From Rhynchopus sp. YZ270_cl-10 (taxonomy: Eukaryota), in contig OZ037843.1 of assembly GCA_964035575.1 (NCBI GenBank), forward strand, positions 1-64,000: DNA of 64,000 nucleotides, read 5' to 3'. The position numbers and the translations under genes were made by a program. How positions within the stretch are numbered: position 1 is the first letter of the stretch; every line of letters begins with the position of its first letter. Of this stretch, positions 1-64,000 are shown piece after piece. The notes below the pieces were generated by a model. That model ran no database searches, was not told where the DNA came from, and saw only the letters and a list, made by a program, of their open reading frames with translations.

Positions 1-3000
1 GGTTTGCGGGTTTGCGGGTTTGCGGGTTTGCGGGTTTGCGGGTTTGCGGGTTTGCGGGTTTGCGGGTTTGCGGGTTTGCGGGTTTGCGGGTTTGCGGGTT
101 TGCGGGTTTGCGGGTTTGCGGGTTTGCGGGTTTGCGGGCGGTTTGCGGGTTTGCGGGTTTGCGGGTTTGCGGGTTTGCGGGTTTGCGGGTTTGCGGGTTT
201 GCGGGTTTGCGGGTTTGCGGGTTTGCGGGTTTGCGGGTTTGCGGGTTTGCGGGTTTGCGGGTTTGCGGGTTTGCGGGTTTGCGGGTTTGCGGGTTTGCGG
301 GTTTGCGGGTTTGCGGGTTTGCGGGTTTGCGGGTTTGCGGGTTTGCGGGTTTGCGGGTTTGCGGGTTTGCGGGTTTGCGGGTTTGCGGGTTTGCGGGTTT
401 GCGGGTTTGCGGGTTTGCGGGTTTGCGGGTTTGCGGGTTTGCGGGTTTGCGGGTTTGCGGGTTTGCGGGTTTGCGGGTTTGCGGGTTTGCGGGTTTGCGG
501 GTTTGCGGGTTTGCGGGTTTGCGGGTTTGCGGGTTTGCGGTTTGCGGGTTTGCGGGTTTGCGGGTTTGCGGGTTTGCGGGTTTGCGGGTTTGCGGGTTTG
601 CGGGTTTGCGGGTTTGCGGGTTTGCGGGTTTGCGGGTTTGCGGGTTTGCGGGTTTGCGGGGTTTGCGGGTTTGCGGGTTTGCGGGTTTGCGGTTTGCGGG
701 TTTGCGGGTTTGCGGGTTTGCGGGTTTGCGGGTTTGCGGGTTTGCGGGTTTGCGGGTTTGCGGGTTTCGGGTTTGCGGGTTTGCGGGTTTGCGGGTTTGC
801 GGGTTGCGGGTTTGCGGGTTTGCGGGTTTGCGGGTTTGCGGGTTTGCGGGTTTGCGGGTTTGCGGGTTTGCGGGTTTGCGGGTTTGCGGGTTTGCGGGTT
901 TGCGGGTTTGCGGGTTTGCGGGTTTGCGGGTTTGCGGGTTTGCGGGTTTGCGGGTTTGCGGGTTTGCGGGTTTGCGGGTTTGCGGGTTTGCGGGTTTGCG
1001 GGCTTTGCGGGTTTGCGGGTTTGCGGGTTTGCGGGTTTGCGGGTTTGCGGGTTTGCGGGTTTGCGGGTTTGCGGGTTTGCGGGTTTGCGGGTTTGCGGGT
1101 TTGCGGGTTTGCGGGTTTGCGGGTTTGCGGGTTTGCGGGTTTGCGGGTTTGCGGGTTTGCGGGTTTGCGGGTTTGCGGGTTTGCGGGTTTGCGGGTTTGC
1201 GGGTTTGCGGGTTTGCGGGTTTGCGGGTTTGCGGGTTTGCGGGTTTGCGGGTTTGCGGGTTTGCGGGTTTGCGGGTTTGCGGGTTTGCGGGTTTGCGGGT
1301 TTGCGGGTTTGCGGGTTTGCGGGTTTGCGGGTTTGCGGGTTTGCGGGTTTGCGGGTTTGCGGGTTTGCGGGTTTGCGGGTTTGCGGGTTTGCGGGTTTGC
1401 GGGTTTGCGGGTTTGCGGGTTTGCGGGTTTGCGGGTTTGCGGGTTTGCGGGTTTGCGGGTTTGCGGGTTTGCGGGTTTGCGGGTTTGCGGGTTTGCGGGT
1501 TTGCGGGTTTGCGGGTTTGCGGGTTTGCGGGTTTGCGGGTTTGCGGGTTTGCGGGTTTGCGGGTTTGCGGGTTTGCGGGTTTGCGGGTTTGCGGGTTTGC
1601 GGGTTTGCGGGTTTGCGGGTTTGCGGGTTTGCGGGTTTGCGGGTTTGCGGGTTTGCGGGTTTGCGGGTTTGCGGGTTTGCGGGTTTGCGGGTTTGCGGGT
1701 TTGCGGGTTTGCGGGTTTGCGGGTTTGCGGGTTTGCGGGTTTGCGGGTTTGCGGGTTTGCGGGTTTGCGGGTTTGCGGGTTTGCGGGTTTGCGGGTTTGC
1801 GGGTTTGCGGGTTTGCGGGTTTGCGGGTTTGCGGGTTTGCGGGTTTGCGGGTTTGCGGGTTTGCGGGTTTGCGGGTTTGCGGGTTTGCGGGTTTGCGGGT
1901 TTGCGGGTTTGCGGGTTTGCGGGTTTGCGGGTTTGCGGGTTTGCGGGTTTGCGGGTTTGCGGGTTTGCGGGTTTGCGGGTTTGCGGGTTTGCGGGTTTGC
2001 GGGTTTGCGGGTTTGCGGGTTTGCGGGTTTGCGGGTTTGCGGGTTTGCGGGTTTGCGGGTTTGCGGGTTTGCGGGTTTGCGGGTTTGCGGGTTTGCGGGT
2101 TTGCGGGTTTGCGGGTTTGCGGGTTTGCGGGTTTGCGGGTTTGCGGGTTTGCGGGTTTGCGGGTTTGCGGGTTTGCGGGTTTGCGGGTTTGCGGGTTTGC
2201 GGGTTTGCGGGTTTGCGGGTTTGCGGGTTTGCGGGTTTGCGGGTTTGCGGGTTTGCGGGTTTGCGGGTTTGCGGGTTTGCGGGTTTGCGGGTTTGCGGGT
2301 TTGCGGGTTTGCGGGTTTGCGGGTTTGCGGGTTTGCGGGTTTGCGGGTTTGCGGGTTTGCGGGTTTGCGGGTTTGCGGGTTTGCGGGTTTGCGGGTTTGC
2401 GGGTTTGCGGGTTTGCGGGTTTGCGGGTTTGCGGGTTTGCGGGTTTGCGGGTTTGCGGGTTTGCGGGTTTGCGGGTTTGCGGGTTTGCGGGTTTGCGGGT
2501 TTGCGGGTTTGCGGGTTTGCGGGTTTGCGGGTTTGCGGGTTTGCGGGTTTGCGGGTTTGCGGGTTTGCGGGTTTGCGGGTTTGCGGGTTTGCGGGTTTGC
2601 GGGTTTGCGGGTTTGCGGGTTTGCGGGTTTGCGGGTTTGCGGGTTTGCGGGTTTGCGGGTTTGCGGGTTTGCGGGTTTGCGGGTTTGCGGGTTTGCGGGT
2701 TTGCGGGTTTGCGGGTTTGCGGGTTTGCGGGTTTGCGGGTTTGCGGGTTTGCGGGTTTGCGGGTTTGCGGGTTTGCGGGTTTGCGGGTTTGCGGGTTTGC
2801 GGGTTTGCGGGTTTGCGGGTTTGCGGGTTTGCGGGTTTGCGGGTTTGCGGGTTTGCGGGTTTGCGGGTTTGCGGGTTTGCGGGTTTGCGGGTTTGCGGGT
2901 TTGCGGGTTTGCGGGTTTGCGGGTTTGCGGGTTTGCGGGTTTGCGGGTTTGCGGGTTTGCGGGTTTGCGGGTTTGCGGGTTTGCGGGTTTGCGGGTTTGC

Positions 3001-5527
3001 GGGTTTGCGGGTTTGCGGGTTTGCGGGTTTGCGGGTTTGCGGGTTTGCGGGTTTGCGGGTTTGCGGGTTTGCGGGTTTGCGGGTTTGCGGGTTTGCGGGT
3101 TTGCGGGTTTGCGGGTTTGCGGGTTTGCGGGTTTGCGGGTTTGCGGGTTTGCGGGTTTGCGGGTTTGCGGGTTTGCGGGTTTGCGGGTTTGCGGGTTTGC
3201 GGGTTTGCGGGTTTGCGGGTTTGCGGGTTTGCGGGTTTGCGGGTTTGCGGGTTTGCGGGTTTGCGGGTTTGCGGGTTTGCGGGTTTGCGGGTTTGCGGGT
3301 TTGCGGGTTTGCGGGTTTGCGGGTTTGCGGGTTTGCGGGTTTGCGGGTTTGCGGGTTTGCGGGTTTGCGGGTTTGCGGGTTTGCGGGTTTGCGGGTTTGC
3401 GGGTTTGCGGGTTTGCGGGTTTGCGGGTTTGCGGGTTTGCGGGTTTGCGGGTTTGCGGGTTTGCGGGTTTGCGGGTTTGCGGGTTTGCGGGTTTGCGGGT
3501 TTGCGGGTTTGCGGGTTTGCGGGTTTGCGGGTTTGCGGGTTTGCGGGTTTGCGGGTTTGCGGGTTTGCGGGTTTGCGGGTTTGCGGGTTTGCGGGTTTGC
3601 GGGTTTGCGGGTTTGCGGGTTTGCGGGTTTGCGGGTTTGCGGGTTTGCGGGTTTGCGGGTTTGCGGGTTTGCGGGTTTGCGGGTTTGCGGGTTTGCGGGT
3701 TTGCGGGTTTGCGGGTTTGCGGGTTTGCGGGTTTGCGGGTTTGCGGGTTTGCGGGTTTGCGGGTTTGCGGGTTTGCGGGTTTGCGGGTTTGCGGGTTTGC
3801 GGGTTTGCGGGTTTGCGGGTTTGCGGGTTTGCGGGTTTGCGGGTTTGCGGGTTTGCGGGTTTGCGGGTTTGCGGGTTTGCGGGTTTGCGGGTTTGCGGGT
3901 TTGCGGGTTTGCGGGTTTGCGGGTTTGCGGGTTTGCGGGTTTGCGGGTTTGCGGGTTTGCGGGTTTGCGGGTTTGCGGGTTTGCGGGTTTGCGGGTTTGC
4001 GGGTTTGCGGGTTTGCGGGTTTGCGGGTTTGCGGGTTTGCGGGTTTGCGGGTTTGCGGGTTTGCGGGTTTGCGGGTTTGCGGGTTTGCGGGTTTGCGGGT
4101 TTGCGGGTTTGCGGGTTTGCGGGTTTGCGGGTTTGCGGGTTTGCGGGTTTGCGGGTTTGCGGGTTTGCGGGTTTGCGGGTTTGCGGGTTTGCGGGTTTGC
4201 GGGTTTGCGGGTTTGCGGGTTTGCGGGTTTGCGGGTTTGCGGGTTTGCGGGTTTGCGGGTTTGCGGGTTTGCGGGTTTGCGGGTTTGCGGGTTTGCGGGT
4301 TTGCGGGTTTGCGGGTTTGCGGGTTTGCGGGTTTGCGGGTTTGCGGGTTTGCGGGTTTGCGGGTTTGCGGGTTTGCGGGTTTGCGGGTTTGCGGGTTTGC
4401 GGGTTTGCGGGTTTGCGGGTTTGCGGGTTTGCGGGTTTGCGGGTTTGCGGGTTTGCGGGTTTGCGGGTTTGCGGGTTTGCGGGTTTGCGGGTTTGCGGGT
4501 TTGCGGGTTTGCGGGTTTGCGGGTTTGCGGGTTTGCGGGTTTGCGGGTTTGCGGGTTTGCGGGTTTGCGGGTTTGCGGGTTTGCGGGTTTGCGGGTTTGC
4601 GGGTTTGCGGGTTTGCGGGTTTGCGGGTTTGCGGGTTTGCGGGTTTGCGGGTTTGCGGGTTTGCGGGTTTGCGGGTTTGCGGGTTTGCGGGTTTGCGGGT
4701 TTGCGGGTTTGCGGGTTTGCGGGTTTGCGGGTTTGCGGGTTTGCGGGTTTGCGGGTTTGCGGGTTTGCGGGTTTGCGGGTTTGCGGGTTTGCGGGTTTGC
4801 GGGTTTGCGGGTTTGCGGGTTTGCGGGTTTGCGGGTTTGCGGGTTTGCGGGTTTGCGGGTTTGCGGGTTTGCGGGTTTGCGGGTTTGCGGGTTTGCGGGT
4901 TTGCGGGTTTGCGGGTTTGCGGGTTTGCGGGTTTGCGGGTTTGCGGGTTTGCGGGTTTGCGGGTTTGCGGGTTTGCGGGTTTGCGGGTTTGCGGGTTTGC
5001 GGGTTTGCGGGTTTGCGGGTTTGCGGGTTTGCGGGTTTGCGGGTTTGCGGGTTTGCGGGTTTGCGGGTTTGCGGGTTTGCGGGTTTGCGGGTTTGCGGGT
5101 TTGCGGGTTTGCGGGTTTGCGGGTTTGCGGGTTTGCGGGTTTGCGGGTTTGCGGGTTTGCGGGTTTGCGGGTTTGCGGGTTTGCGGGTTTGCGGGTTTGC
5201 GGGTTTGCGGGTTTGCGGGTTTGCGGGTTTGCGGGTTTGCGGGTTTGCGGGTTTGCGGGTTTGCGGGTTTGCGGGTTTGCGGGTTTGCGGGTTTGCGGGT
5301 TTGCGGGTTTGCGGGTTTGCGGGTTTGCGGGTTTGCGGGTTTGCGGGTTTGCGGGTTTGCGGGTTTGCGGGTTTGCGGGTTTGCGGGTTTGCGGGTTTGC
5401 GGGTTTGCGGGTTTGCGGGTTTGCGGGTTTGCGGGTTTGCGGGTTTGCGGGTTTGCGGGTTTGCGGGTTTGCGGGTTTGCGGGTTTGCGGGTTTGCGGGT
5501 TTGCGGGTTTGCGGGTTTGCGGGTTTG
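1..5527 (+). repeat. Telomere-like 8-bp tandem array (GGGTTTGC)n, ~690 units, G-rich strand on +
   Basis: Continuous GGGTTTGC from base 1. The few indel variants I see (~137, 540, 660, 690, 766, 804, 1003) are confined to the first ~1 kb. The array ends abruptly at GGGTTTG|TGAAGCCCC. Confidence 0.95.
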
Positions 5528-6734
5528 TGAAGCCCCAAGTGGTTGAGGTGGGCCTCGCCGGTCACACCATTGGCAAACTCCGTCATGGCCTCCTGCGACC
5601 CCAGCACCTGCACCAGGCGGTTCGACACCTCCACTGCTGTGTCATACAGCTGCTTGCGCATTGCCCTCACGTCCGGCTGCGTGTCGTGGTCCCAGAGGTG
5701 TAGTGCCACATAACCACAATCATTAGTAGACACGTTGGGGATGCGTTTAGCTCCAAACTTCGCCAGAGTCGCGTCCACAGACACCGCCTGCTCTGTATAC
5801 GCAGGAGCGTTCACGTTTGCGCACCCACCGGTCAACGCAAACGGGGACAAGCTTACCGGGTGCTCCGGATCAGCAGGGGCAGGGCGCAGGTCCCAGGGCG
5901 TCACCGCTCGCCACAACAACGACAGCAAGACCAGTAGGGACACCGCCAGCATGCCAAATGCCATCCCGATCCTACGAGTCCACCTGCGTGCTGCCACACG
6001 GCGCACCTCCAAGAGAAGAACCCAGCCAAGTGGGCGCGCGACGCCGACCAGTGCCACAAAACCCGCCAAACAACCACCTGCGGACCATGCAACCCACACC
6101 CACTCGGCTGCACGCACCGACAACTGACCCACCCCCATCACACTGGCTCTCACCAAGCTGGCAGCCACTCGGATCCCTCCGGTCCATCGGTGCACTCGCT
6201 CGCTCGCCCCTTCCAGCCACCGCCACCCCCTGCGTGCGCGGCACAGTCCCCGCAGCAGACCCACCCCCAGCACCTCCGCGTCCCGAAACAGCGCACAACC
6301 CAAAGCATGTGGCGCTGACCTCCCAAGCTCAGACCCCACAAAAACCAGAACCCAGATGGCCACACACTGCAAAGCACCTCTCAACGCATCGGCGACCCTG
6401 ATCCTGCGGAAAACTGGGTGCGCTGCCGGGGAGGGCGGACGATTGCAGGGCGCCTTGCGCCGACGGAGCCTGCCCGCCTGTGACTTGGTCCAGTTCAAGG
6501 ACCGGTGTCCTCGTCACGTCCTCCTGGTCCTCCTGCCCACCAGCCACAAAATGAGATGACTGAGGGTAGGGGCGCGTCTGTCCTTCCACAGATCCAGGAC
6601 CGCGAACGACACAAACACTCCCCACTCAGGTGCCTCGGCTACCCAGCAGGGGTCAGGCTGACGCAAGGAGGTGAAGACCTCCCAGAGGTTGCACCACCAG
6701 TCGAACCAAAACTCTATCTGTACACACCCCTTTT
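5528..6734 (-). mobile_element. Antisense fragment of family-A retrotransposon (distal part), capped by the repeat array
   Basis: Reverse complement of 9293-10493 with a 6-bp insertion (~5876) and at least one substitution. It breaks inside the first OTU-like domain, where the array begins. Confidence 0.95.
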
Positions 6735-6737
6735 TCT

Positions 6738-6840
6738 GGGGTTCATTTTTTTTTACAAGGGGTTCATTTTTTTTTACAGGGGTTCATTTTTTTTTACAAA
6801 GGGGTTCATTTTTTTTTACAGGGGTTCATTTTTTTTTACA
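6738..6840 (+). repeat. 5 copies of the ~20-22 bp unit GGGGTTCA(T)9AC(A)1-3 at the 5' end of N1
   Basis: Units start at 6738, 6759, 6779, 6801 and 6821. Confidence 0.9.
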
Positions 6841-6938
6841 CAAAAAACTATGTTAAGACGAAATCCTACCGATGTGCCTACATGGGGCGTCCCCCGTCAG
6901 TAGTGCGCCAGATGAGGGGCACGAAGCGAAATGCGGTG
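6821..6938 (+). ncRNA. Degenerate HDV-like ribozyme core in the N1 5' end
   Basis: P3 GCC/GGC (6876-78/6886-88), L3 TACATGG, P1' GTCCCCC (6889-95), P1.1 AC/GT, P4 GTGC(G)CC/GGGCAC, J4/2 GCGAA (6926-30). P1 pairing with GGGGTTC has two mismatches. Confidence 0.5.
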
Positions 6939-7440
6939 AAAGGTGCAGGCCTGTTTTGCAGCAGGTCTGGAGAGTTGTGGCAACTCGTCTGCTGAGCGTG
7001 TGAAGTATCAAGGCAGAGGTTCGCTGTTCAAGTAAAACCTACCCTGGTCATCCTCTGCCTGTCTTGGTTTCTGTCGTGATTGTTTGTGTTTGTGGGCGGG
7101 ATCAGATGGGTGGAGGGTGTTTACTTTGTGTTTAGCTCGGAGAAGTGGCTTACCCGCCCACTCTCTGTTATTTATTCAGTGTCATTTTTTCATTCATCCC
7201 CAAAGTTTGTAGACAGAGTCAAGACCACCTTGGCCAAAAGGGTTTTTTCACCACACTTTTCTTTTGCTTCCATTCGTGGAAGCGTTTGCTTTTCTTCTGT
7301 TCCTGGCCTGACGTGTGTTCAACAGGTGTGCTATTTTTACCAAGTGGAATCCATTTTTCTTTTTCCAGGGGAGGCACTAAAACAAACCATTCTGCAGACA
7401 ACAAAGCAAAGGCAATGTGTTTTTTATTCTCCCTATTACA

Positions 7441-7638
7441 GGGGACCATTTTTTTACAGGGGACCATTTTTTTACAGGGGACCATTTTTTTACAGGGGAC
7501 CATTTTTTTACAGGGGACCATTTTTTTACAGGGGACCATTTTTTTACAGGGGACCATTTTTTTACAGGGGACCATTTTTTTACAGGGGACCATTTTTTTA
7601 CAGGGGACCATTTTTTTACAGGGGACCATTTTTTTACA
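7441..7638 (+). repeat. 11 exact copies of 18-bp GGGGACCATTTTTTTACA (5' terminus of A1)
   Basis: Period 18 from 7441 to 7638. Each unit begins with the ribozyme P1 strand GGGGACC. Confidence 0.95.
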
Positions 7639-7773
7639 CATTACAACACACTTGTCCTTTCTTTTTACCCTCCCTCCCTCCCCCTTTCCTTTGTTTTATT
7701 GTGAGCCTTGTACGCCTCCACGGGGCGGTCCCTGGGCAACGGTTGAGGAGTGCAGGCCGGCGAAGCGCAAGGC
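7621..7773 (+). ncRNA. HDV-like self-cleaving ribozyme at the 5' end of A1
   Basis: P1 GGGGACC(7621-27)/GGTCCCT(7727-33) with a G1-U wobble. P2 GCCTTGTAC(7705-13)/GCGCAAGGC(7765-73) with one mismatch. P3 GCC/GGC; L3 TCCACGG; P1.1 CC/GG followed by GCAA; P4 CGGTT/GGCCG; J4/2 GCGAA with putative catalytic C7761. Confidence 0.85.
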
Positions 7774-7827
7774 GTAGTGTGTTTTGTCCTTCTTTGTTTT
7801 CGTTTTTTGGTTTTTGCTTTTTTAAAA

Positions 7828-16893
<9,066 letters not shown>

Positions 16894-17209
16894 GTCTTCT
16901 TTTTTTCCTTTTTTTGCCCCAGAAGTGTGACGCCTGTGTATTCAAATTGATCAAAAAGAATAAAAAACAAACACATAATGCAGTTTCTTGTTTTGTATAA
17001 AACTCTGTTGGCTCTACCGTACTCTTCGCCCGCCTTTTATACAAAACTTGAAACACCGACCATTTTTGGTCATCATTTTTTCCTTTTCATTTTTCCATTT
17101 CCTTTTTCCTTTTCCATTTCCTGTTCATTTTATTGTCTTTATTGTCTTCTCCATTTCTTCCTTTTTCCTTTCTATTCTCATAAAAAACTAGTCCAAGTAC
17201 AAAAAAGAG

Positions 17210-17240
<31 letters not shown>

Positions 17241-17241
<1 letters not shown>

Positions 17242-17764
17242 ACCCCTTTTGCCACACCCGCATCATCACACAGCCACTCTGTCCTTCTCGCCCCGCAAGG
17301 CTGACCCCGAACACCAGCATACCTCGCTCACCACCCCCTAGGTTGTTGTCGCTGATGTTGTTGCTGCGTCTGCTGTTGATGTTGGTGCTGCTGTTGGACC
17401 TGCTGTTGGAACTGCTGCTGCAGAAGTCTTTGGAACTGCAGTTGAAACTGCTGTTGTGCCTGCTGTTGGAACTGCTGCTGGAACTGCTTTTGGAGACGCT
17501 GTTGGAACCGCTGCTGCAGAAGTCTGTGGAACTGCTGTTGAAACTGCTGTTAAGCCTACTGTTGGAACTGCTGTTGGACCTGCCGTTAGAGCTGCTGCCG
17601 CAGAAGTCCTTGCTGATGAAACTGCTGTTGTGCCTGTTGCTGGAACTGCTTTTGGAAACGCTGTTGGAACTGCTGCTGCAGAAGCCATTGGAACTGCTGT
17701 TGAAACTGCTGTTGTTGAGCCTGCTGTTGGAACTGCTGATGGACCTGCCGTTGGAGCTGCTGCT
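17241..17764 (-). mobile_element. Proximal part of the antisense family-A copy (5'-truncated in the Ser/Asn region)
   Basis: Reverse complement of 9302 upstream to ~8865 with rearranged VNTR units. Contiguous with 5528-6734 across the TSD. Confidence 0.9.
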
Positions 17765-18492
17765 CAAAGGCTCAAAGGTGCAGAGGTCTGTTTAGCCTTA
17801 CAGCAAATCCTTTAAAAAAGGAAAGGCCTTGAGACATAACAAAAGAGGGTTTTGAGGCAGACGGAGGGGCTCAACAAATAAGACCTTCCAGGACCCAAGT
17901 TTTTTCTAGCCCACAGCAACATAGGTAGAAAGAACATGAGAGGAAGAAGGGACTTACCTGCATGTGAGATGAAGAGGGAAATAGGCAGAGGAGAAGGAGG
18001 GGCTTTTTCACTTCAGGGGTTCTTGATGGTCAGGGCTGGGTTTCTTCTAGGTGGAGATTCCCATGGGTAGACCAAAAAGAGAGAGTAGGTTGAGGTGAAA
18101 AAGTTTGGGACAATAAAGACAATAAAGACAATGTAAAACAGTTGAAACAATGACAATAACATACAGACAGACCAAGTGATTACCTCCCATGCCTCAGGGG
18201 CAAGGATGTTCAGCTGGTTCTGGGTTAGTTTCCTGAATCTGGAGGGGGGGTGAGCGAATCATACAACCCTTCAGTATGGAAACGGAGTCTTGGGCAAGCC
18301 TGTGAAAAAGAGGAATAATGGAACAAAAGGACAAGGGTAAAAAAAATATTAACAAGGGGGTGAATAAAATAAAGAAAATATTAACAAACTAGACAAGGGG
18401 GTGAGGGGTAAAAAATGGGGGTTGTGTTTTTGAATTTGGTGACGGGCTAAAAAACCTGTCGTTCTTGTGTGACACTTCCATGGAAACGTGAT

Positions 18493-19188
18493 GAGGACCA
18501 CACTTTTTTTACAGGTGGTTTTTTTTGTAAGGACCTCACACACTGGGCAGGCGGTCAGCTATTCGCTTCCCGCGGGGCGTTCGCGTGCGCGCTTCGCGCG
18601 CCCGCTCACGGTAACGTGTACAAAAAAACCTCACTCGTGCCTTCATGAACTGGCCTGTAAAGTGGCCTGTAAAAAGTGGTGTTTTTGTGGTAAACGCCAG
18701 ATGGTCAAAAGAGTGATCTGAGCATATTCCCCAGGTATAACTGGTACTCAAAAAGTTCATTAACGAAGGAATCTTGCACTTTTGACCATCACATATTAGA
18801 TGTGTTTTTTCAGGTTTTTCAATGCACTTTCCTGTACTGGGAAGCATGCCACAAGTGTCATGTTTTACAAGGCAAAAATGACCAAAAAAGCTGATTTTTG
18901 GCCGAATGCCACATGTCATTTGGCAGTCCAATTTCTGAACACGACTGAAAAAAAATTTTTTTTTGGGCCTCAATACCCCCAAACAACACGTTAAGCCCAA
19001 AAAATTCACTTTTGGATGAGCAACTATTTATTTAAAAAAATCGATTTTTTGGTCAAATCCCCTCTGGTGGTGAGGGGGTGTGTGTGTGTGTGTGTGGGTG
19101 TGTGTGTGTGTGGGTGTGTAGTGTGTGTGGTGTGGGTGGCGCACATCTCTATAGTAAAGACTAAAAAACTAAGGTTTTTTAGGATTTT
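18493..19188 (+). mobile_element. Partial non-autonomous element N3 (5' part shared with N2)
   Basis: 18513-19188 is a diverged direct copy of 29991-30678. It begins GAGGACCACAC(T)7ACA, resembling the 5' unit of A. Confidence 0.6.
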
Positions 19189-19558
19189 CTGTACAATATT
19201 GGATCTGTGCACAGGGGGCATTACCCCTCTAACAGCAAGGGTAAAGTTGAAAATAAAGGAAAGTGCTTCTTTGAGGCACTATGACACTTTGACAATCTAT
19301 TTTTTGAAAGTAAAGTAAAAAGAAGTGCATCCTGGTGGCACTTTGACACTGGCAAACATTCTATTCTATTGTGTCTACTGTTTCTATTCTAAATTCTAAA
19401 ACACTGGCTGGGCGACCTCCTGGGAACACCTCACACAAAAATCAAAATGGTAAATGACAAAAATAAAAATGGGGAAAACCACGTTTTCGTACACATATTC
19501 TTTGCTTTGCTTTGCTTTGGTTTGCTTAGTTTTGTGTTGTTTTCTTTGTATCTCTTGT

Positions 19559-22500
19559 TTATTGAAAGTCCTCATCAACCGCGTCGACATCGATGGAGCA
19601 AGCCGCAGCACAGGAAGTGGCAGACGGGTGGGCGGAGGGTGCGGTGTGGCCACTTCCTGTCTGGGCGTTCATTGCTGCTGATGCGGTGGAGGAGTCGGAG
19701 GTGGACTGTGCGGCGGCGATGGGGGACTCTTCATCGCTCTCCATCATCACCTCTGCGGCAGTGTAGCGTCGTCCGAAAGGGGATGTGGGCTCAGCAGAAC
19801 AGGAAGTGGCAGACGGGTGGGCGGAGGGTGCTGTGTGGCCACTTCCTGTCTGCGATGTTGTAGCGGGTGCCGTGGTGGCATCGACCCCATCTGGGTCTCG
19901 CCCTCGGGACCCTGGATCCAAAGCTAGCGACACCGTCACCGTAGGGTCCCAATCATTCGCCCTATCCCGAAAGCTCGAGTCGCTCATTGCCCTGTTGAGG
20001 CAGTCCAGTGTGGACCGGATCTTCTTCTTTGCCGCCTCGGGAGCCTCCCAATTCAGCGCCTTCCAGGTGTGGAGCCATTCCCGAAACGCCCAGAAGCACC
20101 CCTCTGTGCCGAGTCGCGTATCCACCGCCCCTTGCCTGTGGTGGAAGGCCTCCACCCACTGCTGGACGTTCCGCATCACCGGCTGCCCCATTGACAGGCA
20201 GGGGTAGAAACCCCCTTTCGACACCGTGTACCCCCACTGCAGCTTCCGTGCGATCTCCTCCACCTTCTGCCGCGCTTCGCCCTCCACATCGTCCAGGCGA
20301 AAAGAGTCCGTCGGGGTCTCAGCGTCCGCCTTCGGGTTCTCGACCGCGGGGGTGGACTGCCTGGCCTTACGCACCCTGTTGTCCCGTTCTGTCGTCACCC
20401 TGGCCTGGGAGACCCCCTTCCTACGAGTCTGTGTGTCCCCGAGCTCGATACCCTGCTTTGCGGTACCTGGTTTCGCGGTTCCAGGCTTCTTGTCCTCCCC
20501 AGTGGACGGAGCAGCACGCGGCAGGAAGGCCTGAGGGAGGAGACAGGACGCAGTGCACAGCTTGGAGAAAGCCATGTCCTCCTCATCCCTCAAATCGCCA
20601 TGCGAGCGTTCAGCGTCCCTCAGCAGCAAAAGACACCGCTCAGACGTGGCGTGCAGGAGGATGGTCTCCCGTCCCTGCATGGACTCTTCGTTGCCGATGT
20701 TGCGGCGCCCCTCAGCCTCCTGTTCCTCGCACGAGGCAAACCCTAACCGGAACCTCAGACGGCTCTCCTCTCTCCTCTGCGATGCAGTGAGGCTCTGGGC
20801 TTGCCTTCGGTTCAAGGCACCTGCCTTCGTCAGCTCACTCGTCTTCGCCGATCCAGGCTGCGCTCCAGCGGGGCTGCGGACACCCATCGCCTTCTCCTGC
20901 ATCGTCTCACGTCGCTGCTCCGACGATTTGACCTTAGCAGAAACGAAGCGAGATGCACTCTCGGATCTGGCCCGGCGCAAGAGGACCTCCGCAGCCTCCC
21001 GTTCCTGCCTCTGGCGTTCCTCCGACAACCTCCTCCGCTCTGCCGACCGCCGGCGTAACTCTTTCCCCTCCTCTGGTGGGACTTCACCCTCAACCCCACC
21101 CTCGAAGCCCGATTCCCTATCCTCAGGTTCCTCGGCAAAGCGGGGTGGCGTCACCGGCTGGGGAGAAGCGTCAGTCTGGTGCAGGTCTTGCATCGTAGCG
21201 CCAGCCTGCTCCCAATCTCCTTGAGAAGAGGGCGGCATAGGAGGAGTCTCATCAGGGTGTGCAGGGTGACGGACCGGTGTCGCTCCTGTCTGAGTCTGAT
21301 CCACATCCATCTCCTCCTCCTTGACCCCGGCTTGGCGCATCTCAGCCTCATGGCGCTTCACCATCTCAGCTACCTCCAGTTCCTCTTCCCTTTCCCATTG
21401 GTCTTTCAGGGCACCCTCATGAACCCCCGCTCGTACACACCACCAAAGCCGCAGGAGACCCCTCTCAGTTTCATGGAACCGCATAAGGTCACGAACATGG
21501 GGAGCACCGTTGTCAATCGGGTCCTCATTCCCACGCCTGGTCCCTCTGGGCCCGTCTGGCTGGTCATCCATAGGGACCGGGGGCCCAGCACAAGTCACTT
21601 GGTCCTGGCTGACTCGGCACGCCACGCAACAGCTCGTGCAGCAAGTCGTACAGAAATGTGACTCTGCTTCCGCTCCTTCGCTGTGCCCATCGCATCCCCT
21701 GCAAATGAACGGGCCTGTCGTAGGCTCCCAAAGGCATGTGTCGGCACGTAGAGGCTTCGCTGCGCAGAGGATCTTGACTGCATCGACGTTCAGCGAGAGG
21801 GTCTCAAAGTGCCCGGCGATTACTCCAGTAAAAACCAGTCCCAGGGCTCCGTGGGGGGCACATAGGCGAGGGACATAGATTTTGGGCACGGCGCCCGGGG
21901 AGACAAGGATTATGGTCATCTCGAGTACCTCACATAAGCCCATGATCATCGTTTCATCCGCCCACGTGGTGTCGTCTCTGCATCCTTCTCGCAATTTCCG
22001 TTCCATCCACGATCGACGGTCTCCAGTGCGCGCAGCCAGCTTAGCGTCACGAAGAACTTGGGCAACTGCCAGTTTCCGGAGGAGCGATGACGAATGGTAG
22101 GGTGTATTCGGAGCGAAGTTCGCGGCCAAGGCGTCAAACAGGCAGTCACCCACAGTGAAGCTGTTCCTCGTACGCGAGCCAAGAAATTCTGCCTGCCTGT
22201 CCACCGCCCAAGACTTGAAGACATTCATATCTGTCAGAGAGTGGGTCGGGGAGAGGACCAGCTTCTCTAAGTTGTGTAGAAAAGATGAGGCCTCCTGATC
22301 GTCCTCCCTCGGTGTCGCCTGCGGGAATGTGGGTGACCTGGCTCTCTCAGCGCCCTTCATGTGCGTGTCGTGGGAAGTGTGCGGAGTAGGGGACGGAGCC
22401 GATGAGCGCACGTTACCACTGAGGATGTCAGCTAAGCCGTTCTGAGACGCCGGACAAAAGGGGGAGTCCCTTGAGCACAAATCGCACACCAACCTCTCGC

Positions 22501-22690
22501 ACCCCTCAGCACATTTGAAGTGCGCCTCGCAACCGTCGATGGGGCGAACGCAACGCCTACACTGGTACACCGTCCCCACCGGTGCAGACTGTGCTGCGGG
22601 GATACGCTTCATCATCGCCACAGACTTGCAGAAACGCTTCGACTTCGGCGCAGGTATCGGTTCCATGCCGAGGATTTCTCCCTTGAGTGC
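19559..22690 (-). CDS. Retrotransposon B polyprotein, C-terminal part after a -1 frameshift (Cys finger, OTU-like, Cys finger, C-terminal domain)
   Basis: The frame upstream of ATG 22666 reads ALKGEILGME, aligning with A's ALQQHILSFE. GDCLFDAL..TWADE..GHFE. GGFYPCLSMG..FHHRQG matches the A C-terminus. Confidence 0.8.
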   Translation of the reverse strand, partial: ALKGEILGMEPIPAPKSKRFCKSVAMMKRIPAAQSAPVGTVYQCRRCVRPIDGCEAHFKCAEGCERLVCDLCSRDSPFCPASQNGLADILSGNVRSSAPSPTPHTSHDTHMKGAERARSPTFPQATPREDDQEASSFLHNLEKLVLSPTHSLTDMNVFKSWAVDRQAEFLGSRTRNSFTVGDCLFDALAANFAPNTPYHSSSLLRKLAVAQVLRDAKLAARTGDRRSWMERKLREGCRDDTTWADETMIMGLCEVLEMTIILVSPGAVPKIYVPRLCAPHGALGLVFTGVIAGHFETLSLNVDAVKILCAAKPLRADTCLWEPTTGPFICRGCDGHSEGAEAESHFCTTCCTSCCVACRVSQDQVTCAGPPVPMDDQPDGPRGTRRGNEDPIDNGAPHVRDLMRFHETERGLLRLWWCVRAGVHEGALKDQWEREEELEVAEMVKRHEAEMRQAGVKEEEMDVDQTQTGATPVRHPAHPDETPPMPPSSQGDWEQAGATMQDLHQTDASPQPVTPPRFAEEPEDRESGFEGGVEGEVPPEEGKELRRRSAERRRLSEERQRQEREAAEVLLRRARSESASRFVSAKVKSSEQRRETMQEKAMGVRSPAGAQPGSAKTSELTKAGALNRRQAQSLTASQRREESRLRFRLGFASCEEQEAEGRRNIGNEESMQGRETILLHATSERCLLLLRDAERSHGDLRDEEDMAFSKLCTASCLLPQAFLPRAAPSTGEDKKPGTAKPGTAKQGIELGDTQTRRKGVSQARVTTERDNRVRKARQSTPAVENPKADAETPTDSFRLDDVEGEARQKVEEIARKLQWGYTVSKGGFYPCLSMGQPVMRNVQQWVEAFHHRQGAVDTRLGTEGCFWAFREWLHTWKALNWEAPEAAKKKIRSTLDCLNRAMSDSSFRDRANDWDPTVTVSLALDPGSRGRDPDGVDATTAPATTSQTGSGHTAPSAHPSATSCSAEPTSPFGRRYTAAEVMMESDEESPIAAAQSTSDSSTASAAMNAQTGSGHTAPSAHPSATSCAAACSIDVDAVDEDFQ

Positions 22691-25600
22691 GAGTCTGTGA
22701 AGGAGAGGGGGCTGAGGAACCAGTCCTGTGAATCGTCATCAACCGGACCTGCGAAAACGAAGAGCGCCTCCCGGGCCCTTTTGGTCGGCACCAGAATTTG
22801 GGGACGCATGCGATCACAGATGATCACAATGGTGCACTCTAAAGCCTCTCCCGCGCCAGCAAGTGCCACCATATCCATCCAAGTGCGGGCGTCCGATCGG
22901 TCGCTGCTCTTTGTGCCCATGTACTCCAGCCAGTTCTTCACAGGAATGGAGATGCAATCCGCGAGGTCCGGTCGGTCATTTTTTACAATCTCCACAGCAC
23001 GTCTCCGGAGTTCCTTATGACTCGTCTCTCCGTTGATGTCTTCAATCAAAAGATCCTTCTTGAGATCCACCGAGCATGCGGTCAGCAGTGCATCGAACCC
23101 GCTGTCACCTCTCAGGATTTTGTAACGCTGGGGGTGTGTGAGCCCCAGTCGTGCAGCCTGCGTCTCTGCGTCAGGGCATGCGCCATCTGCCATCATGCGG
23201 AGGATGTTCCAATACGCAGCAGGTGTCTCCCCCCCGGCCTGACGCCCCGCTCGGAAAGGATTGTGTCGGAAGACCGTTCCACCCACCTTCTTCTCTGGCA
23301 TTGAGAAGTAGTCGCGCGGTTCATGCGCTATTTCGGCTTCCTCGACCTCCACAGACGGTTCACGCTCCGGTAAGTTGCTGACAGGGTTGCTGAGGTATGT
23401 GGAATCCATCTGCCTGAGATCTTCTTCCGCGGGACGCTGAACTGAGTCGGCGCTGTGGGGCAAGTGTTCATTGATGTCTGTGCAAAGCACGCCTCGGGCA
23501 ACAAAGGACTTACCCACGGCTGCTTGGTATGCGCACGACATATGCTCCCGTAGCCTCGCCTCAGTCGGTGCATCGCCGCCAGGGTCCTTTGTGCACGCAA
23601 GCCCGGCCACCTGGCTGATGACCCGGTTGCACTCTTCCGATGCCCCACCGAAGGCCTCAAACACCATGGGGGAGAAGAGCACGTCCGCACCTCTGCAATC
23701 CTCCAGGTGTTTCTTCCGCTTCTCCTCCCCGGCCACTTTGGCTGCGTACTCGCTATGTTGTGCCGCTCGATGCACGTAAGTGGGGAGGGTCGGAGCTACT
23801 ACTGTGAAATCCAAAGCTCTTCGCCGGGTCTCCATGATGCCAGATGGGAGGAACACGTCTGCCGGCCTCTTCCCAGACTCAAAACCCAAGTCTTTCTCCA
23901 AAGAGGGGTTGAGCCCCGCCGCATCCGCTGCCAAGAAAAAGGAGTGCTTCAGGGCGTCATGCCGTTCGGTTCTGTGACCCATGTAGCCGCAAGAGAAAGT
24001 GTGGTCCCCGAAAGCATCCATGCACACCCCATCTCTGCTACATCCGTTGCACTCACTCTTAGGCTTGTGCACTGCCACACCCAGACGAAATCGGGCTGCC
24101 CCCGCGAAGTATGCAGAGGGGATGGAATTGGGGGGCGAGGCCGTGGCGGTCAGCCAGGTGCCAGACATAGGGAGTTGCAGAGAAAGCAGGCGTGCTCGAT
24201 CCCGGTCGCTGGTGGCCACTCGCTTCAGCTCTGCTGCTTGTTCGTCCACGATGGCTGATGACAGCTGCTGTTGCACCACAGCCTTGGAAGGCATCCTATC
24301 CCCATCGATGTGCTGCGACGCAGGTACTCTGGTGTTGTACGCCTCGGCTGCATTCTTCCACCTTGCCTTGTCCCATTCGAACTTCGGGTCCAGCTGCTGG
24401 GCAAGCTTGAAAGACCCAGCTTGCGATGCCAGGGCTGCAGCGGGCCAATGGTCGACTGTGCGACGAATGCCTAAACCCCCTATGGCGATGGGGAGGGCAG
24501 CCTGCAGGCGGGCCTGTGCTGGCAAGGCCCCGTGCTCATCATGCAGGATCGTCGCCAAACACCTGTCCACCTCCGCATCAAAATCCCGGAGGTAGCCCTC
24601 CCCTAGGTCCACACATGATATTCCACGCATGTAGAATACCATTTTGCAAAATCCCTCACAAAAGCGCAAGATGTAGTACGCATGCTGTGAGTCTTTGAGG
24701 TTTCTGAGGGCGTTCAAGTTCAACTTCGACTTATCTAGCTTGCTCTGCATGTACTTCCTGCAGTGCTCTGCTGTGCCGATGGGGATGCCCAGGAAGTCGA
24801 AGTTCTGGTTGTGGAGGGAGAAGCCGTCGTTGTGCCCGTCAGACGCATCCCGGATGGTGAACCCCCTATTACGCAGATCTTCCGCAGAGTCGCCCGCCAA
24901 CGTCACAAGTTCGCATTTTGAACGGTTGACTTTTAGACCAAGGCGGCTGCTCGAATCCACTAGGGCATCGTAAGCGGCCAGGACTGCCTCAGGATCCCCC
25001 CGAATGCAACCATCGTCCAGGTACCAAATAGACCCGTCGAGGCCCCTGTTCGCGCTCAACCTTTCTGTCATCTCAGCAATCGCCAAAGAGAAGAGGATAG
25101 GGCCTAGTGGGTCACCTTGTTGGACCCCACATTGGGACTCAAGTGTAGCCTCACCATAAAATAGGGAGGTGTGGCCGGCGTAGCACCACCTCACCCACGT
25201 GGAGATCTCAGGGATGTGCCGTTCAACTGCACTGATGAAGGTGGCCCTATCTACAGTGTTGAAAGCATTGTGATAGTCCACCTTCAGGATCACCTTGTCC
25301 ATCCCCAGGTACTTCCGTGCATACTGTGCCACCACTGCAGTGGCAGCCTCCGAGCCCCGCGGCGTTGAAACCCCCACCTGGTTCCCCTTGCGGAAAATTT
25401 CAGCCGCCCGTTTCCGTAGCCTGTTTGCCAGAATCTTGCCAATCAACCGGCGAGTCACGTCTCCCACTGCGATCGGACGCACATCCTCAGGCTTGTCTTT
25501 TGAGACCTTCCTGAGGGCTACCAGCTTGGCTCCGGCAAAGAAAGGCGCGACCTCTCGGTGAGCTTTGCCTTGTGCCAATGAGGACAACACCTTCGTTAGA

Positions 25601-28437
25601 GCAGCGAGCGTGCCAGGGGTATGCTTCTGGTTGCACAGGACACGGAGGAGTGATCCTGTCAGGTTTGACGGACCACCTGCAGTGGCTCGCGGCATGCTGC
25701 TGATTGCTTCCATAACCTCCTTGGTGGTGAAATCGGCGGGCCCAGAGGGGTTCCTCACATTCTCATGTATAACCGATCGGATCTCCGTGGGGTGTTTGCC
25801 CTTCAGCTTCTCCAGAGTTGCGGGTCCATGTGGTGCGAGTCCGTCACTGGTGAGGGCTGTCAGGGCCTGGCCCGGAAGTCCCGTTGCTGCCTTCAAACGG
25901 GAGCGTTTCTGGCGCGCCTCCAAAGTGTCCCCTGGTGTCCACACAGGCTGGTCCTGTACCTCATCCAAAGCGTTGGACCAAAGCTCCCCCCAGCTCCCAG
26001 CGTCCCACCTATCCAGGTCCTTTTTCCAGGAGTTGAAACAACGTCGATCTGTTACCTTCGTCCTGCGTCCGTGCGCACGGTCCCTGTGTAAGACAGTGAA
26101 GAACAGGGCAAACTTCGTCCAGGCACAAGGGTCCTGATGCACCAGGATCTCCTGCAGTACCCTCTGGAAGATGAGGGTGTAGCGGTGGGCCAGGTCAGGT
26201 GGGCAGGTTCCTTTCAGCTTGAACCGTGTGGTCCCAATCTCCTGCAAAGAGGGCATGCCAGCGGGGCGGGCGCCGCGGAGGCTGTCTATGGATGGGGCTG
26301 GTACCTCTTTCATTATAGCCGAACACGCCTGGCACGCGCTCTGTGAACGTTGTAGGAGGGCCGTGCACTCGTCTCCGACGCATCTCCTAAAACCGAAGTA
26401 GGACAAGATGTGATCTGGAATGTACTCAGCCGCTCTCGTATGGAGCTTCAAATGATTTAGGAGGCCGGACCGTGTGAACGACTTCACATCTGATTGTGAA
26501 ACTATGCCACCCTTGCAACCCTCCACTGGGCAAAAGCAGAAGTCCTCCTCCGGTTTACCAAGACAGGATTCCAGATCCTCACCCGAGGGGTCCGATGTAG
26601 ACAACGGGCACTGGTCCAGGGCCAAGGGGTTCAGCTTCGCTCTGACCGCTTTCTTCAGCAAGGCCGACGATATGTCCCGAAAGTCCCTCTCATCTACCGG
26701 ACGGATAGCCTCGTAATGGCCATTGCACAGCGCCACGGCTACCGTCGTGCGACCCATCAACTCCTTGGCGCGCTTTTCCTCGTTCTTTATGTTCCCCTCA
26801 CCTGGCGCGATCAGGACGATCGGGGTCGCTCCAGCCTGAACGATGACGATGTTGAGGTTGCGCCTCACCGCGAAGAGACGCAGGGCAAGGTGGTCCAACT
26901 TTGCAGATCCTCTGACCCCATCAATCCAACGAGTGAGCGCATCGCCGGACTTGAGGACACTCCTCATCGCACGTTCTAGCGTTACCGCCAAGTCGCCGAT
27001 GTCTTTCCGGTCGGTGGAGTAGGACGGCGGAGCGGAGCGCCAACCCGATGCGTGAATGGCCGCTAGGCTGCAGTCGTGTACAAAATTATTTGGTACACGT
27101 TGGGCATGGGCTTCCCCCAGGATTCTGTCCACTTCCAGAGCATGATCTCCGTATGTCGCGGACAGCGTTGCATCGGCACATCCACCAACTAACTGGTCGT
27201 GCGGGATGTATTCCTCAGGGAACTCCCAGTCGTCAACCTCATCGCGCAATCCCCAAGCCCAGTCGTCGTCACCTTCCACGAACTCATCATCCCATACAGC
27301 GACCTCCTCATCACCCACATCCTCTGCCAGGTGAGCAACCTCGTCATCCCAATGGGCGGCCTCCTCAACTTTCACAAATCGAGGTGTTGGTGGGCGCAGG
27401 TCCCAGGGCGTCACCGCTCGCCACAACAGCGACAGCGAGACCAGTAGGGACATCCCGATCCAGAGTAGCGGGCCATCAGCCTGGATCGCAGATCCGACCA
27501 GCGACACCGCAAGCCTCAACAGGCGCCACTCCCTTCGCACTCGGCACAGTGCGCTCAGAAAAAGGCGTGCAACCGGAGAGGGCGGACGAGTGTGCGCCTT
27601 GCGCCGATGGAGCTTGCCTGCCTGCGTCTTGATCCAGTTCAAGGACCTGTACCCCCGTCGCGTCTTCCTGGTCCTCCTACGCATCAGCCACAAAATGTAA
27701 TGACTGAGGGTAGGGGCACGTCTGTCCTTCCACAGATCGAGGACTGCAAACGACACAAACACACCCCACTCAGGTGCCTCGGCTACCCAGCGGGGGTCTG
27801 GTCGGCGAAGAGAAGAAAGGCGTTCCCAGAGGATGCTCCACCAGTCAAACCCAAGCCCATGTTCTGCACGCCCCATGTGAACATTGGGGGTGAGAACAGT
27901 ACTCCACATACGCATCGACACACAGCCACCTAAAGTTTCAGGCCCCACAAGGCTGCCCCAGAACACCAGCATACCTCCGCTGTCACCATGTGGGCTGTTG
28001 TTGGAGTTGCTGCTGTTGTAGTCTCTGAAGGTGTTGCTGTTGTTGCGGTTGCAGCTGCTGCTGTTGTTGCTGCTGTTGTAGCCTCTGATGGTGTTGCTGC
28101 TGGTGTTGCTGCTGGTGCTGCCGCTGGTGCTGCTGTTGTTGCATTTGCTGCTACTGCTGCTGCTATCACTGGTGCTGCTGTTGTAGCTGTTACTGCCGTT
28201 ACTGCTAATGTTGTTGTTGTTGCTGCTGTTGTGGCCTCTGATGGTGTTGCTGCTGGTGCTGCTGCTGGTGCTGCTGCTGGTGCTGCTGTTGTTGCAGTTG
28301 CTGCTGCTGCTGCTGCTATCACTGGTGCTGCTGTTGTTGCTGTTACTGTAGCTACTGCTAAAGTTGCTGTTGATGCTGCTGTTGTAGCCTCTGATGGTGT
28401 TGCTGCCGGTGTTGTTGCTGGTGCTGCTGCTGTTGCG

Positions 28438-28470
<33 letters not shown>

Positions 28471-29529
28471 ATCGCTGCTGCTGCTGTTGCTGGGACTGTT
28501 GTAATTGTGGCTTCTGCTGTGTTGTACGTCTAAATAGCTGCATACACCCGTATCACATCGCACACCTGGCTCTCCACCTCTACACCAGTGTCTGCTGTTG
28601 TTGCTGGAGTTGTTGTTGTTGCTGCTATCAAAGCTGCAGCCGCTTAGGTTGTTGGGCACCAAAGGCCTCTTTTTGGGGTAATAATGGGGGGGAATGGGGG
28701 GACTGTTTCTGCTGGCGCTGCAGAAGTTGCTGTTGCAGCAGTTGCTGTTGCTGTTGGTGTTGGTGTTGCCATTGCTGTATTTGATGATGAAGCTCTTGTT
28801 GCAGCCGTTGCAGTTGCAGTAGTTGGAGCTGTTGCTGCTGCTCTTGCTGCTGTTGCTGAGGCAGTTGCTGTTGTTGTTGCTGTGGCAGTTGCCATTGCTG
28901 TTGTTGCTGTTGATGTTACTCTTGTTGCAGCTGTTGCATTTGCTGTAGGTGGAGCTGATGCTGTTGCTCTTGTTGCTGTTGCTGAGGCAGATGCTGTTGC
29001 TGTTGCTGTTGCTGTAGTAGTTGCCATTGCTGTAGTTGCTGATGTTGTAGCTCTTGTTGCGACCGTTGCAGTTGCTGTAGGTGGAGCTGATACTGTAGCA
29101 CTTGCTGCTGTTGTTGCTGTTACTGCAGTAGTTGCCATTGCTGTTGTTGCTGTTGCTGTTGCTCTTGCTGCTGTTGCTGTAGCAGTTGCTGTTGTTGTTG
29201 CTGTTACTGCAGTAGCTGCCATTGCTGTTGTTGCTGTTGATGTTGCTCTTGTTGCAACCGTTGCAGTTGCTGTAGGTGGAGCTGATGCTGTTGTTCTTGC
29301 TGCTGTTGCTGTAGCAGTTGCTGTTGCTGTAGCAGTTGCTGTTGTTGTTGCTGTTACTGCAGTAGCTGCCATTGCTGTTGTTGCTGTTGATGTTGCTCTT
29401 GTTGCAACCGTTGCAGTTGCTGTAGGTGGAGCTGATGCTGTTGTTCTTGCTGCTGTTGCTGTAGCAGTTGCTGTTGTTGCTGCCCACCACCAACACACAT
29501 AGCACCCCCAGAAGGGCCTTCCTCCGCAT
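22612..29529 (-). CDS. Retrotransposon B polyprotein, N-terminal part (leader, OTU-like, Zn fingers, RT, REL, inactive OTU-like)
   Basis: MRRKALLG start; LVGG|C; HDCS..GHYE; CPVEGC..HLKLH; DVRPIAVGD, KVDYHNAFN, QQGDPLGP, YLDD (25012-23); CNGC..DHTFSC..RHD; RPAD..LDFT..FEAFG. Confidence 0.9.
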
Positions 29530-29678
29530 ATTTTTTTTTCTCCTTTGTGAAAAAGGAAAACAAGTTGGAAAATAAAGGGCAAGAAAAAGGAGAAAAAAGC
29601 ACTCAGACTGAACTGGCTTCTAAGCTCAGAGTGAGCAAAAATAAGCCTCAGAAACTGAGACCAGGTCTGCACGTTCTT

Positions 29679-29887
29679 CTGTGCTGCTTCGTGGTGACAG
29701 GGACGCCTCGTGTAGGCGAGCACAGGAACTACCTGGGAAGAAAGCAGAACCGTTCCAGGGGTTCGTCTGGGTCTTCTAGCTCTTTCACAAGAGAATGCCT
29801 AGACGGCTTCTGGGGGAGGGTCTTTGGGCAGGTAGTGAGGGTTGTGTAGGAAAGCAAAAAGAAAATGTGTAAAAAAAACGTGTCCCC
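29679..29887 (-). ncRNA. HDV-like ribozyme at the 5' end of B (6-bp P1, minimal P4)
   Basis: On the - strand: P1 GGGGAC/GTCCCT, P2 CTGTGCT/AGCACAG, P3 GCC/GGC, L3 TACACGA, P1.1 AC/GT (covaries with CC/GG in A), J4/2 ACGAA. Confidence 0.68.
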
Positions 29888-29989
29888 TTTTTAAAAAAAC
29901 GTGTCCCCTTTTTTAAAAAAACGTGTCCCCTTTTTTAAAAAAACGTGTCCCCTTAACGTGTCCTTAACGTGTCCCCTTAACGTGTCCCC
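29871..29989 (-). repeat. Tandem 5' repeats of B, GGGGACACG(T)n(A)n, ~7 units of variable length
   Basis: Repeated ACGTGTCC(CC)T on the + strand. Confidence 0.85.
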
Positions 29990-29990
29990 T

Positions 29991-31279
29991 AGGTGGTTTT
30001 TTTTGTAAGCACCTCACACACTGGGCAGGCGGTCAGCTATTCGCTTCCCGCGGGGCGTTCGCGTGCGCGCTTCGCGCGCGTGCGCGCTTCGCGCGCCCGC
30101 TCACGGTAACGTGTACAAAAAAACCTCACTCATGCCTGTAAAGTGGCCTGTTAAAAAGTGGTGTTTTTGTCGTAAACGCCAGATGGTCAAAAGAGTGATC
30201 TGACCATATTCCCCAGGTATAACTGGTACTCAAAAAGTTCATTAACGAAGGAATCTTGCACTTTTGACCATCACATATTACATGTGTTTTTTCAGGTTTT
30301 TCAATGCACTTTCCTGTGCTGGGAAGCATGCCACAAGTGTCATGTTTTACAAGGTAAAAATGACCAAAAAAGCTGATTTTTGGCCGAATGCCACATGTCA
30401 TTTGGCAGTCCATTTTCTGAACACGACTGAAAAAAAATTTTTTTTGGGCCTCAATACCCCCAAACAACACGTTAAGCCCAAAAAATTCACTTTCTGATGA
30501 GCAACTATTTATTTAAAAAAATCGATTTTTTGGTCAAATCCCCTCTGGTGGTGAGGGGGTGTGTGTGTGTGTGTGTGTGGGTGTGTGTGGGTGTGCTGTG
30601 TGTGGGTGTGTAGTGTGTGTGGTGTGGGTGGCGCACATCTCTATAGTAAAGACTAAAAAACTAAGGTTTTTTAGGATTTTTTCATGCATCCCCAAAGTAT
30701 GTAGACAGAGAGTCAAGACCACCTTGGCCAAAAGGGTTTTTTCACCACACTTTTCTTTTGCTTCCATTCGTGGAAGCGTTTGCTTTTCTTCTGTTCCTGG
30801 CCTGACGTGTGTTCAACAGGTGTGCTATTTTTACTGAGTGGAATCCATTTTTCTTTTTCCAGGTGAGGCACTAAAACAAGACATCCTGCAGACAACGAAA
30901 CAATGGGCACGTGTGTTTTTTATTCTCCCTTCCCTTCTTTTAAGTAAGGAGGATTAGGTCTTCTTTTTTTCCTTTTTTTGCCCCATAAGTGTGACGCCTG
31001 TGTATTCAAATTGATTAAAAAGAATAAAAAACAAACACACGATGCAGTTTCTTGTTTTGTTTAGGAGGAAGTGGCCACTTACTTTACTTTACCGCCCACC
31101 TTTTATACTAAAACTTGAAACACCGACCTTTTTTGGTCATCATTTTTTCATTTCCTTTTTCCTTTTCCATTTTCCTGTTCATTTTATTGTCTTTATTGTT
31201 TACTCCATTCTTCCTTTTTCCTTTCTTCTATTCTCACATACAAAAAAAGACCAAGTACATAAAAGAGAAAAAAAAAAAA
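29991..31279 (+). mobile_element. Non-autonomous retroposon N2 ending in poly(A) fused to GGTTTGCG repeats
   Basis: 3' ~600 nt homologous to N1, including the empty A1 site at 30920-30930. Ends ...AAAAGAG(A)12 at 31279. Confidence 0.8.
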
Positions 31280-31349
31280 GGTTTGCGGGTTTGCGGGTTT
31301 GCGGGTTTGCGGGTTTGCGGGTTTGCGGGTTTGCGGGTTTGCGGGTTTG
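31280..31349 (+). repeat. Interstitial 70-bp (GGGTTTGC) tract, candidate fossil telomere
   Basis: Same unit and orientation as 1-5527. It caps a left-truncated copy of the block at 38577, with 2-bp TG microhomology. Confidence 0.9.
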
Positions 31350-33870
31350 TGTACAATAACACTCTAAAGTACCCTTACTATGAACTATGAGATTCTCTGG
31401 TTTTCTTAAGGAAACCCCGGTCTCAAAAAGTGCGTAAATTTCCTTTTTTTTTTTCCGCCCAAGAGGTCGTTTTGTTGCATTTCCGAACCAATCCCGGCTT
31501 GCGGTGAGGGATATACGGAAAAATGGACAAAATTTCAGTGACTTAAATTTTCACAAAATATGAACCCATACCGTAAACAAGGGTCATTTTCAGTCTGAAA
31601 ACCCAACTTGGCATGAAATTGTGGTGCTTTGACTGCAAACACCAATGAACTGAACAAGCTATGGGGTTTCTGTGACCACAGAGAAGAGTGAGAACAAAAA
31701 CCAGGACGGTTATGGCCTCGGAGGGGTGCCGCCCTCACGCAGCGAGGGTGGAGACGGTTCAGCAGCGCATTGCCGTACTCAAAAGAAAATGAACACTGTA
31801 CATAAGTACATCATATTTAGAAATAAAGTAGGGTAGGGAACAGGTAGCGCCGCAGGCGCACGGTACCCAACTTTTTCTTTTTTCTTTTCCCTTTTCTCTG
31901 CTTTCTTTTGATTGCGCGAGCCGATTGCTCTCCACGGTGGGGTCACATGTGTGTACAAAAACACTCTAAAGTACCCTTACTGTGCAATATGGGATTCTCT
32001 GGTTTTCTTAAGGAAACCCCGGTTTGCAAAAAAAAAAACGTACCACAAAAATATCCAAAAATCCCGGGCCAAGGGCCAAAAATTAGCGCAAAGCCTGACT
32101 CAGTCACACATTTTCTTTTTATTTTTGTGATCACTAAACGCTGCTCACAATACTGAACGTAAAATTTTGACAATTTTGTTGATGAAGATGTAGTGTGTGT
32201 GAGTGAGATGGGGAGCACGGGAGGGGAAAAGATGACTCGTGGTTACTGAAAAATCTAAAAATGAATTTCTTTGTTTTTGTGGAGAGTAAACCTTTGAAAG
32301 CTAAGACAATGAGTGCGCCGCAAAGACACATGCATTTATAAGAAAACGTGGAACAAGTAATATTTACAGTCCCTGTTATAAACCACACTGTTTTGTTCTT
32401 CCTTGTTCCTTTCAACACTTTTTATTCATTTGCTATTTTTTTGCTTGGGAGAAACGCAACACGTGTCGGTTCTGCGGAAAAACATGACACTGAACCACCT
32501 GTGTGCTGCCCCTATTCATGTCTATCCATGAAAACTGCATCACAAGTGATACCGGGAAAAAAAGTTTAAACTGCGGAAGACGCAAAACAAACTTGCGAAA
32601 CAATAAAAGAGTTTTTTCTGCGAAGTGGTGGTAATGGGGAGAATAAAACATTACGAAAAAACCTCCACTATCATTTCGCAAGCTTCATTACCATTTTGAT
32701 TTTCTCCTCCCACAAAAAATCACAAAAGTCTGTTTTTACTTCACACGGACACAGTTGTGTGAAGCGCACTCGAACATAATACTGGTTACCTCTTCTTTGT
32801 TTGGTACAGTTGTTAACGTTGTGTTGCCAGCATCAGTCTGCTCTTCAGAAGTCGATGGCAGAGATGGAGGCCTCAATGCCACACTCGTTCACACCACGTG
32901 CGATCTTGAAGAAGCCACCGTCTCCCCACATCTCGTTCCAGGAGTTCTTCACGGTCCAGTACTTCTGGCCGGCCTCAACACCGTAGCCCACAATCTCGAC
33001 GGCGTGTCCACCAAGGTAGGATCCGGTGGTGTGCTTGTACACTCCGCTCTTGTAGGTGGGGAAGTCGGAGTACACCTGGAAGGCCGCAGACAGAGGTCCC
33101 GACTGGAGGGCCGTCACGATGTCCTCCTCTCCAGACACGGAGTAGGCCTTGGCACCCTTCACCTTGTCGGCCTCGTACTGGCCACCGTAGTTCGGGGAGC
33201 ACGACTCGCTGCACGACGGGGTCGGGTACTCAGAGGTGGGGCAGGCGGGGTACTTCGAGGTGGCGGGCACGTGGTGTGCGCAGGGCGCAAGGGTGTAGGG
33301 GCGGCAAGAGTTCTTGTCCTGGTAGTCTCCTCCGGTCACAACTCCGGTCTTGGTCATCCACTCAAGGGCGGCTCCCGGCTGTCCTCCGTTGCATCCCATG
33401 GAGAACCCACACGCGAATCCGTGGCAGCACGAGGCAGTGTCCTCAGTGCTCATCAGCTTGTCAATTCCCTGGTGGATGCAACGACGGTCCTCGAACGTCT
33501 CGGTGGACCCAAACGCCCAGCACGATCCACACGACGACTGGTCACGCACGTGGGAGATCACGCTGCAGTTCGACCACTGGGTGCGTGCGTCAAAGTCGGT
33601 GGGGTTGGCCGAGAGTGGCTTGCGCTCGATCTTGCCCGCCGGGAGGTGGACGTACTTGGGGTGGTCCCTCAGCCATGCGCCGCAGAGGGTCCTGACCCCG
33701 TCAGTGCCGTTGAAGCGGGTCGGGCGCTCGGCCTTCCATCCGCTCTGCACGCTGTTGACCTTCTGGGCGATGGTCTCGAACTCCTCAGCAGAGACTGTGG
33801 TGGCCGCAAGGGCCATCAGCATCATACCGCGCTGCATGGTTGTTTGGTTGAGTCTGTGGTGGGTGTGGTG
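31348..33870 (+). repeat. Segmental duplication copy 1 (copy 2 = 38577-~43740, which carries two transposon insertions)
   Basis: Near-identical sequence: 31348-32010 matches 38577-39240, and 32100-33840 matches ~41967-43707. Confidence 0.9.
32845..33837 (-). CDS. Cathepsin B-like cysteine peptidase (C1A) with signal peptide
   Basis: QSSCGSCWAF catalytic Cys, CNGG, occluding-loop CAHHV, GGHAV catalytic His, KNSW; hydrophobic N-terminus. Confidence 0.95.
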   Translation of the reverse strand: MQRGMMLMALAATTVSAEEFETIAQKVNSVQSGWKAERPTRFNGTDGVRTLCGAWLRDHPKYVHLPAGKIERKPLSANPTDFDARTQWSNCSVISHVRDQSSCGSCWAFGSTETFEDRRCIHQGIDKLMSTEDTASCCHGFACGFSMGCNGGQPGAALEWMTKTGVVTGGDYQDKNSCRPYTLAPCAHHVPATSKYPACPTSEYPTPSCSESCSPNYGGQYEADKVKGAKAYSVSGEEDIVTALQSGPLSAAFQVYSDFPTYKSGVYKHTTGSYLGGHAVEIVGYGVEAGQKYWTVKNSWNEMWGDGGFFKIARGVNECGIEASISAIDF

Positions 33871-34794
33871 TAGTGGTGTGGATTTTTGTTGGATAACTAA
33901 TTTAGAGTAAGGCCGGAACGAACCTGCCCCTTATGTGTGGTGTGGTGCTTTATCTCACCATACAGATGGACAATGGTGACAAGGTGGGTGAATGTACGAT
34001 GTACGCTGTGTGTGGGGTTAGAGAAGAAAAGTCTTAAAAGCGGGAGAGGGTATTTAAAAGGGTTCCAATTTTTTTTTCCACATCTTCAACAACAAAGGGG
34101 AGGGGGCAGGAATGGGGAAGTGTACACAAAACGTGTATTTCTAAAAAAACAAAAATAGACAATAAGCTGACTTCAGGAATGTTAAAAATAGAAAGTGTAA
34201 AGTGCACACATCACTATGGACGCGGACACAGGAAGAAAGAAAAAGTTGAAAAAGTTGAAAATCGCAAAAACGCCTCACGTGTCTTTACTGAAGTGCGCGG
34301 CGTTAACCTCAACGGACATTGCATGAACTGGTACACAATGCACTGTAAATAAAATGGTAGTAGTTGATAGCTTTGCTCCACCGTAACACGAGAATGAAAC
34401 ACAAAACTGGTGTAAAGACAAAGCTGTAAGCTGTGGATGGCTACATTGGCACAAAAAACAAAATAAGAAAATCTGAAACGGAAAAGGCTTTCGCTGGGCC
34501 CTTTCGCGCCTTTGTGGAGAGGGGACTAAAAACGGGAAGGAAATCTAATTGAGACTGTTTTTTATTTTTGATAAATCGTTGGAGTAGGTGCAGTTGCCTC
34601 GGTTGTGTTGCCACAGTTGTGCAATGAGTGGGTGCTTTTTGAAGAAAAAACAATAATATATTATGGGTGCCCTTGGAGGGTCAGGAACTCATCTCAAAAA
34701 TGGATCAGTGAGCGAGTTCCAACCCGCACAGAGGGGCTCTTGCCACGAAGACAGGAAACCCATGACATACAAAAGAGTGGAGTGTCACATACTC

Positions 34795-34828
34795 CTCCTT
34801 CCTCCTTCTTCTTCTCCTTCTTCTCTAG
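34795..34828 (+). promoter_or_regulatory. Polypyrimidine tract + AG, probable (trans-)splice acceptor of the Zn-finger gene
   Basis: CTCCTTCCTCCTTCTTCTTCTCCTTCTTCTCTAG ends 17 nt before ATG 34846. The motif is repeated before the other family copies. Confidence 0.55.
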
Positions 34829-34845
34829 CTCGTTTATATTGCATA

Positions 34846-35280
34846 ATGTGCGAAGGTACGAGCTGCACGCACAACGACTGGGACAACGTGAGGGTGAAGT
34901 GCAAGAAGACGCATCTCCGTTGCCGCGTCTGCTCTTTCAAGTGGAACGTCTCTCTGATGTCATGCGAGAAGTGCAGCAAATTCCCAAAGGGCAACTGTTC
35001 AGACCCTACGTGCACGCTCCTGCACATCCATGCATACAAATGCAAGGTGAAGGAGGAGGCCTTCCTGGAGAAACAAAGGAGGAAGACGAAACAGGGACAG
35101 ATGCGCCCTGAGCCTCCGGTTGCTGTCCTGCCGACTACTGTTCTTCCCACTGCCCTCCCGGCCACCCTGCAGATGGCGGTCGTGCAGATGAACCAGCAAC
35201 AGCAGCATGCACAGATGCGAGCACATCAGGCACAACAGTACTTTTGTGATTGTTTTGTGGTGTACTTAGAGGGTTTTTGA
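34846..35280 (+). CDS. Small Cys/His Zn-finger protein, copy with deleted 3' end
   Basis: CTHNDWDNVRVK..LRCRVC plus C-x7-C-x4-C-x3-H (CCCH-like) and a Gln-rich tail. After ~35239 it joins sequence found ~250 nt further downstream in the 37198 copy. Confidence 0.6.
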   Translation: MCEGTSCTHNDWDNVRVKCKKTHLRCRVCSFKWNVSLMSCEKCSKFPKGNCSDPTCTLLHIHAYKCKVKEEAFLEKQRRKTKQGQMRPEPPVAVLPTTVLPTALPATLQMAVVQMNQQQQHAQMRAHQAQQYFCDCFVVYLEGF

Positions 35281-36421
35281 GCTACACCAAAAAAAGTGCA
35301 AGAAAAGCGACACCCCCAGACAATCACCACTGCCTCAGAGAGACGAGGCAGTGGAAAAAACCTGAAGTGAGCCGCAACAAGCTTGATGACAAAACGCTCA
35401 GACAGTTGTGAGCCTATACAACGGGTGGAGACATTAAAAATTATTACGCATCCACTTGCCGTTTGGATAAAGAAGAACACAAAGACGAAAGGGTTTTTTT
35501 TTGGGGGGGGGAGTTTAATTCTTGAACGCATCCCCACACTCAGTCACACATTTTCTTGTTTTTTTAATCACTAAACGCTGCTCACAATACTGAACGTAAA
35601 ATTTTGACAATTTTGCTGATGAAGATGTAGTGTGTGTGTGTGAGATGGGGCGCACGGGAGGGGAAAAGATGACTCGTGGATACTGAAAAATTCAAAAATG
35701 AATTTCTTTGTGTGTTTTATGGAGAGTAAACCTTTGAAAGCTAAGACAATGAGTGTGCAGCAAAGACACATGCATTTATAAGAAAACGTGGAACAATTTT
35801 ATTTGCTCTTCCTTCAAAACTTCACACACAACGCTTTTGGCTTTTGGAAGATACACAAGGTGCCAGATTATATGATATGTACGAAACCACCCTGCACCTG
35901 TTTGTCATAATTATTGTTTCCCGTGTAATACATGAAGAAACAAGCAAATAAAATGGTAGTTGTTGATAGCTTTGTTCCACCGTAACACGAGAATGAAACA
36001 CAAAACTGGTGTAAAGACAAAGCTGTAGGCTGTGGATGGCTACATTGGCACAAAAAACAAAAGAAGAAAATTTGAAACGGAAAAGGCTTTCGCTGGGCCC
36101 TTTCGCGCCTTTGTGGAGAGGGGACTAAAAACGGGAAGGAAATCTAATTGAGACTGTTTTTTTATTTTTGATAAATCGTTGGAGTAGGCGTAGTTGCCTC
36201 GGTTGTGCAATGAGGGTGCTTTTTGAAGAAAAAACAATATGGGCGCCCTTGGAGGGTCAGGAACTCATCTCAAAAATGGATCAGTGAGCGAGTTCCAACC
36301 CGCACAGAGGGGCTCTTGCCACGAAGACAGGAAACCCATGACATACAAAAGAGTGGAGTGTCACATACTCCTCCTTCCTCCTTCTTCTTCTCCTTCTTCT
36401 CTAGCTCGTTTATATTGCATA

Positions 36422-36557
36422 ATGTGCGAAGGTACGAGCTGCACGCACAACGACTGGGACAACGTGAGGGTGAAGTGCAACAAGACGCATCTCCGTTGCC
36501 GCGTCTGCTCTTTCAAGTGGAACGTCTCTCTGATGTCATGCGAGAAGTGCAGCAAAA
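36422..36557 (+). pseudogene. Truncated Zn-finger gene copy
   Basis: MCEGTSCTHNDWD...CEKCSK, then fused to the 3' flank of the inverted copy. Confidence 0.7.
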
Positions 36558-36594
36558 TCGTAGGCAGGGGAGGCCGCACCAACATGGCTACAAC

Positions 36595-37116
36595 TTAGGG
36601 CTTGTAAGTGACAACAGGGACCAAAAAGGACAGTATCACAGGCTGCATCCCCAGCGCTTGCTGCTGAAGGAAGAGCTGCTGCTGTTGTGCCTGATGTGCT
36701 CGCATCTGTGCATGCTGCTGTTGCTGGTTCATCTGCACGACCGCCATCTGCAGGGTGGCCGGGAGGGCAGTGGGAAGAACAGTAGTCGGCAGGACAGCAA
36801 CCTGAGGCTCAGGGCGCATCTGTCCCTGTTTCGTCTTCCTCCTTTGTTTCTCCAGGAAGGCCTCCTCCTTCACCTTGCATTTGTATGCATGGATGTGCAG
36901 GAGCGTGCACGTAGGGTCTGAACAGTTGCCCTTTGGGAATTTGCTGCACTTCTCGCATGCCTCGAGAACGACGTTCCACTTGTAACAGCACACACGGCAA
37001 CGGAGATGCGTCTTCTTGCACTTCACCCTCAGGTTGTCCCAGTCGTTGTGCGTGCAGCTCGTACCTTCAGGCGCCACTGGCTCAGGTGTGATGTCCTTGT
37101 TCGTTCCGACACACAT
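36595..37116 (-). CDS. 173-aa Cys/His Zn-finger protein (inverted copy)
   Basis: CTHNDWDNLRVK..LRCRVC, CCCH-like motif, Gln-rich C-terminus. Confidence 0.75.
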   Translation of the reverse strand: MCVGTNKDITPEPVAPEGTSCTHNDWDNLRVKCKKTHLRCRVCCYKWNVVLEACEKCSKFPKGNCSDPTCTLLHIHAYKCKVKEEAFLEKQRRKTKQGQMRPEPQVAVLPTTVLPTALPATLQMAVVQMNQQQQHAQMRAHQAQQQQLFLQQQALGMQPVILSFLVPVVTYKP

Positions 37117-37197
37117 TATGAAAAAGCAACGAGCTAGAGAAGAAGAAGCTATGCTCCTTCTTCTTCTCCTTCTTCTCTAGCTCGTTTATTTTTCATA

Positions 37198-37719
37198 ATG
37201 TGCGTGAGATCGAACAAGGACATCACACCTGAGCCAGTGGCGCCTGAAGGTACGAGCTGCACGCACAACGACTGGGACAACCTGAGGGTGAAGTGCAAGA
37301 AGACGCATCTCCGTTGCCGCGTCTGCTGTTACGAGTGGAACGTCTCTCTGATGTCATGCGAGGAGTGCAGCAAATTCCCAAAGGGCAACTGTTCAGACCC
37401 TACGTGCACGCTCCTGCACATCCATGCATACAAATGCAAGGTGAAGGAGGAGGCCTTCCTGGAGAAACAAAGGAGGAAGACGAAACAGGGACAGATGCGC
37501 CCTGAGCCTCCGGTTGCTGTCCTGCCGACTACTGTTCTTCCCACTGCCCTCCCGGCCACCCTGCAGATGGCGGTCGTGCAGATGAACCAGCAACAGCAGC
37601 ACGCACAGATGCGAGCACATCAGGCACAACAGCAGCAGCTCTTCCTTCAGCAGCAAGCGCTGGGGATGCAGCCTGTGATGCTGTCCTTTTTGGTCCCTGT
37701 TGTCACTTACAAGCCCTAA
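37198..37719 (+). CDS. 173-aa Cys/His Zn-finger protein
   Basis: Close paralogue of 36595-37116, preceded by a polypyrimidine tract and AG. Confidence 0.75.
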   Translation: MCVRSNKDITPEPVAPEGTSCTHNDWDNLRVKCKKTHLRCRVCCYEWNVSLMSCEECSKFPKGNCSDPTCTLLHIHAYKCKVKEEAFLEKQRRKTKQGQMRPEPPVAVLPTTVLPTALPATLQMAVVQMNQQQQHAQMRAHQAQQQQLFLQQQALGMQPVMLSFLVPVVTYKP

Positions 37720-39240
37720 ATTATAGCCATGTTGGTGCGGCCTCCCCTGCCTACGCCCCGTGCGCGCAGCACGTTCACAGACCCTGAGGACATGCCGCAC
37801 ATCCCTCGGAACACAACAAAAAGAAATGAAAAATAAAACGTAAAAGTGGTGTAGCTCATCCCAAAAAATAAAGTGTAATTTTTGTACTTTTGTGATTGTT
37901 TTGTGGTGTACTTAGAGGGTTTTTGAGCTACACCAAAAAAGTGCAAGAAAAGCGACACCCCCAGACAATCACCACTGCCTCAGAGAGACGAGGCAGTGGA
38001 AAAAACCTGAAGTGAGCCGCAACAAGCTTGATGACAAAACGCTCAGACAGTTGTGAGCCTATACAACGGGTGGAGACATTAAAAATTATTACGCATCCAC
38101 TTGCCGTTTGGATAAAGAAGAACACAAAGACGAAAGGGGTTTTGGGGGGAAGAGTTGAATTCTTGAACACATCCCCACACTCAGTCCAGGCTTCGCGCTA
38201 ACTTTTGGAAAAAAATCTGAAAAATCGTGCTCCGGGCCCAAAAAAACGTACCTCAAGGTAGTTACGTCTGGGGGTGAAAAAACAGTGTTTTGTGGCATTT
38301 CCGAGCCAATCCCGCGCTGTGGTGGGGCATATTCGGGAAAATGGACAAAATTTTAGTGACTTAAATTTTCACAAAATATGAACCCATACTCCTAAACAAG
38401 GGGCATTTTCAGTCCGAAAACCCAAATTCAGATGAAATTGCGGTGTTTTTCACTGGCTGTTGGCAACAGGTAGCGCCGCAGGCGCACGGTACCCAACTTT
38501 TTTCTTTTTTCTTTTCCGTTTTCTCTGCTTTCTTTTGATTGCGCGAGCCGATTGCTCTCCACGGTGGGGTCACATGTGTGTACAATAACACTCTAAAGTA
38601 CCCTTACTATGAACTATGAGATTCTCTGGTTTTCTTAAGGAAACCCCGGTCTCAAAAAGTGCGTAAATTTCCTTTTTTTTTTTTCCGCCCAAGAGGTCGT
38701 TTTGTTGCATTTCCGAACCAATCCCGGCTTGCGGTGAGGGATATACGGAAAAATGGACAAAATTTCAGTGACTTAAATTTTCACAAAATATGAACCCATA
38801 CCGTAAACAAGGGTCATTTTCAGTCTGAAAACCCAACTTGGCATGAAATTGTGGTGCTTTGACTGCAAACACCAATGAACTGAACAAGCTATGGGGTTTC
38901 TGTGACCACAGAGAAGAGTGAGAACAAAAACCAGGACGGTTATGGCCTCGGAGGGGTGCCGCCCTCACGCAGCGAGGGTGGAGACGGTTCAGCAGCGCAT
39001 TGCCGTACTCAAAAGAAAATGAACACTGTACATAAGTACATCATATTTAGAAATAAAGTAGGGTAGGGAACAGGTAGCGCCGCAGGCGCACGGTACCCAA
39101 CTTTTTCTTTTTTCTTTTCCCTTTTCTCTGCTTTCTTTTGATTGCGCGAGCCGATTGCTCTCCACGGTGGGGTCACATGTGTGTACAAAAACACTCTAAA
39201 GTACCCTTACTGTGCAATATGGGATTCTCTGGTTTTCTTA

Positions 39241-40192
39241 CTGGGGGGGGGCGAATAAGAGATCAGGGGTGAATAAGAGATCAGGGCCGAATAAGAGATC
39301 AGGTTGAGATTTTGGGGGTATTTTTTTTTTTTTTTTTTTTTGCACGCACCAGGGTTTTATCCAGGGTAGTAGCTTGAAAGGTGCACTTTTCAAATGTTGC
39401 TGGTTTGCTGGTTTAGAAAAAAAATTTTCCCGGTTAAAAGCGGTCGTCGCGCGCTTCGCGCGCGCCTCCCTGCCAACCACTGAGTGGAGAGGCAAAGGGT
39501 AAATTTTGCGAGACAACAAAGAAAATGGAATATAATCCTGTGTGTACGGCGCTTGGTCTTGCACCTTCCACTAACTGTACAAAGTCAATAGGTCTTCCAG
39601 AAGCAGGGGCTGTTGCAACGGTGGGTCATTTTGAAAAAATGGTCAACTTTTTGCAGCTTTGGTCAAGTTGCATTTGCGGCTGCAAAATGCAAGGGGATTC
39701 CCTAAGACATTGTAAACTCTATTTTTTGCGGAGCAAAAAATTAATATAAAGTGGCGCCGCAGGCGAAAAAAAATTAGGGCATAGTGCAAAACATGCAGCT
39801 TTTTACACCACAGAGTCACTTAATGAACCCTTTTTAGGGGTTCGCTTACGTGTGAGGCTTTCTTCTGTGAGTGGGAAAGTGGTGCGGGGGAGGCGAAAAA
39901 CTGAATCCCGAATCCCACTTTTTTTTTTTTATTTTTCCTCAAACCAGTAAACCAGCTCGTTCTGGTTTTGAAACCAGCAAAAGTACCCAAGCTATTTCCC
40001 TGGTTTTATCTTGAAAAAACATTTTGAAATTTTACCCTGTCTACCCGGTCTGGCAAAAAAGTGGTCAAAAAAATTTTTTTGCCTCCGGCGAAAATGTCTA
40101 TTTGCTTTTTTTTCCCCAAAATTTTTTTTTTATTTTTGGCTCGTCCGTTCGCCTAATAAGAGATGCCACATCTCTTATTCGCCCCCCCCCAG
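39241..40192. mobile_element. 952-bp MITE, Tc1/mariner-type (TA TSD)
   Basis: Perfect 23-bp TIR CT(G)9CGAATAAGAGAT; TA duplicated; empty site TTCTTAAGGAAA at ~32005-32016; subterminal GAATAAGAGATCAGG x3. Confidence 0.9.
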
Positions 40193-40284
40193 TAAGGAAA
40201 CCCCGGTTTGCAAAAAAAAAAACGTACCACAAAAATATCCAAAAATCCCGGGCCAAGGGCCAAAAATTAGCAAAGCCTGACTCA

Positions 40285-41966
40285 GGGGGGTCCGTAAGTT
40301 TGTGTATTAGTGTGTAAAATTTCCGGCCCTTTTGGGTGAAAAAAAAAAAGGGTGAGGGGAGTTGGGTCCAGTCATAGGGCGTATAGCATATTTTTTGGAA
40401 AATTCTTCAAAAAAGCAAGGATTTTTGCTGAGCACAATGAAATTTTCAGAAAAATCCCAATTTTCGGCCAAATTTGGAGCAAATTAGGGCCCACACACCC
40501 CGATTTTGGGTCAAAAACCGACTTCATTGCTCAGGAGTGCCTACGATTACGTAAACCAAAGGTCCTCTGGATGCATGCATTGATAAACACAACACTGGAA
40601 ATTGCAAGGAACAGGTCTGCATGCGTGTTCTCTAGCCACTACAGTCACAGGGTATGCACAAAATGACCGTATTGGTTGAATTTTGACTTGCAAATGTTTT
40701 TCACGAACATGTATTTCTGAGGTTTTTTGGATTCTTTGGGCCATTTTATGACTTCGGGTGCCTACCACGCCCGTTTTTGAGCAATAAAAATTTTTTTGTC
40801 TGGTCAAAAATCGCCTTGTACTTGTGAAAGGAATTGCTAAGGAAATGTGAAATATGTGTGTTTTTGTACACAAAAGTGCGTTTTGGGTGCTTCTGAAGGG
40901 TCAAAACACCAAAATTTTGCGTTTTTTTGCGTTTTTGATCTCCCAAGGACACACTATTTTCGGTGAATTTTTTTGTGAAAAAAAACTGAAAAATCACGGC
41001 TATAAGAACGCTAAGGAAAAATCGATATTCATTTTTTTGGGCAGAAAAGTGCGTTTTAGGTGCCCACCGATGGTCAAAACATCAATTTTTTTGTGTTTTT
41101 GGCATCTTTGGACACCCAAGGACCCACTATCGGGGTGATTTTTTTTTTCCTGAGATTTGCCTTTGCCAAAATCGAAAAAAAAAAAATTGTGACGGAATTT
41201 GCTAAGGAAAAGTCGAAATTGTGGGCCCCTGTAGTAATGCATAAGGTGCATAATGCATATGTTTACCCCCAGATCGTCAAAACACCCGATTTTTGCGTTT
41301 TTTTGCACTTTTTGGTGCCCAAAAACCCAACTCAGGGGTCGAAATTTTCCCGAAAAAAAATTTTTTTTTTTGAGATTTTTTGATTTTTTGACAAGGCGCT
41401 GTCCCATACAAAATGCACTGGTGGTACAGAAAATGACTGGGGAATTAACTCTAGATGCTCAAAACAGCCCAATTCTTGCTTTTTTTGACTTTTTGGTCCC
41501 AGAAGGGTACCTAGGGTGTAGTGAGCAGGCCTCAAAAACACTTGTGAAAAAAAAAATTGGGATTTTTTTTTTGAGATTTTTTCAAAAATCGACTTGTTTT
41601 TGGTAAAAATCACGAAATTTTGGGTTCGCGGAACCGCGTTTTAGACCCCCCTAGATGCTCAAAAGTGCCAAATTTTGCTTTTAATGGCCTCAAATCGTCG
41701 AAATTAGCCCAATATAGGGGCCAAAAAAAAAATTCGAGGGTCCAGGTATGGAGAGCGAGCACCTTAGAAGGAAGATCGTACGTAAATTTTTGTGTGTACA
41801 ATTGTACACCCGGTCTGCCGGTCTTTTTCGAGGGTGGGTAGGACCGGCCCTAATAGCCGGTAATCCTTAAGAGCCGGTCTTTTTACGGACCCTAAAGACC
41901 GGCTAAAGACCGGCTATACACACTAATTACGTGTCTGGTCGTTGCCGGTCTATTTACGGATCCCCC
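40285..41966. mobile_element. 1.68-kb non-autonomous DNA transposon, PIF/Harbinger-like
   Basis: TIR GGGGG(G/A)TCCGTAA; TSD TCA (CTCAG also fits); empty site CTGACTCAGTCAC at ~32095-32107; no transposase ORF. Confidence 0.8.
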
Positions 41967-42711
41967 TCAGTCACACATTTTCTTTTTATTTTTGTGATCA
42001 CTAAACGCTGCTCACAATACTGAACGTAAAATTTTGACAATTTTGTTGATGAAGATGTAGTGTGTGTGAGTGAGATGGGGAGCACGGGAGGGGAAAAGAT
42101 GACTCGTGGTTACTGAAAAATCTAAAAATGAATTTCTTTGTTTTTGTGGAGAGTAAACCTTTGAAAGCTAAGACAATGAGTGCGCCGCAAAGACACATGC
42201 ATTTATAAGAAAACGTGGAACAAGTAATATTTACAGTCCCTGTTATAAACCACACTGTTTTGTTCTTCCTTGTTCCTTTCAACACTTTTTATTCATTTGC
42301 TATTTTTTTGCTTGGGAGAAACGCAACACGTGTCGGTTCTGCGGAAAAACATGACACTGAACCACCTGTGTGCTGCCCCTATTCATGTCTATCCATGAAA
42401 ACTGCATCACAAGTGATACCGGGAAAAAAAGTTTAAACTGCGGAAGACGCAAAACAAACTTGCGAAACAATAAAAGAGTTTTTTCTGCGAAGTGGTGGTA
42501 ATGGGGAGAATAAAACATTACGAAAAAACCTCCACTATCATTTCGCAAGCTTCATTACCATTTTGATTTTCTCCTCCCACAAAAAATCACAAAAGTCTGT
42601 TTTTACTTCACACGGACACAGTTGTGTGAAGCGCACTCGAACATAATACTGGTTACCTCTTCTTTGTTTGGTACAGTTGTTAACGTTGTGTTGCCAGCAT
42701 CAGTCTGCTCT

Positions 42712-43704
42712 TCAGAAGTCGATGGCAGAGATGGAGGCCTCAATGCCACACTCGTTCACACCACGTGCGATCTTGAAGAAGCCACCGTCTCCCCACATCT
42801 CGTTCCAGGAGTTCTTCACGGTCCAGTACTTCTGGCCGGCCTCAACACCGTAGCCCACAATCTCGACGGCGTGTCCACCAAGGTAGGATCCGGTGGTGTG
42901 CTTGTACACTCCGCTCTTGTAGGTGGGGAAGTCGGAGTACACCTGGAAGGCCGCAGACAGAGGTCCCGACTGGAGGGCCGTCACGATGTCCTCCTCTCCA
43001 GACACGGAGTAGGCCTTGGCACCCTTCACCTTGTCGGCCTCGTACTGGCCACCGTAGTTCGGGGAGCACGACTCGCTGCACGACGGGGTCGGGTACTCAG
43101 AGGTGGGGCAGGCGGGGTACTTCGAGGTGGCGGGCACGTGGTGTGCGCAGGGCGCAAGGGTGTAGGGGCGGCAAGAGTTCTTGTCCTGGTAGTCTCCTCC
43201 GGTCACAACTCCGGTCTTGGTCATCCACTCAAGGGCGGCTCCCGGCTGTCCTCCGTTGCATCCCATGGAGAACCCACACGCGAATCCGTGGCAGCACGAG
43301 GCAGTGTCCTCAGTGCTCATCAGCTTGTCAATTCCCTGGTGGATGCAACGACGGTCCTCGAACGTCTCGGTGGACCCAAACGCCCAGCACGATCCACACG
43401 ACGACTGGTCACGCACGTGGGAGATCACGCTGCAGTTCGACCACTGGGTGCGTGCGTCAAAGTCGGTGGGGTTGGCCGAGAGTGGCTTGCGCTCGATCTT
43501 GCCCGCCGGGAGGTGGACGTACTTGGGGTGGTCCCTCAGCCATGCGCCGCAGAGGGTCCTGACCCCGTCAGTGCCGTTGAAGCGGGTCGGGCGCTCGGCC
43601 TTCCATCCGCTCTGCACGCTGTTGACCTTCTGGGCGATGGTCTCGAACTCCTCAGCAGAGACTGTGGTGGCCGCAAGGGCCATCAGCATCATACCGCGCT
43701 GCAT
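42712..43704 (-). CDS. Cathepsin B-like cysteine peptidase, second copy
   Basis: Protein appears identical to 32845-33837. Confidence 0.95.
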   Translation of the reverse strand: MQRGMMLMALAATTVSAEEFETIAQKVNSVQSGWKAERPTRFNGTDGVRTLCGAWLRDHPKYVHLPAGKIERKPLSANPTDFDARTQWSNCSVISHVRDQSSCGSCWAFGSTETFEDRRCIHQGIDKLMSTEDTASCCHGFACGFSMGCNGGQPGAALEWMTKTGVVTGGDYQDKNSCRPYTLAPCAHHVPATSKYPACPTSEYPTPSCSESCSPNYGGQYEADKVKGAKAYSVSGEEDIVTALQSGPLSAAFQVYSDFPTYKSGVYKHTTGSYLGGHAVEIVGYGVEAGQKYWTVKNSWNEMWGDGGFFKIARGVNECGIEASISAIDF

Positions 43705-44609
43705 GGTTGTGTGGATGGGTCTGTGGTGGGTGTGGTGTGGTAACAGATTTAGAGTGGGTCACGCCTGAACGGAGCCTAGCCCACTGTGTCGTGTCGTGGA
43801 TGCCTTGTGAGGGTATTTCTCGCGCAGAACATAGCCCTTTCGTGGTGTGACACTTTATTCTCACAATAGGCTCTATGCGCCTTTCCTTCCTACGTGGAAC
43901 CCCCTACCCCCTACCTGTTGTTGTGTTACATGGCGAGGTTCCACATTGCGACTGGGCAGGGGACAGTCCCTTGCTTCCTTCCTCTTGGGGCACAGCCCTC
44001 ACACCTTGCGATGTAAAGTCTTAAAAGAACCCAAGAAAGATCAATGATGATGATGAGAATGATGACGTCACGACGAGAAAAAATCTTAATGTACACACTC
44101 TGTTGATTCTAAAACGGGGGTGAGAAAAAAATCGCGAATAGAAAAATGGGGGAGAAAAGAAACATCGGAATCGCACTTCTCCTTCTCCTTTTTCTTGTTC
44201 CCCACGCCCCGCAAACAATAAAACAATAAAGACAAAAGGGAGAAGTTGTGGTGCAACGCACACACTGATGATGATAATAGCACAACGAGAAAAAACGCTT
44301 CGTTTGTACTGAGAATACCGAATAAAAGAAACGATATTTCTTTGTCTTCTTCGTTTTAGTTTTTTTTTTAAAAAGTTGAAAAGATGAAAAGCTGTTTAGC
44401 TCAAGAAAAAGAGCTGAAAAGTTGTATACAAAGCATACAAAAGGCTTGAGTGAAGAGTACGACTGAAAGATCGAAAATGAAAAAAGCAGTAGAGCGAGTT
44501 GCTTATACGCCCTTGCCTGGCAAGATATATGCTCACACGATTTTTGCATATGTACACCACATTGTTTGTCTCGTTTGTTTTACAAAACATATTTCTTTTC
44601 CCTGGAAGG

Positions 44610-47600
44610 TCATGCCACCCGTTCCGCTGTCTTCTGCAGTTGCGAGTAGTGGTAGTGAGACGACGTCCCCTTGCCTGCTACCAGCCGCAGGACAAAAGTG
44701 TTGTTCGGCGTCACGATACTGTCGAGCGCTTCAAGCTCAGGGCCGCTGCTGTAGCCGTTGCAGATGCCGTTCAGAAGCTTCAGCGCGGTTGTTTCTAAGT
44801 TCGTTTCTCGTGTCTCGACCCCCAGCGTGTCGTCCACACCGCAATTCTCCAGCTTGCCCTCCTCACCTGCTGCACCCCCGTGGCGTCGTTCTTCCTCGAG
44901 CATCGCTGCCAACACACCGTCCGCCTCTCTGTCACTCAGGAGCAGCATGTGGCCTGTCGGAAACGTCAGCACTGCGTCAACCAACCGAAGCGTGCGCAAC
45001 GCTGTCTCTTCGTTGTTCGCGCACACTGTGTTCTTCCAGTTCGACGTGGCACACAGCTTTGCTGACCCCCAGCGAAGGGTTGCTCCCGGAAATGCTGAGT
45101 CCCATATATCCTGAAGGGTGGACACAGTAACAACGTTCCACGGCAGCGTGGCGCAAAACGCCTGCCAGGAGGACGCTGTGGCAGCCAGGCGGTAGTCCCA
45201 CACCTTCTCTGCTAGGGGCTTCATGCTCTCGCGCTCGACCTCCTGTTCGTTCTCCTGCTCCTGCTGTGCCTCCTTCTCCTTCTCGCATTCGCGGTCAGAC
45301 ACAGTTGACTTCACCTTCAGGCCTGACCCCAAGTCTTTGCAGCACCGCAGGATCACCTCACACTCCTTCCCGTATTCACCCACTTTGGTGTTCCGCAGCT
45401 GCTCCTGCACGAGTGGCTCCAAATCCGTCTCAACCAGAGGGTGGGTGTACTTGCTGAGGGGTTGCTGGTCGTCAGCCTGGATGGCACGAGGGTTGTTCTT
45501 ACATTCGTAGTGGAACACGCCGTTGTCGGCCCACTGCGACAGGCCACGTTCCCTCTCCGCTCCTGTGTTCTCGATGACCCAGCCCAGCACCTCTTCGATC
45601 GACGGTGTGCTCTGAGATATCTGTCCCCTGACGTCCTCAGGACACAGCAACATGAGGCCCTGTTGCTGAGGTCCAAGCTGTCTCATGCGGCCTGCACCCT
45701 GCATCAGCATGTCCTTGCGGAGGTTGCGCCCAAGAGTGACAGCACCCACACAGTCTTGTGCAAGCTTCAGGTCGGATCCCCTGCAACGTGCGTTGTCGAA
45801 GATGGCGAAGAAAACGTCGTCGGTCAGTGCGCATTCGTGTCGGATGCTGACGAGGTTTGTGTCTGTGTACATCACCTTCCAGCCTTCCTCGCTGGCTTCG
45901 GTTTCGAAGTACATAACACCTCGTTTCCCTAGGAGTTTGAAGGACGCTTGCCGCAGCACAAAGGCAGCAGCTTCCTTCGGCGGCATTCCTGCCAACAGAC
46001 TGCCTGTGTCAATCAGCGCTCCTGCCTTGCCCGTCACTGCAGCCAACAGAGCTGCTTCCCCTGTGCTCCTGCCCGCCACGTGCCCTATCATGTGCACGGT
46101 GCTGCGCATCAGGTGGCTCAGCATCAGTCCGTTGGTCGCCTTCAGCTCCTCCACATCGGGTTCCCGCTGTGTCACGTAGCTAGGTAGCAGTTGGTGGTTG
46201 TCGTTCGTGCCGGAGAAGCCGACGGAACGGCGGTCAGGAAGGTCCCAGGCAGACATGGACAGCTTCTCGGGATAGGCCACAACCTCTGACGGGAGCACGA
46301 TCTGTGTCATCCAGAAGTTGATGACAGGCATGCTGTACTGGTATGTACTGTGCAGAAGAGCGTGCTGCTCGCGGTTGGTGGGGTCGAGCTTGCGCACGCA
46401 GTCGATGCTGGAGAAGTCAGACGGCTGCGACGCCACAGACGCAAACCAGCTTTTGTAGTAATAATTCTGCGCACCGTCGCTCAGTTCGAGCAGCTTGCCC
46501 ACCGCCTCACCCACCTGCGTGGTGTTCAGCCCATCGTAGTAGTGCGCCAGCATCGTGTGCAGCACCATCACGTCAGGGTGACTGAACTCAGAACGTTCTG
46601 TCGGCACGTCTGCCGCCTTGAACGGCACAGCAAGGTTGATCTTCCTCTTCTCATACGCGACACCGTACTCCACTCTGTGCCGCTTTGTCAGACAATGCGC
46701 CAGCAACTCGTGCGCAAACAACCCACGGAGACACATCAGCTGCAGCCGTTGGTGCTCCAGCAGGGCGAAACGCATGTCAGCCCCCTTCGACCCATTCAGC
46801 ACGCTGTCCTTAACCATCGCAAGCGCCTCTGCACTGTAGTCCTTTAACCAACGAAGGCACCACGGTGCACCGTGTTGCTTGATCTCCTCGCAGAGGAGGT
46901 CAAGCACCACACGGTTCAGCTGTGCTACGTTCGCATCGTGCGTGGACCGCCCATCCACCAGTCTGAAGCCTTGGAACCGGTCGATGCCTTCTCTCACCTC
47001 GATGACTGCTGCGATGTTGTCGAGCGTCTTCCCCCGCCTGTTCAGTGCTGTCAGCACGGCAGCTGCCACTTCGTACCGTATGGCGCCGTCCACCAAGCTG
47101 TCGCCCTTGCCCACTGCGTACACAAGCTGGTATCTGTGATGGAGCAGCTCGTCGCTCTCGTCCAGGATCAGTGTTCCTGTCTTGTCCATTGTCTGCAGAT
47201 GTCTCAGAAGCTTCGCTTCTGCGGGTTTGTCGTGCATGGCCAGCTCGTGTCGTTTCAGACAGAGGCTGAGCTTGTACTCTGGCACTGAAAGCACCACACC
47301 CCCCGCACGTTGCGCTTCCCTCCACTCACCTTCAAGAGCTGGCACATCAAGTTCGATGTTTCGGTGGAACGGCAGCATGTACACCCGCAGGTTCCGTGTG
47401 CTTGCCGTCAGGGTGTTAGACAGGAACCCCTGTCCTTCCTTCAGCAGCGAACGTAGGAACACAATCTGCGGCAGGATCTTCTCAGCTTTTTTTGCATCCA
47501 GGCGGGTCAGCTCCAGCAGCAGCATCGGGAGGATGACTCGTGTCTTCCCCAGCCCCATGTTGAGCTGTGAGATCGAACCAGGGTGGTGCAGAAGGTGCTT

Positions 47601-50600
47601 AGCGAGGTCATATTGGTGTGGGCGGATCTGCAGCGAGCCTTCTGCCTCGAACACCAGCCAGTGCGGGTGCTCGTCTCCGTCCCAATCTCTCACGCACCGA
47701 AGCTCCTGCACTATCTTGGCGCGGGTGTTGTCGCCTTGCACCAGCCGCAGGATCCTTTCGAGTTTGTCCTCCAGCACGCACAACTCCAGCAGACGGCGTG
47801 CATCGTTTTGCAAGATGACACGCTGCTGGTATGTCAAAAACGGATTCAATTCGTGCGAAGGCGAGAATTCCACAGTGCCCGCCAACAGAGCCATATCCCT
47901 GAAGGTGACGGTGGGCACTCCATTCACGCAGTGCAGCAACTCGAACGACGCTGAGTGCCTCTTCGCCTGCTCGGTGGTACAGTCCGTGATGCGCTCCTGC
48001 AGGCCTGCACGCTTGGCTGACACCTCCTCCTTCAGGGAGGTCACGTACCCACTCAGAAACTCCGGTGAGGGCACATCATAGCTTGCAGTGCGGTGGTGGC
48101 GCTCCCAACTGTCCTTCAGCTCAGCACACAATCCGGGGTAGTTTGGACACGTGAACGGAAAGGAGGGTGGGACGAAGCCGGGCTCCTGTTCCGTTGCCTT
48201 CAAAATCCTGCGCAGGCCCAACTCCACCTTCTTCACGTGCTCTTTGATGTCTCCCGGGTACTCTTCCAGTGTGCACTCGTGGTCGTTCCGGATTTTCAGG
48301 TCAACCGCTTTGCGGTCCATTGGGGATGAGTGCAGCTCCCACGTGGAGAGTGCATGCCGCCAGTTCCTCCCAGGTGCTCTGCCGTATTCAGTTCGTGCCT
48401 CCTGCAGTCGTGTCGTCGAGACACTACTCTCTGGCCTGTCCTTCTCCCACAGCTTGCACTGCCGGAATGACGAGCGTAACAGGTCGTGGCAAATCAGAGT
48501 CAGCACCGGCACCTCTTCGCCAAAGTCCGCCACATTGTCCAGCAGCTGCATGTCCCCAGCACTCAAAGGCTCGTTCGACCAGCACTCCCGACACAGTTGC
48601 ACTGCAAACTCCACCGCAGTCATCCCCATCCACTGCTCCACCACCAACGTCCCTGACGCCGCAAACACAGCAGCAAGGTAGAGACGCATCGTTGTTGTTG
48701 CCGCCTTCAGTTGCCTGAACCGCACACACAAGTCGTACGCAAAGCATTTGAACGTGCTCGTGCTCGCCCCATCCATGGCAACCCATGCACCTTCTTCATC
48801 CTGCACAATCGTCCCGCACGGAATCAACACCCTAGTGCTGCCTGCCGTCCCCTCTAACACGAGGTAGTTTTGGAAAAAGAGGGGAACACACCCGTGCTGC
48901 TGCTCGCTGCTCAGTCGCATGTTGGGGTGCTGTTCGGAGCGCACGGTGTCTCCCTCCACCCACCACGACAGCCGGAGGCGAGGAAGCCGCACCCACAGCA
49001 CCTCATTCTTGTCCACAACTGCATGCATGTGAACGTGCTCCTCGACCCTCTCGAAGAGCGGGACCAAGGAGAGCGGCGCTGCCACGAATCTGCTGAGGTG
49101 GCCCTCAGAGAGCAGAGAGAGGATGTGCTTGTACGGCTGGTCCATCTCTGCAGCTGGCACCTCGTGGACGACAGCGTGCTCCGGTGCTCCTGTCGCAGAG
49201 AGCGTGTACGTCATCAAGTACTGCACCCTCTTGTTGAGGTACGACTCCTCCCTGAACCACAGCGTCTGTCGTGTTGCGTCGTGCCAGTGGGTGTGCAGGT
49301 CGACGAGCATCTTCGGCAGGTTCGCCACACTCCACTCCGCCTCCTGCAAGTTCACAAGCTCTGATTTGCTGTCCTCTCCATCTTCCTCCCGAATCTCGAA
49401 GATCCGCACCCTGCCGGTGCGGCTGCAAATGCAGAAGTCGTAGTGGCAGTTTGTTTCGTCCCGCTTCAGTGTATTAAACGTGGCACCGGACGCGCTCTTG
49501 CTCACTTCGAAGTTCCGCGTCTCGCCAAAGCTCCTTTTGTACAAGGCACACTGCGTCACCTCGTCAGGCAGGCCGCAAGGAGGGTATCCGTTCAGCAGCA
49601 CAGCCCCCTTTAGCAGGTTCACAGAGTAGTGGTTGTCCTCTGCTACGGCTTCAAAGCAGCACGTCGCCGTTCCTGTCGACGCGTCAAACAGGTTTTTCCA
49701 GCCGGCAACATGTTCCGGCATCCTGCCGAAGATCTTCCGCAGCCCTGGAGTGATCACTGTGTCAGGGTCCGCCTGTGCGTGAATCATCACATCGCTCAGC
49801 CTATGTGCTGCAACCCGTCGCACAGTCGCCAATGACTCCGGATGCTCCTCGTCCGACCTGGCGAGGCACTGACGGAACCTGAAGAGCTCCTCCACAAGCA
49901 GAGCCGCGTCTGCAGCAGTCAGCTTCGGGACAAGAAAGCAGCGTATGGCGTACGCAGTCATCACAGCCTCCTTGTCCTTGTCGCCCACCTCCTGCACATC
50001 CTCAAACCCGCAAACCTCTCTCCACCTGGCTGCCACCCCCCTCCACAGAAACGGAAGCCTCTGACCGCGCGGATCCGAGGAGAACTGGCTGATGAAGCAA
50101 GACAGGTCTGCCAGCACTGGGAACCCCTTGTGATCCCGAGGGCACTCACGCACCTCCTCCGCGAGCTGTGCAAAGGCAGCGACAAGCTTTTCGACGAGAG
50201 GATCAGAAGTGCGGAACAGGTCTTCAGCTGCTTTGAAGGGATCACCGTCTTCCTTCCTCGCAAACCCCTCTGTGAAGGCACCGAGCTGGTGCGCAGAGTG
50301 GCGCAGCAGCTCAGCCACACTCGCCTCTGCAAACGGGAGGGAGCGCTCCGTCACAATCCTGAGGATCTTCCTCCACACCGAGGACGAGAAGGACCTCACA
50401 CCTGCGAAGGCAAGGTACCCCTTCACTGTGAAGGCATGTGGCTTCAGGTGCATGGTGGCGTACCCTCTGTTCCCTGCAGTGTGCTCCTGCTCCGACGATG
50501 AGTCTTCAGGTGGGAGGAAAAAAGTCGCGAACTCCGGACGCAAACCCTTGACCTTGGCCTTGCTGTAGTACTCTACGGTGCTGCTCTGTAACACAGCGAA

Positions 50601-52628
50601 AGGGGTGTCCTGTGCCCACAGTGTCGACCCGACGTCTGGGTACCACGTTACCTGAGTAGCCGACCAGATGTCCTCAATGTCAGAAGGGCCGTAAAAGGAA
50701 AAAGGCGCGTGAATTTCCGAGGTGGGGGTAAAATGGACATCTCTCTCGGCAGGCGATTTGAATGTTGAGCGCTTGTCGTAGTGGGTGGCCCAACTTCCGC
50801 GTGAATGCAATTGTCCCGTCGTTCCTGGGCTTCCCCTCGAAAGCATCCGCTGCGAGTTGAAGGAAAGGCACATCAGCACGTCAAGATCTTGGTCCATCAG
50901 GATGTAGAAGAGAACGGGATATGCGTGGCGTTCCCGTTCCGGCAGCGGGCACGCAATGTACTTCGGGGGCACCTTGGTGCTCTGTATAGTTTGCTCCAAA
51001 TTCTGGATTCGTTTCTTTTGTGCTTTTCTTTGGGAGGAGGTGCTAGATTCAGTTGCCCTTTCGTCGTCCAGTTCTTGCCTCCAGTACACAAGCTGTTGCT
51101 TCTTCTCCTCCAGAGCCTTCATGTACTGTGCTTGCTTGGCAGCCACCTCGGCGCGCTCCGCCTTCCATCTCTGCTGGATCTCTGCAGACCCTTTTGCATA
51201 CTCCCACGCAAAATCCATCGTACCTTCAGCACTCGAGCCTTGCAGCGAGAAGACACGCCGTCCGGCCTCCGACGAGAATCGTTGCAAGTACTTCGCGAGT
51301 TGCTTCACCTGGGTGCGGGTTTCCTTCTTGTCCGTCGACACGTGGCTCAGTGAGGTGTATTCCATTGCAACTCCGTAACGCGCCAGTATGGGCCACCTCT
51401 GGACACACATGTGGTGCACGACTACGTACGCCGACACAACCACAACCATCTCGTGGCTGCGGGAAATCAGCGACGCACCCTTGACAAGCGCCTGGTATCT
51501 TTTAACAATCTCTTTGATGCTGTTTGTATCGCACTGGAAAACCAACGCCCCACCGGCTGAGACTGTGGAGACGAGGCGTGCAAAGTACTTCTCCACACTG
51601 GCCACCGCCAGTTCAGGGAACGCCGCAGAGTTGTTATACATCCACCAGTTCAAATGTACCGCACTACAGTCGTTCACAAGCGGCATCTGTCCTATCGCTT
51701 TCGCAGCTCTGGCTGCTACATCCTCATTCGCGACTGAATCGCTTGGCGGTGGGATGAGGGCAAGGCCAACATCAAGCACAGTGTGTGCCCCGATCTCCCC
51801 GAGTCTGCACTCTTCTGCACCCTCGTCCGCCTGTCGTTGCAGAAGAGCATCGAGGTCCCGTTTGCATGCAGACAGAGGCTCCACGACATCGGCGTCAATG
51901 TCCTTGCGGTCCTCGGTGTACAGCAGTGCACGGCTCACTGCGCTCTCCATGATCCCGACGACTTCGTTGCACTCCCCTTGGCTGAGTGGGGTGAATGCAG
52001 CCTGGAGCCAGGTCTGCGCCATCCACACATCGAAGTCCAGCAACAACCTGTCGCTCAGACATTCCCCCAGCAACCGTGGCAAGATGCCACAAGATATCAG
52101 AACCCAAGGCCACGACGGCTGAGATGCTGCCGAAAAATCAGACTTGCAAACCTGGGGCACCGTTGTCGTCTCCGTTGCCGCCATCTTCCCTGCACACTCG
52201 ATAAACTGCGGTGAGGCCTTGATGCCTTTCCACTCTTTCCTTAGCTGAGCGAGGGCAGCCTCAAACCTCTCGTCAAACTTTTGCATCTCAGCCTCGGCCA
52301 CATCCCCGATCGCCACTGTTTGACACCCACACCAGTCACTGCCGTGCTCCAGACGACCTACACTAACTACCTCCAGAGAGCAGACATCATCCACATCACT
52401 CCTACTGCACAACAGCACACACCCATGCTGGTCGTATTGTTGTTTGATGTTGATCGTCACCCCGTCTTCGCGCACATGGTTCTCCCCTACAAGCGTAGCC
52501 ACAGCGCCTTTTGCACGATCGGAGTCCTCTCCTAGCGTTGCACACTGCGACACAAAACCCTTCAATAGACATGTCAACGAAGAGAACGACTCTTCCTTGT
52601 ACACACGGCGTGTTGCGTTTGGATGCAT
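44610..52628 (-). CDS. 2672-aa DUF3638/DUF3645-like protein with SF2-helicase-like P-loop region
   Basis: WLVFEAE..IRPHQ, QLNMGLGKT (Walker A-like), ILDESDELL (Walker B-like), RHRVEYG..AVPFKAADVPTERSEFSHPDV, GFSGT, RGSDLK, QGAGRMR. Confidence 0.82.
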   Translation of the reverse strand: MHPNATRRVYKEESFSSLTCLLKGFVSQCATLGEDSDRAKGAVATLVGENHVREDGVTINIKQQYDQHGCVLLCSRSDVDDVCSLEVVSVGRLEHGSDWCGCQTVAIGDVAEAEMQKFDERFEAALAQLRKEWKGIKASPQFIECAGKMAATETTTVPQVCKSDFSAASQPSWPWVLISCGILPRLLGECLSDRLLLDFDVWMAQTWLQAAFTPLSQGECNEVVGIMESAVSRALLYTEDRKDIDADVVEPLSACKRDLDALLQRQADEGAEECRLGEIGAHTVLDVGLALIPPPSDSVANEDVAARAAKAIGQMPLVNDCSAVHLNWWMYNNSAAFPELAVASVEKYFARLVSTVSAGGALVFQCDTNSIKEIVKRYQALVKGASLISRSHEMVVVVSAYVVVHHMCVQRWPILARYGVAMEYTSLSHVSTDKKETRTQVKQLAKYLQRFSSEAGRRVFSLQGSSAEGTMDFAWEYAKGSAEIQQRWKAERAEVAAKQAQYMKALEEKKQQLVYWRQELDDERATESSTSSQRKAQKKRIQNLEQTIQSTKVPPKYIACPLPERERHAYPVLFYILMDQDLDVLMCLSFNSQRMLSRGSPGTTGQLHSRGSWATHYDKRSTFKSPAERDVHFTPTSEIHAPFSFYGPSDIEDIWSATQVTWYPDVGSTLWAQDTPFAVLQSSTVEYYSKAKVKGLRPEFATFFLPPEDSSSEQEHTAGNRGYATMHLKPHAFTVKGYLAFAGVRSFSSSVWRKILRIVTERSLPFAEASVAELLRHSAHQLGAFTEGFARKEDGDPFKAAEDLFRTSDPLVEKLVAAFAQLAEEVRECPRDHKGFPVLADLSCFISQFSSDPRGQRLPFLWRGVAARWREVCGFEDVQEVGDKDKEAVMTAYAIRCFLVPKLTAADAALLVEELFRFRQCLARSDEEHPESLATVRRVAAHRLSDVMIHAQADPDTVITPGLRKIFGRMPEHVAGWKNLFDASTGTATCCFEAVAEDNHYSVNLLKGAVLLNGYPPCGLPDEVTQCALYKRSFGETRNFEVSKSASGATFNTLKRDETNCHYDFCICSRTGRVRIFEIREEDGEDSKSELVNLQEAEWSVANLPKMLVDLHTHWHDATRQTLWFREESYLNKRVQYLMTYTLSATGAPEHAVVHEVPAAEMDQPYKHILSLLSEGHLSRFVAAPLSLVPLFERVEEHVHMHAVVDKNEVLWVRLPRLRLSWWVEGDTVRSEQHPNMRLSSEQQHGCVPLFFQNYLVLEGTAGSTRVLIPCGTIVQDEEGAWVAMDGASTSTFKCFAYDLCVRFRQLKAATTTMRLYLAAVFAASGTLVVEQWMGMTAVEFAVQLCRECWSNEPLSAGDMQLLDNVADFGEEVPVLTLICHDLLRSSFRQCKLWEKDRPESSVSTTRLQEARTEYGRAPGRNWRHALSTWELHSSPMDRKAVDLKIRNDHECTLEEYPGDIKEHVKKVELGLRRILKATEQEPGFVPPSFPFTCPNYPGLCAELKDSWERHHRTASYDVPSPEFLSGYVTSLKEEVSAKRAGLQERITDCTTEQAKRHSASFELLHCVNGVPTVTFRDMALLAGTVEFSPSHELNPFLTYQQRVILQNDARRLLELCVLEDKLERILRLVQGDNTRAKIVQELRCVRDWDGDEHPHWLVFEAEGSLQIRPHQYDLAKHLLHHPGSISQLNMGLGKTRVILPMLLLELTRLDAKKAEKILPQIVFLRSLLKEGQGFLSNTLTASTRNLRVYMLPFHRNIELDVPALEGEWREAQRAGGVVLSVPEYKLSLCLKRHELAMHDKPAEAKLLRHLQTMDKTGTLILDESDELLHHRYQLVYAVGKGDSLVDGAIRYEVAAAVLTALNRRGKTLDNIAAVIEVREGIDRFQGFRLVDGRSTHDANVAQLNRVVLDLLCEEIKQHGAPWCLRWLKDYSAEALAMVKDSVLNGSKGADMRFALLEHQRLQLMCLRGLFAHELLAHCLTKRHRVEYGVAYEKRKINLAVPFKAADVPTERSEFSHPDVMVLHTMLAHYYDGLNTTQVGEAVGKLLELSDGAQNYYYKSWFASVASQPSDFSSIDCVRKLDPTNREQHALLHSTYQYSMPVINFWMTQIVLPSEVVAYPEKLSMSAWDLPDRRSVGFSGTNDNHQLLPSYVTQREPDVEELKATNGLMLSHLMRSTVHMIGHVAGRSTGEAALLAAVTGKAGALIDTGSLLAGMPPKEAAAFVLRQASFKLLGKRGVMYFETEASEEGWKVMYTDTNLVSIRHECALTDDVFFAIFDNARCRGSDLKLAQDCVGAVTLGRNLRKDMLMQGAGRMRQLGPQQQGLMLLCPEDVRGQISQSTPSIEEVLGWVIENTGAERERGLSQWADNGVFHYECKNNPRAIQADDQQPLSKYTHPLVETDLEPLVQEQLRNTKVGEYGKECEVILRCCKDLGSGLKVKSTVSDRECEKEKEAQQEQENEQEVERESMKPLAEKVWDYRLAATASSWQAFCATLPWNVVTVSTLQDIWDSAFPGATLRWGSAKLCATSNWKNTVCANNEETALRTLRLVDAVLTFPTGHMLLLSDREADGVLAAMLEEERRHGGAAGEEGKLENCGVDDTLGVETRETNLETTALKLLNGICNGYSSGPELEALDSIVTPNNTFVLRLVAGKGTSSHYHYSQLQKTAERVA

Positions 52629-54642
52629 CTGGTAAGGTGGTGCGTATTTACGCCCTCAGGGGTGTGCTGATGAGAGGGTTTAAGTTTAAATTGTTTGTTT
52701 TCTTTTTTGTGATGTTCGCTGTGTGGTGGAAACTTTTTATTTTTTGTGTGGGGTGGGGTGGGAGGATTGTACGGTCGAAGAGTTACGGAACTTCAGAACT
52801 TCGGGTGATTTAAAAGGAGGAGGCTTTTTTTGGGAATTACTGGTAGAGTGGCAGTATCTCGCTTTTTCACACGCTATGACTGCACCAAGTGTGGGTCACC
52901 TAACAAGTTAAAGGGGGGGTGGGATAATTGTAGTGGGGGATAACTGTAGAATGGCGGATAAAAATTGAAACCGCACCCTACTTTTCCTTTTTATGTTTTT
53001 CCCCTACCCCCGAAAACAATAAAGCAATAAAAACAATAAAGACAAAAGGGAGAGGTTGGTGAAACGCACACACCTCGACCTGTCGGTGAAATGTGGCTCT
53101 ACTCCAACCCGCCCCGGATTAGAAAAATGGAAAAAAGGATGGGAGTAGGGTACGATATTCAATTTCCTTTTAGCATTGCATGTAATCATAAAAAATATCG
53201 CCAGTTCTTCTCAAACAATGGGGGATAGTTGTAGTGGGGGATAAAAAAAAAAATATCTCTCTTTTTTCCCACCTGAATATCCCCATCCCCAAGGAAAATC
53301 CACACCAAAAACGCGGTGTGGGAAATGGGGGATAACTGTAGTGCCATTGTAGTGGGGGAAAAAATAAAATAAAACGGGGGGATAATTGTTTTATCCCCCC
53401 CCCCCTTTAATGCAAGGCACAAAAAAAAAAGGGAGTAAAACGAGTGAACAAGTCTGTGGTGGGTGTGGTACGGTGACAGATTTGGAGTGGGTCACGCCTG
53501 AACTGTGTGGATGCCTTGTGAGGGTAATTCTGTGCACCCTTTCGGTGCGGTATGCCACTTTATTCTCACAATAGGCTCTATGCGCCTTTCCTTCCTACGC
53601 GGAACCCCCTACCCCCTACCTGTTGTGTTACATGGCGAGGTTCCACATGGCGGGACAGTCCCTTCCTTCCTCTTGCGGTACAGCCCTCACAGTCTGAAAA
53701 GAACCCAAGAAAGATCATGATGATGACGACAGCACAACGAGAAAAATAAAATCGATACCGCACTCCTACTTCTCCCGCAAACAATAAAACATACATTCAT
53801 ATACATACTATTTATAACACAAACAGTAAGCACTAAAGGGAATAAAACAAATAAAAACGATAAAGACAAAAGGGAGAGGTTGTGGTGCAACACACACACT
53901 GATGATGATGATAGCACAACGAGAAAAAAACGCTTCGTTTGTACTGAGAATACCGAATAAAAGAAACGGCGTTTTTAAAAACCAAAAAGCGAATAGGCGG
54001 GTTGAACGTTATTGACACTGTGTGCCCACAACGCCTTCCTTGTTGCTGCCTCGTACTGCGGTTACTTGTTGGTCTACGCAACGGGGTTACACATGGGGAC
54101 AGCAGCCCTGAATCTTTGACACAAGAGGATTACACAGACAGCACATACCTCCCCTCACGACACTGGCAGGCGTGCCCTTGATAAAAAAGGGGGCACTCCT
54201 ATAGTATAGTATACTATTCCTGTCTTTCCGGCAAACAATAAAACAATAAAGACAAAAGGGAGAGGTTGTGGTGCAACACACACACTGATGATGATGATAG
54301 CACAACGAGAAAAAACGCTTCGTTTGTACTGAGAATACCGAATAAAAGAAACGGTGGTTTTTTTGTTTTCTTCGTTTTTGTTTTTTTGAAAAGTTGAAAA
54401 GATAGTTCAAGAAAAAGAGCTGAAAAGTTGTATACAAAGCATACAAAAGGCTTGAGTGAAGAGTACGACTGAAAGATCGAAAATGAAAAAAGCAGTAGAG
54501 CGAGTTGCTTATACGCCCTTGCCTGGAAGATATATGCTCACACGATTTTTGCATATGTACACGAAAATTTGACACAAAACAAGAGCGACACATTGTTTGT
54601 CTCGTTTTTTTTTTACAAAACATATTTCTTTTACCTGGAAGG

Positions 54643-57600
54643 TCATGCCACCCGTTCCGCTGTCTTCTGCAGTTGCGAGTAGTGGTAGTGAGACGACGTC
54701 CCCTTGCCTGCTACCAGCCGCAGGACAAAAGTGTTGTTCGGCGTCACGATACTGTCGAGCGCTTCAAGCTCAGGGCCGCTGCTGTAGCCGTTGCAGATGC
54801 CGTTCAGAAGCTTCAGCGCGGTTGTTTCTAAGTTCGTTTCTCGTGTCTCGACCCCCAGCGTGTCGTCCACACCGCAATTCTCCAGCTTGCCCTCCTCACC
54901 TGCTGCACCCCCGTGGCGTCGTTCTTCCTCGAGCATCGCTGCCAACACACCGTCCGCCTCTCTGTCACTCAGGAGCAGCATGTGGCCTGTCGGAAACGTC
55001 AGCACTGCGTCAACCAACCGAAGCGTGCGCAACGCTGTCTCTTCGTTGTTCGCGCACACTGTGTTCTTCCAGTTCGACGTGGCACACAGCTTTGCTGACC
55101 CCCAGCGAAGGGTTGCTCCCGGAAATGCTGAGTCCCATATATCCTGAAGGGTGGACACAGTAACAACGTTCCACGGCAGCGTGGCGCAAAACGCCTGCCA
55201 GGAGGACGCTGTGGCAGCCAGGCGGTAGTCCCACACCTTCTCTGCTAGGGGCTTCATGCTCTCGCGCTCGACCTCCTGTTCGTTCTCCTGCTCCTGCTGT
55301 GCCTCCTTCTCCTTCTCGCATTCGCGGTCAGACACAGTTGACTTCACCTTCAGGCCTGACCCCAAGTCTTTGCAGCACCGCAGGATCACCTCACACTCCT
55401 TCCCGTATTCACCCACTTTGGTGTTCCGCAGCTGCTCCTGCACGAGTGGCTCCAAATCCGTCTCAACCAGAGGGTGGGTGTACTTGCTGAGGGGTTGCTG
55501 GTCGTCAGCCTGGATGGCACGAGGGTTGTTCTTACATTCGTAGTGGAACACGCCGTTGTCGGCCCACTGCGACAGGCCACGTTCCCTCTCCGCTCCTGTG
55601 TTCTCGATGACCCAGCCCAGCACCTCTTCGATCGACGGTGTGCTCTGAGATATCTGTCCCCTGACGTCCTCAGGACACAGCAACATGAGGCCCTGTTGCT
55701 GAGGTCCAAGCTGTCTCATGCGGCCTGCACCCTGCATCAGCATGTCCTTGCGGAGGTTGCGCCCAAGAGTGACAGCACCCACACAGTCTTGTGCAAGCTT
55801 CAGGTCGGATCCCCTGCAACGTGCGTTGTCGAAGATGGCGAAGAAAACGTCGTCGGTCAGTGCGCATTCGTGTCGGATGCTGACGAGGTTTGTGTCTGTG
55901 TACATCACCTTCCAGCCTTCCTCGCTGGCTTCGGTTTCGAAGTACATAACACCTCGTTTCCCTAGGAGTTTGAAGGACGCTTGCCGCAGCACAAAGGCAG
56001 CAGCTTCCTTCGGCGGCATTCCTGCCAACAGACTGCCTGTGTCAATCAGCGCTCCTGCCTTGCCCGTCACTGCAGCCAACAGAGCTGCTTCCCCTGTGCT
56101 CCTGCCCGCCACGTGCCCTATCATGTGCACGGTGCTGCGCATCAGGTGGCTCAGCATCAGTCCGTTGGTCGCCTTCAGCTCCTCCACATCGGGTTCCCGC
56201 TGTGTCACGTAGCTAGGTAGCAGTTGGTGGTTGTCGTTCGTGCCGGAGAAGCCGACGGAACGGCGGTCAGGAAGGTCCCAGGCAGACATGGACAGCTTCT
56301 CGGGATAGGCCACAACCTCTGACGGGAGCACGATCTGTGTCATCCAGAAGTTGATGACAGGCATGCTGTACTGGTATGTACTGTGCAGAAGAGCGTGCTG
56401 CTCGCGGTTGGTGGGGTCGAGCTTGCGCACGCAGTCGATGCTGGAGAAGTCAGACGGCTGCGACGCCACAGACGCAAACCAGCTTTTGTAGTAATAATTC
56501 TGCGCACCGTCGCTCAGTTCGAGCAGCTTGCCCACCGCCTCACCCACCTGCGTGGTGTTCAGCCCATCGTAGTAGTGCGCCAGCATCGTGTGCAGCACCA
56601 TCACGTCAGGGTGACTGAACTCAGAACGTTCTGTCGGCACGTCTGCCGCCTTGAACGGCACAGCAAGGTTGATCTTCCTCTTCTCATACGCGACACCGTA
56701 CTCCACTCTGTGCCGCTTTGTCAGACAATGCGCCAGCAACTCGTGCGCAAACAACCCACGGAGACACATCAGCTGCAGCCGTTGGTGCTCCAGCAGGGCG
56801 AAACGCATGTCAGCCCCCTTCGACCCATTCAGCACGCTGTCCTTAACCATCGCAAGCGCCTCTGCACTGTAGTCCTTTAACCAACGAAGGCACCACGGTG
56901 CACCGTGTTGCTTGATCTCCTCGCAGAGGAGGTCAAGCACCACACGGTTCAGCTGTGCTACGTTCGCATCGTGCGTGGACCGCCCATCCACCAGTCTGAA
57001 GCCTTGGAACCGGTCGATGCCTTCTCTCACCTCGATGACTGCTGCGATGTTGTCGAGCGTCTTCCCCCGCCTGTTCAGTGCTGTCAGCACGGCAGCTGCC
57101 ACTTCGTACCGTATGGCGCCGTCCACCAAGCTGTCGCCCTTGCCCACTGCGTACACAAGCTGGTATCTGTGATGGAGCAGCTCGTCGCTCTCGTCCAGGA
57201 TCAGTGTTCCTGTCTTGTCCATTGTCTGCAGATGTCTCAGAAGCTTCGCTTCTGCGGGTTTGTCGTGCATGGCCAGCTCGTGTCGTTTCAGACAGAGGCT
57301 GAGCTTGTACTCTGGCACTGAAAGCACCACACCCCCCGCACGTTGCGCTTCCCTCCACTCACCTTCAAGAGCTGGCACATCAAGTTCGATGTTTCGGTGG
57401 AACGGCAGCATGTACACCCGCAGGTTCCGTGTGCTTGCCGTCAGGGTGTTAGACAGGAACCCCTGTCCTTCCTTCAGCAGCGAACGTAGGAACACAATCT
57501 GCGGCAGGATCTTCTCAGCTTTTTTTGCATCCAGGCGGGTCAGCTCCAGCAGCAGCATCGGGAGGATGACTCGTGTCTTCCCCAGCCCCATGTTGAGCTG

Positions 57601-60600
57601 TGAGATCGAACCAGGGTGGTGCAGAAGGTGCTTAGCGAGGTCATATTGGTGTGGGCGGATCTGCAGCGAGCCTTCTGCCTCGAACACCAGCCAGTGCGGG
57701 TGCTCGTCTCCGTCCCAATCTCTCACGCACCGAAGCTCCTGCACTATCTTGGCGCGGGTGTTGTCGCCTTGCACCAGCCGCAGGATCCTTTCGAGTTTGT
57801 CCTCCAGCACGCACAACTCCAGCAGACGGCGTGCATCGTTTTGCAAGATGACACGCTGCTGGTATGTCAAAAACGGATTCAATTCGTGCGAAGGCGAGAA
57901 TTCCACAGTGCCCGCCAACAGAGCCATATCCCTGAAGGTGACGGTGGGCACTCCATTCACGCAGTGCAGCAACTCGAACGACGCTGAGTGCCTCTTCGCC
58001 TGCTCGGTGGTACAGTCCGTGATGCGCTCCTGCAGGCCTGCACGCTTGGCTGACACCTCCTCCTTCAGGGAGGTCACGTACCCACTCAGAAACTCCGGTG
58101 AGGGCACATCATAGCTTGCAGTGCGGTGGTGGCGCTCCCAACTGTCCTTCAGCTCAGCACACAATCCGGGGTAGTTTGGACACGTGAACGGAAAGGAGGG
58201 TGGGACGAAGCCGGGCTCCTGTTCCGTTGCCTTCAAAATCCTGCGCAGGCCCAACTCCACCTTCTTCACGTGCTCTTTGATGTCTCCCGGGTACTCTTCC
58301 AGTGTGCACTCGTGGTCGTTCCGGATTTTCAGGTCAACCGCTTTGCGGTCCATTGGGGATGAGTGCAGCTCCCACGTGGAGAGTGCATGCCGCCAGTTCC
58401 TCCCAGGTGCTCTGCCGTATTCAGTTCGTGCCTCCTGCAGTCGTGTCGTCGAGACACTACTCTCTGGCCTGTCCTTCTCCCACAGCTTGCACTGCCGGAA
58501 TGACGAGCGTAACAGGTCGTGGCAAATCAGAGTCAGCACCGGCACCTCTTCGCCAAAGTCCGCCACATTGTCCAGCAGCTGCATGTCCCCAGCACTCAAA
58601 GGCTCGTTCGACCAGCACTCCCGACACAGTTGCACTGCAAACTCCACCGCAGTCATCCCCATCCACTGCTCCACCACCAACGTCCCTGACGCCGCAAACA
58701 CAGCAGCAAGGTAGAGACGCATCGTTGTTGTTGCCGCCTTCAGTTGCCTGAACCGCACACACAAGTCGTACGCAAAGCATTTGAACGTGCTCGTGCTCGC
58801 CCCATCCATGGCAACCCATGCACCTTCTTCATCCTGCACAATCGTCCCGCACGGAATCAACACCCTAGTGCTGCCTGCCGTCCCCTCTAACACGAGGTAG
58901 TTTTGGAAAAAGAGGGGAACACACCCGTGCTGCTGCTCGCTGCTCAGTCGCATGTTGGGGTGCTGTTCGGAGCGCACGGTGTCTCCCTCCACCCACCACG
59001 ACAGCCGGAGGCGAGGAAGCCGCACCCACAGCACCTCATTCTTGTCCACAACTGCATGCATGTGAACGTGCTCCTCGACCCTCTCGAAGAGCGGGACCAA
59101 GGAGAGCGGCGCTGCCACGAATCTGCTGAGGTGGCCCTCAGAGAGCAGAGAGAGGATGTGCTTGTACGGCTGGTCCATCTCTGCAGCTGGCACCTCGTGG
59201 ACGACAGCGTGCTCCGGTGCTCCTGTCGCAGAGAGCGTGTACGTCATCAAGTACTGCACCCTCTTGTTGAGGTACGACTCCTCCCTGAACCACAGCGTCT
59301 GTCGTGTTGCGTCGTGCCAGTGGGTGTGCAGGTCGACGAGCATCTTCGGCAGGTTCGCCACACTCCACTCCGCCTCCTGCAAGTTCACAAGCTCTGATTT
59401 GCTGTCCTCTCCATCTTCCTCCCGAATCTCGAAGATCCGCACCCTGCCGGTGCGGCTGCAAATGCAGAAGTCGTAGTGGCAGTTTGTTTCGTCCCGCTTC
59501 AGTGTATTAAACGTGGCACCGGACGCGCTCTTGCTCACTTCGAAGTTCCGCGTCTCGCCAAAGCTCCTTTTGTACAAGGCACACTGCGTCACCTCGTCAG
59601 GCAGGCCGCAAGGAGGGTATCCGTTCAGCAGCACAGCCCCCTTTAGCAGGTTCACAGAGTAGTGGTTGTCCTCTGCTACGGCTTCAAAGCAGCACGTCGC
59701 CGTTCCTGTCGACGCGTCAAACAGGTTTTTCCAGCCGGCAACATGTTCCGGCATCCTGCCGAAGATCTTCCGCAGCCCTGGAGTGATCACTGTGTCAGGG
59801 TCCGCCTGTGCGTGAATCATCACATCGCTCAGCCTATGTGCTGCAACCCGTCGCACAGTCGCCAATGACTCCGGATGCTCCTCGTCCGACCTGGCGAGGC
59901 ACTGACGGAACCTGAAGAGCTCCTCCACAAGCAGAGCCGCGTCTGCAGCAGTCAGCTTCGGGACAAGAAAGCAGCGTATGGCGTACGCAGTCATCACAGC
60001 CTCCTTGTCCTTGTCGCCCACCTCCTGCACATCCTCAAACCCGCAAACCTCTCTCCACCTGGCTGCCACCCCCCTCCACAGAAACGGAAGCCTCTGACCG
60101 CGCGGATCCGAGGAGAACTGGCTGATGAAGCAAGACAGGTCTGCCAGCACTGGGAACCCCTTGTGATCCCGAGGGCACTCACGCACCTCCTCCGCGAGCT
60201 GTGCAAAGGCAGCGACAAGCTTTTCGACGAGAGGATCAGAAGTGCGGAACAGGTCTTCAGCTGCTTTGAAGGGATCACCGTCTTCCTTCCTCGCAAACCC
60301 CTCTGTGAAGGCACCGAGCTGGTGCGCAGAGTGGCGCAGCAGCTCAGCCACACTCGCCTCTGCAAACGGGAGGGAGCGCTCCGTCACAATCCTGAGGATC
60401 TTCCTCCACACCGAGGACGAGAAGGACCTCACACCTGCGAAGGCAAGGTACCCCTTCACTGTGAAGGCATGTGGCTTCAGGTGCATGGTGGCGTACCCTC
60501 TGTTCCCTGCAGTGTGCTCCTGCTCCGACGATGAGTCTTCAGGTGGGAGGAAAAAAGTCGCGAACTCCGGACGCAAACCCTTGACCTTGGCCTTGCTGTA

Positions 60601-62661
60601 GTACTCTACGGTGCTGCTCTGTAACACAGCGAAAGGGGTGTCCTGTGCCCACAGTGTCGACCCGACGTCTGGGTACCACGTTACCTGAGTAGCCGACCAG
60701 ATGTCCTCAATGTCAGAAGGGCCGTAAAAGGAAAAAGGCGCGTGAATTTCCGAGGTGGGGGTAAAATGGACATCTCTCTCGGCAGGCGATTTGAATGTTG
60801 AGCGCTTGTCGTAGTGGGTGGCCCAACTTCCGCGTGAATGCAATTGTCCCGTCGTTCCTGGGCTTCCCCTCGAAAGCATCCGCTGCGAGTTGAAGGAAAG
60901 GCACATCAGCACGTCAAGATCTTGGTCCATCAGGATGTAGAAGAGAACGGGATATGCGTGGCGTTCCCGTTCCGGCAGCGGGCACGCAATGTACTTCGGG
61001 GGCACCTTGGTGCTCTGTATAGTTTGCTCCAAATTCTGGATTCGTTTCTTTTGTGCTTTTCTTTGGGAGGAGGTGCTAGATTCAGTTGCCCTTTCGTCGT
61101 CCAGTTCTTGCCTCCAGTACACAAGCTGTTGCTTCTTCTCCTCCAGAGCCTTCATGTACTGTGCTTGCTTGGCAGCCACCTCGGCGCGCTCCGCCTTCCA
61201 TCTCTGCTGGATCTCTGCAGACCCTTTTGCATACTCCCACGCAAAATCCATCGTACCTTCAGCACTCGAGCCTTGCAGCGAGAAGACACGCCGTCCGGCC
61301 TCCGACGAGAATCGTTGCAAGTACTTCGCGAGTTGCTTCACCTGGGTGCGGGTTTCCTTCTTGTCCGTCGACACGTGGCTCAGTGAGGTGTATTCCATTG
61401 CAACTCCGTAACGCGCCAGTATGGGCCACCTCTGGACACACATGTGGTGCACGACTACGTACGCCGACACAACCACAACCATCTCGTGGCTGCGGGAAAT
61501 CAGCGACGCACCCTTGACAAGCGCCTGGTATCTTTTAACAATCTCTTTGATGCTGTTTGTATCGCACTGGAAAACCAACGCCCCACCGGCTGAGACTGTG
61601 GAGACGAGGCGTGCAAAGTACTTCTCCACACTGGCCACCGCCAGTTCAGGGAACGCCGCAGAGTTGTTATACATCCACCAGTTCAAATGTACCGCACTAC
61701 AGTCGTTCACAAGCGGCATCTGTCCTATCGCTTTCGCAGCTCTGGCTGCTACATCCTCATTCGCGACTGAATCGCTTGGCGGTGGGATGAGGGCAAGGCC
61801 AACATCAAGCACAGTGTGTGCCCCGATCTCCCCGAGTCTGCACTCTTCTGCACCCTCGTCCGCCTGTCGTTGCAGAAGAGCATCGAGGTCCCGTTTGCAT
61901 GCAGACAGAGGCTCCACGACATCGGCGTCAATGTCCTTGCGGTCCTCGGTGTACAGCAGTGCACGGCTCACTGCGCTCTCCATGATCCCGACGACTTCGT
62001 TGCACTCCCCTTGGCTGAGTGGGGTGAATGCAGCCTGGAGCCAGGTCTGCGCCATCCACACATCGAAGTCCAGCAACAACCTGTCGCTCAGACATTCCCC
62101 CAGCAACCGTGGCAAGATGCCACAAGATATCAGAACCCAAGGCCACGACGGCTGAGATGCTGCCGAAAAATCAGACTTGCAAACCTGGGGCACCGTTGTC
62201 GTCTCCGTTGCCGCCATCTTCCCTGCACACTCGATAAACTGCGGTGAGGCCTTGATGCCTTTCCACTCTTTCCTTAGCTGAGCGAGGGCAGCCTCAAACC
62301 TCTCGTCAAACTTTTGCATCTCAGCCTCGGCCACATCCCCGATCGCCACTGTTTGACACCCACACCAGTCACTGCCGTGCTCCAGACGACCTACACTAAC
62401 TACCTCCAGAGAGCAGACATCATCCACATCACTCCTACTGCACAACAGCACACACCCATGCTGGTCGTATTGTTGTTTGATGTTGATCGTCACCCCGTCT
62501 TCGCGCACATGGTTCTCCCCTACAAGCGTAGCCACAGCGCCTTTTGCACGATCGGAGTCCTCTCCTAGCGTTGCACACTGCGACACAAAACCCTTCAATA
62601 GACATGTCAACGAAGAGAACGACTCTTCCTTGTACACACGGCGTGTTGCGTTTGGATGCAT
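54643..62661 (-). CDS. Second copy of the 2672-aa DUF3638/DUF3645-like protein
   Basis: Same translation, offset 10,033 bp. Confidence 0.82.
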   Translation of the reverse strand: MHPNATRRVYKEESFSSLTCLLKGFVSQCATLGEDSDRAKGAVATLVGENHVREDGVTINIKQQYDQHGCVLLCSRSDVDDVCSLEVVSVGRLEHGSDWCGCQTVAIGDVAEAEMQKFDERFEAALAQLRKEWKGIKASPQFIECAGKMAATETTTVPQVCKSDFSAASQPSWPWVLISCGILPRLLGECLSDRLLLDFDVWMAQTWLQAAFTPLSQGECNEVVGIMESAVSRALLYTEDRKDIDADVVEPLSACKRDLDALLQRQADEGAEECRLGEIGAHTVLDVGLALIPPPSDSVANEDVAARAAKAIGQMPLVNDCSAVHLNWWMYNNSAAFPELAVASVEKYFARLVSTVSAGGALVFQCDTNSIKEIVKRYQALVKGASLISRSHEMVVVVSAYVVVHHMCVQRWPILARYGVAMEYTSLSHVSTDKKETRTQVKQLAKYLQRFSSEAGRRVFSLQGSSAEGTMDFAWEYAKGSAEIQQRWKAERAEVAAKQAQYMKALEEKKQQLVYWRQELDDERATESSTSSQRKAQKKRIQNLEQTIQSTKVPPKYIACPLPERERHAYPVLFYILMDQDLDVLMCLSFNSQRMLSRGSPGTTGQLHSRGSWATHYDKRSTFKSPAERDVHFTPTSEIHAPFSFYGPSDIEDIWSATQVTWYPDVGSTLWAQDTPFAVLQSSTVEYYSKAKVKGLRPEFATFFLPPEDSSSEQEHTAGNRGYATMHLKPHAFTVKGYLAFAGVRSFSSSVWRKILRIVTERSLPFAEASVAELLRHSAHQLGAFTEGFARKEDGDPFKAAEDLFRTSDPLVEKLVAAFAQLAEEVRECPRDHKGFPVLADLSCFISQFSSDPRGQRLPFLWRGVAARWREVCGFEDVQEVGDKDKEAVMTAYAIRCFLVPKLTAADAALLVEELFRFRQCLARSDEEHPESLATVRRVAAHRLSDVMIHAQADPDTVITPGLRKIFGRMPEHVAGWKNLFDASTGTATCCFEAVAEDNHYSVNLLKGAVLLNGYPPCGLPDEVTQCALYKRSFGETRNFEVSKSASGATFNTLKRDETNCHYDFCICSRTGRVRIFEIREEDGEDSKSELVNLQEAEWSVANLPKMLVDLHTHWHDATRQTLWFREESYLNKRVQYLMTYTLSATGAPEHAVVHEVPAAEMDQPYKHILSLLSEGHLSRFVAAPLSLVPLFERVEEHVHMHAVVDKNEVLWVRLPRLRLSWWVEGDTVRSEQHPNMRLSSEQQHGCVPLFFQNYLVLEGTAGSTRVLIPCGTIVQDEEGAWVAMDGASTSTFKCFAYDLCVRFRQLKAATTTMRLYLAAVFAASGTLVVEQWMGMTAVEFAVQLCRECWSNEPLSAGDMQLLDNVADFGEEVPVLTLICHDLLRSSFRQCKLWEKDRPESSVSTTRLQEARTEYGRAPGRNWRHALSTWELHSSPMDRKAVDLKIRNDHECTLEEYPGDIKEHVKKVELGLRRILKATEQEPGFVPPSFPFTCPNYPGLCAELKDSWERHHRTASYDVPSPEFLSGYVTSLKEEVSAKRAGLQERITDCTTEQAKRHSASFELLHCVNGVPTVTFRDMALLAGTVEFSPSHELNPFLTYQQRVILQNDARRLLELCVLEDKLERILRLVQGDNTRAKIVQELRCVRDWDGDEHPHWLVFEAEGSLQIRPHQYDLAKHLLHHPGSISQLNMGLGKTRVILPMLLLELTRLDAKKAEKILPQIVFLRSLLKEGQGFLSNTLTASTRNLRVYMLPFHRNIELDVPALEGEWREAQRAGGVVLSVPEYKLSLCLKRHELAMHDKPAEAKLLRHLQTMDKTGTLILDESDELLHHRYQLVYAVGKGDSLVDGAIRYEVAAAVLTALNRRGKTLDNIAAVIEVREGIDRFQGFRLVDGRSTHDANVAQLNRVVLDLLCEEIKQHGAPWCLRWLKDYSAEALAMVKDSVLNGSKGADMRFALLEHQRLQLMCLRGLFAHELLAHCLTKRHRVEYGVAYEKRKINLAVPFKAADVPTERSEFSHPDVMVLHTMLAHYYDGLNTTQVGEAVGKLLELSDGAQNYYYKSWFASVASQPSDFSSIDCVRKLDPTNREQHALLHSTYQYSMPVINFWMTQIVLPSEVVAYPEKLSMSAWDLPDRRSVGFSGTNDNHQLLPSYVTQREPDVEELKATNGLMLSHLMRSTVHMIGHVAGRSTGEAALLAAVTGKAGALIDTGSLLAGMPPKEAAAFVLRQASFKLLGKRGVMYFETEASEEGWKVMYTDTNLVSIRHECALTDDVFFAIFDNARCRGSDLKLAQDCVGAVTLGRNLRKDMLMQGAGRMRQLGPQQQGLMLLCPEDVRGQISQSTPSIEEVLGWVIENTGAERERGLSQWADNGVFHYECKNNPRAIQADDQQPLSKYTHPLVETDLEPLVQEQLRNTKVGEYGKECEVILRCCKDLGSGLKVKSTVSDRECEKEKEAQQEQENEQEVERESMKPLAEKVWDYRLAATASSWQAFCATLPWNVVTVSTLQDIWDSAFPGATLRWGSAKLCATSNWKNTVCANNEETALRTLRLVDAVLTFPTGHMLLLSDREADGVLAAMLEEERRHGGAAGEEGKLENCGVDDTLGVETRETNLETTALKLLNGICNGYSSGPELEALDSIVTPNNTFVLRLVAGKGTSSHYHYSQLQKTAERVA

Positions 62662-64000
62662 CTGGTAAGGTGGTGCGTATTTACGCCCTCAGGGGTGTGC
62701 TGATGAGAGGGTTTAAGTTTAAATTGTTTGTTTTCTTTTTTGTGATGTTCGCTGTGTGGTGGAAACTTTTTATTTTTTGTGTGGGGTGGGGTGGGAGGAT
62801 TGTACGGTCGAAGAGTTACGGAACTTCAGAACTTCGGGTGATTTAAAAGGAGGAGGCTTTTTTTGGGAATTACTGGTAGAGTGGCAGTATCTCGCTTTTT
62901 CACACGCTATGACTGCACCAAGTGTGGGTCACCTAACAAGTTAAAGGGGGGGTGGGATAATTGTAGTGGGGGATAACTGTAGAATGGCGGATAAAAATTG
63001 AAACCGCACCCTACTTTTCCTTTTTATGTTTTTCCCCTACCCCCGAAAACAATAAAGCAATAAAAACAATAAAGACAAAAGGGAGAGGTTGGTGAAACGC
63101 ACACACCTCGACCTGTCGGTGAAATGTGGCTCTACTCCAACCCGCCCCGGATTAGAAAAATGGAAAAAAGGATGGGAGTAGGGTACGATATTCAATTTCC
63201 TTTTAGCATTGCATGTAATCATAAAAAATATCGCCAGTTCTTCTCAAACAATGGGGGATAGTTGTAGTGGGGGATAAAAAAAAAAATATCTCTCTTTTTT
63301 CCCACCTGAATATCCCCATCCCCAAGGAAAATCCACACCAAAAACGCGGTGTGGGAAATGGGGGATAACTGTAGTGCCATTGTAGTGGGGGAAAAAATAA
63401 AATAAAACGGGGGGATAATTGTTTTATCCCCCCCCCCCTTTAATGCAAGGCACAAAAAAAAAAGGGAGTAAAACGAGTGAACAAGTCTGTGGTGGGTGTG
63501 GTACGGTGACAGATTTGGAGTGGGTCACGCCTGAACTGTGTGGATGCCTTGTGAGGGTAATTCTGTGCACCCTTTCGGTGCGGTATGCCACTTTATTCTC
63601 ACAATAGGCTCTATGCGCCTTTCCTTCCTACGCGGAACCCCCTACCCCCTACCTGTTGTGTTACATGGCGAGGTTCCACATGGCGGGACAGTCCCTTCCT
63701 TCCTCTTGCGGTACAGCCCTCACAGTCTGAAAAGAACCCAAGAAAGATCATGATGATGACGACAGCACAACGAGAAAAATAAAATCGATACCGCACTCCT
63801 ACTTCTCCCGCAAACAATAAAACATACATTCATATACATACTATTTATAACACAAACAGTAAGCACTAAAGGGAATAAAACAAATAAAAACGATAAAGAC
63901 AAAAGGGAGAGGTTGTGGTGCAACACACACACTGATGATGATGATAGCACAACGAGAAAAAAACGCTTCGTTTGTACTGAGAATACCGAATAAAAGAAAC

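Follow-up and report, generated by a model that had tools for sequence, protein, structure and literature searches.

Genes and features of the locus

The window, that is the whole stretch of 64,000 nucleotides analysed (contig OZ037843.1 of Rhynchopus sp. YZ270_cl-10), opens with a telomere-like array and continues through nested retrotransposons and a second, short array into host genes:

1..5527, plus strand: (GGGTTTGC)n array, ~691 units, G-rich strand on plus
5528..6734, minus strand: older copy of CRE-type element A, 3′-truncated, 99.4% identity to 9293-10493
6725..6734, plus strand: CACCCCTTTT, the left target-site duplication of the full element A, which follows TGTACA (6719) without a gap
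6735..17240, plus strand: full-length CRE/SLACS-type non-LTR retrotransposon A, inside the older A copy
17241..17755, minus strand: right target-site duplication (17241-17250) and upstream part of the older A copy, 95.6% identity to 8788-9302
18513..19189, minus strand: second copy of the element-B-type 5′ leader, 92.5% identity to 29991-30680
19559..30675, minus strand: CRE-type element B (RVT_1, E 1.3e-20; cluster P0146)
30676..31279, plus strand: non-coding, internally deleted element A derivative, 93.7% identity to 7184-7434 and 86.4% to 16856-17221
31280..31349, plus strand: short internal (GGGTTTGC)8.8 array, 8.8 copies, 100%
31350..32010, no strand assigned: dispersed repeat cut at its own TGTACA site, 99.8% identity to the intact copy 38577-39240
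32845..33837, minus strand: intronless cathepsin B copy 1 (Peptidase_C1; 71% to Rhynchopus euleeides)
42712..43704, minus strand: cathepsin B copy 2, identical in protein sequence to copy 1
44610..62661, minus strand: two tandem DUF3638/DUF3645 genes (44610-52628 and 54643-62661)

The cathepsin B protein, with its 71% identity to that of R. euleeides, puts the host among the diplonemids. The host genes mostly point towards base 1, an orientation of which we made no use, no rule having been shown for diplonemids.

Element A carries an ORF (9223-16893; RVT_1, E 2.6e-15) and a poly(A) tail (17201-17240). It belongs to the 187-member cluster P0145, whose D. papillatum relatives are named ‘SLACS 132 kDa protein’; such ‘SLACS’ proteins of D. 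papillatum are the closest named relatives of the CRE elements found here. Residues 1866-1984 of its frame include C-x2-C, RH, PGD, DIT and K-x2-KH motifs, which we take to be a restriction-like endonuclease. With a reverse transcriptase followed by this endonuclease in a single long ORF, a poly(A) tail and the 10-bp duplication CACCCCTTTT, element A fits the CRE/SLACS/CZAR clade. SLACS and CZAR in the strict sense are inserted in spliced-leader RNA genes, whereas element A of the window has inserted, next to TGTACA, into the reading frame of another CRE copy. A further 5′ end of element A lies inside element C (P0196). The ORF of element B is split over two frames (22612-29619 and 19559-22735) and encodes a reverse transcriptase and, unlike the clade, an OTU-like domain; no poly(A) end of it is left within the window and its 3′ end is missing. 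The outer end of the leader copy at 18513-19189 adjoins TGTACA at 19190. Telomere-specific retroelements of the MoTeR or SART/TRAS type sit in the repeat in one fixed orientation. Here element A lies on the plus strand, old A and B lie on the minus strand, and only the short A derivative adjoins an array, by its poly(A) end.

A telomere-like array caps a broken retrotransposon

The array was first noticed in a sequence-only reading, which placed its right edge at 5540; the array is real and ends at 5527. TRF gave a period of 8, 690.8 copies and 99% matches, and 683 units are exact copies of GGGTTTGC. It is thus a short tandem repeat with G/C strand asymmetry, long and homogeneous as in a telomere. 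That its C-rich strand runs 5′ to 3′ towards the apparent end was confirmed: the minus strand reads (CAAACCCG)n towards base 1.

Seven variants interrupt it, all of them indels (at 128, 531, 650, 683, 754, 793 and 992) and all within the first 1010 of the 5527 bases (chance 6.8e-6). The 1-base deletions make up 6.0% and 4.6% of the summed depth in run X1 versus 0% and 0.016% in run X3. Because indels of this kind are common in one run and nearly absent in another, base 1 is probably a contig tip, and both the clustering and the X1 error type fit the earlier suggestion that variants confined to the first ~1 kb mark a low-coverage tip. A natural degenerate zone is disfavoured, since the indels are of the X1 error type and the variant GGGTTTAC deduced from internal arrays elsewhere is never present in the window array. 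In three arrays the variant sits close to the break, at unit 1, unit 3 and unit 2 respectively, but three cases are too few to build on.

The junction of array and retroelement (J1) lies at 5527/5528. On the minus strand GGGGCTTCA is followed directly by CAAACCCG, where the intact element reads GCTC onward. The break in the older A copy falls within the ORF and corresponds to position 10493; the array joins it there without microhomology. A fold-back inversion as the origin of 5528-6734 was rejected: the segment belongs to an older copy that element A has split, and a 10-bp target duplication flanks the insertion.

A chimeric or fold-back long read might have put an ordinary telomere on the element in the wrong orientation. 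The flank is indeed a high-copy element, and the junction of the short internal array (J2, see below) is absent from the run contigs, with zero depth beyond 31353. Against such an artefact, the last ~4.5 kb of array next to J1 are without any error, which suggests several reads or correction, and the same junction type recurs in at least six other predicted proteins and seven contigs of two runs. We regard this explanation as very improbable.

A short internal array with both junction types

The array at 31280-31349 has non-telomeric DNA on both sides and is interstitial. To its left lies the A derivative, a 5′ leader piece fused to the 3′ UTR, with its poly(A) end directly against the array (poly(A) followed by GGTTTG at 31279/80). 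To its right, at J2, GGGTTTG is followed by TGTACA with at most 2 bases of microhomology; on the minus strand, TTGTACA is followed by CAAACCCG. The junction at 31349 had been cited as a second one of the same polarity. Its plus-strand orientation does match, but as the array is internal, with one junction of each type, it is not independent support. We rejected it as a second terminal junction since its left side adjoins a poly(A) tail.

An array of this kind raises the principal rival explanation: that telomeres here are ordinary, G-rich outward and of the TTTGCGGG type, and that 1-5527 is an internal tract inside which the assembly stopped. Such tracts could arise when a G-strand 3′ end is joined to a broken retrotransposon, or when G-rich telomeric RNA or DNA is copied onto a break. 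A single step would then suffice for J2: priming, through the 2-base microhomology, on a poly(A)-plus-G-tail RNA of the short A derivative. In the cited passages of PMC7367193, telomere-inserting elements of Magnaporthe likewise give rise to internal tracts and, at ends, capture DNA of internal origin.

The repeat at other break sites

The repeat was found at unrelated break sites: J1, J2, P0172, P0192, P0226, P0251 and P0267, the last of which ends inside the repeat. A break followed by a C-rich tract occurs in CRE elements on the sense strand at J1 and in P0172 (twice), P0192, P0251 and P0267, and on the antisense strand in P0226. Internal tracts in the predicted proteins measure 27-270 nt and both junction types recur. 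Internal arrays that carry both types are frequent in the genome, which keeps the capture of an ordinary telomere alive as a rival. The opposite arrangement, a C-tract followed by unrelated sequence, is the signature of ordinary healing. It was seen at the N-terminal tract of P0172 (where as many as 4 bases of microhomology with element B are in register), in P0276, P0282 and P0346, which are not tied to this organism, at a junction shared by runs X1 and X3 and at the junction of poly(A) and G-array.

Counts of the two types lean one way. Among the loose ends listed (12 of 33), contigs with a long unique flank read G-array then flank four times in X1 and three times in X3; flank then G-array was found in one contig per run, the same junction in both (7 versus 1 overall). 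When up to four poly(A)-type contigs are added, X1 gives 4 versus 5 (p 0.39 for ≤5/12 at even odds). For the predicted proteins the strand search was unequal, covering the C-frame in 50% representatives (best 150 of 1,595 matches) and the G-frame only at 440-1400 aa. If elements primed on the G overhangs of ordinary telomeres, poly(A) followed by the C strand would be expected, yet none of the 11 proteins with a C-strand run has it; poly(A) is followed by the G strand at 31279/80, with X1 depth over the poly(A). J1, J2 and P0226 are all compatible with one G-strand end, GGGTTTG. Since overhangs of T. brucei end at a template-fixed phase in the cited passage of PMC5700094, this suits the capture of ordinary ends.

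All four runs contain the repeat in great abundance: contig depths at base 31330 add up to 2.7-12.7 million, against ~90-130 for several single X1 contigs (contig depth gives no copy number). Together with the composite variant units among the loose ends listed, this would also fit an abundant satellite patched into breaks and targeted by elements, the real telomere being another repeat, e.g. TTAGGG. Several features speak instead for telomerase-type addition: an array perfectly homogeneous across the 4.5 kb that lead to a young break (99.4% copy), the strand asymmetry and the addition at many unrelated breaks. Moreover, a satellite does not predict the bias in junction type, and the precise phase of the insertions discussed below recalls TATE in telomeric repeats, as described in part of PMC2696322. 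The satellite explanation thus appears improbable.

A putative telomere-inserting element

Two recurrent ends adjoin the C-tracts. In six proteins end X comes after the tract, at one phase; in three (P0234, P0241 and P0308) end Y comes before it, at the phase that matches. A single DNA sequence translated in three frames accounts for the tails of P0192, P0241 and P0308, a fit given by 0 of 2000 shuffles; the tail of P0172 is near-identical to the X tails, and P0251 and P0255 could share the initial 7 bases. The peptides of both ends matched no Pfam family above the cut-off. Judging from these short ends in protein translations, they probably belong to a telomere-inserting, site-specific element, here called T, copies of which occur in tandem with short tracts in between. 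With two fixed ends that would each join the repeat at a single phase, T recalls TATE of Leishmania braziliensis, in the cited passages of PMC2696322; T differs in a duplication of 0-1 base versus TT and in that all known of it are short end sequences, among which no reverse transcriptase or recombinase was seen. For Diplonema papillatum, the portion of PMC10161547 cited reports TATE-like ORFs.

The order break, C-tract, end X was seen four times (P0172, P0192, P0251 and P0255). Its mirror, end Y, C-tract, break, is what ordinary telomeres would produce, and at least as often; it occurs in none of the three Y-bearing proteins, two of which run into X while one stops one residue on. The difference (0 versus 4) leans towards a C-rich strand that runs outward. 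The tail of P0282 has 5 residues in common with a stretch inside X, which is in keeping with a broken X that healed in the ordinary way.

A possible chromosome end of reversed polarity

We favour, at about even odds (roughly 50%), the reading that 1-5527 is a real chromosome end whose strands are opposite to those of known telomeres. The chromosome would have broken inside the retrotransposon and its free 3′ end been extended with (CAAACCCG)n, giving a recently healed end. The extension would most likely have been performed by a candidate telomerase with an RNA template of G-rich-strand sequence; granted reversed ends, we consider telomerase likely as this enzyme. A CRE reverse transcriptase that copies G-rich telomeric RNA onto ends would be the alternative candidate. 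The other tracts may be remnants of the same healing, later made internal by insertion of T in the tract or, as poly(A) followed by G-array at 31279/80 would suggest, by reverse transcription of element A onto a C-strand end.

The sequence-only reading had proposed extension by a C/A-rich strand if base 1 is a terminus. Junctions elsewhere, few and biased, lean that way (4 versus 0; 7 versus 1). That base 1 is a chromosome end is likely, with odds that we put at about even. Part of the argument comes from read reach. In a simulation with assumed read length and depth, the longest junction read stayed at ≤5.6 kb in 2.5% of trials (9.5-kb reads, 10x) or 2.4% (7-kb reads, 20x); 5.5 kb is therefore short for reads that enter a very long internal array. 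The argument fails for short reads at low depth (39% with 7-kb reads, 5x).

An ordinary telomere has on its side the polarity rule, stated as universal in the cited part of PMC6410037, by which described repeat telomeres have the G-rich strand 5′ to 3′ outward. It requires, however, a pure tract of at least 5.5 kb, 20 times the longest other internal tract (detection being biased against long ones), and the contig must have broken off at a length beyond which reads should usually extend. On balance we hold it to be a serious contender, but clearly short of even. Taken by itself, the GGGTTTGC motif has the T-then-G look of an ordinary telomere repeat.

Searches and significance

Our literature search found no diplonemid telomere repeat, no GGGTTTGC repeat and no reversed polarity. 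The string ‘telomer’ has 0 occurrences in the main text of two diplonemid genome notes; the longer PMC13598402 version counts 2. The supplements of two diplonemid papers have no row for TERT, and one TeloBase supplement gave no match; the TeloBase database and bioRxiv supplements may bear on novelty. A repeat scan of metagenomes gave 22 loci, and blastn showed no similarity of any of them to the window; there were 0 viral loci and 5 bacterial loci, unrelated by eye. The ESM Atlas gave no match at ≥0.9. Of the ORFs that extend across the array as far as base 1, exact look-up found 0 of 6; since it also found 0 of 4 controls, this is uninformative.

That the 3′ strand is G-rich counts as an invariable rule of repeat telomeres, on which explanations of G-quadruplexes, of POT1/CST binding and of C-strand fill-in are based. 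As a tentative extension of the reversed-end reading, all chromosomes of this diplonemid may be capped by C-rich (CAAACCCG)n at the 3′ end, through a telomerase with an inverted template. If this were true for all ends, the overhang, the end-binding proteins and the fill-in synthesis would all work on the strand opposite to that used in any eukaryote described so far. A strand-swapped eukaryote would make the G-rich rule a matter of history, not of necessity, and the need for a G overhang would become directly testable in cultured cells. If telomeres are ordinary instead, GGGTTTGC is still a candidate 8-bp diplonemid telomere repeat, not found described in the literature searched; with it come telomeric tracts often captured where retrotransposons have broken, and an element that probably inserts in telomeres.

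Comparison with known systems

The main array resembles the telomerase-type telomeres of kinetoplastids, of the same phylum Euglenozoa (T. brucei, TTAGGG; passages of PMC5700094): a kilobase array of a short repeat, homogeneous and strand-asymmetric, with G3 and a T run. It differs from them in its 8-bp unit GGGTTTGC and in the C-rich strand that runs 5′ to 3′ towards the apparent end. The short interstitial telomeric sequences at repaired breaks described in part of PMC6410037 fit 31280-31349 and the 27-270 nt tracts; the main array is unlike them, being at least 5.5 kb, pure and at an apparent contig tip. With the MoTeR arrays of Magnaporthe oryzae, broken retroelements that receive telomeres de novo (cited sections of PMC7367193), the locus shares truncated non-LTR elements capped by the repeat, short tracts between elements and seeds of 0-4 bases. 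MoTeRs all have the 5′ end outward and the ordinary polarity there, whereas the CRE copies here lie in both orientations, nested and capped the other way.

The array and the elements beside it

Bases 1–5527 of the window form an array (GGGTTTGC)n of 690.8 copies (99% match) with its G-rich strand on +. At 5527/5528 (junction J1) it adjoins an antisense retrotransposon copy broken within its ORF, with 0 bases of microhomology; the sequence-only reading, which had described a long G-rich array on + capping a broken retroelement at the window start, is confirmed here. All 7 deviations in the array are indels, at positions 128–992, and the remaining 4.5 kb are perfect (p 6.8e-6 for indel clustering). 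A short array of 8.8 units in the same orientation occupies 31280–31349. Its junction at 31349 (J2) had been proposed as a second one of like polarity; the orientation does match, but the array is internal and has one junction of each type, so J2 is not independent evidence.

The 26 kb right of the long array are a nest of CRE/SLACS-type elements, A and B:

5528–6734 plus 17241–17755, − strand: older element A copy, split by the full element A and capped by the long array
6735–17240, + strand: full element A, which has motifs of an RT and an endonuclease, ends in poly(A) and is flanked by a 10-bp target duplication beside TGTACA
19559–30675, − strand: element B
30676–31279: short element A derivative, internally deleted and non-coding, its poly(A) end directly against the short array

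On the far side of the short array lies a dispersed repeat cut at TGTACA. This palindrome coincides with three element junctions (6719, 19190 and 31350). It has 33 copies over the 58 kb that follow the long array; seven comparison hexamers have 1–20. It is possibly the CRE endonuclease site, at which elements would insert into one another; at the insertion site of the predicted protein P0196 it is not clearly visible. The internal deletion of the derivative occurred at a shared TTATTCTCCC, and the derivative meets the element B 5′ end via a short ATTTTT match. The element A ORF end is replaced by A-rich ACAACACC(A)n units (16630–16855), and the resulting poly-lysine tail differs from full-length cluster members. 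In element B the endonuclease is followed by an OTU-like protease domain (19559–22735; E 1.8e-6 in P0146, of the element B cluster), and the RT is preceded by long in-frame Ser/Asn repeats. Contigs that carry cluster members of the window elements reach about 2 Mb.

Nature of base 1

In contigs matching the short array, the shares of summed depth that show 1-base deletions or insertions are 6.0%, 4.6% and 3.0% for sequencing run X1, and for the same classes 0%, 0.016% and 0.038% for run X3. These indels behave as platform errors and are of the same kind as those in the first kb of the window. A substitution variant, inferred as GGGTTTAC, is present in internal arrays of 5 predicted proteins and was not found in the window array. 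Attribution of the first-kb variants to a low-coverage contig end is thus probably right, and base 1 is probably a contig tip, which can be either a chromosome end or a break within a long internal array. In simulations with assumed read lengths, the longest junction-crossing read fell within 5.6 kb in 0–2.5% of trials (9.5-kb reads, 10–40x) and in 39% (7-kb reads, 5x); this outcome speaks for a natural end but is no proof of one.

Repeat tracts in predicted proteins

The repeat has no stop codon (C strand, QTRKPANP; G strand, GFAGLRVC), and predicted proteins therefore record its junctions. C runs were found in 2 of 225 fetched proteins, P0172 and P0192, both among the 59 listed members (267 in all) of four CRE clusters sharing contigs. 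A C-frame search gave 1,595 matches, with exact runs of 41–90 aa in 9 of the best 150. Of these 9, P0251 and P0267 match element A of the window; P0234, P0241, P0255 and P0308 are linked to this organism through shared ends, and P0276, P0282 and P0346 are C-run proteins without a tie to it. A G-frame search, restricted to proteins of 440–1400 aa, gave a single match among 7,379 candidates, P0226, where a G run is followed by element B. Tracts in predicted proteins span 27–270 nt; no long-array ORF was found among the matches listed, so terminal arrays are not sampled via proteins.

Six proteins share a conserved end X after the C tract, in a single phase, and three a conserved end Y before it at matching phase. 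A single DNA sequence, translated in three frames, accounts for three of the X tails; 0/2000 shuffles do so. X and Y are probably the ends of one undescribed element, T, which would insert at a precise position of the 8-mer repeat, with some copies in tandem, much as TATE does in Leishmania telomeres (PMC2696322). The ends, with two X families, occur in P0172, P0192, P0234, P0241, P0251, P0255 and P0308.

Polarity of the array

Insertion of T into a terminal array would leave a short inner tract, giving the order Y-C-break with ordinary polarity and break-C-X with reversed polarity. There were four cases of break-C-X and, among 3 Y-bearing proteins, none of Y-C-break. These counts carry bias: search effort differed between the two strands, some members are hidden by clustering, and the upstream start required for ORF calling favours break-then-C junctions. 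Among raw contigs with long unique flanks (12/33 rows listed), 4 in X1 and 3 in X3 are of the reversed type and 1 per run, at the same junction, of the ordinary type; with as many as 4 poly(A)-type contigs counted in, X1 could become 4 vs 5. We regard it as very improbable that the array junction is an artefact. Other elements are known to prime on a G overhang, their poly(A) then meeting the C strand. Such priming would here give poly(A)-C junctions, judging from MoTeR orientation (PMC7367193). Poly(A) adjoins the G strand at 31279/80, and was found against the C strand in 0/11 C-run proteins.

Our preferred reading, held at a probability of about 0.5, is that the chromosome would have broken inside the older element A copy and its 3′ end been extended with (CAAACCCG)n. 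If so, the extender would rather probably be a telomerase with a G-rich template, a candidate suggested by array purity, addition at unrelated breaks and in-register seeds of 0–3 bases (none at J1, CA at J2, CCG at P0226); alternatively, a CRE reverse transcriptase may have copied G-rich telomeric RNA. The system would resemble a telomerase-type telomere in healing, in internal remnants and in having a telomere-inserting element. Reversed polarity, if true (about even odds), would break a rule thought universal.

Several results count against reversed polarity, and it is possible that an ordinary telomere tract was captured internally. The ordinary signature, a C tract followed by unrelated DNA, is seen in the first tract of P0172 (where in-register microhomology reaches at most 4 bases), in P0276, P0282 and P0346 and at one contig junction. 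J1, J2 and P0226 are all compatible with one G-strand end phase; in T. brucei overhangs the terminal phase is set by the template (PMC5700094). The prior for reversed polarity is low, because as a rule the G strand runs outward at telomeres (PMC6410037) and an exception was not found in the literature searched. Nor was the 8-mer found there as a telomere repeat, including the available supplements of PMC10161547 and PMC10767889. Two diplonemid genomes have 118 (PMC13598402) and 88 (PMC12171722) chromosomes, and telomeres are unmentioned in the portions available of these genome notes.

That the 8-mer array is a satellite seems improbable. Short variant inserts lie within the repeat in both runs (loose ends on 31308–31347), pointing to a composite unit, satellite or subtelomeric, with the 8-mer as its base. 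The odds on healing by extension and on its three rivals are judgements and were not computed. One metagenome contig holds three identical module copies with (GGGTTTGC)8 (loci L003, L004 and L006); the module is probably the terminus of some bacterial mobile element and has no relation to the window.

Host genes

An intronless cathepsin B gene (32845–33837) is 71% identical to that of Rhynchopus euleeides, 65–68% to Flectonema neradi and 63–64% to two Diplonema species, so the organism belongs to the diplonemids. Its region is duplicated at 99.8% (32099–33871 and 41966–43738), and nine near-identical proteins in the collection, on contigs of four sizes, indicate a recently expanded family. A small ORF rich in cysteine and histidine, with a Gln-rich tail, has three or four copies at 34657–37719, of which one is inverted and another truncated; no Pfam family scores above cut-off. 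Finally, 44208–64000 is a near-perfect 10-kb tandem duplication (99.4%) carrying an intronless 2,672-aa DUF3638/DUF3645 gene, hence two DUF3638 genes in the window.
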